From Elusimicrobiota bacterium (GTDB taxonomy: Bacteria > Elusimicrobiota > Endomicrobiia > Endomicrobiales > Endomicrobiaceae), in the NCBI GenBank assembly GCA_017529005.1, contig JAFXOB010000225.1, positions 1 to 50,940 of the forward strand: a stretch of 50,940 bases of DNA, written 5' to 3'. Shown here in pieces: positions 1 through 50,940 of this stretch. A program made the translations under genes and the position numbers. The first letter of the stretch is position 1. Each line of letters opens with the position of its first letter. A model generated the notes under the pieces. That model did no database searches. It was not told the DNA's origin and was given only the letters and a program-made list of their open reading frames with translations.

Positions 1-1
1 T

Positions 2-325
2 ATTAATAAAAAATATTTAGCTATACACATACTTGGCAAAATATCTATATCTAATATTACAGACTTTATAAAAAGCAACAAAATAATTTTTAATGAATTT
101 ACAAAAAAGATAAAAAAAATAAAAGAGCAAGAAATATCTGCAAAAAGTTTAGATATATTCGATTTAAAAAATTTTCAAAGAAAGCAAAGTCCTCAAATTA
201 CTAGAGACATAAACAAAAAATACAAAGATAAAAAAATTAGTAAAAGTTCTACAAGAAATCGTCTTAAAACTACAAAAGACATTATAAATAATATCTTCAC
301 TATAAAAAAGAAAATTCATAAATAA
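2..325 (+). CDS. 3' part of an ORF entering from the left edge (hypothetical, Lys/Ile/Asn-rich)
   Basis: Frame 2 is open from position 2 for 107 codons to TAA at 323-325 (...NIFTIKKKIHK*). It is absent from the track because no start codon lies in the window. A terminator-like hairpin follows. No recognisable motif. Confidence 0.3.
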   Translation: MNKKYLAIHILGKISISNITDFIKSNKIIFNEFTKKIKKIKEQEISAKSLDIFDLKNFQRKQSPQITRDINKKYKDKKISKSSTRNRLKTTKDIINNIFTIKKKIHK

Positions 326-392
326 ATCTACTATTTTTTAAAAATCAAATAAAAATTTTTTCTGTATTTAACTCGTTCACATTTTTACTGAC

Positions 393-437
393 GAAGTGTA
401 ATTTTTTTTTGATGTAAAAAAACTAACACTTCTTTTT
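393..437 (+). terminator. Rho-independent terminator-like hairpin after the partial ORF
   Basis: GAAGTGTAATTTTTTTT (393-409) pairs with AAAAAAACTAACACTTC (416-432). The stem has 17 positions with 2 mismatches and is followed by TTTTT (433-437). Confidence 0.4.
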
Positions 438-453
438 ATCGACGAAAAATTTC

Positions 454-483
454 TTTACAAGCAATTCAATTTTCTTTTATAAT
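454..483 (+). promoter_or_regulatory. Sigma70-like promoter for the small ORF / Rep-like gene
   Basis: TTTACA (454-459), 18 nt spacer, TATAAT (478-483), about 45 nt upstream of ATG 528. Confidence 0.45.
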
Positions 484-527
484 CCGCATGAGCTCAAACT
501 AAAAACTGCCAAAAAAAGGAGAAAAAT

Positions 528-692
528 ATGGAAAGCATTAACACAAAGTTGATAGAACTCACAAGGAAAACAATAAACGAACCTTTAACAGATGATCAAT
601 GTATTGAAATAATGAACAATCTCATTGATTTAGAAATGTACCTAAGAGAACTAAAGCACAAATATTCAGAGTATTTTACCCAAGCAGCATAG
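528..692 (+). CDS. Small hypothetical protein (54 aa) of the element, not in the ORF track
   Basis: AAGGAG (517-522) lies 5 nt before ATG 528. The frame is open to TAG 690-692 (MESINTKLIELTRKTINEPLTDDQCIEIMNNLIDLEMYLRELKHKYSEYFTQAA). It sits between the promoter and the iterons. No function can be inferred. Confidence 0.5.
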   Translation: MESINTKLIELTRKTINEPLTDDQCIEIMNNLIDLEMYLRELKHKYSEYFTQAA

Positions 693-700
693 CAAAATAG

Positions 701-825
701 TATGGATAACTCTTTGGATAACTAAGCAAAAAATGTGGAAAATAGTGCGGATAACTAGTACGGTAAAAGAAGAAAAAACATTGATTTTTCAACAAAAGCA
801 AAAAAAACAAGAAAAATGTGGAGAA
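701..825 (+). promoter_or_regulatory. Iteron / DnaA-box-like cluster (candidate replication origin or Rep operator)
   Basis: GGATAACT occurs 3 times in direct orientation (704-711, 716-723, 749-756). AAAAATGTGGA occurs twice. There are five 9-mers, each one mismatch from TGTGGATAA (the reverse complement of the DnaA box TTATCCACA): 701-709, 713-721, 734-742, 746-754 and 817-825, all in the same orientation. The last one overlaps the RBS of the Rep-like ORF. Confidence 0.5.
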
Positions 826-832
826 CATAACA

Positions 833-1843
833 ATGATAGACACAATTAAAATCAGTACAGAAAAATTTAAAATTGGAGATTATGATTTATTTGTTTTAGA
901 TAAGACGAATAAAAGTCTTAAAGGACTAATGGAAATGCTTAAATTATATCCAAATGTAATGTATTCTATAAAAGCACACTTAAAAGAAATTAACGATGGA
1001 AAATACCGACCAAGAATTGAATATGTATATCCCCTTTATAGAAATCCAACAATTTATATAGAATTCTCGATTCCCAAATTATTATTCGGTCAAAACTTAT
1101 CTGAAGTAACCGAGAAAAACGATATCAATGTTGTAAATAAATTAATTACTATATTAAAAGATTTGAATATAACTGTAACAGAAGATGCTATAAATAATGC
1201 TTTTGTTAAACGAGTAGATTTTTCAAAAAATTATGAGCTTAAAGATGATCTAACATGTAAAGACGTTTTGTCTTTATTGAGTAAAGTATCCTATCCTCGT
1301 ATGAAACTACATGTTATAAAGGAAGAAGAATACATTAAATTTTATAACAAAAGTATGGCTCTGTTGTTCTATGACAAGCAAAAGGAACTAAAAAAGCATA
1401 ATTCAAAATTACCAACAAATTATGAACAAGATATTCCCATTTTAAGAATAGAAATACAAATAAAAGGGAAAAATATACTTGATAAACTTACAGAACATAA
1501 TACTTTTAAAGAGATATTTAGTGAACAACTCTTCAAACATGTATTTTACAAATATCTAATGAAACTAAATAAATGTATTCCAGATACATTTACTAACGAG
1601 AAAGAATTAACAGATTTATATAAAGGAAAAACAAATGAACTATCGAACAAAATGGTAATATTCAGTGCACAAGAAAAATATGATAATTATAATGAAGCCA
1701 TACAACATTTGACAAAAATCTATCCTAAATATTTTCTAAAAAGATACAACTGCATACTAATAAAAAAAGAGGGACTGAAATTCATATTACTAAAGTTTTT
1801 AGAGGAAATAAAAGATTATACTCCTCTATTCAATTCCTCATGA
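833..1843 (+). CDS. Putative replication initiation protein of the element (Rep-like; family not securely recognised)
   Basis: The track ORF starts at GTG 818. ATG 833 has GGAGA (820-824) 8 nt upstream. It lies directly downstream of the iteron cluster. The N-terminus MIDTIKIS... and the segment EFSIPKLLFGQNL loosely recall phage/plasmid gene-II/X type initiators. This is motif recall only. Confidence 0.45.
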   Translation: MIDTIKISTEKFKIGDYDLFVLDKTNKSLKGLMEMLKLYPNVMYSIKAHLKEINDGKYRPRIEYVYPLYRNPTIYIEFSIPKLLFGQNLSEVTEKNDINVVNKLITILKDLNITVTEDAINNAFVKRVDFSKNYELKDDLTCKDVLSLLSKVSYPRMKLHVIKEEEYIKFYNKSMALLFYDKQKELKKHNSKLPTNYEQDIPILRIEIQIKGKNILDKLTEHNTFKEIFSEQLFKHVFYKYLMKLNKCIPDTFTNEKELTDLYKGKTNELSNKMVIFSAQEKYDNYNEAIQHLTKIYPKYFLKRYNCILIKKEGLKFILLKFLEEIKDYTPLFNSS

Positions 1844-1975
1844 TAATTTTATAGAGGCGTTGAATGAATTTTCATATTTTGGTATACATCTGGAGGCAAA
1901 TTCATTGAACAAATAGAAGAAATATAGAATAAATCAAATAGAATCGTTAATAAATTATGAATAAAGGAGTAAAAA

Positions 1976-3634
1976 ATGATAAATAAAATTAATAATACCA
2001 ATAATAACAATAATGCTGAAAAAGCTGTTCTTTTTTTAAGGGTAAGCAGTAAAGGACAAGAGGATAATTATTCTCTTGATGCTCAAGAAAAATTAGCTAC
2101 AAAGTATGCTCAGGAACATAATCTTAAAATAATTAAAATATGGAAAGTCGCAGAAAGTGCTTGGGGCAAAAAAGAAAGAAAAAACTTTATGGAAATGTTG
2201 GAATATGTAAAAAAACATATTGACATAAAGCATATTCTTTTTGACATTTTAGATAGAATGACAAGAAATGATATGGACAAAATAAAAATCAAAGATTTAA
2301 TTCATTTTCATGATAAAACCATACACTTTACAAGAACTAATAAAATATACAATAAAAATACTTCCCCTGATGATGAATTCATGTTAGACATAGAAACTGC
2401 TGTAGCTAAAAAAATGTCAAACGACATTTCAAGAAAAACTAAAATGGGATTAGATGAAAAAGCAGCTGAGGGCTATTACCCAGCAAATGCACCTATTGGA
2501 TATAAAAATGCAAAAGATAATGAAGGTAAAAACATTATAATCGTTGACAATGAAAGAGCTCCATTTATAAAAGAATTATTCGAAAAAATAGCAACAGGTT
2601 CTTACTCAATAGAAATGATGGTTTCTGAATTGCATAGAGCAGGTTTAAGAAGCAAAAAAGATGGAGGAAGTGTAGTTAAAAGTAGTTTGTATAGAATTCT
2701 ACAAAATCCATTTTATTATGGCGTTTTTAGGTGGAAAGGTAAAATATATAAAGGGAAACATATAAATTTAATATCTGAAGAATTATGGCTGAAAGCAAAT
2801 GAAGCTTTAAAGAAATCTTCAAGGCCACATATAAGCAAACACAATTTTGCATTTACAAATTTGCTAATCTGCGATACTTGTGGATGTACTATTTTAGGAG
2901 AAATTCAAAAAGGGAGATATATATATTACAGATGTTCCCATACTAAAAATAAACATAAAATAAAAGAATATATTCCAGAAAATGATTTAGCAAATAAATT
3001 TGGTAATATAATTAAAGCTATAAGTATTCCAAAAAATGTTGGCGATATGATAAAAGAAGGAATAGAGCTAATAGCCAAAAATAAAGATGCCATTACCGAA
3101 AATAGAGTATCTGTATTAAAAAAGAATTTAATTAAATCAAAAATAGATTTAAAAAAATTATACGAATCAGAATTTAATGATCTAAATATCACCGAAACTA
3201 AAAAACAATTCTACAAAGATAAAGAGAATGAATTACTATCAAATATAACTGCATCAGAAGAAGAATTAAATAAAATTGGTAATAGTAAGGATGTCGTTCT
3301 CAATAAAAATGAAGAGATAATAGAATTACTAACAAATCTTAACAAACTATATGAAATATGTGATAATTACGAAAAAGCAAAAATAATTAAGTTTATTCTA
3401 GAATTATCAAAGCTATCTAAAAACAATGAAATTATACCAACTTACAGAAAACCATTTAATTATTTCTGTAACATAAATTCTGCCATAAATAACAATTCAA
3501 ACGATAACAACAACAAATTTGTTGAAAAAAGAAATGACATCGGTGTAAAAACCGATGTCGTTTTAAACCATTTTTCTATTGATAATTCAATGACTTTTTT
3601 TAAAAGTTCGAATATTTGCCTAACGGGTGAATGA
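1976..3634 (+). CDS. Large serine recombinase / integrase
   Basis: AAGGAG lies 6 nt before ATG 1976. It has a resolvase-type N-terminal catalytic domain (AVLFLRVSSKGQ, DRMTRN), a recombinase domain (YYPANAPIGYK, LYRILQNPFYYG), a Cys-rich zinc ribbon (CDTCGC...YYRCSH) and a long Lys/Glu/Asn coiled-coil-like tail. The TGA stop at 3632-3634 lies inside tRNA-His. Confidence 0.9.
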   Translation: MINKINNTNNNNNAEKAVLFLRVSSKGQEDNYSLDAQEKLATKYAQEHNLKIIKIWKVAESAWGKKERKNFMEMLEYVKKHIDIKHILFDILDRMTRNDMDKIKIKDLIHFHDKTIHFTRTNKIYNKNTSPDDEFMLDIETAVAKKMSNDISRKTKMGLDEKAAEGYYPANAPIGYKNAKDNEGKNIIIVDNERAPFIKELFEKIATGSYSIEMMVSELHRAGLRSKKDGGSVVKSSLYRILQNPFYYGVFRWKGKIYKGKHINLISEELWLKANEALKKSSRPHISKHNFAFTNLLICDTCGCTILGEIQKGRYIYYRCSHTKNKHKIKEYIPENDLANKFGNIIKAISIPKNVGDMIKEGIELIAKNKDAITENRVSVLKKNLIKSKIDLKKLYESEFNDLNITETKKQFYKDKENELLSNITASEEELNKIGNSKDVVLNKNEEIIELLTNLNKLYEICDNYEKAKIIKFILELSKLSKNNEIIPTYRKPFNYFCNINSAINNNSNDNNNKFVEKRNDIGVKTDVVLNHFSIDNSMTFFKSSNICLTGE

Positions 3635-3700
3635 AGGGATTTGAACCCTCGACCTTCGCTTCCACAGAGCGACGCTCTAACCAGCTGAGCTACATTCACC
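3626..3700 (-). tRNA. tRNA-His (anticodon GTG)
   Basis: The reverse complement reads G(-1)-GTGAATG-TA-GCTC-AGCTGGTTA-GAGC-G-TCGCT-CTGTGGA-AGCGA-AGGTC-GAGGG-TTCAAAT-CCCTT-CATTCAC-C. The cloverleaf is complete and has the His-specific extra 5' G. CCA is not encoded. Confidence 0.9.
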
Positions 3701-3715
3701 ATTAAACTAATCGAG

Positions 3716-3789
3716 CGTCTCCGACGTGAGTTGAACACGTAACCTACTGCTTAGAAGGCAGTTGCTCTATCCAATTGAGCTACGGAGAC
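3716..3789 (-). tRNA. tRNA-Arg (anticodon TCT)
   Basis: The reverse complement reads GTCTCCG-TA-GCTC-AATTGGATA-GAGC-A-ACTGC-CTTCTAA-GCAGT-AGGTT-ACGTG-TTCAACT-CACGT-CGGAGAC-G. The cloverleaf is complete. Confidence 0.9.
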
Positions 3790-3806
3790 ACTCTTAATAG
3801 CTAATG

Positions 3807-3835
3807 ATTATATCAAAACTGCAATTTATAGTCAA
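3807..3835 (-). promoter_or_regulatory. Near-consensus sigma70 promoter for the tRNA-Arg/tRNA-His pair
   Basis: On the minus strand: TTGACT (3835-3830), 17 nt spacer, TATAAT (3812-3807), about 17 nt upstream of the tRNA-Arg 5' end. Confidence 0.6.
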
Positions 3836-3839
3836 ATTT

Positions 3840-4430
3840 TTAACTTGCCAAATCGTATTCTGTTTTTTCTGTTTTTGTTATTTTACCGTCTGAACTTATT
3901 TCTGTCGACCAAAGCCATTTGTCCAACGGTCTTGCTTTGCCGAACGGCATGTGTCCGTAATAAAACAACATCTGCTTTGCGGCTTTTTTCTTATCTTGTT
4001 TATCCATAACAATTTTCCATAAAGTTGCTGCAAGCCCGGTTCTGCCCGAACCACCCAAACAATGTATAAATACCGGTTTGGGTGCAGTTTTAAACAAGCC
4101 TATCAGTGTTTCAATCTGTTCATCCGTAGGTTCTTTGTGCATAGCCATATCCAGATCATAATGTTTTATTCCGTAAACAGAACAAACAGCCATTTCATCG
4201 TCATACCAGGATTCTCCGGGTTCTGCTCCCCTTAAATTTATAATACTTTTTATATTATATTTGTTTACATAATATTCAAGTAACTGTTTATCCAGTTGCC
4301 TTGAACGGTATGCTTGGTTTTCCGTTATTACATGAAAATTTCCTTTTATCCAACTGTCTGCAAAAAACAATCCATAAATAACTACAACCAAACCCAAAAT
4401 AATAAAAAAACTTTTAATATACTTTTTCAT
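3840..4430 (-). CDS. Membrane-anchored Cys-dependent protein-tyrosine / dual-specificity phosphatase family protein
   Basis: HCLGGSGRTG matches the CX5R(S/T) P-loop. There is an N-terminal TM segment (FFIILGLVVVIYGLFF). The track start at 4451 is a TTG, and the first ATG (4430, MKKYIK) is used here. Confidence 0.8.
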   Translation of the reverse strand: MKKYIKSFFIILGLVVVIYGLFFADSWIKGNFHVITENQAYRSRQLDKQLLEYYVNKYNIKSIINLRGAEPGESWYDDEMAVCSVYGIKHYDLDMAMHKEPTDEQIETLIGLFKTAPKPVFIHCLGGSGRTGLAATLWKIVMDKQDKKKAAKQMLFYYGHMPFGKARPLDKWLWSTEISSDGKITKTEKTEYDLAS

Positions 4431-4456
4431 TTTATTTATATTGTAAAACAAAAATT

Positions 4457-5530
4457 TTAAATAAAATCGGCAAGAATAGAGTTTGAAACAAACAATGCCT
4501 TTTGTGTAAATTTCACTCTGTTATTTTCTACCGACAACATACCGTTAGCAACATATTTATTTAACACATCTTTACTGTTTTCAAAATATTTTATATCCAC
4601 ACCTTCGGATAATCTTAAACCTAACATTATTTTTTCTTTATTGTATAAATCATCGGTAATATACTCTTTTTCTACGACAATATTTTTATTGCTTAAAATA
4701 TTTTCGATATATTTTATGACATTGGTGTTATTTTTATATCTATACCTTTTATAATAAGATGAAGCACTTGTACCAAGACCGATATATTCTTTATTTTTCC
4801 AATAAAGTTTATTATGTAACGAATATTTTTTTTCTTTAGCCCAATTTGAAATTTCGTAATGTTCAAAACCGTTTTCTTTCAAAAACGAACAGGCAAACTC
4901 ATACATTTTATATTGTAAATCCCCGTTCGGTTCTATTTTTTTCTTATAAAAAGGTGTATTGGGTTCAACAGTTAGCGGATATAAAGAAATATGTTGAGAT
5001 TCCAATTTCACGACTTCTTTTAAAGTTTTTTCCCAACTGCTTAAAGTTTGATTGGGGATTCCATACATCAAATCTATATTGATATTATCAAAACCTGTTT
5101 GCCTTGCTTCATAATAAACCTGTTTAAATTTTTCATAATTATGTAATCTTCCCAAAACAGTTAAACTTTGATCGTATATACTCTGCAGACCTAAACTTAA
5201 TCTTGATACTCGTGCATCAAATAAAAGTTTCAGTTTTTCTTTTGTAACCGATTCGGGATTCAATTCCACTGTTATTTCTTTACAATAAGAAACATTGAAA
5301 TTAGAAGTTATTACGGATGCCAAATTTTTCTGTTGGTCAATTGAAAGAGTTGACGGTGTTCCCCCTCCTATATAAACAGTATCTATTATTTCATTTTTAT
5401 ATTTTTGTGCTTCTTTTTCCAATGCCGTTAAATAATTGTTTGCCAAGTCTTCAATATATGCAATTGAGACAAAATCGCAATAAAAACATTTTCTTTTACA
5501 AAATGGTATATGAATATATAAACCGAGCAT
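4457..5530 (-). CDS. hemW: Radical SAM HemN-like protein (HemW-type heme chaperone / oxygen-independent coproporphyrinogen oxidase-like)
   Basis: CxxxCxxC motif in IPFCKRKCFYCDF, plus GGGTPS. At 357 aa it belongs to the short HemW/YggW class, not the roughly 450-aa HemN. Confidence 0.85.
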   Translation of the reverse strand: MLGLYIHIPFCKRKCFYCDFVSIAYIEDLANNYLTALEKEAQKYKNEIIDTVYIGGGTPSTLSIDQQKNLASVITSNFNVSYCKEITVELNPESVTKEKLKLLFDARVSRLSLGLQSIYDQSLTVLGRLHNYEKFKQVYYEARQTGFDNINIDLMYGIPNQTLSSWEKTLKEVVKLESQHISLYPLTVEPNTPFYKKKIEPNGDLQYKMYEFACSFLKENGFEHYEISNWAKEKKYSLHNKLYWKNKEYIGLGTSASSYYKRYRYKNNTNVIKYIENILSNKNIVVEKEYITDDLYNKEKIMLGLRLSEGVDIKYFENSKDVLNKYVANGMLSVENNRVKFTQKALFVSNSILADFI

Positions 5531-5533
5531 ATT

Positions 5534-8500
5534 TTAAAACCTTAATCTTTGTTCAAGCATAAATCTTTTTTCCGGTTCGTAATTCGGATTATCCGAATTT
5601 AAGCCGTAACTGCCTTTTAAAAACAAATTCCTGTTTAATTTAAACGACATTTCCACTGCCTGTTTTAAATCTATTTCTCTTTGAACTTTATCAAAAGTTA
5701 CGGAATATCCTACCTGCAACAACCTGTTAATATTTTTTTCAACGGAATATTTCATACCATATAACAATTCTGCCATTGTAGCTTCTTCATTTGAATCTAT
5801 TTGCAATGTATCTTGATTTACAAAACCTAGTCTTACATTATCTACTATACCTGTTTTTTTAAGAACGGTATTTGCAAGCGGTGTGGCAATACTTGAACTA
5901 AACATTCTTATTGCCTGCTGTTTAACTAAAAAGTCGGTACTTGTATCAAGAGTATTAGATTGAGTCGGATCTGTTTTTGTAAGCCTTGCAAGAGCTTTTT
6001 TAGAATCCATATTCGGATCATTTTTAGATGCAAATCTTGTTTTAATATTATCAAGAGTTGATCTGTCAACATAAACTTTAATAACTTCGGCTGCGCTGTC
6101 ACCGGTAGAATAAACTTCGGATTCCCCTTCGGCGGTAATATACAGTTCATTATTTATTATTTCTATTTTTGAACTTATAATGTCAAAATCGTTACCCATA
6201 TAAGAAAAAAGTCCTTCATCGGATGTTGCAACACCGTTAGCATATATATCGTCCAAAGGCCCTTTAAGATTTACGGAACCTTTTAACAAAACGTTTAACA
6301 TGGAATTTTCATACCTGGTATTTGTTGCGCTTTTCAAATCTATATCTATATATAAATTTTTAAACATATCAGCGATAAAATCCGGAATTTCATCATCACT
6401 GTTTTTTACCGGAGAGGGATAACAAAATCTTGTATTTTCAAGTTCCGCCCAACCTGTAAGTTTCAAATCTTTAGGAGAACCTTTCAATTTGAAATCAAAA
6501 ACAGGAACCCCTTTCGTATAATTAGCAAAACTGCTTGATTCCATTTTAAAAACGCCGGATGTCGGTATAGGCAAGGCCTTAACAATAACAGGAATACCTT
6601 TTTTTGACGTAAACAAATTTAAATCATAAACAGAAGGATTTATACCTTGCATTTTTAAAGAACCCGCAACTTCCAATGTTCCCGAACCTATTTTTGCTTC
6701 GGCTTTTTCTATAGTAAACAAATTGTTGTCCCATACAATATCGACAACCAAATCTTTAATTTTATTTACATAAGAATCTGTTTTTATATTTGTTCCTTCC
6801 ATTTTTAATTTACCGATATTAGAAATATTTTTTCTTATACCGGTAAGCTTACCGTCAATTTTCAAAAATCCTTTTTTCGCAGTAACAGTATTGTTTGCTA
6901 AATTTTTTAATATATACAAACTGATATCGTTTAATTTGTAATTTACATTTACTTCTTTATCCATCATCGTTTTTTTCAAGTTCGAATCCAACCAAAAAGG
7001 AAAAAAACCGTCAACAATAAAACTGTATTTACCCGATTTCTTTATATTGAACTTATCTATGTTAAGCTTATTATCTTTAACATCTATTGCTATATCACAC
7101 AAATCAAACGGGACATTGTAAACCGAACCGTTTGAAGAATTTATTGATAAATTTATATCGGGATTCGATATCGGTCCGTTTCCTTTTAACTTAAAATCCA
7201 ATCCGCCTGTTATGTCTATAGGAAAATTAAATAATCCGGTTAATATCGCCAAATCAAGTTTCTTGCCTGTCATATCAATATCAAATTTATCTGACAAGAT
7301 TGAACCGTTAAATTTATAAGATTGTTTTTCATAATTTAATAAAATATTTTTAAATGTAATTTTAGGATAACCGCTGAATAAAATATTTCCCGATAATTTA
7401 AGCTTATTATTATCTTCCGTTTTAAATGCAAAATCTTTATCCAAAACAACATATTTTAAAATTAATGAATCGATTCTTTCTTCATTTAACCATAAATTTA
7501 TAAAATTTATGTTTCCCTTATACATATAGCTGTGTTCTCTTTTTTTCGTCATTTTACCGTCTATTTTTATATTTCCGAAAACATCGAAAGGGCCTAAATG
7601 TGTATTAACAAATTTCAGTTCGGAATTATATTTCATTGTGTTTATATCAAAGTTTGCAGACAATATTTTCATCTCGCTGTCAGATAATTTCACCTTAGCA
7701 TCTTTTATTGAAATAATTTTATTGTGAGCCGTAAGTTTTGATACAAAAGAATTGAATTTCATTGTTTTTACAAACATTGTATCTGCATACAAATTTAATT
7801 CATATTTTAAATTTTTAAGTTTTCCCGTAACATTTCCGTCACCGTAAAACACTCCTTTCAACGGTGTTCTAAAACCTACATATCTGTTTATTATATTTTC
7901 CGATACATTCGTAAATTTTATTTTAAGATTACTGTTATTTTTATCTAAAATTCCGGAACCCGTTATCTTCGCTTTGGATTTGTCCCCCGCAAGTATTACA
8001 AATTTATTTAAATTCATTTTTTTGTTTTTATAAACAACTTTTGTTTCGGCATTAAATATTAAATCGTTATAAAGACCGTCTTTTACTGTAGCATCAACAA
8101 GTATATCGGGATTTTTTATATCACCGGATATTTTTGTTTTGGAGGTTAATCTTCCTTTTATTTTTGAATAATATTGTGACAATTTTGATTTATCATGTTT
8201 TATTAATGCCGAAATTGTGTTCTGTGCCAAATCATATTCTATATCTCCGGACAATCCGTTATCATTATTTAAACGGCTTAAATGTATTTTTTCTCTTGAT
8301 AAAGATAAAAGAGCTTTATGTGCGAAATTTATTTTGCCGACTTCCAATTTATCTGCAGAAACTTTTCCTACTATTTTATTATCATCTGCAAGTTTGCCGT
8401 TAATGGTTAAATCATAATTTATATTAACACCTTTAATTTTAAAATCTTTAATTGTCGTATTAAAATATGAATTTGAATCCTTGTTTGAAAAATCAATAAA

Positions 8501-10180
8501 TGTTTTTGCTTGTATTTTTGTTTGCGGACCGGATAAAGTAAATGTCGAAACATTTATTTGTTTGTTTGAATAATTTGCGGATATCTCCCAATTATTAAAT
8601 TTATTATTGAACAATGCACCTTTTTTTAAGTTCATATTAACGGAAGTTGTATAATCATTTGCGGAATATTTTATATTACCCGTAGCTTTACCCGATAACG
8701 GCGGTTCTTTAAAGCCTAAAATTTGTAATATATTATTTGTATCTACTCCGTCATAATAAATAACTATACCGTTATTTCTTTTGGTTTCATAAAAAGCATT
8801 TAATCCTATTTTCTTATCTTTTGTATTTATATCCGCAAACCATTTGTAATCTTGTTTATATAATTTACCCAAAACATCAAAACCTTTAAGTTTTTTTGAA
8901 GCAATTTGTTGGCCCGTAATATAAATAGTTCCGCTTTTAGTGTCTATTTTCCCCGTCAAAGAAATTGTTCCTTTCACATTTTTTATTTTTTCCGTAAAAG
9001 GAAGTTTTTTTATCGGAATATTTTTAATATCTACACTGACTTCTCCGTTCTTATAATTTCCGGACAAATATCCCACTTTATTTTTATTGTTATAAACATT
9101 GGTATGATAACTGCCGTCATCTTTCACTACAGTTTCAAAACTATTACCGGAATTATGATAACAATACATTTTAAATACATTATCTTTATTGCTTGCATTA
9201 AAATTTAAATCTCCGAAATTATTACCGAACAAAGTTACGTTTTTTGCATCAATTTTTAAATCAAGTATTTTGTTTTCTGTTTTTGCCGAATAATTCAGTT
9301 TTGTATTTAATACATCATTCGTATCTCGTAATGTTATTGTTCCGGTGGAATTACAAACATCAAAATTTAAATTATTTGATTTAACAAACACATTAATATT
9401 ATTTCCCGAAGAATTTACGGTAAATGTGCTTGTATCTTTTTTTATGTTTGTTTTTAAAGAACCTATTTCCAATCTGTTAACAAACAATTCTTTTGTATCT
9501 ATGTTATATTCGAAAGAATCATCATATAAATTATAATTCCCCAACAAATCAAATTTTGATTTAACAAGCCCGTTAACTTCGGTATAAAAGCTGCTTGTTA
9601 CAAAGTCGCCGTCCAATTTTACGTTTCCCTTTGTATGTATTTTATGTTTAGAATAAAATATTTCACCGCCGATATCTATTTCTTTGTTTAATGTAAAATT
9701 CACATTTTGCATTTTAATAACTTTATTTTTTATAAGAACACAAAATTTATTTACATCACAATTGACATTAAATAAAGAAAGTAATTTTGTAATAACATTG
9801 ATTTTTAATTTTTGAAATGTAGTTTTCGGTTGAGTTTCCGAAGAAAAAACACTTTCCGACTTTTCGTCTATATAACTTATTTTATTTATCTTTAAAGCAG
9901 AAAGAGATTTGAGCGGTGATTTTATATTTTGAAAAAATATATCCGGCTCAAATCGCAATTCTGCTTTATCTATAAAAATTCTATCAGCATATTCCACATC
10001 GTGCAATATTAAAGTAAAAGGTAACCTTACGGAAAAATTCCTAAACTTTATGTTAGAGTCTACTTTGCTGACAGCTTTTTGAATGAATGGAACATAGTAA
10101 TATTCTCTGTAATTATATGTGACAGAAAATATAAAAATTAGAACTGTAAAATATAATACATATCTTATTTTTTTCCACAT
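5534..10180 (-). CDS. tamB: Translocation and assembly module protein TamB / AsmA-like giant periplasm-spanning protein
   Basis: 1548 aa with a single N-terminal TM (YVLYFTVLIFIFSVTY), a very long beta-rich Asn/Lys/Gly/Ser body and a DUF490-like C-terminal end (...MLEQRLRF). Confidence 0.8.
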   Translation of the reverse strand: MWKKIRYVLYFTVLIFIFSVTYNYREYYYVPFIQKAVSKVDSNIKFRNFSVRLPFTLILHDVEYADRIFIDKAELRFEPDIFFQNIKSPLKSLSALKINKISYIDEKSESVFSSETQPKTTFQKLKINVITKLLSLFNVNCDVNKFCVLIKNKVIKMQNVNFTLNKEIDIGGEIFYSKHKIHTKGNVKLDGDFVTSSFYTEVNGLVKSKFDLLGNYNLYDDSFEYNIDTKELFVNRLEIGSLKTNIKKDTSTFTVNSSGNNINVFVKSNNLNFDVCNSTGTITLRDTNDVLNTKLNYSAKTENKILDLKIDAKNVTLFGNNFGDLNFNASNKDNVFKMYCYHNSGNSFETVVKDDGSYHTNVYNNKNKVGYLSGNYKNGEVSVDIKNIPIKKLPFTEKIKNVKGTISLTGKIDTKSGTIYITGQQIASKKLKGFDVLGKLYKQDYKWFADINTKDKKIGLNAFYETKRNNGIVIYYDGVDTNNILQILGFKEPPLSGKATGNIKYSANDYTTSVNMNLKKGALFNNKFNNWEISANYSNKQINVSTFTLSGPQTKIQAKTFIDFSNKDSNSYFNTTIKDFKIKGVNINYDLTINGKLADDNKIVGKVSADKLEVGKINFAHKALLSLSREKIHLSRLNNDNGLSGDIEYDLAQNTISALIKHDKSKLSQYYSKIKGRLTSKTKISGDIKNPDILVDATVKDGLYNDLIFNAETKVVYKNKKMNLNKFVILAGDKSKAKITGSGILDKNNSNLKIKFTNVSENIINRYVGFRTPLKGVFYGDGNVTGKLKNLKYELNLYADTMFVKTMKFNSFVSKLTAHNKIISIKDAKVKLSDSEMKILSANFDINTMKYNSELKFVNTHLGPFDVFGNIKIDGKMTKKREHSYMYKGNINFINLWLNEERIDSLILKYVVLDKDFAFKTEDNNKLKLSGNILFSGYPKITFKNILLNYEKQSYKFNGSILSDKFDIDMTGKKLDLAILTGLFNFPIDITGGLDFKLKGNGPISNPDINLSINSSNGSVYNVPFDLCDIAIDVKDNKLNIDKFNIKKSGKYSFIVDGFFPFWLDSNLKKTMMDKEVNVNYKLNDISLYILKNLANNTVTAKKGFLKIDGKLTGIRKNISNIGKLKMEGTNIKTDSYVNKIKDLVVDIVWDNNLFTIEKAEAKIGSGTLEVAGSLKMQGINPSVYDLNLFTSKKGIPVIVKALPIPTSGVFKMESSSFANYTKGVPVFDFKLKGSPKDLKLTGWAELENTRFCYPSPVKNSDDEIPDFIADMFKNLYIDIDLKSATNTRYENSMLNVLLKGSVNLKGPLDDIYANGVATSDEGLFSYMGNDFDIISSKIEIINNELYITAEGESEVYSTGDSAAEVIKVYVDRSTLDNIKTRFASKNDPNMDSKKALARLTKTDPTQSNTLDTSTDFLVKQQAIRMFSSSIATPLANTVLKKTGIVDNVRLGFVNQDTLQIDSNEEATMAELLYGMKYSVEKNINRLLQVGYSVTFDKVQREIDLKQAVEMSFKLNRNLFLKGSYGLNSDNPNYEPEKRFMLEQRLRF

Positions 10181-10193
10181 TCAAAATTTAATT

Positions 10194-11075
10194 CTATTTT
10201 TTTCTTTTTATAGGTTCCCCTGTTGATCTTGTTAATGCTTTAAACTCTTTCAAAAGTTTAGGGAAAATCTTACCCGGTTTTCCGTCTCCTATTTCTCTAC
10301 CATCAACTTTAACAACAGGTATTGCTTCTGCAGCTGTCCCTGTTAAGAAACATTCATCTGCAGTATATAAATCATAAGGAGCAATCAAAACTTCTCTTAC
10401 ATCCAATTTTAATTTATTCTTTAAAAGTTCTATTGATGTATTTCTTGTAACACCTTTCAATGCACCTGCTGTTGCAGGAGGTGTGAAAACTATACCATTT
10501 TTAACTATGAAAATATTGTCTCCGCTGCATTCAACAACATATCCTTCTCTATTTAACATAATTGCTTCTAATACTCCTGCTCTTTTTGCTTCCATCTTTG
10601 CCATTATGTTATTTAAATAGTTTAATGATTTAATGTTTGGGCTTAATGCATCCGGAGAGTTTCTTCTTGTGCATACGGTAATAACTTCAAGACCGTTTTT
10701 GTACAATGAATCCGGATATAAAGAAATTTTATCTGCAATAATAAATACGGTAGATTTCCCGCAATTTGCAGGATCCAATCCCAAATCACCTGCTCCTCTT
10801 GTAACAACAAGTCTTATATAAGCATCATCTAATTTATTTATTGCTAATGTATCCAACAATGCATTTGTCATTTCTTTTTTTGTCATACCAATGTTAAGTG
10901 CAATTGCTTTTGCACTATCATAAAGTCTGTCTATATGTTCTTTGCATCTGAATACTCTTCCGTTATATGCTCTTATTCCTTCGAATACTCCGTCTCCGTA
11001 AAGAACACCATGATCAAAAACTGATACTACAGCATCTTCTTTGTTTACAAATTTTCCATTAAGGTAAATCTTCAT
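10194..11075 (-). CDS. ilvE: Branched-chain amino acid aminotransferase (class IV PLP enzyme)
   Basis: [10 protein letters not shown]...[46 protein letters not shown] and TGTAAE are typical of the short IlvE form. AGGAG lies 9 nt before the ATG. Confidence 0.9.
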
Positions 11076-11156
11076 CTTGTTACTCTCCTATTGTAAAATT
11101 AATATTATCTTATTATCTATATAATAATATATCTTTTGAAATTGCTTTGCAATTTT

Positions 11157-11816
11157 TTAACAAATTTTTCCATCAACAATTTTTATTTGTCTGTCTGCCA
11201 AATTTGCAAGTTCCAGGCTATGTGTAACAACCAATAAAGTCGTTTTTAATTTACTGCACATATCAAACATCAAATTTTCTATTTTTTCACCTGTTTGCCT
11301 GTCCAAATTTCCTGTAGGTTCATCGGCAAAAAGTATTTTAGGATTATTAATCAATGCCCTTGCAAGGGCCACTCGTTGTTGTTCCCCGCCGGATAACTCG
11401 TTGGGCATGTGGTTTGCTCTGTCAGTCAGCCCCATTATTTCCAACATATTTAATGCATATTCTTTTTTTTGTTTTTTATTATCCCATACCGGCATCAATA
11501 TATTTTCCATAACGGTAAAATCCGCCAACAAATAGTGAAACTGAAAAACAAAGCCTATATTTTCTTTTCTCATTTTTGCAAGTTTATTTTGTGAAAGAGA
11601 AGTTATATCTTTATTATCAATTAAAACATTACCCGATGTAGGCTTATCCATAAGTCCCAAAATATGTATAAGCGTACTCTTACCGGCACCCGAAGGTCCC
11701 ATTAAAGCAACTTTTTCACCGGAATCTATTAACAAATCTATACCTTTGAGAACTTTTACTTCTCCGGATTTTGGAACAATATAATTTTTAGTTAAATTTT
11801 TAGTTTCTATTCTCAT
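11157..11816 (-). CDS. lolD: Lipoprotein-releasing system ABC ATPase (LolD-like)
   Basis: Walker A GPSGAGKST, signature LSGGEQQRVALARAL, Walker B ILFADEPTGNLD and VTHS. It lies directly downstream of an FtsX/MacB-type permease. The track start at 11828 is TTG, so ATG 11816 (MRIETKNL) is used. Confidence 0.8.
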   Translation of the reverse strand: MRIETKNLTKNYIVPKSGEVKVLKGIDLLIDSGEKVALMGPSGAGKSTLIHILGLMDKPTSGNVLIDNKDITSLSQNKLAKMRKENIGFVFQFHYLLADFTVMENILMPVWDNKKQKKEYALNMLEIMGLTDRANHMPNELSGGEQQRVALARALINNPKILFADEPTGNLDRQTGEKIENLMFDMCSKLKTTLLVVTHSLELANLADRQIKIVDGKIC

Positions 11817-11873
11817 TTCATTTAACAAATGCTTATAGTTTTTAGAATATTTTGTTTTACAAAAAGTTACAAA

Positions 11874-11906
11874 CCTATAACCCTATAACCTTATTATCCT
11901 ATAACC
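11874..11906. repeat. Tandem 8-bp-period repeat element (CCTATAAC x4, third unit degenerate)
   Basis: Reads CCTATAAC CCTATAAC CTTATTAT CCTATAAC C. 29 of 33 positions are identical to 20285-20317 by hand count. Confidence 0.8.
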
Positions 11907-11932
11907 TAACTAAAATTTTGTAAAGTAAAATT

Positions 11933-13156
11933 TTAGTTATATCTAATTGCTTCTAACGGTTCCAATTTTGATACCTGATATGCCGGATACAATCCTGCAA
12001 TTATTGTTATAGCAAAAGCACATAAAGCAACTAAACAAATATCCGCAGGTATTATCATAACCGGTAATCTGTCAACATAATATACACCCTGCGGAAGCTT
12101 AAATATTTCAAAATTTTTAAGTCCGTAACTTATTAAAAGGCCTGATGCCAAGCCCAAAACAGTTCCGACTGTTCCTACAATAATTCCTTCATAAAAAAAT
12201 ATTTTTGATATTGAAAGTTTTGAAAAGCCCATAGCAGATAATATTCCTATTTCTTTTGCTTTTTCCACACTAAGTAAAAGGATATTTGAAATTATGTTGA
12301 ACGAAGCAACTATAATAATTAAAGCAAGTATTATAAACATCATAATCTTTTCAAGTTTCAACGCGGAAAAAAGATTTTTGTTCATCTCTATCCAAGATCT
12401 TGCTCTGTAAGGATACCCTAATTTTTTCTGCAAGTCTTTTGCATATTGTGTAGCTTTATCAAAACTTGACGTTCTTATTGCTATACCGCTTACACCGCCG
12501 TCAAAAGAAAACATGTCAGCTGCCGTTTTTAAATCTATGTATGCAAGGGTTGTATCGTATTCGTACATTCCGGAATGAAATATTGCTTCTATTTTTAATT
12601 TTTTCATTTTCGGAACGGAAGATAACTGACTCGGAAACATTACTATAACATAATCACCTACTTCGGCATGAATTGAGTTTGCAAGTTCGTTGCCTAAAAT
12701 AATTCCGGTATCACTTATTTCATCATCCAACAAAATACTGTCTTTTGAAAGTTTGGATTTTAAATCCATAAGTTTATCTTCGGATTTAAAATCTATACCT
12801 TTTACCAAAGCTCCGGTACCTTGAGTATATCCCTGTTTTTTTATTATGGATTGACCGAATATGTAAGGTGCTGTTGCTTTTACATAATCAAAACCCGATA
12901 CCTCATCCGTTATTATCTCATAATTATCAAACAAAGTAACATCTGTTCTTGTTAAATAAATGTGCGGTTGTATTCCCAAAATTTTTGCTCTGATATCTTG
13001 TTGAAAACCGCTCATTACAGACAATGTTATAACCAAGGCACAAACACCGAGTGTAGTTCCGCCTATAGCAATAAGTGTGGTTAAAAAAGCAAAAAAACCT
13101 TTTTTTCTTGCTTTAATATATCTGTAAGCGATAAAAAGTTCTGCTGATCCTAACAT
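11933..13156 (-). CDS. Lipoprotein-releasing system permease (LolC/LolE/MacB-FtsX family)
   Basis: 407 aa with an N-terminal TM, a large periplasmic loop and a C-terminal FtsX-type 3-TM bundle ([21 protein letters not shown]...). It is adjacent to lolD, and its ATG overlaps the lysS stop region by 7 nt. Confidence 0.8.
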
Positions 13157-14634
13157 TCAGGTCTCATTGTCGGGAAAAATATTACTTCTCTTATAGATTC
13201 GGATTTAGTTAAAATCATAACTAATCTGTCTATACCTATTCCAAGTCCGCCTGTTGGAGGAAGTCCTTGTTCCAAAGCATTTATATAATCGGCATCATAA
13301 GGTTGCGCTTCCTCATCACCTTTAACTTTAGCTTCCATCTGTTGTTGGAATCTTATTTTTTGCAAATGAGGGTCGTTCATTTCGGAATAAGCATTACATA
13401 TTTCCATACCGTTTATATAAAGTTCAAATCTTTCCGCTATTTCAGGCTGATCAAATTTAACCTTTGTTAACGGTGAATATATTGCAGGGTAATCCATAAC
13501 GAAAGTAGGTTGTTGTAAATTAGGTATAACTTTTTCATCTAAAACAGCATCCAACACTTTTTGATCACCAGCATCCGGTGCAACATCAAGATTCAAATGT
13601 TTTACCTGTTCGTACATTTTACCTGTACCTACAAAAGGTAACAAATCAAGTCCGGTATATTCTTTTACCAAATCGAATAATTTTGCTCTTCTGAAATTAA
13701 GGTTTAAATCTGTTGCGCCTATAGATTGTGCCGCATTTTTTATTAACACTTCGGTTAAATCCATCATGTCATTATAATCCGCATAAGCTTGATATAACTC
13801 CATCATAGTAAACTCGGGATTATGATTTCTGTCTATACCTTCATTTCTGAAATTTCTGCCTATTTCAAATACTCTTTCTATTCCGCCGACAACTAGTCTT
13901 TTCAAGAAAAGTTCGGGAGCTATTCTCATATACAAATCCATATCAAGTGCATTATGATGAGTAATAAACGGTTTTGCATTTGCTCCGCCGGCAAGAGTTT
14001 GTAATATAGGTGTTTCCACTTCTATAAAACCTAATTCTTCAAGTTTTTTTCTGATTGAAGATAATATTGTACTTCTCTTTTTAAACACTTCTTTTACTTC
14101 GGGATTTGCAATTAAATCCAAGTATCTTTGTCTGTATCTTGTTTCCGTATCTTTTAAACCATGCCACTTTTCAGGTAACGGTCTAAATGCTTTTGTTGCT
14201 ATAGAAAATTTATCGGCTTTTAAACTGAGTTCTCCCGTTTTTGTTCTAAACGGAACACCTGTTATTAAAACAAAATCCGATAAATCCGACATTTCTTTAA
14301 ACATCTTAAAATCCTGTTCTCCAACCTGATCTTTTCTTACATAAACCTGTATTCTTCCTGTTCCGTCAACAATATCTATAAAAGAAGCTTTACCCATATC
14401 TCTTCTGGACATCATTCTCCCTGCAACGGTAACCTGCTCTTTAGACATTTCTTCTTTTTGTAAAGATTCATATTTTTCTCTGACTTGAGCAATCTTACTG
14501 TCTATTTTTATTCTTGCAGGATACGGATCTATTTTTGCAGCTCTCATAGTATCCGCTTTATTTTTTCTTTGCGCTATTATTGTATCTATAGTAGCCTGCG
14601 ATGTTTCGTTTTTTTGTTCTTGATTTTCTGCCAT
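13150..14634 (-). CDS. lysS: Lysyl-tRNA synthetase, class II
   Basis: N-terminal OB anticodon-binding region and class II motifs (RNFRNEGID; [12 protein letters not shown]). 494 aa. Confidence 0.95.
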
Positions 14635-14708
14635 TTTCTTATTCCTTTTTATATTATTTATATTATAAATTTATCTTAATATGGTATCATTTTTTAATAG
14701 AGAAAATC

Positions 14709-14744
14709 AAAAAGCGGGAAAGTTTTTTCTTCCCCGCTTTTTTT
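14709..14744 (-). terminator. Intrinsic terminator downstream of the small OMP gene (bidirectional shape)
   Basis: GCGGGAAAG (14714-14722) pairs with CTTCCCCGC (14729-14737). The stem is 9 bp with 1 mismatch, flanked by an A5 run on one side and a T7 run on the other. Confidence 0.6.
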
Positions 14745-14769
14745 AATTTATATATTTAAAATTATAAGA

Positions 14770-15339
14770 CTACAAACCGAATTTTAAACCTACGTTCACC
14801 GCCAATCTTCTGGTTGAAAAAGAACTGTTATTTTCTTTGGTATCATGATCCCAATAATTTACGGAATATAAAAGTTCAACAATTATATTCCATTTTTCCA
14901 AACCGAAACCTGCTCCCCAATACAAACCGTTCTCCGAAAAATCATCATTATTATCGTTATACTTTGTAATACCCATACCAAACTGACCCAATAAATATAC
15001 TTTATCTACCAATCCGTCCTCTGCCAATATCGGTTTTACTGCAACAAATGCATTTGTTGCACCTAATTTTGCATCCTCTTTCCAATGTTCATCAAAATTA
15101 CTGTCAAAAATATAATTAAGACCTGCACCTATACCGATATTGTTCAGTAAATAAACATAAAAATCTACTCCAACCGAATATGACGGATCCTGTGAATATC
15201 CGACTTTATATTCACTCGGTGATGTCTGTACTACAGTAGGTTCAACAATATACCCTACTTTTAAATCCAATTCAGCTAAAGCAAATGCAGGTGCTGCCAT
15301 TACTGCTGCAAAAAACATTGCTGCCAACAATTTTTTCAT
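14770..15339 (-). CDS. Small outer-membrane beta-barrel protein (8-strand OmpW/OmpX-like class)
   Basis: Signal peptide MKKLLAAMFFAAVMAAPAFA, alternating aromatic/Gly beta-strand pattern and a C-terminal ...VGLKFGL. GGAGG RBS. Confidence 0.6.
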   Translation of the reverse strand: MKKLLAAMFFAAVMAAPAFALAELDLKVGYIVEPTVVQTSPSEYKVGYSQDPSYSVGVDFYVYLLNNIGIGAGLNYIFDSNFDEHWKEDAKLGATNAFVAVKPILAEDGLVDKVYLLGQFGMGITKYNDNNDDFSENGLYWGAGFGLEKWNIIVELLYSVNYWDHDTKENNSSFSTRRLAVNVGLKFGL

Positions 15340-15381
15340 TTTTACTTCCTCCTGTTATAAAAATTTAATTCGTAAATTTTA

Positions 15382-15409
15382 GTTTACAGCTTATAGTTTA
15401 CGGTTTATA
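15382..15409. repeat. Tandem 14-bp repeat related to the CCTATAAC family (opposite orientation)
   Basis: GTTTACAGCTTATA followed by GTTTACGGTTTATA. It contains GGTTTATAG, the reverse complement of CTATAAACC. GCTTATAGTTT also occurs at 11831-11841. Confidence 0.5.
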
Positions 15410-15418
15410 GTTTTCGGT

Positions 15419-15472
15419 AAAAATTGCAAAGCAATTTTTGATTAATTATCAGATTTTTCGCAAAGCGAAAAA
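15419..15472 (-). terminator. Two small AT-rich hairpins downstream of mazG (weak terminator candidates / small palindromic repeats)
   Basis: AAAAATTGC-AAA-GCAATTTTT (15419-15439) and TTTTTCGC-AAA-GCGAAAAA (15454-15472). The AATTGC-NNN-GCAATT palindrome recurs at 11138-11157. Confidence 0.3.
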
Positions 15473-15502
15473 CAAATCAAGCCATCAACTGCAAACATAT
15501 TT

Positions 15503-15904
15503 TCAACTGTTTTTTTTCTTCTTTTCCTCAGATTTAATTTTTTCCCATTCCGCTCTTATTTCTTCTTCTGTTTTTGCTTTTGAGTTACCGAACACATGAG
15601 GATGTCTTCTTATCATCTTTTCGTTTATTGAATCTAAAACATCATATATATCAAACTTATTATTTTCTTTTGCTATTTGTGCATGAAAAATCACTTGTAA
15701 CAATACATCACCAAGTTCTTCCTTCATATTATCATAATCTTGTTTTTGAACAGCTTCATTATACTCGTTTGATTCTTCAAACAAATATTTCATAAGAGAT
15801 TTATGAGTTTGCTTTTTATCCCAAGGACACCCGTTTTCTCCTCTTAACTTTTCCAGGATATCTACAAGTTTTAAAAATTTATTAACTTTTTTTTCGTTTT
15901 TCAT
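15503..15904 (-). CDS. mazG: MazG-family nucleoside triphosphate pyrophosphohydrolase (single-domain, 133 aa)
   Basis: GCPWDKKQTHKSL, EESNEYNEAV and EELGDVLLQVIFHAQIA form the EExxE/ExxD MazG signature. The track ORF extends to 16042 only by reading through tRNA-Leu antisense, so ATG 15904 (MKNEKK) is used. Confidence 0.85.
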   Translation of the reverse strand: MKNEKKVNKFLKLVDILEKLRGENGCPWDKKQTHKSLMKYLFEESNEYNEAVQKQDYDNMKEELGDVLLQVIFHAQIAKENNKFDIYDVLDSINEKMIRRHPHVFGNSKAKTEEEIRAEWEKIKSEEKKKKNS

Positions 15905-15958
15905 TATCAATTTCCTTGTTAAAACTTCTACAAAATGATATATTTTTCTTAACATTTT

Positions 15959-16041
15959 GCCGAGGTGGTGGAACGGCAGACACACAGGTCTCAGAAGCCT
16001 GTAGTCGCAAGACTGTGCGAGTTCAAATCTCGTCCTCGGCA
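15959..16041 (+). tRNA. tRNA-Leu (anticodon CAG), long variable arm
   Basis: GCCGAGG-TG-GTGGAACGGCAGACAC-A-CAGGT-CTCAGAA-GCCTG-TAGTCGCAAGACTGT-GCGAG-TTCAAAT-CTCGT-CCTCGGC-A. Class II cloverleaf. It is on the + strand, opposite to all neighbours. Confidence 0.9.
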
Positions 16042-16045
16042 TATT

Positions 16046-16987
16046 TTATACTTTATTTTTCTCAAATTCGTTAGAGTAATAAGGTAAAAATTTTGTTTGC
16101 CAGGTAGTCGGATCTTTTGTTTCCAAAACTTTTAAAGTTCTGCCTCTATCGACATGAGCTATACCAAAAATCAAATCGGAATATTTCAAACAAACAATAT
16201 ATTCGTTACCGATTTCTTCAACAGATTGAACTTCCGTAGGAATAGGAATCATGGTTTGTTCTTTTTTAGCACCGATTAAATGTCCTATATAATGAGCAAT
16301 ATCTCTTGTATCTATTATCTTTGCAAGAACTTTATCACCTACTTTTAAATTTTCAACCTTTTTGCCGGAAGAATCTTCAAAAATAAAAGCTTCCAACTCT
16401 ATTACGGATGAATATTCCGAAGAGATTGTTTCTTTGGGAATATTGTCCGGAAAATATTTAGGTAATTTTTTAAAATCTCTTAAAGTAAGTTCTTCCGCAA
16501 CTATTTCCACTTGAACATTGTTTTCGGAAAAATATGTTTCCAAAAGCAATTTCATATCTTTGCAGGTTAATATTTTATTACTTTTTAAATTTGAATCAAC
16601 AAATTCTTTAAGGTTTTTATCTATGGTTTTTGTATAATTTTCTATAGCGCCTTCAACCAAACGATATGAATATATTTGCTTTTCAAAAGAAAACCAATCC
16701 GCTTCAATATTTTGCTCATATACTACAGGATTAAAAGTCATAACAACACTGAACCTTAATAAATCAAGATTTTTATTATTTGTTATTATGTGTATTAAAC
16801 CGAAAATATTATCGTTTTTTAAAATTATTTTTGCTTTATAAGCAGTAATATACTTAAGCATTGCACTGACATAAGAAATTGCTTTATTAAAATTTCCTTC
16901 CGCAAGTTTCAATGCCGTTTCCGCTTCCGATTGTTCACAACCGGTATCATCCATTAAAGCTTTTATTTTTTCCAATGTAATATTCAT
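16046..16987 (-). CDS. Hypothetical protein with N-terminal UBA / EF-Ts-N-like helical domain
   Basis: IKALMDDTGCEQSEAETALKLAEGNFNKAISYV resembles the UBA/TS-N fold signature. The remaining 270 aa have no motif I recognise. The ATG lies 2 nt after the xerC stop. Confidence 0.75.
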   Translation of the reverse strand: MNITLEKIKALMDDTGCEQSEAETALKLAEGNFNKAISYVSAMLKYITAYKAKIILKNDNIFGLIHIITNNKNLDLLRFSVVMTFNPVVYEQNIEADWFSFEKQIYSYRLVEGAIENYTKTIDKNLKEFVDSNLKSNKILTCKDMKLLLETYFSENNVQVEIVAEELTLRDFKKLPKYFPDNIPKETISSEYSSVIELEAFIFEDSSGKKVENLKVGDKVLAKIIDTRDIAHYIGHLIGAKKEQTMIPIPTEVQSVEEIGNEYIVCLKYSDLIFGIAHVDRGRTLKVLETKDPTTWQTKFLPYYSNEFEKNKV

Positions 16988-16989
16988 TA

Positions 16990-17883
16990 TTATTTTACCC
17001 TAGGATGTGCACTGCTATAAACTTTTTTTAAACTTTCCAATGTTACATGTGTATAAATTTGTGTTGTAGATAAATTTTTATGTCCCAACATTTGTTGAAC
17101 ACTTCTTATATCGCAACCATGATCCAAAAGATGTGTCGCGAAAGTGTGTCTTAATGTATGAGGTGAAACTTTTTTTACAATACCGGCTTTAATAAACCAA
17201 TTATGTAAAACTTTTCTTGCACCCCTTGAAGTTATTCTTTTACCGTACATGTTTAAAAACATAGGTGAATTTATGGAACAATCAAGGCCGTTGTTTCTTC
17301 TTTCATCCATATAATTTTTTATTGCCGCCAAACATTTATCACCCACGGGAACTTCTCTCTCTTTAGAACCTTTACCGAAAACTTTCAATGTTCCGGAAAA
17401 CAAATTTATATCTTTTAAGTTTCTGCTTACAAGTTCTTCTATTCTTACACCGGAAGAATATAATAATTCCAACATAGCTCTGTCTCTTAAATTAATATCC
17501 GGTAAATCAAATAACTTTGTAATTTCCTGTTCCGTAATAAAAACAGGTATTCTTTTATCTTTTTTAGGTGTCGCCATTGATATTGTAGGATTAACTTGTA
17601 TTATCGATGCAATAACCAAGAATTTATAAAAAGATTTTAAAACCGCAAGTTTTCTTATAATAGAAGATTTCTTTAAATTTTTGTTATATAACCCGGCAAG
17701 ATATTCTCTTATTATATTTTTATCACATTTTATCAATTCAATATTCTTATTCTTTTTTACAAAATCTGCAAACTCGTACATATCTATACTGTAAGCTCTT
17801 GCAGTATTTTCAGAATAATTTCGTTCTGCAATTAAATATTGAATAAATTTTTCTATTTCTTTTATTTTCTCTTCTTGTTCCAT
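16990..17883 (-). CDS. xerC: Tyrosine recombinase XerC/XerD family
   Basis: N-terminal SAM-like domain and a catalytic region (GVRIEEL..., HTLRHTFATHLLDHGCDIRSVQQMLGHKNLSTTQIYTHV). The dprA-topA-xerC synteny is a common arrangement. Confidence 0.9.
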   Translation of the reverse strand: MEQEEKIKEIEKFIQYLIAERNYSENTARAYSIDMYEFADFVKKNKNIELIKCDKNIIREYLAGLYNKNLKKSSIIRKLAVLKSFYKFLVIASIIQVNPTISMATPKKDKRIPVFITEQEITKLFDLPDINLRDRAMLELLYSSGVRIEELVSRNLKDINLFSGTLKVFGKGSKEREVPVGDKCLAAIKNYMDERRNNGLDCSINSPMFLNMYGKRITSRGARKVLHNWFIKAGIVKKVSPHTLRHTFATHLLDHGCDIRSVQQMLGHKNLSTTQIYTHVTLESLKKVYSSAHPRVK

Positions 17884-17905
17884 ATTGTTTAATTATACAA
17901 AAATA

Positions 17906-17945
17906 AAAGCAGAAAAGATTATTTTATCTTTTCTGCTTTTTTATT
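17906..17945 (-). terminator. Intrinsic terminator after topA
   Basis: AAAGCAGAAAAGAT (17906-17919) and ATCTTTTCTGCTTT (17926-17939) form a perfect stem, with T/A runs on both sides. Confidence 0.7.
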
Positions 17946-17955
17946 TTTTCATATA

Positions 17956-20190
17956 TTATTTTTCCGATTTTTTTGTTTTAGTTGTTTTCTTGGCGGTTTT
18001 TTCTTTCTTGGATTCTTTTTTTTCTATTATTATATTACCTTCGGAATCGGTTTTTACCCATAAAAGATTTCTGCATTTAGGAAATGCCGAACAAGTTAAA
18101 AACGGTCCTCTTTTACCTATTCTCTTCAGCATAGGGCTGCCGCACTTTTCACACTTTATATCTGTTTTTTCAGGTTCGGGTTTTATAACTTTGTTACCGT
18201 TTTTATCTAAAGAATACGTGGTTTTACATTCCGGATAATGTTCACATGCAAGATACGGACCTTTAAAACCCATTTTCTTTAACATTACTCCGCCGCATTT
18301 CGGACATTTTTCTTCCGTTTGTTGCGGTTCGTTGGAAACTTTGTTTCCGTCCTTATCTACAGAAAAAGTAGTTTTACATTCGGGATACCCCGAACAAGCC
18401 ATAAACGGACCTCTTCTGCTTTCTCTTATAACCATAGGTTTTCCGCATTTGGGACATACTTCATTTGTTGCTTTGGGAGCTATTTTTTGTCTTGTAGCAC
18501 CTTCAGCTTTTGTCAAATGACTTTCAAACGGAGTATAGAATTTCTTTAATACATCCTGCCATTTAAGTTTTTTTTCTGCTATATCATCAAACTCTTCTTC
18601 TATATCCGCCGTAAACTCATAGTTTATAACATCTTTAAAATTTTCTTTTAAGAATTTGTTTACTACTACACCTAAATCCGTAGGATAAAATTTTTTGTTA
18701 TCCAAACGAACATACATTCTGTCTAAAATTGTTTTGATTGTAGGCGCATAGGTTGACGGTCTTCCTATACCGTACTCTTCCAATGTTTTAATCAGACTTG
18801 CTTCATTATACCTTGCAGGCGGTTCGGTAAAATGTTGTTCCGGACTGATTTTTACTAAATTTAAATTGTCATTTTGTTCCAATACAGGCAATTTCGGTTC
18901 TTTTGTTTCTTCATCTTGTATTGAGTACACTTTCATAAACCCGTCAAATTTAAGTGTTGAACCTGTTGCTCTAAACATATAATTATTTGCTTGTATATCT
19001 ATTGTAACCGTATCATATACGGCATCTGCCATTTGACTTGCAACAAATCTGTTCCAAATTACATTATAAAGCTTATATTCATCTGCGGTAAGATATTGTT
19101 TCATCATTTCCGGTGTTCTTTTAACCGATGTAGGTCTTATAGCTTCATGAGCTTCCTGAGCACCTTTAGATTTTGTTTTATAAAATCTGGGTTTTGAAGG
19201 AACAAAATTTTTACCGTAACTTGTTTCTATAAAATTTAAAGCTTCTTTTTGTGCAACCGCGGCAATATTTAAAGAGTCTGTTCTCATATATGTTATAAGA
19301 CCGACTACACCCTGACTGCCTATTTGTATACCTTCATACAATTTTTGAGCTACGGACATTGTTTTTGATGAAGAAAACCCTATTCTTCTTGAAGCATCTT
19401 GTTGCATTGTAGATGTTGTATACGGAGGATACGGGCTTCTTTTTCTTTCTTTTTTTTCTACCGAAGAAACTTGATATTTTGCAGTTTCAAGTTCTTTTAA
19501 AATATTGTCTGCCTGCTCTTTATTTTGTATTGAAAGTTTTTCAAACTTTTTACCGTCTTTTGATATAAGGTTTGCCGTAAAGGACATATCATTATCTTTT
19601 TTAAGTTCCGCTTCTATCGACCAATATTCAACAGGAACAAACTTTTCTATTTCTTCTTCTCTGTCGCATATCATCATAACGGCAACGGATTGAACTCTGC
19701 CTGCAGACAGACCTTTTCTGACTTTTTTCCATAATATCGGTGATAATTTATAACCTACCAACCTATCCAAAATTCTTCTTGCCTGTTGACTGTCAACCAA
19801 AGCCATATCCAACTTTCTGGGATTTTTAACAGCTTCTTTTATTGCCGATTCTGTTATTTCGTGAAACGTAATTCTATCGGTCTTATCATCTGAAAGTTTT
19901 AACAATTCTTTTAAATGCCAAGCGATAGCTTCCCCTTCTCTATCCAAATCGGTTGCAAGATATACATGCCCTACTTCCGCAACGGTTTTCTTTAAATCTG
20001 CAATTATTTTTTTTGATTTAGGCATTGCAACATAAGTAGGCTTGAAGTTTTTTTCTATATCAACACCTATTTCTTTTTCAGGCAAATCTCTAATATGTCC
20101 AAACGAACTTTTAACTATATAATCACTACCCAACATTTTGGATATTGTTTTTGATTTTGCCGGTGATTCCACTATTACTAAACTTTTCAT
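17956..20190 (-). CDS. topA: DNA topoisomerase I
   Basis: TOPRIM domain (LVIVESPAKSKTI, DLDREGE), active-site Tyr region (GLITYMRTDS), three C-terminal C4 zinc ribbons (CPKCG...C..C, three times) and a Lys-rich tail. Confidence 0.95.
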   Translation of the reverse strand: MKSLVIVESPAKSKTISKMLGSDYIVKSSFGHIRDLPEKEIGVDIEKNFKPTYVAMPKSKKIIADLKKTVAEVGHVYLATDLDREGEAIAWHLKELLKLSDDKTDRITFHEITESAIKEAVKNPRKLDMALVDSQQARRILDRLVGYKLSPILWKKVRKGLSAGRVQSVAVMMICDREEEIEKFVPVEYWSIEAELKKDNDMSFTANLISKDGKKFEKLSIQNKEQADNILKELETAKYQVSSVEKKERKRSPYPPYTTSTMQQDASRRIGFSSSKTMSVAQKLYEGIQIGSQGVVGLITYMRTDSLNIAAVAQKEALNFIETSYGKNFVPSKPRFYKTKSKGAQEAHEAIRPTSVKRTPEMMKQYLTADEYKLYNVIWNRFVASQMADAVYDTVTIDIQANNYMFRATGSTLKFDGFMKVYSIQDEETKEPKLPVLEQNDNLNLVKISPEQHFTEPPARYNEASLIKTLEEYGIGRPSTYAPTIKTILDRMYVRLDNKKFYPTDLGVVVNKFLKENFKDVINYEFTADIEEEFDDIAEKKLKWQDVLKKFYTPFESHLTKAEGATRQKIAPKATNEVCPKCGKPMVIRESRRGPFMACSGYPECKTTFSVDKDGNKVSNEPQQTEEKCPKCGGVMLKKMGFKGPYLACEHYPECKTTYSLDKNGNKVIKPEPEKTDIKCEKCGSPMLKRIGKRGPFLTCSAFPKCRNLLWVKTDSEGNIIIEKKESKKEKTAKKTTKTKKSEK

Positions 20191-20223
20191 CTTTACCTCA
20201 TAAAAAAATACTCTGTAATTTTT

Positions 20224-20260
20224 GGTTATTAGTTTATCGGGTTATTGGGTTATGGGTTAT
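20224..20260. repeat. 8-bp-period GGTTATNG array (inverted copy of the CCTATAAC element)
   Basis: Reads GGTTATTA GTTTATCG GGTTATTG GGTTATGG GTTAT. It faces the 20285-20317 copy across a 24-nt spacer. Confidence 0.7.
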
Positions 20261-20284
20261 TTTTTTAGTTTTTTTGCCGTTGAA

Positions 20285-20317
20285 CCTATAAACCTATAAC
20301 CTTATCACCCTATAAAC
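20285..20317. repeat. Tandem 8-bp-period repeat element (CCTATAAA CCTATAAC CTTATCAC CCTATAAA C)
   Basis: Same 33-nt organisation as 11874-11906, including the degenerate third unit. It ends at the base before the dprA stop codon. Confidence 0.8.
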
Positions 20318-21436
20318 TTATGTATTCCTTATATATATCTGTCCGGGCATAGCCTTTATCAAACCGTTAAGTTCCAAGTCCAACAATATTGTAGAAATTT
20401 CCGAAACATTAACATTTGACTTCAAACTTATTTCATCCAAAGACATACCAACAGTTGAAGATTGTATCATTTTTAGAATATTTATACTACTTTGTGAAAT
20501 TAAAGGCAAATTTTTTTCCGGTTCTTTTTTCTTTTCTTTGGATTTCTTTTTTACCAAATCATTCAATAAAGGTATTTGTTCAACAACATCTTCCGGTTTT
20601 AATGCAACAAAAGCTCCCTGTTTTATTAAACTGTTAGGACCTTGTGAATATTTTGAAAATATAGGACCGGGAACACCAAACACATCTTTGCCGTACTCAC
20701 AGGCAAGTTCTGCAGTTATTAACGAACCGCTTTTTTCTGCCGCTTCTATAACTATTGCAGCAAGCGACAAAGCAGCAACAATTCTGTTTCTTCTCGGAAA
20801 ATTAACCGGTAAAGGCCTTCTTGTTAAAGGAAATTCACTTATAACGGCACCTTTTTGAGCAATTTCATCCTGAAGTTTTCTGTTTCCGGACGGATAATAT
20901 TCCAACAATCCGTTACCTAAAACAGCAATAGTTTTACCGGAATTTTTTAATGTGGACATATGATCTTGTGTATCTATACCGCTTGCCAAACCCGATATTG
21001 TTGTTATTGAATTTTGTGCAAAATATCTGCAAAAATTTTCTGTTACCGTTATGCCGTAATTTGTTGGTCTTCTTGAACCTACAATTGAAACGGAAAATAT
21101 ATCGTTTTTATCAATTTTTCCTTTTACATATATAACAGGCGGAAAATCATATATATTTTTAAGTTGATCCGGATATTCTTCATCTAAATATGTTAAGATT
21201 TTTATATTGTTTTTTTGGGCTAACAAAAGCTCTTTATTTGCAACTTCCAAACTTGAAAGGTCTTTTATTGCTTTGGCGATTTTGTTCGATACAAAACCGA
21301 CAGACTGAATCTCTTTTATATCGGCTGTTAAAATATTGTTAACATTACCGAAATAATTTACCAAAGATATAAATTTTTGGGGAACTAAATCTATAACAGT
21401 ATTTAAGGCAACTATAGATAATTTTTCATTATCCAT
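20318..21436 (-). CDS. dprA: DNA processing protein DprA (Smf)
   Basis: Rossmann-like DprA core (IVGSRRPT, GLASGIDTQDH, GVPGPI) and a C-terminal winged-helix-like tail. The start ATG shares one base with the stop of the upstream ankyrin gene. Confidence 0.9.
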   Translation of the reverse strand: MDNEKLSIVALNTVIDLVPQKFISLVNYFGNVNNILTADIKEIQSVGFVSNKIAKAIKDLSSLEVANKELLLAQKNNIKILTYLDEEYPDQLKNIYDFPPVIYVKGKIDKNDIFSVSIVGSRRPTNYGITVTENFCRYFAQNSITTISGLASGIDTQDHMSTLKNSGKTIAVLGNGLLEYYPSGNRKLQDEIAQKGAVISEFPLTRRPLPVNFPRRNRIVAALSLAAIVIEAAEKSGSLITAELACEYGKDVFGVPGPIFSKYSQGPNSLIKQGAFVALKPEDVVEQIPLLNDLVKKKSKEKKKEPEKNLPLISQSSINILKMIQSSTVGMSLDEISLKSNVNVSEISTILLDLELNGLIKAMPGQIYIRNT

Positions 21437-22038
21437 TATTTTTTCTTAGCACCGGCAGCAGTAAGAATATCTTTTACCATATCGCCGTATCTTTCATTAT
21501 TTTTAGCATAATCAAAAGCACAATAACCATCATAATCTTTTGCATTAATATCTGCACCTGCATCTATAATTAAAGATACTATTGCCGGGGTATCCATATT
21601 TTCACATGCCAACATCAAAGCAGTTGTTCCATCATTTGATTTAACATTAACAAGAGCACCTGCTTTTAAATGTTCTCTAAAAACTTTTTCATAACTATCA
21701 TACTGTGCCGCATACATAAATGCCGTTCTACCTTTATTATCAGTCAAATTAACTCTCGCGCCATAAGATAATAATAATTGCATCATTTCAACACTTGAAT
21801 TTCCCTGACAAGCTGCCATCAAAGGAGTTCTGCCTTGATCATCTTGTCCGTTAACATCCTGACCGGCAAGAATTGCATCTTTTACTTCACTAAAGGAACC
21901 AAACTCACATAAATCATGTAATGTTTGTTGAACTTCTATAGGTTCATTAGAAAACTTACTTCTTGCCTGCACGGTATTAACGGCATATACAAACAAACTT
22001 AGTATTATTAAAGTAACAAATATTATATTTTTTCTCAT
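21436..22038 (-). CDS. Secreted ankyrin-repeat protein
   Basis: Signal peptide (IIFVTLIILSLFVYAVNTVQA). At least four ANK-like units (GRTPLMAA..., GRTAFMYAA..., GTTALMLAC..., GYCAFDYA...). GGAGG RBS. Confidence 0.85.
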   Translation of the reverse strand: MRKNIIFVTLIILSLFVYAVNTVQARSKFSNEPIEVQQTLHDLCEFGSFSEVKDAILAGQDVNGQDDQGRTPLMAACQGNSSVEMMQLLLSYGARVNLTDNKGRTAFMYAAQYDSYEKVFREHLKAGALVNVKSNDGTTALMLACENMDTPAIVSLIIDAGADINAKDYDGYCAFDYAKNNERYGDMVKDILTAAGAKKK

Positions 22039-22106
22039 TGTTTTCCTCCTTCAATCATATACATAATATTATTTTATTAAAATACTTATAAAAAAACAAT
22101 TTTGTT

Positions 22107-23030
22107 TTACTTTACACTTTTAAAATATTCAACCGTATTTTTTAAACCTTTAATAATGTCTACTTTCGGTTCCCATCCTAAAACTTTTTTAGCTTTAGAA
22201 ATATTTAAGAAGCTCTTAAACAATTCTCCGTTTCTTTTAGGTTTAAATACCGGTTTATTTTTATAACCTATAATTTTAGACAACTCTTGTGCCAATTTTG
22301 TTACAGATGTTGTTTTGTTCGTTCCGATATTTATAACTTCATTATTGCCTTTCGTTAAAGATTTTATGTTTGCCGAAACGACATCTTTAACATAAACATA
22401 ATCTCTTAATTGTTTACCGTCACCGAAAATAAAAAATTCTTTATTTTGCGCCATTCTGTCTATAAAAATTGCAACAACTCCCGCTTCTCCGTTTGTATCT
22501 TGTCTCGGTCCGTAAACATTTGCATATCTTAGTATCGTATACTTTAAGCCATACAATTCACTATAAGCTTTTATATAATGTTCCACTGATAGTTTTGCAA
22601 CTCCGTAGGGTGATAAAGGATTAGCAAAAGCTTTTTCATCCGGAGCTTTTGAACCACACTCACCATAAATTGTTCCACCGGAAGAAGCAAATATTATCTT
22701 TTTGACTTTTGTATTTTTGCAAGCTTCCAATATATTTAATGCACCTTTTATATTTACATCTGCATCAAAACAAGGATCCGCAACGGATTTTCTTACATCA
22801 AGCTGTGCCGCATGATGAATAACAATATCTATTTTTTCTTTTTTAAATATTTCATCTATTTTTTTCTTATCACACACAGAAACTTTATAAAATTTTGCCT
22901 TTTTGTTTACATTTTTTATATTGCCTGTTGCAAGATTATCTACAATTACAACCTTATGTTTTTTTTCAATTAGCTCATCAACTATATTCGAGCCTATAAA
23001 TCCTGCACCACCAGTAACTAAAATTTTCAT
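22107..23030 (-). CDS. NAD-dependent sugar-nucleotide epimerase/dehydratase (GalE-like short-chain family)
   Basis: GGAGFIGSN Rossmann motif and catalytic YGVAK (YxxxK). 307 aa. ATGA overlap with the upstream gene. Confidence 0.85.
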   Translation of the reverse strand: MKILVTGGAGFIGSNIVDELIEKKHKVVIVDNLATGNIKNVNKKAKFYKVSVCDKKKIDEIFKKEKIDIVIHHAAQLDVRKSVADPCFDADVNIKGALNILEACKNTKVKKIIFASSGGTIYGECGSKAPDEKAFANPLSPYGVAKLSVEHYIKAYSELYGLKYTILRYANVYGPRQDTNGEAGVVAIFIDRMAQNKEFFIFGDGKQLRDYVYVKDVVSANIKSLTKGNNEVINIGTNKTTSVTKLAQELSKIIGYKNKPVFKPKRNGELFKSFLNISKAKKVLGWEPKVDIIKGLKNTVEYFKSVK

Positions 23031-25066
23031 TTTATTTTTCCCCTTTCATTTATTAACATATAATATGCAATGGCCACACTTGATTTATAATGTTTAACCA
23101 TATTTTTATGTTCTTCATTTTCTTCTGTAGGAATAATTTCTCTTGGTTTATCTTTGTTCCAAGTAAAATATTTTTCTTTTCCAGATGCAAAGTCATAAAT
23201 AACATAATTATCTTTTGTCATTATTGAACCTAAACAATTCGAAGCAATATTTTTTTCTGCATCTTCAGATAGTAAATCTGTTCCTGTTGCCCAATATTTC
23301 GTATTAGACAAAGATAAATTGTATAGTGTCGGTAAAATGTCTGTATGCGAACCTACAATATTATCGGTATCTATTTTTTTATTAGGTTTTAATTTTTTCG
23401 GAATATATAAATAGAAAGGAACACTCATTTCGTCTAATTTTCTTTCTACAGGGTAACTGAAAGTATTCCAAAAATTATGGTCTCCGGTTATTGCTATTAT
23501 TGTATTATCCGCATATTTGGAATTTTTTAATCTTGTTAAAAATTCACCGACTTTTTGAGCTGAATATTGATAAGTTGCAAATCTCATTTTTGAAAGTTTC
23601 ATATCACCGGTAATATCTTTTTTCAACTGTTCGTTTAATTCCAAAGGATACGGTTGTTTATAATTACTTGGCAAAGAATACGGAGGATGATTTGATGTTG
23701 TCATAATATAAATGAATTTTTTATTATCATTTTCTTCCAAAACTCTAAATATATAATCAAACAAATATTCATCATAAACTCCCCACTGATTTCTTTCATA
23801 ATCTTTCGGCATGGAACCTTCACCTATAACTCTGTCAAAACCTACATTAGGCATATATGATGTACAATTTCTCCAACCGGAATTTCCGCCATACATAAAT
23901 ATTGTTTCATAACCGCTGTTTTTGTAAGGCATAGGACCTGTATAAAAATATTTGTTATACGCATATTTTGATTGACACAAAAACTGTGATAAAGGTAACC
24001 TTGCAATGTTTGTTATTGCTGATTCCAAACTTCCGATTGTACCCATATTTGCAGGAAAAAATTTATAAAACATAATATCTTCATCAATATGTTTTTTAAA
24101 TTCACCCAACACGTTAAAACTTTCACTGTTATAATGCATTAGGTCTGTTCCTAATGCTTCCATCATTATAAACACAACATTAGGTTTTATTTCTTCTATA
24201 TCTTTATTATATTTTGTTGTTTTATTTAAAGAGTTCTCCGGTTCATTCTTATCTATTGAACTAATATCAACATTTAGAAAATCACTAAACGCTTTAACCA
24301 TATTGTTTTTTGAATAACCCATTTTTTCAATATAATCTCTGTCTTTTTCCTTTGATCTTGCTTCTATTGCCGCTTGTAAAGTGTATATACCGTTTATTGC
24401 TACTTTATTTATAAATGTATTTGTGGATATTTCAGCATTATCCACGCCGAGAGGGAACAGGCCGAAAGAGCCTCTTGCTGTTATAAAATTAACGGATAAC
24501 AAAATAAGTGAAAGGATAATTTTTATATAAATTTTTGTTCTTTCAATATAATAACCTATAACTTTTTTTTCTACGATTATTTTTGTTAAAAAATATACAA
24601 AAACAAAAATTGATATAAAACCTATACCCACCCAAACAACGGGATAATTTTCTGCAATTGTTGAAAAAAGAGCTTGTGTATCATCTTCAAATACACCGAA
24701 CATTAAAATATTCATATGATTTTGGAAATAAGAATAAAAACCGAAATCTATGCAGAGTAATGTTACTATAAATCCGAAAAAAAACATGTAATAATACTTT
24801 AAACTTTTAACAAATTTTATAAAAAGTTTTTGGCTGCCGATAAACCAAAATATTATAAAGAACAATGTCACCAAAGAATTTATATATGCAAGTATTGCAC
24901 AATCGTATCTTACACCTAAAATAAATGCTTGTATTAAATCGTTTAAATATCCCGAAAGGTTGGACCAACTTGAATAATAAAATGTAAATATTATTCTGTA
25001 TATTGTCATTATCAGTGCAAATACAATATTAAGTATTATTATTCTTTTTATAAATTGTTTTACCAT
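23027..25066 (-). CDS. LTA-synthase / phosphoglycerol(ethanolamine)-transferase family membrane sulfatase-fold protein
   Basis: N-terminal multi-TM half plus a periplasmic alkaline-phosphatase-superfamily domain (IMMEALGTD, AITGDHNFW). The track start at 25090 is TTG inside a hairpin, so ATG 25066 (MVKQFIKR) is used. Confidence 0.75.
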   Translation of the reverse strand: MVKQFIKRIIILNIVFALIMTIYRIIFTFYYSSWSNLSGYLNDLIQAFILGVRYDCAILAYINSLVTLFFIIFWFIGSQKLFIKFVKSLKYYYMFFFGFIVTLLCIDFGFYSYFQNHMNILMFGVFEDDTQALFSTIAENYPVVWVGIGFISIFVFVYFLTKIIVEKKVIGYYIERTKIYIKIILSLILLSVNFITARGSFGLFPLGVDNAEISTNTFINKVAINGIYTLQAAIEARSKEKDRDYIEKMGYSKNNMVKAFSDFLNVDISSIDKNEPENSLNKTTKYNKDIEEIKPNVVFIMMEALGTDLMHYNSESFNVLGEFKKHIDEDIMFYKFFPANMGTIGSLESAITNIARLPLSQFLCQSKYAYNKYFYTGPMPYKNSGYETIFMYGGNSGWRNCTSYMPNVGFDRVIGEGSMPKDYERNQWGVYDEYLFDYIFRVLEENDNKKFIYIMTTSNHPPYSLPSNYKQPYPLELNEQLKKDITGDMKLSKMRFATYQYSAQKVGEFLTRLKNSKYADNTIIAITGDHNFWNTFSYPVERKLDEMSVPFYLYIPKKLKPNKKIDTDNIVGSHTDILPTLYNLSLSNTKYWATGTDLLSEDAEKNIASNCLGSIMTKDNYVIYDFASGKEKYFTWNKDKPREIIPTEENEEHKNMVKHYKSSVAIAYYMLINERGKIK

Positions 25067-25086
25067 TGTTTTATCCGTAAATATAA

Positions 25087-25124
25087 ACAACCATTTCTAT
25101 CAAATTAATGATAGAAATGGTTGT
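25087..25124 (-). terminator. Perfect 16-bp hairpin after pfp (terminator candidate)
   Basis: ACAACCATTTCTATCA (25087-25102), AATTAA loop, TGATAGAAATGGTTGT (25109-25124). The flanks are T-rich. Confidence 0.5.
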
Positions 25125-25141
25125 ATTTTTGTATCTGAAAA

Positions 25142-26818
25142 CTACTTTTTCTTTTGTTCATACTGCAATGTTTTTGTTGTAATATCAGTTACTGAAGCAG
25201 GACCGAAAAACTGTATTGGACCGGGGAACATATATCTGTCGTTCATTGCCCAATCTTGTCTTACTTTGGCAAAAGCTTTAAACGGTGCGCCGTTAAGTTT
25301 TACCAATGCTTTTTGAATAACAGGTTTTTCTTTACCTTTTCTTCTTTCTATATTCATCATCATTGTTAAAGGTATTCCGCCGCATTTCCATTCTGAAGAT
25401 TTTTTAACAAGATTTTTAACTGATGACAAATAACCGGACATATTATTTAACACTAATGCTGCTGCATTGTAACCTAAAGCATAAGTATAATTTGCATCAA
25501 AGTTTGAAGGAACACCGCATCTTCCTTCATATCCGAAGAAATGATTTATTGTCGAGAATTTACCTTTGTATTTACCTGCTTTTTTAAGTTCTTTCAATTT
25601 TTTGGAAACCATTTCAATAAGTAATTTTTCCGTTTCAATTAATGAAACCTGAACATTACCGTGAGGATCTCTGTCTAACATCAATTGAGCAGATATAGAC
25701 ATCGGTAAAGATTCCATAAGTGTTGCTAAATTTTTAGGAAGTTTTGATATTATAAACTTTGATTTCTCAATTGCTGTTTGGAAACCGTTTATTTCTTTTT
25801 CATTTTCCGCAATAACATCATTCAAACTTGCAATAAGAGATTTCATTTCAGGAATAAATTCTATTAATCCTTCAGGAATTAAAACCACTCCGTAATTTTT
25901 ACCGATTTTAGATCTTTTAACTACCAAGTTTGCCAAATTATCAACTATTTGTTTAAGTGTCATTTTCTTGGCTAAAACTTCTTCACCTATTAAAACAACA
26001 TTAGGTTGAACTTTAAAACCGACTTCCAAAGTAATATGAGAAGCACTTCTGCCCATAAGTCTGATAAAGTGCCAATATTTTCTTGCGGAATTTACATCTC
26101 TTTCAATATTTCCTACAAGTTCCGCATAAATTTTTGTTGCCGTATCAAAACCGAAAGAAGCTTCTATATGTTCGTTTTTCAAATCTCCGTCAATTGTTTT
26201 AGGAACACCGATAACACAAACATTTGCATTTTCTTTCTTCAAATATTCTGCAAGAAGTGCTGCATTTGTATTTGAATCGTCACCGCCGATAAACACCAAA
26301 GCATCCATTTTGTTTTTCAATATTGTTGCTTTAGCTTGTGCAAATTGTTCCGGTGTTTCAATCTTTGTTCTGCCGGATTGAATCATATCAAATCCACCGG
26401 TATTTTTATAATTTGCAATAACTTTATCGTTTATTTCCATAGTCTTGTTGTCCAATATTCCGGAAGGTCCGCCCAAAAAACCTACTAATTTATTTTTTTT
26501 GTTAGCAGATTTTAAACCTTCTAAAAGACCGAATATAACATTATGTCCGCCTGGAGCCTGACCGCCTGAAAGAACAACACCGACTTTAATAGCTTTTTTT
26601 ACTGCAACCGCATTTTTACCGGCTTGAAAACTTACAACCGGCATACCGTAAGTCTTTTCAAAAATAGCTTTTATTTTATCAAAATCAGCTACTGATTTTG
26701 TTGCTTTACCGAGAACAGGTTTTACATTTGCAACACCTTTTTTTAATACTGCAGGTAAAACAGGTTGAAATTTTAATCTTTCCTGATGCAATTCTGAAAC
26801 ATTACATTTTTGTACCAT
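25142..26818 (-). CDS. pfp: Pyrophosphate-dependent 6-phosphofructokinase (long type)
   Basis: FIGGDDSNT (GGDD rather than GGDG) and PKTIDGDL (Lys rather than Gly) are the residues that distinguish PPi-PFK from ATP-PFK. MGR motif present. 558 aa. AAGGAG RBS. Confidence 0.9.
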   Translation of the reverse strand: MVQKCNVSELHQERLKFQPVLPAVLKKGVANVKPVLGKATKSVADFDKIKAIFEKTYGMPVVSFQAGKNAVAVKKAIKVGVVLSGGQAPGGHNVIFGLLEGLKSANKKNKLVGFLGGPSGILDNKTMEINDKVIANYKNTGGFDMIQSGRTKIETPEQFAQAKATILKNKMDALVFIGGDDSNTNAALLAEYLKKENANVCVIGVPKTIDGDLKNEHIEASFGFDTATKIYAELVGNIERDVNSARKYWHFIRLMGRSASHITLEVGFKVQPNVVLIGEEVLAKKMTLKQIVDNLANLVVKRSKIGKNYGVVLIPEGLIEFIPEMKSLIASLNDVIAENEKEINGFQTAIEKSKFIISKLPKNLATLMESLPMSISAQLMLDRDPHGNVQVSLIETEKLLIEMVSKKLKELKKAGKYKGKFSTINHFFGYEGRCGVPSNFDANYTYALGYNAAALVLNNMSGYLSSVKNLVKKSSEWKCGGIPLTMMMNIERRKGKEKPVIQKALVKLNGAPFKAFAKVRQDWAMNDRYMFPGPIQFFGPASVTDITTKTLQYEQKKK

Positions 26819-26851
26819 ATCAAAACTCCTTATAAAATTATTAACTTTTTT

Positions 26852-26880
26852 ATTATACTACTTTTTAACCGATATGTTAA
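26852..26880 (-). promoter_or_regulatory. Sigma70-like promoter for pfp
   Basis: On the minus strand: TTAACA (26880-26875), 17 nt spacer, TATAAT (26857-26852). AAGGAG and the ATG follow. Confidence 0.5.
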
Positions 26881-26890
26881 AATTTTTCCG

Positions 26891-29701
26891 TTATTTCCCG
26901 TAAATATGTTTTCTTAAAAATTGTCCCGTATAAGATTTTTCTATTGTCATTATTTTTTCCGGTGTTCCGCAACCTACTACTTTACCGCCGCCTATTCCGC
27001 CTTCAGGACCTAAATCTATAATCCAATCTGCCGTTTTAATAACATCCAAATTATGTTCTATAACCAAAACCGTATTTCCCGCATAAACCAATTTATGTAA
27101 TACATCAAGAAGTTTTGCGATATCCGCAAAGTGTAAACCGGTTGTAGGCTCATCAAGTATATATAACGTTCTTCCGGTAGATCTTCTTGAAAGTTCGGTT
27201 GCAAGTTTTATTCTTTGCGCTTCACCGCCGGACAATGTTGTTGACGATTGTCCTATTTTAATATAACCTAATCCCACATCGTTTAGTGTAGATAATATCT
27301 TGTGCAATTTAGGTATATTTTCAAAGAATTTTACACTTTCTTCAACTGTCATATTCAAAACTTCATCTATATTTTTACCTTTATATTTTATTTGTAAAGT
27401 TTCTTCATTAAATCTTCTCCCGCCGCAAACATCACACTTAACAAAAATATCGGGTAAAAACTGCATTTCTATTTGCAATGTCCCGTCACCTTGGCAATTT
27501 TCACATCTTCCGCCTTTAACATTAAATGAAAACCTGCCGGGCATATATCCTCTTACTTTTGCTTGCGGTGTTTGTGCAAAAAGATCTCTTATTAAAGAAA
27601 AGGCTCCGGTATATGTTACAGGATTAGATCTTGGAGTTCTGCCTATAGGAGACTGATCAACTATAACTACTTTATCTATATTTTCAAGGCCTTCTATACC
27701 TTTGTTTTTTCCCGGAACATCCTTTGCTCTGTAAAATTTTTGTGCTAACGATTTATATATAATTTCATGAACCAATGTGGATTTCCCGGAACCGGAAACT
27801 CCGGTTACACAAACAAAAAGTCCCAGCGGAATATCTACATTTATATTCTTTAAATTGAACTGACTTGCACCTTTTACCGATAACCACTTACCGTTAGTTT
27901 TTTTTCTTTTCGGTATAGGTATTGAAAGTTTTCCGTTAAGGTACTGTGCAGTAACAGAGTTTTTAAATTTCATAACTTCTTTCGGTGTACCGCTTGCAAC
28001 AACCTGACCGCCGTGAACACCCGCACCCGGCCCCAAATCTATTAAATAGTCTGCCGTTCTCATTGTATCTTCATCATGTTCAACAACAATTAAAGTGTTA
28101 CCTAAATCTCTTAATGTGGTTAATGTTTTCAGCAACATTGTATTATCTCTTTGATGAAGACCTATTGACGGTTCATCTAATACATAAAGAACTCCGGTAA
28201 GGCCGGAACCTATTTGTGTTGCCAAATGTATTCTTTGTGCTTCACCGCCGGAAAGAGTAGAACTTTGTCTGTCTAAACTTAAATATGAAAGGCCGACATT
28301 ATTTAAAAAGTTTAATCTTGCTTTTATTTCTTTTAAAATAACTTTTGATATTGTTTTTTCTTTTTCGGTAAGCTTTATATTATCAAAAAATTTCGTTGCC
28401 TGTTCCACCGACATTGCCGTTATATCCATAATGGATTTATCGTTTACAAGAACGGATAGTGCTTCTTTTTTTAATCTTTTACCATGACATGTAGGACAAA
28501 TTTTTGTAGACATATATTTTGAAAAAATTTCAGTTCTTACATAATCGGATTCGGTTTCATTGTATCTTCTTTGCATATTTGTAATAACACCTTCAAATTC
28601 TCCGTCTCCGTATAACAAAACTTCCTGCTGTTTTGATGTTAAATCTTTCCACGGTCTGTTCATGGGAATTCTGTTTCTTTTACAAGCATCTGTTATTAAC
28701 TCATAATAATAACCTGACCATGCACCTTTCCATCTGTGAGTTCTTGTTGTTACAGGTTCTGACCAAGCCTGTAATGCACCTTCGTTTACAGTCCTTGTTT
28801 TATCCGGGACAATTAAATCCGCATCTATTTCACTTTTTTCACCTATACCTGAGCAATCCGGACATGCACCATGCGGAGTATTAAAAGAAAAAAGTCTCGG
28901 TTCAATTTCGGAAATATTTATACCGCAATCTATACAAGCATAATGTTCACTGTAAGTTTTTTCTTCTTTTATATCTTTATTTTCGTTAACTATTGCAACT
29001 GTTACAAGACCTCTCGCCTGTTTAACTGTTGTCTCTATTGAATCCGCGATTCTTGTATGTACTTGTTTAGAAACTTTTATTCTGTCTATCAACAAATCTA
29101 TGTTATGTTTTTTGTATCTGTACAACTTTATTGTTTCATCAAGATTATAAATTTTTTTATCTACTCTTACTCTTGTAAAACCGTCTTTTAACAGTCTTGA
29201 AAAAAGTTCTTCGTAAGTTCCTATTTTACTTTTTACAAGCGGAGCAAGAATATATATCATTGTTCCTTCATCAAGTTTCATTACATCATTTATAATCTGT
29301 TGTGAACTTTGCGGGGTTACCTTTTTACCACATTTAGGGCAATGGGCTATACCTATTCTTGCATACAACAATCTTAAATAATCATAAATTTCGGTTACTG
29401 TTCCTACAATGGATCTCGGATTATGAGACGGATTTTTCTGTTCTATGGATATTGCGGGAGACAAACCTTCAATAATATCAACATCCGGTTTATCCATAAG
29501 GTCTAAAAATTGTCTTGCATAAGCAGACAAAGATTCAACATATCTTCTTTGCCCTTCAGCATAAATGGTATTAAAAGCAAGAGAAGATTTCCCCGAACCG
29601 GATAAACCTGTAACTACAACAAGTTTATTTTTAGGGATATCTATATCTATATTTTTTAAGTTGTGCTGACGAGCACCTCTTATCTTAATTATGTTTTCCA
29701 T
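26891..29701 (-). CDS. uvrA: Excinuclease ABC subunit A
   Basis: Two ABC modules (GLSGSGKSS / GVSGSGKST; LSGGEAQRI twice) and zinc modules ([20 protein letters not shown]...CDVCGG). The track start at 29716 is a TTG that overlaps the GGAG RBS, so ATG 29701 ([15 protein letters not shown]) is used. Confidence 0.95.
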
Positions 29702-29736
29702 AAAAATTTGCTCCAAATTTTTATTCCAATTATAGC

Positions 29737-29846
29737 GACCTTAATATTTTGGTTATAATTTCGCAACTAACTCAATCGAGTACCGCATTCGCTTAAAGTA
29801 CACTTCATTCGTCAGTTGCTTCATTCTAACCTAAAATCTTAAGGTC
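29737..29846. other. Long imperfect inverted repeat (rod-like hairpin): candidate structured RNA / uvrA leader element or MITE-like insertion
   Basis: The outer arms GACCTTAATATTTTGGTT (29737-29754) and AACCTAAAATCTTAAGGTC (29828-29846) pair over 17 bp with 1 mismatch and 1 bulge. The inner arms GCAACTAAC (29763-29771) and GTCAGTTGC (29811-29819) pair over 9 bp. The region is visibly less AT-rich than the other intergenic DNA here. Confidence 0.4.
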
Positions 29847-29895
29847 TTTAACGACAACCAACAACAACGGCAAACGACAACAACGCCAAAAAGAT

Positions 29896-29904
29896 ATTAT
29901 AACA
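29896..29904 (-). promoter_or_regulatory. Extended -10 element (TGTTATAAT) upstream of the structured region and uvrA
   Basis: The minus strand reads TTTGTTATAAT, which fits TGnTATAAT, 36 nt after the nadB stop. No good -35 is present. Confidence 0.35.
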
Positions 29905-29939
29905 AATTTTGAAGATATTCGGTTAGTGTAATATATTGA

Positions 29940-31499
29940 TTACTTTTTTATGATTGTATCTTTTTTGATATTTGATTTTTTAGGATAATCAGTGTTGTAG
30001 TGAGCACCGCGACTTTCTTTTCTTGCCATGGCGGATTTTATTATAATTTCAGCCACATCCACAAGATTTTTTACTTCCAAAAGTTCCATACTTACTTTAA
30101 AATCTCTAAAATGGTTTTCAACTTCCTTTTTAACCATCTTTAATCTTCTTAAAGCCATTTTTAATCTTTCTTTCGTTCTTACAATACCGACATAATTAGA
30201 CATTAATCTTCTGATTTCTTCCCAGTGTTGTAACATTATTGTAGGATCCCCGTTACCGGTACTTTCGTTAATAAATTCTTTAATATTATCATTAAATTTT
30301 ATGTTAGGTAACAGTTCTTGAGTTTTTTTGTAAGCATAATGAGCAAAAACAAGACCATCAAGCAGCGAATTTGAAGCAAGTCTGTTTGCACCCTGCAGTC
30401 CGTTACAAGCATTTTCACCTATTGCAAAAAGATTTTGTATAGATGTTTGTCCGTCTTTATCTACTGTTATACCGCCGCAACAATAATGCGCCGCGGGAAC
30501 AACAGGTATCATATCTCTTGCCATATCTATTCCATAGAACAAACATTTTTCATATATATTCGGGAATCTTTTTACTATAAAATCTTCACCTCTGTGCCTT
30601 ATATCAAGATAAACAAATTTGTCACCGCTCTTTTTAAGTTCCGTATCTATTGCTCTTGAAACAATATCTCTCGGTGCCAAATCTTTTAAAGGATGATACT
30701 TTTGCATAAAAGGTTCACCTTTCTGATTTTTAAGTATAGCTCCTTCACCTCTTACGGCTTCGGAAATTAAAAAAGATTTTGCTACAGGGTTATATAAACA
30801 TGTAGGATGAAACTGTATAAATTCCATATTGGAAATATTTGCTCCGGCTCTGTATGCCATTGCTATACCGTCACCGGTTGCAACATCCGGATTTGATGTA
30901 TATAAAAAGACTTTACCGGTTCCTCCGCAGGCAAGAACAACTACTTTTGCCGAAAATATTTCTACAACAGATTTCTTTACATCATATACATAAGCGCCGC
31001 AACATTTTTTATTTTCGTCAACAATCAAATCTATTGCCATGTGGTCTTCATATATGGTTACATTTTTTGCTTTATGTATATTTTCCACCAAGACTTTTTC
31101 TATTTCTTCACCTGTAATATCTCCGGCATGAAGAACTCTTCTTTTACTGTGACCGCCTTCAAGACCAAGCTCAAATTCCGAACTGTTAGAATCTTTTTTT
31201 GCAAATTTCATTCCCATAGAAATAAGTTCTCGGATTCTTTCCGGTGCGGATTTTATAGCTATTTCAACTATTTCCTTATTGCAAAGTCCGTCACCTGCAA
31301 CAAGAGTATCTTGTATATGAGATTCAAACGTATCATTTTTATCAATAACACAAGCAACTCCGCCTTGTGCTTTACCTGTAGAAGAGTCAAACAATTTCTT
31401 TTTGGTAATAATCGTAACATCATTAGTTTTGCATGCTTTCAATGCAAAACTAAGACCTGCTATACCGCTGCCGATAACTAAATAATCCGTTTTTATCAT
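29940..31499 (-). CDS. nadB: L-aspartate oxidase
   Basis: FAD fold (VIGSGIAGL). Fumarate-reductase/succinate-dehydrogenase flavoprotein-like core (HYCCGGI, RLASNSLLDG) with no adjacent Fe-S subunit. 519 aa. Confidence 0.85.
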   Translation of the reverse strand: MIKTDYLVIGSGIAGLSFALKACKTNDVTIITKKKLFDSSTGKAQGGVACVIDKNDTFESHIQDTLVAGDGLCNKEIVEIAIKSAPERIRELISMGMKFAKKDSNSSEFELGLEGGHSKRRVLHAGDITGEEIEKVLVENIHKAKNVTIYEDHMAIDLIVDENKKCCGAYVYDVKKSVVEIFSAKVVVLACGGTGKVFLYTSNPDVATGDGIAMAYRAGANISNMEFIQFHPTCLYNPVAKSFLISEAVRGEGAILKNQKGEPFMQKYHPLKDLAPRDIVSRAIDTELKKSGDKFVYLDIRHRGEDFIVKRFPNIYEKCLFYGIDMARDMIPVVPAAHYCCGGITVDKDGQTSIQNLFAIGENACNGLQGANRLASNSLLDGLVFAHYAYKKTQELLPNIKFNDNIKEFINESTGNGDPTIMLQHWEEIRRLMSNYVGIVRTKERLKMALRRLKMVKKEVENHFRDFKVSMELLEVKNLVDVAEIIIKSAMARKESRGAHYNTDYPKKSNIKKDTIIKK

Positions 31500-31500
31500 C

Positions 31501-32028
31501 TTATTGTTGTTCTATTTTAAACCATTGAGTAAGTTCACTAAGCATATGTTTAGCTTTATCCGTTTCACCGCTGTCTATTGCAACTTTTATTGCATCTATT
31601 TTTTTTCTGTCTTCCGACACTGCATTTCTGACACCGGCAACAGCTTCGTTCATACTTGTTGCAAGTTCTATGGTTTCATCTTTTTGCCTATGATGAATAT
31701 TCATCGAAAAATCGCCGTCTTTTAATCTTGCCATAACTTTTTCAAAGAAAAATATAGGACCGATAAGTCTGTGAAAATAAAATATACTTTCTATTAAAAC
31801 TATCGCCATAAAGCCAAGTATTGCCCAAAAGAAACCGCTTGTATAAGACCTTACAAAATTTTTAACCGCCCCTGCACTAAGTTGATCCATTCCCGGCGAA
31901 TTCAGCAATGAATCCAAAAACATATAATAAATCAATATTGACGAAACAACAATAATGGCTGCCAAAATAAGCAAATACTTTATTTGCAACTTCGGTTTAA
32001 CAATATACTGTCTTCTTTTTATTGTCAT
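31501..32028 (-). CDS. Two-TM membrane protein with a HAMP-like domain and no output domain
   Basis: TM1 (LLILAAIIVVSSILIYYMF) and TM2 (FFWAILGFMAIVLIESIFYF) are followed by a HAMP-like segment (HRLIGPIFFFEKVMARLKDGDFSMNI...TIELATSMNEAVAGV). The protein is 175 aa in total. Confidence 0.6.
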   Translation of the reverse strand: MTIKRRQYIVKPKLQIKYLLILAAIIVVSSILIYYMFLDSLLNSPGMDQLSAGAVKNFVRSYTSGFFWAILGFMAIVLIESIFYFHRLIGPIFFFEKVMARLKDGDFSMNIHHRQKDETIELATSMNEAVAGVRNAVSEDRKKIDAIKVAIDSGETDKAKHMLSELTQWFKIEQQ

Positions 32029-32046
32029 TTTTCCCCCAAAAAATTT

Positions 32047-32889
32047 TTATTTTTTACAAACTATATTATCAATTAATCTTACATTACCCACTTTAACTGC
32101 AACAGCTATTACTATGGATTTATCTTTGTCCGTTACTTCGTTCAAATTTTCCGAATTTCTCAATTCCACATAATCTATTTTACTTTTAGGTATGGACAAT
32201 ATATTTTTTTCTATATTTTTTTTAATATCTTTCAGCTTTTTACCTTCACCAAACTGTTTTTTTGCCAAGTATAAAGATTTATATATACCGCAAGCATTTT
32301 GTTTATCCTGTTCGGATAAATAAGTATTCCTGCTCGACATTGCAAGGCCGGACTTTTCCCTTACTATCGGACAACCTATAACTTTTATGTTAAAGTTTAA
32401 ATCTTTCGCCATTTGTTTAACTATTATATATTGTTGATAATCTTTTAATCCGAAATATGCTCTTGTTGGCATGGCAATATTAAAAAGTTTTGAAACTACA
32501 GTACAAACACCTTGAAAATGTATAGGTCTTGTAACACCACACATTATTTTTGCTAATTTGTTATTGTATATATATGTCGAAAAATTGTCATTGTATAATG
32601 TTTGGTTTGTCGGTAAAAACAAAAAATCTACTTTATTATCTTTACAAACTTTAATATCGTGTTCTACAGGTCTTGGATATTTTTCATAATCTTCATTCGG
32701 ACCAAACTGTATAGGATTTACATATACAGATACAACCGTAACATCATTTTGTGATACAGACTTTTTCATTAACGATATGTGTCCGCAATGTAATGCTCCC
32801 ATAGTAGGAACAAGACCTACAGTTTTACCTTTCTTCTTTAATACTTCAATTGCTTTTTGTAATTCTTCCGGCTTTCTTATAATTTTCAT
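32047..32889 (-). CDS. panC: Pantoate--beta-alanine ligase
   Basis: GLVPTMGALHCGHISLM, VSVYVNPIQF and a SSRN motif. ATGA overlap with panB. Confidence 0.9.
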   Translation of the reverse strand: MKIIRKPEELQKAIEVLKKKGKTVGLVPTMGALHCGHISLMKKSVSQNDVTVVSVYVNPIQFGPNEDYEKYPRPVEHDIKVCKDNKVDFLFLPTNQTLYNDNFSTYIYNNKLAKIMCGVTRPIHFQGVCTVVSKLFNIAMPTRAYFGLKDYQQYIIVKQMAKDLNFNIKVIGCPIVREKSGLAMSSRNTYLSEQDKQNACGIYKSLYLAKKQFGEGKKLKDIKKNIEKNILSIPKSKIDYVELRNSENLNEVTDKDKSIVIAVAVKVGNVRLIDNIVCKK

Positions 32890-33677
32890 TTGTATGTATT
32901 TACCTCTTGTGGAAATTTTCCTTCTTTAACTTCTTTACTATATTGTTTTGTTGCATCTTGTATAATTTGTGCCAAGTTTGCATATTTTTTTACAAACTTA
33001 GGTGTAAAATCCGTAAACATTCCAAGCAAATCATCACTTACCAATACTTGTCCGTCACAGTATCTTCCTGCACCTATACCTATTGTCGGAATGTCCAATT
33101 TTTCAGTAACATCCTTTGCTATTGTTTCAGGAATACCTTCAAAAACTATCATTGATACACCGACTTTTTGCAACAATAAAGAATCTTCTAACAGTTTCTT
33201 TTGAGACTCTTCATCCCTGCACTGAACTTTGTATCCGCCCATCTTTTCTATAGATTGAGGCATAAGACCTAAATGTCCGACTATTTTTATCCCCTCATTA
33301 ATAATTGCTTTTATTGATTCTATAATTTCCAAACCGCCTTCAAGTTTTACCATATCGGCACCGGCATCTGTTAACTTTTTTGCATTTTCTGCTGCCGACT
33401 TAGGATTATCTTCATAAGATTTATAAGGCATATCCGCAACTACAACAACCTTATTTTTATTTGTTCCTCTTGCCGTAGCTTTTGTGTGGTGTATCATATC
33501 TTCCATAGTAACAGATAAGGTGTTTTCATAACCGAGCTTTGTCATACCGACAGAATCACCGACCAAAAACATATCTACATTTGAATCAGACATGATTTTT
33601 GCCATGGTAGCATCATAACATGTTACCATAACTATTTTTTCTTTATTTTTTTTCATTTCTAAAAAATTTTTTACCAT
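32886..33677 (-). CDS. panB: 3-methyl-2-oxobutanoate hydroxymethyltransferase
   Basis: IVMVTCYD, FLVGDSVGM and ADMVKLEGG. The track start at 33689 is TTG, so ATG 33677 (MVKNFLEMKK) is used. Confidence 0.9.
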   Translation of the reverse strand: MVKNFLEMKKNKEKIVMVTCYDATMAKIMSDSNVDMFLVGDSVGMTKLGYENTLSVTMEDMIHHTKATARGTNKNKVVVVADMPYKSYEDNPKSAAENAKKLTDAGADMVKLEGGLEIIESIKAIINEGIKIVGHLGLMPQSIEKMGGYKVQCRDEESQKKLLEDSLLLQKVGVSMIVFEGIPETIAKDVTEKLDIPTIGIGAGRYCDGQVLVSDDLLGMFTDFTPKFVKKYANLAQIIQDATKQYSKEVKEGKFPQEVNTYK

Positions 33678-33692
33678 TTTCGTTTCCAAACA

Positions 33693-35150
33693 CTAATTAT
33701 TAAAAAGTTTATAATCTACATTTTCCGTATCAAAATCCAACGGATTAAAGGCAGATGTTGCTATCAAATACCAACCTGTTGAAGACGAAGAGCAAACCCA
33801 AGTTCCGTTTTTACCTCTCGGTATTTCCCACTCATTTGCAAAGGTTGTAAATATTTGTTTATCTGTCGGTCTTTTGGATGTATACGGTAAAGATTTATCT
33901 ATCAAATTTATTATATTTGCTGCTTTTTCCATATTACTTAAAATTTCTATCGCTTGATTTTTATATTGTTGTGCTAAATCTTTCTTACCTGTTTTTTTTG
34001 CATATTGGGACATAGTTTGTAATGCCGTAATATGAAAACCTGTTCCTTCGAACCAAATCATTCTGTAATTTTTTCTTCTACCCTGCTGGTTGGTAAAATC
34101 GTAACCTTTTATTTCAATATCATCAATTTTATCCGTAACCAAATAATTGTCTTCGGCAAACTGCATCATATCAAAAGGATTTATTCCCAATTCTTCTAAT
34201 CTTTTAGGAGTAACTGCAGGTATAGTCCAAGAAACAGTATCTAAAGCATCCGTTCTGTCTAATCCGTTAGCATTATAACCCATATTAAAAGATTTTTTCT
34301 TTTTATCAAAAATAAGTTTTGTAAGCCATCTTTCAATATTTGACATTTCTTCATCTATATCTTTTAAAGAATATTTTGCTTTTTCGAAATAAGATTTAAC
34401 ATCTTTATTTGAATTGTTATAAATATATTTCAACATCCTTAACACCGCATAATAATCTATAACATTTTCCGTTGAATATACTGTAGACCAATCTGGTGGT
34501 TGCCAACCGTATCCCATACTGGGGCCACCTTTTTTCCCGTCAGAAAAATTATAATGTTTTATTTCTTTTGCCCATTTAACCATATCTATAAGAAACGGAA
34601 CAAAATCTGTTTTACCTGTTATTGCAGTATATTGTAAAACCGCAACAGCAATCCACATATTAGGGCCCAAATGAACTCTGTTACCGTCTATACCGGGTTT
34701 TAAACCAAAACGAGTTCTTTGCATATCTGTTCTGTAAACATTACACAAACCGATATTATCACCTTTTGAAATAGCAAATTCTCTTTGAAAAAGTCTAAAC
34801 AATTTTTCCGCTTTTTTATATTGCCCGGATAATATATAACTTAACGATGCTATAGAACTGTCATAAACAAAAGCCTGTGCATCAAGCACACCTTTTGAAC
34901 CGACTATAAAAGATCTTGTAAACAAATCGTAAGTATAGTTTGATGTTCCTCTAAAACTTTCTACAAGTCCGTTAACCGAAGAAGTTTGCCTGTCATAAAA
35001 ACTTGCCGTTCTCATTTGGTGTCTGTAAAAATCTTTATTCAGAGTATCGGTAGAAAATTGTTCTCTGTAAGACTTATCTACTATATCAATACAATAAGCC
35101 GTTGAAAAAACAAAAAGAATTGTTATAACAAAAAAAATTATTTTTTTCAT
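33693..35150 (-). CDS. Secreted hypothetical protein, possibly an alpha/alpha-toroid (glycoside-hydrolase-like) fold
   Basis: Signal peptide (IIFFVITILFVFSTAYC). Helix-rich, with Trp/Tyr-rich repeating segments (GPNMWIAVAVLQYTAITG, ENVIDYYAVLRML, WFEGTGFHITAL). The fold assignment is a guess from pattern only. Confidence 0.7.
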   Translation of the reverse strand: MKKIIFFVITILFVFSTAYCIDIVDKSYREQFSTDTLNKDFYRHQMRTASFYDRQTSSVNGLVESFRGTSNYTYDLFTRSFIVGSKGVLDAQAFVYDSSIASLSYILSGQYKKAEKLFRLFQREFAISKGDNIGLCNVYRTDMQRTRFGLKPGIDGNRVHLGPNMWIAVAVLQYTAITGKTDFVPFLIDMVKWAKEIKHYNFSDGKKGGPSMGYGWQPPDWSTVYSTENVIDYYAVLRMLKYIYNNSNKDVKSYFEKAKYSLKDIDEEMSNIERWLTKLIFDKKKKSFNMGYNANGLDRTDALDTVSWTIPAVTPKRLEELGINPFDMMQFAEDNYLVTDKIDDIEIKGYDFTNQQGRRKNYRMIWFEGTGFHITALQTMSQYAKKTGKKDLAQQYKNQAIEILSNMEKAANIINLIDKSLPYTSKRPTDKQIFTTFANEWEIPRGKNGTWVCSSSSTGWYLIATSAFNPLDFDTENVDYKLFNN

Positions 35151-35153
35151 AAT

Positions 35154-35193
35154 TTAAAAAAAGACACTATCTCTTAAAAAAGAGATTGTGTCT
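35154..35193 (-). terminator. Strong intrinsic terminator closing the 41.5-35.2 kb envelope operon
   Basis: The minus strand reads AGACACAATCTCTT-TTTT-AAGAGATAGTGTCT (14-bp stem, 1 mismatch) followed by TTTTTT. Confidence 0.75.
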
Positions 35194-35221
35194 ATATTAT
35201 ATCATTTATAAATATAAAAAA

Positions 35222-35575
35222 CTAACTGACAGTAACATCTACGGAAACTGTTACTCCCTGGCAAGACAATTTTATTGTTCCGCTACCTGTAGTTTCAGCC
35301 GTAAACTCTGTTTCTTTAGAACTTGCAGAATTAAAAGAACCTAAATCTGAAGGATCTACGGACCAATTAACCGGTTCATCTATTTCTTCCATTTTTATGT
35401 TTCTTATAATTGCTTTAAATTTATATGTATTACCAACACTCATTTCACCGGATTGACTGTCAACCTGTTCTATCTGTAAAACCATAGTATTGTCTGTAAG
35501 CTTATCTCTTTTAGTACAAGCAACAAAACAAACTGTTAAACAAATAAATAAAGATAATAATAAAATTTTTTTCAT
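35222..35575 (-). CDS. Small lipoprotein with bacterial Ig-like (Big_2-like) domain
   Basis: Lipobox (CFVAC). VNWSVDPSDLGSFNS...TAETTGSGTIKLSCQGVTVSVDVTV resembles the Big_2 signature. Confidence 0.7.
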   Translation of the reverse strand: MKKILLLSLFICLTVCFVACTKRDKLTDNTMVLQIEQVDSQSGEMSVGNTYKFKAIIRNIKMEEIDEPVNWSVDPSDLGSFNSASSKETEFTAETTGSGTIKLSCQGVTVSVDVTVS

Positions 35576-35590
35576 ATATTCTCTTCCAAA

Positions 35591-36076
35591 CTAAATAGAA
35601 AATCTGGTTTTATATCTTAACATAACACCATCTTTTCCATAAGTATCAACATTAAATTTTTCAAAAGCATATTTTTTTGATTCTTTCTTTGCAACAAAAT
35701 AAGCATCCACTATTGCAAATATCCATGTTGCAACCGCAATACAACCTAAAGTTCTTGAAGTATTTAAATCTTTTTCATAATCATCGTAATATGAAGAGTC
35801 TCTTGCGCCTAATCTTTCGTATTTCACATAATCACCATCAGCTTTGGCAAGATAATAAAATGTTCCGAAAACAGAAACCGCAAATACACCGAATACTATC
35901 CAAGCTTTTGTTTTTTGATTGTTCCAACTTTGTCCCCAACCCGGCATAACAGCAGAACGTAATGCAGCATTAATTTCCGTATATTCGGAAAAATCACAAG
36001 TAAGTGTACATGCGCTTGCATTCGTACAATTTAACAACATAACAGAGATAATAATTGCTATAAATTTTTTAACCAT
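35591..36076 (-). CDS. Membrane protein with PGWGQ motif (DUF5683-like), two TM helices
   Basis: Signal/lipobox-like N-terminus. SAVMPGWGQSWNNQKTKAW is followed by a TM segment, an acidic Tyr-rich loop and a second TM segment. Confidence 0.65.
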   Translation of the reverse strand: MVKKFIAIIISVMLLNCTNASACTLTCDFSEYTEINAALRSAVMPGWGQSWNNQKTKAWIVFGVFAVSVFGTFYYLAKADGDYVKYERLGARDSSYYDDYEKDLNTSRTLGCIAVATWIFAIVDAYFVAKKESKKYAFEKFNVDTYGKDGVMLRYKTRFSI

Positions 36077-36078
36077 AA

Positions 36079-36735
36079 TTAATCTTTAGTAAACCTTATA
36101 TCATCTAAATAAATTGTTCCGCCATTAGTTATACCATCCGATACCAACGATATTGCTATATCATATTCTATTTCAGTCATATCCTCAATATTTGGAAGAG
36201 GAATTACAATTTCAGTCCAATCTGCAGAAGAAATCTCATTTGCTTTTATTTCACGAACAACCCAAGGGCTGTCACTGCCGTTTCTCGGAATCTCTATTTT
36301 AAATGAACAATTATTATATAAAGTACCTCTTATCCAAAATTTTAAATTAGTATAATCACTGGTAGATAAATTAACAATTCCACCAGGATATTCCGTTGCC
36401 ATTAAACCAAAGCCGAAATAACTGCTGCCCGGATCATTAGAATTACCAACCCAAGTCAACTGCATACAATTTCTTCCCATTTTAGGATGATATTTGCATG
36501 CAAAATCAAGTTTTACTTTATCCCAATCCGCACAACCGGTATAACTTTCCCATTTAAACGGAGCCAACGAACCTTTTGTATTTATTTCATCATCATAAAG
36601 ATACCAAGGATCCGGCCAACTATCAATTTTTGCGGGAATTCCCAATAAAGCACTTACCGGATATCTTTCACATGAAGCAAAACATATTAAACAAATCAAA
36701 CAAAAAGATAATAATTTTAAAAAATTTTTATTCAT
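36079..36735 (-). CDS. Lipoprotein, divergent member (P4) of the tandem CBM-like beta-sandwich family
   Basis: Lipobox (CFASC). It shares the family landmarks NC.Q.TW, LKFWIRG, W.EI.IPL and the C-terminal IYLDDIRF. It overlaps the P3 stop by 8 nt. Confidence 0.8.
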   Translation of the reverse strand: MNKNFLKLLSFCLICLICFASCERYPVSALLGIPAKIDSWPDPWYLYDDEINTKGSLAPFKWESYTGCADWDKVKLDFACKYHPKMGRNCMQLTWVGNSNDPGSSYFGFGLMATEYPGGIVNLSTSDYTNLKFWIRGTLYNNCSFKIEIPRNGSDSPWVVREIKANEISSADWTEIVIPLPNIEDMTEIEYDIAISLVSDGITNGGTIYLDDIRFTKD

Positions 36736-37366
36736 ATCTTATATCATCCAAGAAAACAGTACATCCTTTAGGATTATCTTTCTTAGAAAAAACTATACAA
36801 AAACCACCGGAAATTGAACTTAAATCAGATTTTGATAAATCTATAGTATATTTTTTCCAACTACCTGTCAATTTTATAACTTTAAGCCAAGCAACATCCG
36901 AATCACTAAACTGTCCTGAAATTCCGCCGATTTTTACTTCGGATATAACTTCGTAACCATTTGCACCTTTTGCCCAAAAAGTTAATTTTGTTGCTCCGGT
37001 TAAATTATATCCGCCTTTTTTATCGCCCCAATTGTTTACGGGATGTTGCCAATAAATCCCGGCCCACTGTTTCAAGCCTTCTGCATTATATCTCATTTTT
37101 ATACAACTTTTACCATCATGCGGTTCCTGACTGTAAGATTGATCCAACTCTAAATTTGCAACATCTCCCATCCAACCGGACGGTGCATAATGATTTTTAG
37201 GGGACATAAAATCTTCATAAACATAAAAAGGTTCAAATGAGCTCGCAGAAGTTTCACTTCCGCCTGCATTATCAGCATCCGTTTTTACTGTTTTTGAAGA
37301 AACACATGCACAAACAAAACAACTTAATAAAATAATTAATAATAAATTTTTTATATTCCCTTTCAT
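36728..37366 (-). CDS. Lipoprotein, member P3 of the tandem CBM-like family
   Basis: Lipobox region (LLSCFVCAC). FEPFYVYEDF, APSGWMGD, CIKMRY, WAGIYWQ, NNWGDKKGGYNLTGATKLTFWAKGANG, FLDDIRYE. The track start at 37378 is TTG, so ATG 37366 is used. Confidence 0.85.
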   Translation of the reverse strand: MKGNIKNLLLIILLSCFVCACVSSKTVKTDADNAGGSETSASSFEPFYVYEDFMSPKNHYAPSGWMGDVANLELDQSYSQEPHDGKSCIKMRYNAEGLKQWAGIYWQHPVNNWGDKKGGYNLTGATKLTFWAKGANGYEVISEVKIGGISGQFSDSDVAWLKVIKLTGSWKKYTIDLSKSDLSSISGGFCIVFSKKDNPKGCTVFLDDIRYE

Positions 37367-37410
37367 TTTCAAACCCAAACAAAAACTAATTTTTATTTTT
37401 ACTACATAAA

Positions 37411-38070
37411 CTATTCATACATAATATCATCTAAATAGATTACAAATCCTTTCGAATTATCATCTTTAGATGCTGCAAAACAGAATCCGCCGATTATATA
37501 ACTTAAATCTTTTCCTTCTAAATCAATAGAAACTTGTTGCCATTTTTTCGTAAGTTCAATCGGTCCAATTGCTGCTGAATCCGAATCGGGATATTCACCT
37601 GTTATTCCACCCATCTTAAATTCAGCTATTTTTTCACCGCCGTTTGCTCCTCTTACCCAAAATGTCAATTTTTTTGCTCCGGTTAAATCAAATCCACCCT
37701 TTTTATCGCCCCAATTATTTGCCGGTTGTTGCCAAAATATACCTGCCCATCCTGCACCTTGTGCCATTTCCGCGGTATATGTAATTTTTATACAATTTTT
37801 GCCGCTCTTCGGACTATCCGAACAAGACTGATCAAGTTTTATATCACCGAAATCACCCATCCATCCGGATGGTGCAAAATGATTTTTTTGGGACATAAAA
37901 TCATCATAAACATAAAAAGGCTCAAAAGAGTTTGAAACACTTGTACTTGCAGCTGCCTTGTTTGTATCCGCACTTGATTCGTCTTTTGCAGCCTTTGAAG
38001 AAGCACATGCACAAATAAAACAACCTAAAAGTACTAATAAAGATAAAATTTTTAATTTATTATTTTTCAT
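37411..38070 (-). CDS. Lipoprotein, member P2 of the tandem CBM-like family
   Basis: Lipobox region (LLGCFICAC). 130 of 156 aligned C-terminal residues are identical to P1 by hand count. Ends YLDDIMYE. Confidence 0.85.
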   Translation of the reverse strand: MKNNKLKILSLLVLLGCFICACASSKAAKDESSADTNKAAASTSVSNSFEPFYVYDDFMSQKNHFAPSGWMGDFGDIKLDQSCSDSPKSGKNCIKITYTAEMAQGAGWAGIFWQQPANNWGDKKGGFDLTGAKKLTFWVRGANGGEKIAEFKMGGITGEYPDSDSAAIGPIELTKKWQQVSIDLEGKDLSYIIGGFCFAASKDDNSKGFVIYLDDIMYE

Positions 38071-38087
38071 TTTTTTTCCTGTTTTAT

Positions 38088-38108
38088 GGGGCAGGATTTC
38101 CCTGCCCC
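38088..38108 (-). promoter_or_regulatory. GC-rich intercistronic hairpin between P1 and P2
   Basis: GGGGCAGG-ATTTC-CCTGCCCC forms a perfect 8-bp G/C stem in otherwise AT-rich DNA. On the minus strand it is followed by AUAAAACAGGAAAAAAAAUG with no U-run, so it is not a canonical terminator. Confidence 0.55.
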
Positions 38109-38122
38109 AATAAATTTATTAA

Positions 38123-38752
38123 TTATTCATAAATAATATCATCTAAATAGATTATGAATCCGTTTGGATTATCATCTTTAGATGCTGCAAAACAGAATCC
38201 ACCGATTACATGGCTCAAATCTTTTCCTGTTAAATCGATTGAATATTTCTGCCATTCTTTTGTTAATTCGATTGGTCCTACTGCTGCTGAATCTGAATCA
38301 GGATATTCACCTGTTATTCCACCCATTTTGAATTCAGCTATTTTTTCACCACCGTTTGCTCCTCTTGCCCAGAATGTTAATTTCTTTGCTCCGGTCAAAT
38401 CATAGCCGCCTTTCTTTTCTCCCCAGTTGTTTGCCGGTTGTTGCCAGAATATACCTGTCCATCCTGCACCTTGTGTCATTTTTGCACTATATGTAATCTT
38501 GATGCAGTTGTTACCACTTCTTGGACTTTCTGTGCATGCTTGGTTCAATTTCAAATCACCAAAATCTCCCATCCATCTAGATGGTGCAAAGTGATTGTCT
38601 TTTGAAGCATTTTCTACATAAACTGCAAATGTTTTAAAAGAAGATGCTCCTTCAGATTTTGCTGCTGTTTTTGCTTTAGGTGCTGCAAATGCTACACCTG
38701 CTACTCCTGCCATGAAAACGGTTGCTACCAACAAACTCAATACCTTTCTCAT
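38123..38752 (-). CDS. Secreted (non-lipoprotein) member P1 of the tandem CBM-like family
   Basis: SPase-I type signal (LLVATVFMAGVAGVAFA-AP) with no Cys. Strong AAGGAGAGGG RBS. Noticeably less AT-rich codon usage than its neighbours. Ends YLDDIIYE. Confidence 0.85.
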   Translation of the reverse strand: MRKVLSLLVATVFMAGVAGVAFAAPKAKTAAKSEGASSFKTFAVYVENASKDNHFAPSRWMGDFGDLKLNQACTESPRSGNNCIKITYSAKMTQGAGWTGIFWQQPANNWGEKKGGYDLTGAKKLTFWARGANGGEKIAEFKMGGITGEYPDSDSAAVGPIELTKEWQKYSIDLTGKDLSHVIGGFCFAASKDDNPNGFIIYLDDIIYE

Positions 38753-38764
38753 TTTCCCTCTCCT

Positions 38765-41533
38765 TTATTTATTTTTTCGTAGATCATACTCAACATTGGC
38801 TTCTTTTGTTGTCTTGTTGCCTTCTGTATCTTTCTTCAATATGAGTATTTCTACTCTTCTGTTCAATTCTCTTCCTGCAGCAGTCTTGTTCGTTGCAACA
38901 GGATATTTTTCACCCAAGCCGACTGTAGACATTCTCTTTCTGTCAACGCCTAATTTTACAAGATAATTTGCTACGGATCTTGCTCTTCTTTCCGACAAGC
39001 CTTGGTTGTACTCGTCCGAACCATAAGCATCCGTATGACCTTCAACACTAATGTCGTTACGAACGTATGAATTCAATATTCTTGCAGCTTCTCTAAGTAT
39101 CTTATCTGCACTCGGTTTAATATTTGTCTTATCAAAGTCAAAGAGAACTTTAGATGAGAACGACAACTTAAGTCCTCTGTCGGTTTCAACAACTTTAAGT
39201 TCAGGAGTAATTAATCTTACTTTACAAATATTTGATTTTGCTATATTACCAAACGTATCACTAACTATCAATTGTGCATCATAAACATCATCAGGCAAAT
39301 ATCTGTTTTCAAAATCTTTACCGTTCCATTTAACCGATTCAGGACATTCTCCCAAACCGTTAAATGTATATACAATTCTTGAATTCTTATCAAGCAATCT
39401 GATTTCCCACGTTGCTATACCGTTTTCATCATAAGCCAAAGGATACAATGTTGTTTTTTGACCTTTTGAAGGCATAATTACATCCGGATCCAAACTTAAA
39501 GAACAAGTCGGCAATGTTTCATCTTTTTCAATTCTAGGCTTTGTTCCAAATTTAAATAATCCTTCAAATATAAGTCTAACATAAGTTCTTACTTCATCAA
39601 AAGTACCAAGTTCGTTTCTGCTTTCAGCTACACCATCTATCTTTTTTACAACATAATAATCTGTTTTTCTTCCGCCGACATAATCAACACCTGCTATTAT
39701 ACATTTTGTAAATTCTCTTGAAATTTGAGCATAATAAACTTCATCATAAGTGGCACCGTAATCTCTGTGCCAATCATCCGGTCCCCAAACATCTTTTCCA
39801 TATCCCATTCTAAATCTATAAGGTGCTTTATTAATTAATAAATTAGTTTTAAAAAACCCTGTTATTTCTTTTAAGAAAACTTCCTGACTTGTATAAGCTG
39901 TAGAATATGTTGCAGGATCTTCTCCGACTTCAAAATCATAAACAACTTCATAATCATCAAAAAATATTCTTGTTAAAAATATTAAGGTTCCTAAATATCT
40001 GTCTGTAGGTAAAGCACCGTAAACAGGAAGTCCGGAATAGTTTTCCCAAACTACTTCACCATACTCGTTTCTGCCGACTTGTCTGTCTGTTCCACCCATA
40101 TACCTGGTTAATTTAACTTGTGCTGCAAAGGAAAGTAATGCATCTTCTTCCGGGTTTAAATTCCAAGATTCGAGAGTATTCGGTTCATATTGATAAAACC
40201 ATGTGTCCGGCGTAGGATCATATGTAAACGTAAAAGTAAACTCATCTGTTTCTCTGTTATCCCATCCGGTAGGTTCATTTCTCCACCATACCCAGAAAGG
40301 TTGATTCGGACCTCTTGCTTTAATTAAGTCCGGTCCCCATTTACTTGATCTTGCAGGTATTGCTTGCAATAAAGGTTTTTGTCTCATATATGCAAAATGT
40401 CCTGTAAGATTAGGACCTATGCCCTGTTGAACAGAAAAATCAAGTTTTTGTTTGTTTCCGGCTGAAAGGCCTTCATATATATATCCCATAGTAACTACAT
40501 CAAACCACAAAGATTTAGGTATTGAAACTTTAGCTGCTCCACCGAAAGCATCTCCCATATTTGTTCTGTCTTGCTCAATCAATAAGTCTGTTCCGTTAGT
40601 TCCCTGATTATTAGGTACATTTCTTTCAGCAACATAATCGTAAGTATCACCTATTCTGAAAGGTCTAAACTTCGCACCTAATTGCAATGTGCTGCCGCTG
40701 ATATTAAAATCCGTACTAACTTCGGCAGTTCTCATTCTTTCACCTTCATCACCGTAAGGAATTTCATGATCTACATAAAAGAAATTTATATTACTGCCGA
40801 ATATATTTTTATATTTTAAATAAAAACCTTGTTTATAATCAGTAATAGGTTCACCATATTGCAATTCAATATTACCGGCTTTTCCTTCCATATTAAGTTG
40901 ATACCACTCAGGCATTGCTCTTCCGGTTATCATCAACAAATTATAAGGATCTGTTTCTGCCTGATAAATATTGAACATATCTCCTTCATAACCCCAATGG
41001 TAATGAAATTGATTTCTGTTATATTGTAATTTTGCCCAATCATTATGAATTTCTGCTTTTGCCGTATTCCATGAAAATTTTGGAATTATTTGTCCGTCAT
41101 CGAACATTCTGTGAGGATGGTTAACTGTTGTCCAATATCTTGAAGCATAATCCGCAATAAAACACAATCCGAATTGTGCACTTGCCCATGTTGCCGGTTT
41201 AAAAGCAACATCCAACCACATTGTTTGGCCCCAACGATCTTTCCAATCTTGGTCTTTTAAATTATTATCTGTAGAATCGTACCTGAAATAATTATTCATT
41301 AAATGAGGTGTTGTGTACCAACCATCGCCTCTTTTATTGAATATGCCCTCAAATAAAAGCTCTGCTCTTACGGCAATATCATATACATCTAAATATTCCG
41401 CATCCACAAAACCCGGAGTTTGTCGAAAATCGCTTCTGGGTTCAACCGCAGAACCAATACCTTTTCCGGCTGTGGCTAAAACAGGAATAAATAAAAAAAT
41501 TGCGATAATAAAAGACAATCTTTTGAAGCTCAT
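38765..41533 (-). CDS. 922-aa outer-membrane protein: signal peptide + about 640-aa unrecognised aromatic/Gly-rich (barrel-like) region + FlgD-Ig-like module + OmpA_C peptidoglycan-binding domain
   Basis: Signal peptide FIIAIFLFIPVLATA. C-terminal OmpA-like domain (VLFDFDKTNIKPSADKIL..., ISVEGHTDAYGSDEYNQGLSERRARSVANYL, NRRVEILI). The preceding WNGKDFENRYLPDDVYDAQLIVSD matches the FlgD-Ig style pattern. The N-terminal region ends ...FEGLFKFG. Confidence 0.85.
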   Translation of the reverse strand: MSFKRLSFIIAIFLFIPVLATAGKGIGSAVEPRSDFRQTPGFVDAEYLDVYDIAVRAELLFEGIFNKRGDGWYTTPHLMNNYFRYDSTDNNLKDQDWKDRWGQTMWLDVAFKPATWASAQFGLCFIADYASRYWTTVNHPHRMFDDGQIIPKFSWNTAKAEIHNDWAKLQYNRNQFHYHWGYEGDMFNIYQAETDPYNLLMITGRAMPEWYQLNMEGKAGNIELQYGEPITDYKQGFYLKYKNIFGSNINFFYVDHEIPYGDEGERMRTAEVSTDFNISGSTLQLGAKFRPFRIGDTYDYVAERNVPNNQGTNGTDLLIEQDRTNMGDAFGGAAKVSIPKSLWFDVVTMGYIYEGLSAGNKQKLDFSVQQGIGPNLTGHFAYMRQKPLLQAIPARSSKWGPDLIKARGPNQPFWVWWRNEPTGWDNRETDEFTFTFTYDPTPDTWFYQYEPNTLESWNLNPEEDALLSFAAQVKLTRYMGGTDRQVGRNEYGEVVWENYSGLPVYGALPTDRYLGTLIFLTRIFFDDYEVVYDFEVGEDPATYSTAYTSQEVFLKEITGFFKTNLLINKAPYRFRMGYGKDVWGPDDWHRDYGATYDEVYYAQISREFTKCIIAGVDYVGGRKTDYYVVKKIDGVAESRNELGTFDEVRTYVRLIFEGLFKFGTKPRIEKDETLPTCSLSLDPDVIMPSKGQKTTLYPLAYDENGIATWEIRLLDKNSRIVYTFNGLGECPESVKWNGKDFENRYLPDDVYDAQLIVSDTFGNIAKSNICKVRLITPELKVVETDRGLKLSFSSKVLFDFDKTNIKPSADKILREAARILNSYVRNDISVEGHTDAYGSDEYNQGLSERRARSVANYLVKLGVDRKRMSTVGLGEKYPVATNKTAAGRELNRRVEILILKKDTEGNKTTKEANVEYDLRKNK

Positions 41534-41541
41534 ACTAGCTT

Positions 41542-41570
41542 ATTATATTTTTTCAATAATTTAAAGTCAA
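41542..41570 (-). promoter_or_regulatory. Near-consensus sigma70 promoter of the envelope operon (possible leaderless transcript)
   Basis: On the minus strand: TTGACT (41570-41565), 17 nt spacer, TATAAT (41547-41542). Only 8 nt (AAGCTAGT) separate it from ATG 41533, and there is no Shine-Dalgarno sequence. Confidence 0.6.
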
Positions 41571-41597
41571 GTTTTTATGCAAAAATTCATAAAAGTT

Positions 41598-43064
41598 TTA
41601 TTTTGATATTTTTTGAATATTATATTGTCTGGCAATATTATTGTTTCTTATTGTTTTCACATTATCAACATCAGGTGATAAATTAAAAATCTCATATATT
41701 CTGCAAGGCAACTTTCCATCGTCTCTCGGTTCATAAACAAAGGCTCCGTTTGAATAATCGAAGTCTTTCGGCATTTTCCAAATTTCAAATTGTGTCTTTT
41801 TTGAACCGTTGGAATATCTAAAAGTTTTTATTTTGTTTTTTGTATAATATGCAATCGAAGAAGAAAGCTGATGTTCCGGAGTAACAACAAACTCATAACC
41901 GTCATTTAACAATTTTTCCGCCAATTCTTTATAACCATGAAAATAATTTGTAGCATCCGCAATCGCGGTATCGTTTGAAATTTTATCCAACGGTAAAATT
42001 GTATATTTTGCATGAAGACCAATAATAACAGAAACTACCAGATTGAAAATCAGTGCACCCGCAACAAGTCTTTGTTTGATTTTACCGCCTTCAATAAAAT
42101 ATTTCGCAGCAATTATTGAAAAAGTAAAATAAGCAGGTATAGGCCAGTTACCGCCGGGTAATCTTTTTAATGCTGTAAACACATAAAATAATATTACCGG
42201 AACAGAAAATGCTGCAAGAAAAATATTTTTTGTATTTTTGGAAAATAAATATTTTATACCTATATACAATATAGGAAAGAATAAAATAATATTAAAAACT
42301 CCCGCCTGTGTTCCTAAATATTCAAAGATATAATTAAATCTTATACCATCATTTGATAAACCGTGACCTATTTGATAAGAAAAAGATGCCCAATCATGTT
42401 GCCAATTCCAATATATTACGGGTAAAAAACATATAACGGAAATTAATATTCCTATATATAGTTGATAATTTTTAAACCAATATATTTTTTTATCAAGAAC
42501 AATATAAATAAACAAACTCATAATAAACAAACATGCAGTATATTTGGATAACATCGATAAACCAAAAAACAATCCTATCAAATACCAATAATTGACATTC
42601 TTTGTTTCTATAAGTTTCCAAACATAATATGTTGCCAGTGACAGAAATAAAAACACCGGGGTATCCGGCGTAATAATTATTGATGCCGTAAATAATATAG
42701 GCATACAATGAAGTATAACAATACTTGCACTTGCCATAGCTTCATTATTAAAAAGTCTTATTACTAATTTCCAAAGTAAAAAACTTAAAATTATTGTAAC
42801 TATTATACTTGAAAACCGAACTGCAATTTCATTATTACAAAAAAGAGTTGTTAACTTAATAAAATATGCAACCATCGGTGCATGATCATAGTAGCTCAAA
42901 TCCAAACTTTTAGACCATAACCAATAATATGCTTCATCCGAATGCAGAGGAACAGAAGACATAAAAAGTTTCCACAAAACAGAAACAAAAACAAAGATTA
43001 TTGTATTTTTAAGATTAAATATTTTTGTCACAAAATCCCCAAATAACAAGCCATATAAATACAA
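41598..43064 (-). CDS. GT-C fold glycosyltransferase, ArnT / PMT (family 39/83)-like
   Basis: HSDEAYYWLWSKSLDLSYYDHAPMVAYFIK is the characteristic first periplasmic loop of ArnT/PMT_2 enzymes. About 11 TM segments. The start is uncertain: 43064 is TTG, and an in-frame GTG lies at 43031. Confidence 0.8.
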   Translation of the reverse strand: MYLYGLLFGDFVTKIFNLKNTIIFVFVSVLWKLFMSSVPLHSDEAYYWLWSKSLDLSYYDHAPMVAYFIKLTTLFCNNEIAVRFSSIIVTIILSFLLWKLVIRLFNNEAMASASIVILHCMPILFTASIIITPDTPVFLFLSLATYYVWKLIETKNVNYWYLIGLFFGLSMLSKYTACLFIMSLFIYIVLDKKIYWFKNYQLYIGILISVICFLPVIYWNWQHDWASFSYQIGHGLSNDGIRFNYIFEYLGTQAGVFNIILFFPILYIGIKYLFSKNTKNIFLAAFSVPVILFYVFTALKRLPGGNWPIPAYFTFSIIAAKYFIEGGKIKQRLVAGALIFNLVVSVIIGLHAKYTILPLDKISNDTAIADATNYFHGYKELAEKLLNDGYEFVVTPEHQLSSSIAYYTKNKIKTFRYSNGSKKTQFEIWKMPKDFDYSNGAFVYEPRDDGKLPCRIYEIFNLSPDVDNVKTIRNNNIARQYNIQKISK

Positions 43065-44337
43065 GTGATGCTGCAGTAGGAATAATTGTTTCCGGTATCA
43101 TAACATTATTACAGAAACTATATTCCAATATGTAAATAAAATAAAAAATACAAGCAGAAAAAAAACAAGCCAACAACAAAGATATAATTCTTATTATTTT
43201 CATACCCGGTATATTATATAGTAATCCTATAAGCACTAATATAAACATATAAAAACTTACTACATATTTTAGTTGTGTGGTTGTAACATATATATACATA
43301 AAATAAAACGGTTCAAAAATATATCTTAAAACAGATTGATTTCCTTTCACGTCATGTACAACTATTTTTGTTTTAGGCTTTTCTTTTATAAGTTCAAACA
43401 AATTTTTATTATCTTTTTCTTCTATGATTGTCCAAACATTTGTCATATAACCGAGTCCGTGCCAATCCGTAGTTCCAAACACAGGCAAGTTATTTTCATT
43501 ACAAATATCTATTAATTGTTGTCTGGTTTGATCTGATATATATCTATACCCGCAATTATAAATTTCAAAACCGTCTATTCCCCAATCCACAAGTTGTTTC
43601 AAATCCGGTCTATGCCATTTCCACCAATGAGGCATAATGACAAGCATATCTTGAGAATGAGAAAAATCTATCAAATCTTTTATACTTTTATCTTTAAAAT
43701 CTTCATATTCAAAATAATTATTTGATAACAACAAAACCGATACTCCATCCGTTGTTCTTATCTGTATTCCCGGAAAAATATGTTCTGTTCCTATATTATT
43801 CGGTATGGTTTTATATCCGTTTGTATTATCATGTTCGGTAATAAAAAAATCCGTAAAACCATGTTTTCTATGAAAATTAATACTTGAAAACATATTTGAA
43901 ATATTGTCTCTTGAAGAAATTGTATGAGAATGAATATCTGCGATCTTATATCCGTCTAAATTTGTGATTTCGGGACCGATAACAGGAAGAATTATAACCA
44001 TACAACATAAAGACACAAAGAAAAAGAAAGAAAAACAACAAGATATAATTGTATTTTTCAATTTACAATTTTTATATCTGCATAATAAAACAGTAATTAA
44101 AACCAGCCATAATAACCAAGATACAAATGCAAAAACATAACCGGATCTTTCCATAGTTAAAATATAATATGCAAATGCATAAAAAGGCTCTATGAAAAGT
44201 CTAAAAACAGGCCATTGTAATATAATATTATTTAATTGTTCTCCGGTTGAAATATCAACAATATTTGAAGTGTAAAAAAGAATGTTTAATACAACAGAAA
44301 CTATTATTATAGAAACAAGAGTATATATTTTTTTCAT
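43015..44337 (-). CDS. Polytopic membrane protein with a central PHP-family metal-dependent phosphoesterase domain
   Basis: PHP motifs in order: ADIHSHTISSRD, FFITEHDN, FPGIQIRT, VIMPHWW, IDGFEIYN. The domain is flanked by about 4 N-terminal and about 3 C-terminal TM helices. Confidence 0.75.
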   Translation of the reverse strand: MKKIYTLVSIIIVSVVLNILFYTSNIVDISTGEQLNNIILQWPVFRLFIEPFYAFAYYILTMERSGYVFAFVSWLLWLVLITVLLCRYKNCKLKNTIISCCFSFFFFVSLCCMVIILPVIGPEITNLDGYKIADIHSHTISSRDNISNMFSSINFHRKHGFTDFFITEHDNTNGYKTIPNNIGTEHIFPGIQIRTTDGVSVLLLSNNYFEYEDFKDKSIKDLIDFSHSQDMLVIMPHWWKWHRPDLKQLVDWGIDGFEIYNCGYRYISDQTRQQLIDICNENNLPVFGTTDWHGLGYMTNVWTIIEEKDNKNLFELIKEKPKTKIVVHDVKGNQSVLRYIFEPFYFMYIYVTTTQLKYVVSFYMFILVLIGLLYNIPGMKIIRIISLLLACFFSACIFYFIYILEYSFCNNVMIPETIIPTAASLVFIWLVIWGFCDKNI

Positions 44338-44346
44338 TTTGACAGA

Positions 44347-44766
44347 TTAGGTGTTCTTTTCAATACCACTCGGTATATCTATTGCTAAACCGAATTTAGA
44401 AACTCCGGCTTTTTTGGCTTTATCCATAACATTTACTACCAAATCGTATTTTATCTCTTTATCACCCTTTATAACAACCGGTCTATCCGGATATTTTCTT
44501 ATCTTATCTTTTATAGCCTGCTCTACATATTCATTATGAAATTGAGTTCCGTCAACATAAATAAAACCTTCTTTATCTATTGTTATCTCTATAATTTTAT
44601 CTTCACTTCTCTCTGTTGTTTCAGCGGCTTCAGGCAAATCCACCTTTATTTGATGCTGTGATAACATAGGTGTTGTAATCATAAATATTATAAGTAAAAC
44701 AAGAACAACATCCGTAAACGGGGTTATATTTATATCTGCAACAACTTTTTTTCTGTTATTTGCCAT
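44347..44766 (-). CDS. tolR: TolR / ExbD-family protein
   Basis: INITPFTDVVLVLLIIFMI TM signature. 139 aa. 11-nt overlap with tolQ. Lies in a Tol-Pal context. Confidence 0.8.
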   Translation of the reverse strand: MANNRKKVVADINITPFTDVVLVLLIIFMITTPMLSQHQIKVDLPEAAETTERSEDKIIEITIDKEGFIYVDGTQFHNEYVEQAIKDKIRKYPDRPVVIKGDKEIKYDLVVNVMDKAKKAGVSKFGLAIDIPSGIEKNT

Positions 44767-45412
44767 TTTTTGATATTCCGATTTTTATTGCCATATCCAA
44801 AATTTCTTTTAATGCAGAAATTGAATATTCCATTTCAACTACAAAATTATCTATAGCTTTTGTAAAAAAATTATATGCCGCAACGGCAGGAATTGCAACG
44901 GATAAACCTGCAGCAGTTGCAATTAAAGATTCCGAAACACCGCCGATAACAACGGAAATACCTCCGGAACCTGCCAAAGAAATATCATGAAAGGAACGAA
45001 TGATACCTAAAACAGTTCCAAATAATCCTATATACACGGATACGGCACCTATAGTAGCAAGAATCGTAGTATATTTTTCTAATTTTACCGTTTCTTTTGT
45101 AATCGTTCGTCTCATAGAATCTTCAACATTAGAATCACCAAAATCGGAAAATCTAATAAGTCCGGCTATGATTGTATTAGATACCGGAGTATTCAATAAT
45201 TGACAATAATCCAAAATGCCGGTAATAGAACCTTTCATCAACGAATTTTTTATTTTTGTCAATAACTTATCTGTTTTTATCTTTGACTTTCTCTTAAATT
45301 CAATAATTTTCAATAATATTATCGAAACAGATAATATAGATAATGCAAATAAAAGATATAATGTCCAACCGCCGATAGCCAAAATTTCAAAAAAGCTTTT
45401 CCCTTCAAACAT
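44756..45412 (-). CDS. tolQ: TolQ / ExbB / MotA-family proton channel
   Basis: Three TM segments. Conserved C-terminal region GLFGTVLGIIRSF...ESLIATAAGLSVAIPAVAAYNFF. Confidence 0.8.
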   Translation of the reverse strand: MFEGKSFFEILAIGGWTLYLLFALSILSVSIILLKIIEFKRKSKIKTDKLLTKIKNSLMKGSITGILDYCQLLNTPVSNTIIAGLIRFSDFGDSNVEDSMRRTITKETVKLEKYTTILATIGAVSVYIGLFGTVLGIIRSFHDISLAGSGGISVVIGGVSESLIATAAGLSVAIPAVAAYNFFTKAIDNFVVEMEYSISALKEILDMAIKIGISKNGK

Positions 45413-45439
45413 AATTATTAAATTCCTTTTTATAAACTA

Positions 45440-46735
45440 TTATAATCCATATGACCATGTGGGAGTAAAAGATTCACCGGATATATCTACAAGTTTTCTG
45501 ACTCCCGATCCATCCATACCCATAATATAAATTTCACTCTTACCTGAACGAGTTGAAGAAAAAGCAATGAATCGTCCGTCTTGTGACCAACAAGGATTTT
45601 CATTACTTCCCTGTCCCTCGGTAAGTCTTATAATTCTTTGTTTTGGTAAATCATATAAAAATATATCGAAAGTTCCGTCATATTTCATTGTAAATGCTAT
45701 TTTATCTCCTTTTGGTGACCACATAGGAGAATCACAATTACCTTTAGTTGACAATCTTCTTAGATTTACACCGTCAATGTCCATTATGTAAATTTGAGGA
45801 TATCCTGCTCTATCCGATATAAAAACAATTTCCTTACCGCTTGGAGAAAAAGAAGGACTTGTATCTATATACCTGCCTTCCGTTAATCTTCTTATAACGA
45901 CTCCGCTGCTGTCCAACAGATATAAATTAGGATAAACACCTCTTGACAATGTTGCAACCATTGTTTTTCTGTCCGGAGAAAAAGTTGTAGGAGAATTTAA
46001 TCCTTGAATCGTAGATAAAGCTTTTCTTTTATTTTTTGCAATATCCAAAATAAATAAATCCGGATTGTTATACAAATAAGATGTATATATTATTTGAGGA
46101 CTGTTAGGCACCCATTTAGGCAAAACATTAAGTCTGTTGTCTTTCGTTAATCTTCTTAAATTATAACCGTCATAATCCACAAGATATATTTCTTTAAACT
46201 TTGTATTATTGTTTATAAAAGCTATTTTTGAACAAGCAACCCCTTCTTCACCTGTAAATCTCTTTACAACCTCATCATTTATTCTGTGAGCAATATATCT
46301 GTAATTATTAGCAGAACCGCTATATCTGTCTTCCCATATAAGTTGCTGACTTTCTATATCGTACAATTTAACATCAACAATAAGTTTTGTTTGATCTATT
46401 ATGGAAATTGTACCGGTTAATAATACCGAAACACCCTTTTCACTCCAATAGGAAAATTGTGAATCCAAATCAAACTTATAAGAAGAATTAGCAACGGCAA
46501 CATTGAAATGTCTTGATAATATTAAATCATTTTCAAGTGTTTCTTTAAAATCTCTCGACATATTCATTTCTTCAAAAAAACCGTTTTTTGGAACAAACTC
46601 GGAAAGTCCTATACTGGCCCTGCTGCCTGTACCTGACAAAGATAAATAAATATCGTTTTCTGCACAAACATATGAACAGAAAAAATTTAAAAATAAAAAC
46701 ACAACTAAAAATTTGTTAATGAAATTTAAATTCAA
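45440..46735 (-). CDS. tolB: TolB periplasmic beta-propeller protein
   Basis: Signal peptide, N-terminal TolB domain, then repeated ...SP.(F/W)SPDG(K/R).I(A/V)F.S.R.G...IY... blades. The start codon at 46735 is TTG, and there is no in-frame ATG before residue 57. Confidence 0.85.
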   Translation of the reverse strand: MNLNFINKFLVVFLFLNFFCSYVCAENDIYLSLSGTGSRASIGLSEFVPKNGFFEEMNMSRDFKETLENDLILSRHFNVAVANSSYKFDLDSQFSYWSEKGVSVLLTGTISIIDQTKLIVDVKLYDIESQQLIWEDRYSGSANNYRYIAHRINDEVVKRFTGEEGVACSKIAFINNNTKFKEIYLVDYDGYNLRRLTKDNRLNVLPKWVPNSPQIIYTSYLYNNPDLFILDIAKNKRKALSTIQGLNSPTTFSPDRKTMVATLSRGVYPNLYLLDSSGVVIRRLTEGRYIDTSPSFSPSGKEIVFISDRAGYPQIYIMDIDGVNLRRLSTKGNCDSPMWSPKGDKIAFTMKYDGTFDIFLYDLPKQRIIRLTEGQGSNENPCWSQDGRFIAFSSTRSGKSEIYIMGMDGSGVRKLVDISGESFTPTWSYGL

Positions 46736-47438
46736 AGTAAACTCCTAAATAATTATCTTCATAACTTGATGGTAATGGTGCAAACGGGCTCGCCAACTCT
46801 ATTGCTCTTATAGCATTTTGATCAAAATTTTGATCGGAAGAAGATTCTTTTACTTTTATATCGTAAACTGAACCGTCTCTTGCTATTTTAAAATAAATTA
46901 CGGCCCTATATGTAGATGTAACGCTCGACCACTGCCAATATTTACCAATTTTTTTTACTATCGTATTTGTATAATAAGAATATTTAAAATTCTTATTTTC
47001 CAACATTATGCCTTTATTTGAAGAAATAATTGAACTGCTGTTTTCAGCACTTTGCGGTTTTTCTTCTGCAGGTTTTTCTTCAACAACCTTTTCTTCAACA
47101 GGCTTTTCTTCTTTCTTCTCTTTTTCTTTATTCTTTACTACAATAGTATCTTTCTTTGCCGCTTTTTTCTTCTTTTTCTTCTTAACAACAGGTTTTTCTT
47201 CCACAGGTTTTATTTCTTCTACCGGTTTTTGCTCTTCTACGGGCTTAACAACCTCTTTCGGTTCAACCGATTCCGGCACCTTTGTTTGAACCGGAGAATA
47301 AAAAGAAACTTCAAAAGGAACCTGTATAAAAACATGTTTTTTACTATTCTTGTAAAAAATAGCAAAAAAAACCAAACTATGAATGACTATTGATAAAACA
47401 ATACAAGGAACTAAACTAAAACTATTTATTCTTCTCAT
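46716..47438 (-). CDS. tolA: TolA / TonB-type energy transducer
   Basis: N-terminal TM, a Pro/Glu/Lys linker with KPVEE repeats plus K7, and a C-terminal TonB_C/TolA_III-like domain (YRAVIYFKIARDGSVYDIKV...AIRAIELASPFAPLP). It sits between cpoB and tolB. Confidence 0.65.
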   Translation of the reverse strand: MRRINSFSLVPCIVLSIVIHSLVFFAIFYKNSKKHVFIQVPFEVSFYSPVQTKVPESVEPKEVVKPVEEQKPVEEIKPVEEKPVVKKKKKKKAAKKDTIVVKNKEKEKKEEKPVEEKVVEEKPAEEKPQSAENSSSIISSNKGIMLENKNFKYSYYTNTIVKKIGKYWQWSSVTSTYRAVIYFKIARDGSVYDIKVKESSSDQNFDQNAIRAIELASPFAPLPSSYEDNYLGVYFEFKFH

Positions 47439-48111
47439 TTGTATAAATTTTTATTTTTTCTTTTGCCGTAAAAGCTTCAGCACTTTTCGGATAATCTTTT
47501 ATTATAGATTGCAAAACGACAATAGAATCTTCTTTTTTCCCCAATTGTTCCAAACATAAAGCCATCTTCAATCTTGCAGAAGATAAAAACTCTGAATCAG
47601 AATATAATTCTCCGATTTTCTTGTACTCTTCATAAGCTTCGGCAAATTTGTTTTGAGAATACATAGCCTCTGCAATATAATACTGAGCCTGTACAGCCAA
47701 ATCATGATCTTTATATTGTTTCAAAAAAGATTTAAAACCCACTATAGCGACTTCATATTTACCCATCAAAAAATCGTTATACGCATTTTCATATAATTTA
47801 GAAGGAAGCGGTACATTTTTAGCATTATCATTTTTTTGGTTTTTAACGGTTACTTCAAGATCTTTTAAATCTTGAGATATCTTTGCCATTTTTTTATATA
47901 ATTCCTGAATTGATGCATTTGCAGTATCCGTATTTACTAAATTTTCTTCAAATTTAGAATATACCTCTGCTTGTTTTGTTTCTAAACTTGCACATTTTAT
48001 TTGAAGTTTAGAAACTTCTTTTTTCAATTCATCAATACTGGACTGCGATGTTGTCGCAGCACAACCGCAAAACATAAACAACGGTAATAATAAAACTATT
48101 TTTTTATTCAT
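47422..48111 (-). CDS. cpoB: CpoB (YbgF) coiled-coil + TPR protein
   Basis: Lipobox-like FCGC, an N-terminal coiled coil and C-terminal TPR repeats (YNDFLMGKYEVAIVGFKSFL..., AQYYIAEAMYSQNKFAEAYEEY...). It is adjacent to pal. Confidence 0.75.
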   Translation of the reverse strand: MNKKIVLLLPLFMFCGCAATTSQSSIDELKKEVSKLQIKCASLETKQAEVYSKFEENLVNTDTANASIQELYKKMAKISQDLKDLEVTVKNQKNDNAKNVPLPSKLYENAYNDFLMGKYEVAIVGFKSFLKQYKDHDLAVQAQYYIAEAMYSQNKFAEAYEEYKKIGELYSDSEFLSSARLKMALCLEQLGKKEDSIVVLQSIIKDYPKSAEAFTAKEKIKIYTNEKNK

Positions 48112-48119
48112 TTATCAAT

Positions 48120-48650
48120 CTATCTTATAACTTTTGTTTCTGCTCTTCTGTTTTTTGCCCAACCGGCTTCATTATGTCTGTTATCTTGAGGCATTTCTTC
48201 ACCATAAGATATCGTAGCTATTCTATTAGGAGCAATTCCCAATTGAACATAATATTCTTTTACTTTTACAGCTCTTTTTTGTCCTAATGCCAAATTATAT
48301 TCAATCGTTCCTCTTTCATCACAATGTCCTTCAACAACAACATTTAAATTAGGATTTGCTTTTAAATATTTTACATTTTCTTTTAATATTCTTAATACAT
48401 TATCCGGAATTTTGCTGCTGTCAAAAGAAAAATATACTGTTCCTAAAGAAATTTTTTGTTCAAATTCAACTCCTCTCAAAGATGGTTCTTTAGAAAATTC
48501 TTCCGGCTCCAATAAAGCAGAATCCAAATCGGAAATTTGCTCTACTTGATCTTGATATTCTTCATCTTCCGGTGCAACGGTTTGTTTTTTTGCACAAGAA
48601 CTAACAACTAAACATAAAAATAGAAAAGCAATTACTAAATAATTTTTCAT
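48120..48650 (-). CDS. pal: Peptidoglycan-associated lipoprotein Pal (OmpA_C domain)
   Basis: Lipobox VVSSC. OmpA-like domain (VYFSFDSSKI..., VVEGHCDERGTIEYNLALGQKRAVKV, NRRAETKV). AGGAG lies 7 nt before ATG 48650. The track extension to 48698 overlaps the promoter. Confidence 0.85.
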   Translation of the reverse strand: MKNYLVIAFLFLCLVVSSCAKKQTVAPEDEEYQDQVEQISDLDSALLEPEEFSKEPSLRGVEFEQKISLGTVYFSFDSSKIPDNVLRILKENVKYLKANPNLNVVVEGHCDERGTIEYNLALGQKRAVKVKEYYVQLGIAPNRIATISYGEEMPQDNRHNEAGWAKNRRAETKVIR

Positions 48651-48696
48651 TACATCGCTCCTATAACTAAATTTTATACATTTTATATTGAGTATC

Positions 48697-48726
48697 ATTA
48701 TATATAATAAGTTTATTTATTGTCAA
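48697..48726 (-). promoter_or_regulatory. Sigma70-like promoter of the pal-cpoB-tolA-tolB-tolQ-tolR operon
   Basis: On the minus strand: TTGACA (48726-48721), 18 nt spacer, TATAAT (48702-48697). Confidence 0.55.
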
Positions 48727-48753
48727 ACTTTTTAGCAACACAAATTCGTATTT

Positions 48754-50406
48754 CTAAAAAACAAATTTATTATCATTTTTTAATATGTTTTTTATATAAA
48801 CTTTCTTAAATTTTGTTTGTATATCATCATTTGGCATATCAATATATAAAGAATCTATTTTATCTATTCCCTGTGCCAACAAATATTGTTCCAAATTATT
48901 AAAATAAAATTTATCTTTCTTTATTTCTTTAAACATAATAATATTTTTATTTCCGTTTTCTTTCATATGAACAGTTATGTTCTTCTTTCCTTCAAAAATT
49001 TTAGTAAATGTTTTTTGTTCAAAAGGATTTATAAACATAAAACAAATAAAAATAAATAAAAAACCAAGTATTTTTTTATTTTTAAATTCCAACATGATAT
49101 AAATTGAAAAATAATAAAAAATTATCATTACAATACACGGAACGGCAAAAAAAGCTACAGAATAATCAAGACTTGCCGAATAATTTATAATATACAGAAT
49201 CAGTTTTAAAAGCCGGGATAATAACAAAGATACCGATAATGAAACATAATAAGATATAAATGTTGATACATAAAACACAAAAAACAAGACAATAATTACG
49301 GGAATTATCGGAACTATAATCAAATTTAAAACGAAAGATATAACCGATAATTTACCAAAATAAAAAATAAGTAACGGTATAAGCGCTATTTGCGCCGATA
49401 TTGTAACGCAAGAGATATCCCAAACATATCTAACATATTTGTTCTTTATTTTGCCAAAACACATACTAAACTTGGGATACAAATATAACAGTCCTAATGT
49501 TGCAAAAAAAGAAAGCTGAAAACTTGCGGTAAACAAACTTTGCGGATTAAATATTAATATTATTAAAGCAGCTAAAGCCAATGCATTATAAATTAACGGT
49601 TCCCTGTTAAGTATAAGAGAAAACAGCAAACATGTTACCATTATTGCCGCTCTTATTGCAGGCGGATTAGAACCTGTCAATAAAACATAAAAGAATACCG
49701 TAGGTATTGTTAAAAGATAAACATAATTTAATTTTAAACCCATTAATTTAAAAACAAACATAAATACTGCAACACAAAAACCTATATGAAGTCCGCTTAT
49801 AACAAGAATATGCATAAGTCCCGTATTAATAAAATCCTCTTTTATATCTTTATCAAGAGCTGATTTTGAACCGATAATCATAGATTTTAACACGGAACTG
49901 ACCGGAGCTCTGAAATATTTATCTGTTTTATTTTCTATATTATTTTTCACTTTGAAAGAAACTTGTTTTATTTTGTTTGGTTTTTTATCGATAAGTTCAA
50001 AATTTGGTTGATAAAAAATCGTATAAATATGGTCTCGTTGAAGATATAAATTATAATTGAAAATATAAGGAAACACCGGTTTTTCGGGAATATTCAGTTT
50101 CCCGGATACAAAAACAATATCACCGTATTCTATTTTATATGCCGTTGAAGCATAAACCAATGTTTTTTCTTTTTTTATTTTTTTCCCGTTTAAATCAAAA
50201 ACTTCCAAAACAAATTGTTGCTTATCTTCTTTTTGCATGGGTTCGGTTATTACTTTACCGGTAAGTTCTGCCGATTTTAAAACGTTGTTTATCAAAACGC
50301 TATTATTTTCAGGTAAAAAATACCCGCAATAATTTAAAATTACTATTACGAAAATATATATAATTAAAATTGATATTACGGGACGGTTAAATATTATTTG
50401 TTTCAT
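48754..50406 (-). CDS. comEC: ComEC/Rec2 DNA internalisation channel (no recognisable metallo-beta-lactamase nuclease domain)
   Basis: N-terminal OB-like DUF4131 region, competence domain (TGLMHILVISGLHIGF) and about 10 TM segments. The 85-aa C-terminal tail has no HxHxDH motif. Confidence 0.8.
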   Translation of the reverse strand: MKQIIFNRPVISILIIYIFVIVILNYCGYFLPENNSVLINNVLKSAELTGKVITEPMQKEDKQQFVLEVFDLNGKKIKKEKTLVYASTAYKIEYGDIVFVSGKLNIPEKPVFPYIFNYNLYLQRDHIYTIFYQPNFELIDKKPNKIKQVSFKVKNNIENKTDKYFRAPVSSVLKSMIIGSKSALDKDIKEDFINTGLMHILVISGLHIGFCVAVFMFVFKLMGLKLNYVYLLTIPTVFFYVLLTGSNPPAIRAAIMVTCLLFSLILNREPLIYNALALAALIILIFNPQSLFTASFQLSFFATLGLLYLYPKFSMCFGKIKNKYVRYVWDISCVTISAQIALIPLLIFYFGKLSVISFVLNLIIVPIIPVIIVLFFVFYVSTFISYYVSLSVSLLLSRLLKLILYIINYSASLDYSVAFFAVPCIVMIIFYYFSIYIMLEFKNKKILGFLFIFICFMFINPFEQKTFTKIFEGKKNITVHMKENGNKNIIMFKEIKKDKFYFNNLEQYLLAQGIDKIDSLYIDMPNDDIQTKFKKVYIKNILKNDNKFVF

Positions 50407-50920
50407 TTGTTAATTTTTGTAAATATTCCTTATATTCTTTCGTATAAGGTTCTTTTTCAACCGCAAGCTTTGCACATTTTAATGCTTTGTCCGTTTCATT
50501 ATAATATAAAAATATCTTACTTAAATATTCATAGGACAAAGCAACGGATATATTTTGTTTTATGGATTCTATAAATAAAAATTTAGCATCTTCATATTTT
50601 TTTTCTTCAAACAAAAGAATTGCAAAATTCGAAACATATAAGTTGTAATTATATTCCATTATCTTTTTCATCAATTCTTCCGCTTTTTCAAAATTGCCTT
50701 GTTCAAATTCAATATAAGCTTTAAATAAACATGCAACATGATAATTCGGTGCATCATTATATGCATTATTCCAATAAATATGTTCGTTTATATATTTGTC
50801 CGCTTTAATATTTGATAAAAAGAAAAATACTATTAATAAGCAACAAGAAAAACATATTGTAATTTTTTTTGATATATTAAATTTGTTTAAAATTTTATCA
50901 ACTAATTCACATAATATCAT
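50387..50920 (-). CDS. TPR-repeat membrane-anchored protein (may be 5'-incomplete)
   Basis: One TM segment (ITICFSCCLLIVFFFL) and TPR-like units (YIEFEQGNFEKAEELMKK, EEKKYEDAKFLFIE, NETDKALKCAKLAVE). The frame stays open upstream of ATG 50920 to the window edge. Confidence 0.6.
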   Translation of the reverse strand: MILCELVDKILNKFNISKKITICFSCCLLIVFFFLSNIKADKYINEHIYWNNAYNDAPNYHVACLFKAYIEFEQGNFEKAEELMKKIMEYNYNLYVSNFAILLFEEKKYEDAKFLFIESIKQNISVALSYEYLSKIFLYYNETDKALKCAKLAVEKEPYTKEYKEYLQKLTNETNNI

Positions 50921-50940
50921 AACAAAACCAAGTATCGGAA

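Follow-up and report, generated by a model that had tools for sequence, protein, structure and literature searches.

A barrel-OmpA operon with CBM-like paralogs in rumen Endomicrobia as a candidate SusCD-independent device for beta-glucan uptake

Published counterparts of the locus analysed here are the laminarin (beta-1,3-glucan) loci of flavobacteria, in which one gene is listed merely as "GH2" or "GH158" (PMC13188888; bioRxiv 10.64898/2026.01.10.698779). The flavobacterial loci that we examined match these published loci; the gene in question encodes a GH158-barrel fusion, and its neighbours are GH16, GH149 (1950 bits to 6hq6), GH17 and a lipoprotein that combines Big_2 with a domain of the P family described below. 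A stand-alone relative of this barrel heads an operon of seven exported proteins in rumen Endomicrobia (Elusimicrobiota), which we studied in a 50,940-nt stretch of contig JAFXOB010000225.1 (assembly GCA_017529005.1; the whole stretch is called the window). With confidence a little above even, we propose that this operon and the gene at 33693-35150 constitute the envelope part of an apparatus that captures and imports beta-glucan and has neither SusC/SusD nor a TonB-dependent receptor.

The seven co-directional open reading frames lie on the minus strand exactly where a preliminary description had placed them, with intergenic distances of 12, 52, 32, -8, 2 and 15 nt (that is, the range from an 8-nt overlap to 52 nt given there), and are bounded by the best-scoring promoter match at one end and a strong terminator hairpin at the other. 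The terminator (35157..35193, minus strand), a hairpin followed by U7, merits its earlier label, with a folding energy of -18.2 kcal/mol and z = -5.74 versus shuffles. The near-consensus promoter is less secure: TTGACT-17-TATAAT (41542..41570, minus strand) is the sole 11/12 sigma-70-like match in 33-43.5 kb, but promoter-like sites in total are at chance level (52 found versus 52.1 expected), and only 8 nt, with no Shine-Dalgarno sequence, separate the end of the -10 hexamer from the start codon (ATG) of the barrel gene, so that either the transcript is leaderless or the site is not a true promoter. A strong Shine-Dalgarno sequence (AAGGAG) occurs in the operon only at P1. Signal peptides or lipoboxes can be read in every product, as had been claimed, and domain searches of all seven likewise find no recognisable enzyme, ATPase or regulator, nor any Plug, TonB-receptor or SusD domain; across its whole 51 kb the window encodes neither glycoside hydrolases nor sugar transporters nor phosphorylases. 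The proposed seven-gene unit is correct in its members but leaves out an eighth conserved gene (33693-35150) beyond the terminator.

The first gene (38765..41533, minus strand) encodes a 922-aa outer-membrane protein with a signal of the signal-peptidase-I type, read from the sequence; its AlphaFold2 model (pLDDT 80.5, about 28 DSSP strands) predicts a roughly 26-stranded beta-barrel with Ig-like and OmpA_C domains C-terminal to it. The model, Foldseek and the alternating hydrophobicity of the predicted strands agree with the earlier view that the 640-aa region is a large barrel. This domain (residues about 40-665; 39539..41416, minus strand) finds no sequence match in Pfam, NCBIfam or PDB, and its Foldseek matches are generic outer-membrane barrels only (ChiP, FimD, PfeA). 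It represents an undescribed family of only 77 clusters among 1.84 billion representatives, with a loop signature (PRG..PFxV..NRE[TA]..[FY]DPTPxTWFY..EDA) kept from Elusimicrobiota through Bacteroidota; about 37 homologues are full-length, the named ones being Endomicrobia. The Ig-like beta-sandwich linker (residues about 676-774; 39212..39508, minus strand), delimited from AlphaFold2 secondary structure, had been called FlgD-Ig-like, a label supported indirectly, by PF13860 (FlgD_ig) precomputed on four homologues; the window's own domain has no Pfam match. The peptidoglycan-binding OmpA_C domain (residues about 781-899; 38837..39193, minus strand) is as described, matching Pfam PF00691 at 8e-26, PDB profiles down to 1.6e-36 and, by Foldseek, YfiB, OprF and Pal.

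Four paralogs, P1-P4, follow, with 69, 48 and 22% identity of P2, P3 and P4 to P1 and a common C-terminus, (Y/F)LDDI(I/M/R)(Y/F), in accordance with the paralogy first noted; equally, one is soluble and three are lipoproteins. P1 (209 aa; 38123..38752, minus strand) is the soluble A-type protein and the most conserved, and its signal is of the signal-peptidase-I type. P2 (219 aa; 37411..38070, minus strand; lipobox LLGC/ICAC) and P3 (216 aa; 36728..37378, minus strand) are A-type lipoproteins; P3, whose translation may start at the ATG at 37366, is an additional copy compared with most Endomicrobiia loci. P4 (218 aa; 36079..36735, minus strand) is a B-type lipoprotein with a C-E-x-x-P motif conserved after the lipobox cysteine; its orthologues occur in loci L001 and L002, and across loci the third-position B-type lipoprotein, the paralog order and the signal type are all conserved. 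The AlphaFold2 model of P1 (pLDDT 82.9) is a jelly roll that Foldseek matches best to CBM30, CBM8, CBM11 and CBM29 (E about 1e-6, TM 0.55-0.7). None of the window paralogs reaches a Pfam CBM model; a sequence bridge is provided by the C-terminal domains of long orthologues of b2, the operon's last product, which match the P-family HMM at 4e-15 to 5e-10 and also pass the Pfam CBM30/CBM_11 cut-offs (34-41 bits versus 27). P1-P4 form a divergent group within the CBM11/CBM30 beta-glucan-binding fold, and the CBM-like fold first suspected is thus borne out.

The remaining products are smaller. A 161-aa membrane protein (35591..36076, minus strand), previously described by its PGWGQ motif and two transmembrane segments, is a DUF5683 protein (PF18935, 30.2 bits versus a cut-off of 26.7; 24/24 orthologues match the model), with a signal peptide, an RSxxxPGWGQ motif, two hydrophobic helices and a C-terminal beta-hairpin-like tail. 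The lipoprotein b2 (117 aa, with lipobox; 35222..35575, minus strand), an Ig (Big_2-like) remnant, is, judged by its sequence, a truncated form of a longer Big_2 + CBM11/30 lipoprotein: its homologues have 277-409 aa and carry Big_2 in 6, CBM30 in 7 and CBM_11 in 6 of 20. Its Big_2-like label is thus supported indirectly, through these homologues; the window protein itself misses the Pfam model. The eighth gene (33693..35150, minus strand) encodes X485, an exported 485-aa protein of no recognised fold, with no Pfam or PDB match, all 119 homologues of which are annotated "hypothetical". At one distant locus (L085), which has no barrel, the neighbours of X485 are three P-family genes and a LacI regulator; we regard X485 as a candidate undescribed glycan-active enzyme.

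Synteny was compared across about 80 loci, 32 of them from Endomicrobiia, and the joint occurrence of barrel and paralogs extends far beyond this genome, as anticipated. The gene directly after the barrel is a P gene in 31/32 of the Endomicrobiia loci and in 19 of the 21 loci with an enzyme-barrel fusion; among the Endomicrobiia loci, DUF5683 is found in 28, b2 in 29 and X485, downstream of the operon, in 22. In a termite-gut Endomicrobium MAG (L048) the locus is pseudogenised, in keeping with an accessory role in nutrition. Bacteroidota, which possess their own porins and tethers, carry the module only patchily.

More distant relatives hold the module among GH158-like, GH16, GH17 and GH81 glucanases, sugar ABC importers and beta-glucan phosphorylases (GH161/GH149/GH94). 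Of 20 more distant Elusimicrobiota-type loci, 17 have a GH158-like gene immediately upstream (best PDB matches, the GH158 structures 9oro at 1.4e-10 and 6pal at 5e-8), and a GH161 beta-1,3-glucan phosphorylase (765 bits to 9qqk) is upstream in Endomicrobium-type loci of termite-gut, environmental and free-living origin. Loci L002 and L045 have a sugar ABC importer and GH81, and L051 encodes a solute-binding protein along with GH94 and GH5. The tandem-P proteins of Omnitrophota, which share 46-65% identity with P1, have a sugar ABC importer on one side and GH158-like genes on the other. The barrel (HMM match at E about 1e-50) follows a GH2_C/GH158-like catalytic domain within one fused protein in Flavobacteriia, Ignavibacteria, Gemmatimonadota, Lentisphaeria and Marinimicrobia. 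The barrel and P pair is joined to beta-glucan enzymes in three architectures and at least seven phyla. These comparisons favour the nutrient-capture hypothesis and narrow it to beta-glucans, whereas nothing in the analysis favours a coat or S-layer; as relatives carry the pair in laminarin loci, the module is probably an undescribed glycan-uptake device.

Within the window's own clade (barrel at least 59% identical), the four genes upstream include no GH158-like gene in any of 15 loci, and the position is occupied instead by a Tol-Pal cluster and a PMT_2 glycosyltransferase, so that the beta-glucan link is drawn for the source organism by homology only. This isolation, together with the strong conservation and ribosome-binding site of P1 and the reported absence of several standard outer-membrane components from Endomicrobiaceae (PMC11257099), would suit a barrel-Ig-OmpA protein that is the main Endomicrobiia porin and outer-membrane-to-wall tether, its paralogs being structural envelope or coat proteins that, in the rumen clade at least, play no part in nutrition. 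We consider such an architectural function improbable given the enzyme associations above (including the glucanase fusion), the patchiness in Bacteroidota, the decay in L048 and the separate Pal and small OMP_b-brl protein that the window already encodes. The adjoining PMT_2 (ArnT-like) enzyme could also point outwards. Exopolysaccharide operons commonly pair a porin with a hydrolase and binding modules, and the barrel might be a conduit for a self-made beta-glucan or envelope glycan, with CBM-like proteins handling the nascent polymer and glucanases trimming it as BcsZ and PslG do. Export is very improbable, however, for none of the about 80 loci has a synthase or polymerase, and the recurrent partners are catabolic (that is, solute-binding-protein-dependent sugar importers and cytoplasmic GH161/GH149/GH94 phosphorylases) and include a LacI regulator and the regulator of BguR type known from laminarin loci. 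In barrel size and lipoprotein partners the operon further recalls LptD-LptE. LptD is reported missing in all Endomicrobiaceae despite LPS synthesis genes (PMC11257099), and LolCDE-like genes are present in the window; even so, replacement of the LPS translocon by the roughly 26-strand barrel and small lipoproteins is barely tenable, as domain searches of the operon products find no OstA/LptD or LptE domain, the barrel's partners have a CBM fold, Flavobacteriia have LptD yet carry the barrel as an accessory glucanase fusion in laminarin loci, and the L048 locus is pseudogenised.

In the beta-glucan importer that we favour, the barrel would be anchored to peptidoglycan through its Ig-like and OmpA_C domains, and its conserved in-folded loops (PRG..NRET..DPTPxTWFY..EDA) would form the glycan passage. 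P1-P4, as groove-binding CBM11/CBM30-type modules, may hold chains of the presumed beta-glucan ligand; P2 and P3, most likely at the barrel's periplasmic face, may capture the incoming chain, block its back-diffusion (a binding ratchet) and pass it to glucanases, and P4 is perhaps the surface-exposed member. Downstream steps in relatives would fall to GH158-like endo-beta-1,3-glucanases (stand-alone or fused to the barrel N-terminus), to GH16, GH17 and GH81 enzymes, to a sugar ABC importer and to cytoplasmic GH161, GH149 or GH94 phosphorylases; in the rumen lineage, downstream glucan enzymes are not adjacent to the operon.

The topology that we infer draws on relatives. The barrels of L047, L049 and L051 have no Ig-OmpA_C; there, P, Ig and OmpA_C are found together on a separate protein with a signal peptide, and E. 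proavitum has P variants with an N-terminal membrane anchor; these sequence arrangements suggest that at least part of the P family is periplasmic, which speaks against the surface decoration envisaged earlier. Flavobacterial P-lipoproteins start C-E-R-D-L-S-E-D, and acidic residues after the lipid cysteine are the export signal of surface-exported Bacteroidota lipoproteins, so that periplasmic placement may not extend to every member of the family. Capture and import could then proceed in a Sus-like manner, with surface-displayed lipoprotein paralogs docking polymeric beta-glucan onto the barrel and P1 secreted or surface-associated. We judge this unlikely, though with an appreciable chance of being right: three paralogs and b2 are lipoproteins, the acidic B-type C-E-x-x-P joins the flavobacterial motif in resembling exported surface lipoproteins of Bacteroidota, the laminarin-binding proteins characterised from marine Bacteroidota are lipoproteins on the cell surface (bioRxiv 10.1101/2023.09.07.556657), and Elusimicrobia cells bind cellulose particles (PMC7031533). 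Proteins with P, Ig and OmpA_C and plain signal peptides must be periplasmic, however, as membrane-anchored P variants also indicate, and by analogy with barrels bearing N-terminal domains, the fused GH domain would be periplasmic, on the same side as OmpA_C. Moreover, we know of no lipoprotein surface-export pathway in Elusimicrobiota.

Between the window and E. proavitum the barrel is 42% identical, whereas P1 is 73% identical (by alignment; 80% over the 172 aa aligned by BLAST). E. proavitum was reportedly isolated as a glucose fermenter, and we found no literature report of its growth on laminarin. In a hot-spring Elusimicrobia population, cells showed an enrichment of about 500-fold on labelled particles of cellulose (PMC7031533), which speaks, as circumstantial evidence, for beta-glucan binding by members of the phylum. 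As the preliminary description had stated, the locus matches no named system in synteny, and we found no paper describing the combination of barrel and paralogs. It is nevertheless only partly outside known biology: its homologues sit in flavobacterial laminarin loci of the published type, where the nature of the barrel and of the paralog domains had gone unrecognised.

The barrel protein, the 922-aa first product (38765..41533) of the minus-strand operon at 35154–41570, carries a single domain recognized by Pfam, OmpA_C (8e-26). An AlphaFold2 model built on a 34-homologue alignment (pLDDT 80.5) places residues about 52–661 in about 28 antiparallel strands, with one hydrophobic face on the predicted strands, followed by a beta-sandwich (residues 676–774) and OmpA_C (residues 781–899). 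Structure prediction and Foldseek thus agree with the large barrel that the preliminary description had proposed for a 640-aa region, in that the N-terminal part retrieves outer-membrane barrels, all of them generic (ChiP, FimD and PfeA; TM 0.2–0.37). Pfam and NCBIfam searches yielded nothing besides OmpA_C for the whole protein, the barrel region included, and a PDB profile search with 34 homologues gave OmpA_C matches alone and no relative of the barrel. The assignment of OmpA_C (PF00691) itself is secure (90.7 bits against a gathering score of 27.2, residues 797–892; PDB profile matches as low as 1.6e-36; Foldseek TM 0.75–0.93 against the YfiB, OprF, TagL and Pal domains), and with the motifs TD..G....N..LS..RA and NRRVEI retained, peptidoglycan binding is predicted from sequence. 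At the FlgD-Ig-like module suggested earlier, the model shows a beta-sandwich; the window protein has no match to FlgD_ig (PF13860) at E ≤ 0.1, and this family is precomputed on 4 of approximately 37 homologues.

Those approximately 37 full-length homologues are, where a source is named, from Endomicrobia/Elusimicrobiota, and the window protein is 91% identical to that of Candidatus Ruminimicrobiellum ovillum, which assigns the window to a rumen-dwelling Endomicrobiaceae bacterium (Elusimicrobiota). Among 1.84 billion representatives, an exhaustive search with the barrel protein as sole query returned only 77 clusters and missed flavobacterial fusion proteins that were reached by profile only. 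The loop signature PRG..PFxV..NRE[TA]..DPTPxTWFY..EDA is complete in the window's barrel, which aligns with Elusimicrobiota members, barrel-only members and members fused to a glycoside hydrolase (GH). Most components of the operon belong to undescribed families; the operon itself is borne out by the analysis and shows strong conservation.

The barrel gene is followed by those of four ~210-aa paralogs that, judged from their sequences, are truly related: a soluble protein, P1 (38123..38752), and the lipoproteins P2 (37411..38070), P3 (36728..37378) and P4 (36079..36735). P1–P3 are of A-type (motifs NHFAPSGWMGD and WQQPANNWG) and P4 is of B-type. The resemblance to carbohydrate-binding modules (CBMs) perceived at first reading was upheld by the AlphaFold2 model of P1 (pLDDT 82.9), a CBM jelly roll whose best PDB matches in Foldseek are 1wmx/2c24 (CBM30), 7t7y (CBM8), 6r3m/1v0a (CBM11) and CBM29 (the first three at E 1e-6 to 2e-5). 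P1–P4 have no Pfam match at E ≤ 0.1 and lie below every Pfam CBM threshold; their sequence link to CBM30/CBM_11 is transitive, through long orthologues of b2 (a Big_2-like lipoprotein of the same operon) that match the P-family hidden Markov model (HMM) and both Pfam models. The shared C-terminal domains of these long forms therefore tie the paralog family to CBM11/30 by sequence besides fold. Matches of P1–P3 to the NCBIfam model 'choice-of-anchor J' fall below its cut-off (E about 1e-4, 21–22 bits versus 30) and are taken here simply as a probable sign of a jelly roll. More than 2400 P-family members were found, none of them annotated, and two Candidatus Omnitrophota loci (L003:10001–11191 and L005:3693–4886) hold tandem two-domain versions, a striking conservation across phyla.

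The 117-aa b2 (35222..35575) corresponds to the first, Ig portion of a protein 277–409 aa long in other lineages, where the longer homologues bear Big_2 and CBM30/CBM_11 domains. Its naming after Big_2 (PF02368) suits the family better than the protein at hand, as 6/20 homologues match over the homologous N-terminal region (best 7.7e-5) but the window protein does not at E ≤ 1. An iterated HMM for b2 drifts to 192 matches; the gene was labelled by single-sequence search. The 161-aa PGWGQ protein with two predicted transmembrane helices (35591..36076) proved to match DUF5683 (PF18935) above the gathering score (30.2 bits versus 26.7, residues 36–88, covering the N-terminal third of the model only), as do all 24 of 24 orthologues (best 6.5e-11), the match including the PGxGQ motif and the next helix. 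Despite the two predicted helices, the conserved C-terminal segment of these orthologues (...L.Y..KF) is beta-hairpin-like and resembles the C-terminal signal of outer-membrane proteins. Past the terminator lies the gene for a 485-aa exported protein, X485 (33693..35150, minus strand), with 119 homologues, every one 'hypothetical'; Pfam searches on 18 orthologues gave scattered TPR matches and one six-hairpin match, nothing consistent, and a PDB profile search gave no match.

The seven co-directional minus-strand ORFs were recovered at the positions first assigned to them, with intergenic gaps of 12, 52, 32, −8, 2 and 15 nt, and the strong terminator is convincing (−18.2 kcal/mol, z = −5.7, then U7). 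The near-consensus promoter fares less well: TTGACT-17-TATAAT (41570–41542) is the top match of the region (11/12), but promoter-like sequences are overall as frequent as chance predicts for this 31–35% G+C DNA, and the −10 hexamer ends 8 nt from the barrel ATG, with no Shine–Dalgarno sequence there, which implies either a leaderless mRNA or a real promoter elsewhere. A strong ribosome-binding site (AAGGAG) is present at P1 only.

Among 80 loci from species-representative genomes, in which ORFs were called and then HMM-labelled, a P gene directly follows the barrel gene in 31/32 Endomicrobiia loci, so that the pairing extends beyond the window's genome (where P1 starts 12 nt past the barrel stop codon), and in 19 of the 21 GH-fused loci. 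The Endomicrobiia loci also hold DUF5683 (28/32), b2 (29/32) and X485 (22/32), in the fixed order barrel, soluble A-type P, A-type lipoprotein, B-type lipoprotein (C-E-x-x-P), DUF5683, an optional membrane-anchored P, b2 and X485, to which the window adds one A-type copy. The unit as initially delimited, with seven genes, was hence too short: X485, although past the terminator, is part of it, given its counterpart at the same position in the cultured relative E. proavitum (52% identity) and its occurrence in a distant high-G+C organism among three P genes beside a LacI regulator, with no barrel nearby. In a termite-gut genome (Endomicrobium sp. Po218_bin113; L048:10001–12273 and flanks), the barrel gene is in at least 4 ORF fragments and the upstream GH158-like gene is split in two; the locus is decaying there. 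In a Proruminimicrobium-like clade (L020:2–7003, also L021–L023), the genes directly upstream of the barrel operon encode a protein exceeding 2300 aa that ends in an OmpA_C domain and a 925-aa lipoprotein without a Pfam match.

Outside the window's own clade, the operon neighbours genes of beta-glucan use. In termite-gut, environmental and free-living Endomicrobium relatives, one to four genes for exported GH2_C-type proteins come before it, the best PDB relatives of these proteins being GH158 endo-beta-1,3-glucanases, and ahead of them lies a gene for a 1070-aa cytoplasmic GH161 beta-1,3-glucan phosphorylase; more distant lineages add sugar ABC importers, GH81, GH94 and GH5. In Omnitrophota, the genes for tandem-P proteins (46–65% identical to P1) have a sugar ABC importer on one side and GH158-like genes on the other. 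At three loci (L047, L049 and L051), the barrel lacks Ig-OmpA_C and a separate exported protein combines P, Ig and OmpA_C, a domain swap that argues that barrel and P act together and that this particular P is periplasmic. The barrel recurs in five further phyla, represented by Flavobacteriia, Chitinophagales, Ignavibacteria, Gemmatimonadota, Lentisphaeria and Marinimicrobia, as the last ~600 aa of a protein of roughly 1050 aa (HMM E about 1e-50, with the loop signature in common) whose N terminus is a GH2_C/GH158-like catalytic domain. In Flavobacterium gelidilacus, a 937-aa Y_Y_Y regulator precedes the fusion gene, which is followed by P + Big_2 lipoproteins, GH16, GH149 (1950 bits to PDB 6hq6) and GH17; published laminarin loci list the matching gene as 'GH2' or 'GH158' and have BguR as their regulator (PMC13188888; bioRxiv 10.64898/2026.01.10.698779; PMC6484121). 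Compared by sequence with the PDB, the flavobacterial P + Big_2 lipoprotein had no match, and so no link emerged to the laminarin-binding CBM whose structure is known from Christiangramia forsetii.

The 51-kb window itself contains no glycoside hydrolase, sugar importer or phosphorylase, and a GH158-like neighbour occurs in 0/15 loci of its clade versus 17/20 more distant loci, so that the function proposed for this organism rests on homology; the operon may here have diverged to a more structural role. Directly upstream are instead a PMT_2 glycosyltransferase and a PHP-like membrane protein, following a Tol-Pal cluster (44756–48698, minus strand; TolQ, probable TolR, TolB, a TonB_2/TolA-like protein, a TPR CpoB-like protein and Pal with OmpA_C), an adjacency kept in the rumen clade only (L007–L011). 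Elsewhere in the window, LolD- and LolC/E-like genes (11157–13156, minus strand; ABC_tran, MacB_PCD/FtsX) indicate a lipoprotein-sorting system that could serve the operon's four lipoproteins. The largest gene, a 1548-aa ORF (5534–10180, minus strand), has no Pfam match at 1e-5 and is entirely uncharacterized. A 200-aa ankyrin-repeat protein (21436–22038, minus strand) is of interest given that such repeats are unusual in bacteria and often tied to eukaryotic host interaction, and that rumen Endomicrobia are related to protist symbionts. The left edge, a 24% G+C stretch (1–3634) with a Phage_CRI-type replication initiator (818–1843) and a large serine recombinase (1976–3634), is probably a small integrated mobile element.

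The best-supported reading is that the operon would encode an apparatus for beta-glucan capture and import, most likely of the beta-1,3-glucan type, in which a large channel tethered to the wall works with binding proteins of CBM11/30-like fold. Glycans would move inward, a direction we infer because the partners catalogued are catabolic. OmpA_C places the C terminus of the barrel in the periplasm, and with an even number of strands the N terminus would lie on the same side, which would put a fused GH domain in the periplasm as well; the same compartment is suggested by the P-Ig-OmpA_C proteins and by P variants with a membrane anchor. Given this topology, we rank first a model in which binding proteins act as a ratchet in the periplasm and second a Sus-like model in which they act at the surface, where the B-type and flavobacterial lipoproteins may be exposed. 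An analogue of LptD/LptE is a weak reading, given partner proteins of CBM fold and the lack of OstA/LptD or LptE-like matches in Pfam and NCBIfam; export, with the barrel as an exopolysaccharide porin, is a weak reading as well, and a general porin or tether and an S-layer or coat were also considered and set aside. T9SS, pili, Bam and Tol are ruled out, as they were at the outset, by products without matching domains, the Tol-Pal genes 3–7 kb upstream being a separate cluster. Returning to the periplasmic ratchet, we put forward tentatively, and with more doubt than confidence, that the barrel is the first member of a new class of glycan translocon without TonB or SusD, through which free-standing CBM11/30-like proteins would draw beta-1,3-glucan chains into the periplasm. 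Such a translocon would be wall-tethered in Elusimicrobiota and fused to a GH158-type endo-glucanase in Flavobacteriia, Ignavibacteria, Gemmatimonadota, Lentisphaeria and Marinimicrobia.

How polysaccharides cross the outer membrane is understood almost entirely from TonB-dependent systems of SusC/SusD type in Bacteroidota, with a few small sugar porins besides, and the locus points to another way. Its novelty lies in a pair: a large barrel whose family is undescribed, and small binding proteins resembling CBMs. This pair is conserved from Elusimicrobiota of the rumen and termite gut through Omnitrophota-type binding proteins to marine Flavobacteriia. If the translocon proposal is true, a second, so far unnoticed route of polysaccharide import would operate in at least 7 phyla, including marine laminarin loci, which turn over a large share of algal carbon. 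The finding of broadest consequence is the barrel hidden as the uncharacterized C-terminal ~600 aa of flavobacterial 'GH2/GH158' genes; as laminarin is among the most abundant marine glycans, the role of these genes bears on models of marine carbon turnover. For Elusimicrobiota and Omnitrophota, phyla with few members in culture, the locus also opens a first functional approach to the envelope. It is testable in E. proavitum, which is available in culture, and in marine flavobacteria that carry the fused gene and can be manipulated genetically.

Several known systems share parts of this arrangement. CBM11 and CBM30 of clostridial cellulosomal glucanases, which bind beta-1,4 and beta-1,3-1,4 glucan chains in a groove, have the beta-jelly-roll fold and C-terminal ...DD(I/V)... 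strand of the paralogs; beta-glucan binding is the predicted function that we infer for P1–P4, which, however, are free-standing exported proteins or lipoproteins rather than enzyme appendages, the A-type being unusually conserved (46–65% identity from Elusimicrobiota to Omnitrophota). Proteins of OmpA/OprF type likewise join an N-terminal outer-membrane barrel to a periplasmic OmpA_C, but the barrel of OmpA has 8 strands in about 170 aa, whereas that of the window has roughly 26 in about 620 aa of unrelated sequence, is separated from OmpA_C by an Ig-like domain and is encoded at the head of a conserved operon of CBM-like proteins. The passive sugar-specific channels LamB/ScrY, ChiP and CymA share the proposed principle, in which oligo- or polysaccharide chains pass through a substrate-adapted barrel without energy input, and ChiP is among the best Foldseek barrel matches (a generic likeness, TM about 0.2–0.37), yet the window barrel is much larger, wall-tethered and provided with dedicated binding-protein partners. 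Sus-like systems also co-encode an outer-membrane barrel with glycan-binding lipoproteins and, as in the window's relatives, glycanases, an inner-membrane importer and a sugar-responsive regulator. Unlike SusC, the window barrel is no TonB-dependent receptor: the absence of a TonB box, plug or SusD asserted in the preliminary description accords with Pfam and NCBIfam searches, with no Plug or TonB_dep_Rec match at E ≤ 0.1 in any operon product and no SusD-family match in the seven products or X485; the N-terminal ~40 residues of the barrel protein are not conserved across homologues. It further differs in its tether through OmpA_C and in binding proteins that are small single CBM11/30-like modules, some of them probably periplasmic.

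The closest parallel is in flavobacterial laminarin loci (the Muricauda lutaonensis PUL, PMC13188888; the Formosa agariphila PUL with BguR, bioRxiv 10.64898/2026.01.10.698779), in which the window barrel has its homologue in the last ~600 aa of the 'GH2/GH158' protein, the binding-protein gene directly follows the barrel gene and the adjoining lipoproteins begin with a P-family domain and Big_2. There, in contrast to the window, a catalytic domain is joined to the barrel, which lacks Ig and OmpA_C, and the binding proteins are long, with several modules each; the GH-fused loci have no DUF5683 or X485 gene (0/21), and GH16, GH149, GH17 and in some cases SusC/D are present. The papers on these loci treat the gene simply as a glycosidase and leave the barrel unmentioned (PMC13188888; bioRxiv 10.64898/2026.01.10.698779). 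The earlier view that the operon matches no named system thus survives in part: the literature searched, in which the laminarin-locus papers mention no barrel domain, yielded no description of the barrel or of its pairing with a CBM module, but the homologous barrel and P domain sit inside laminarin loci of published type. At the system level, the operon is a fresh variant on the theme of polysaccharide utilization, and not a wholly new kind of system.
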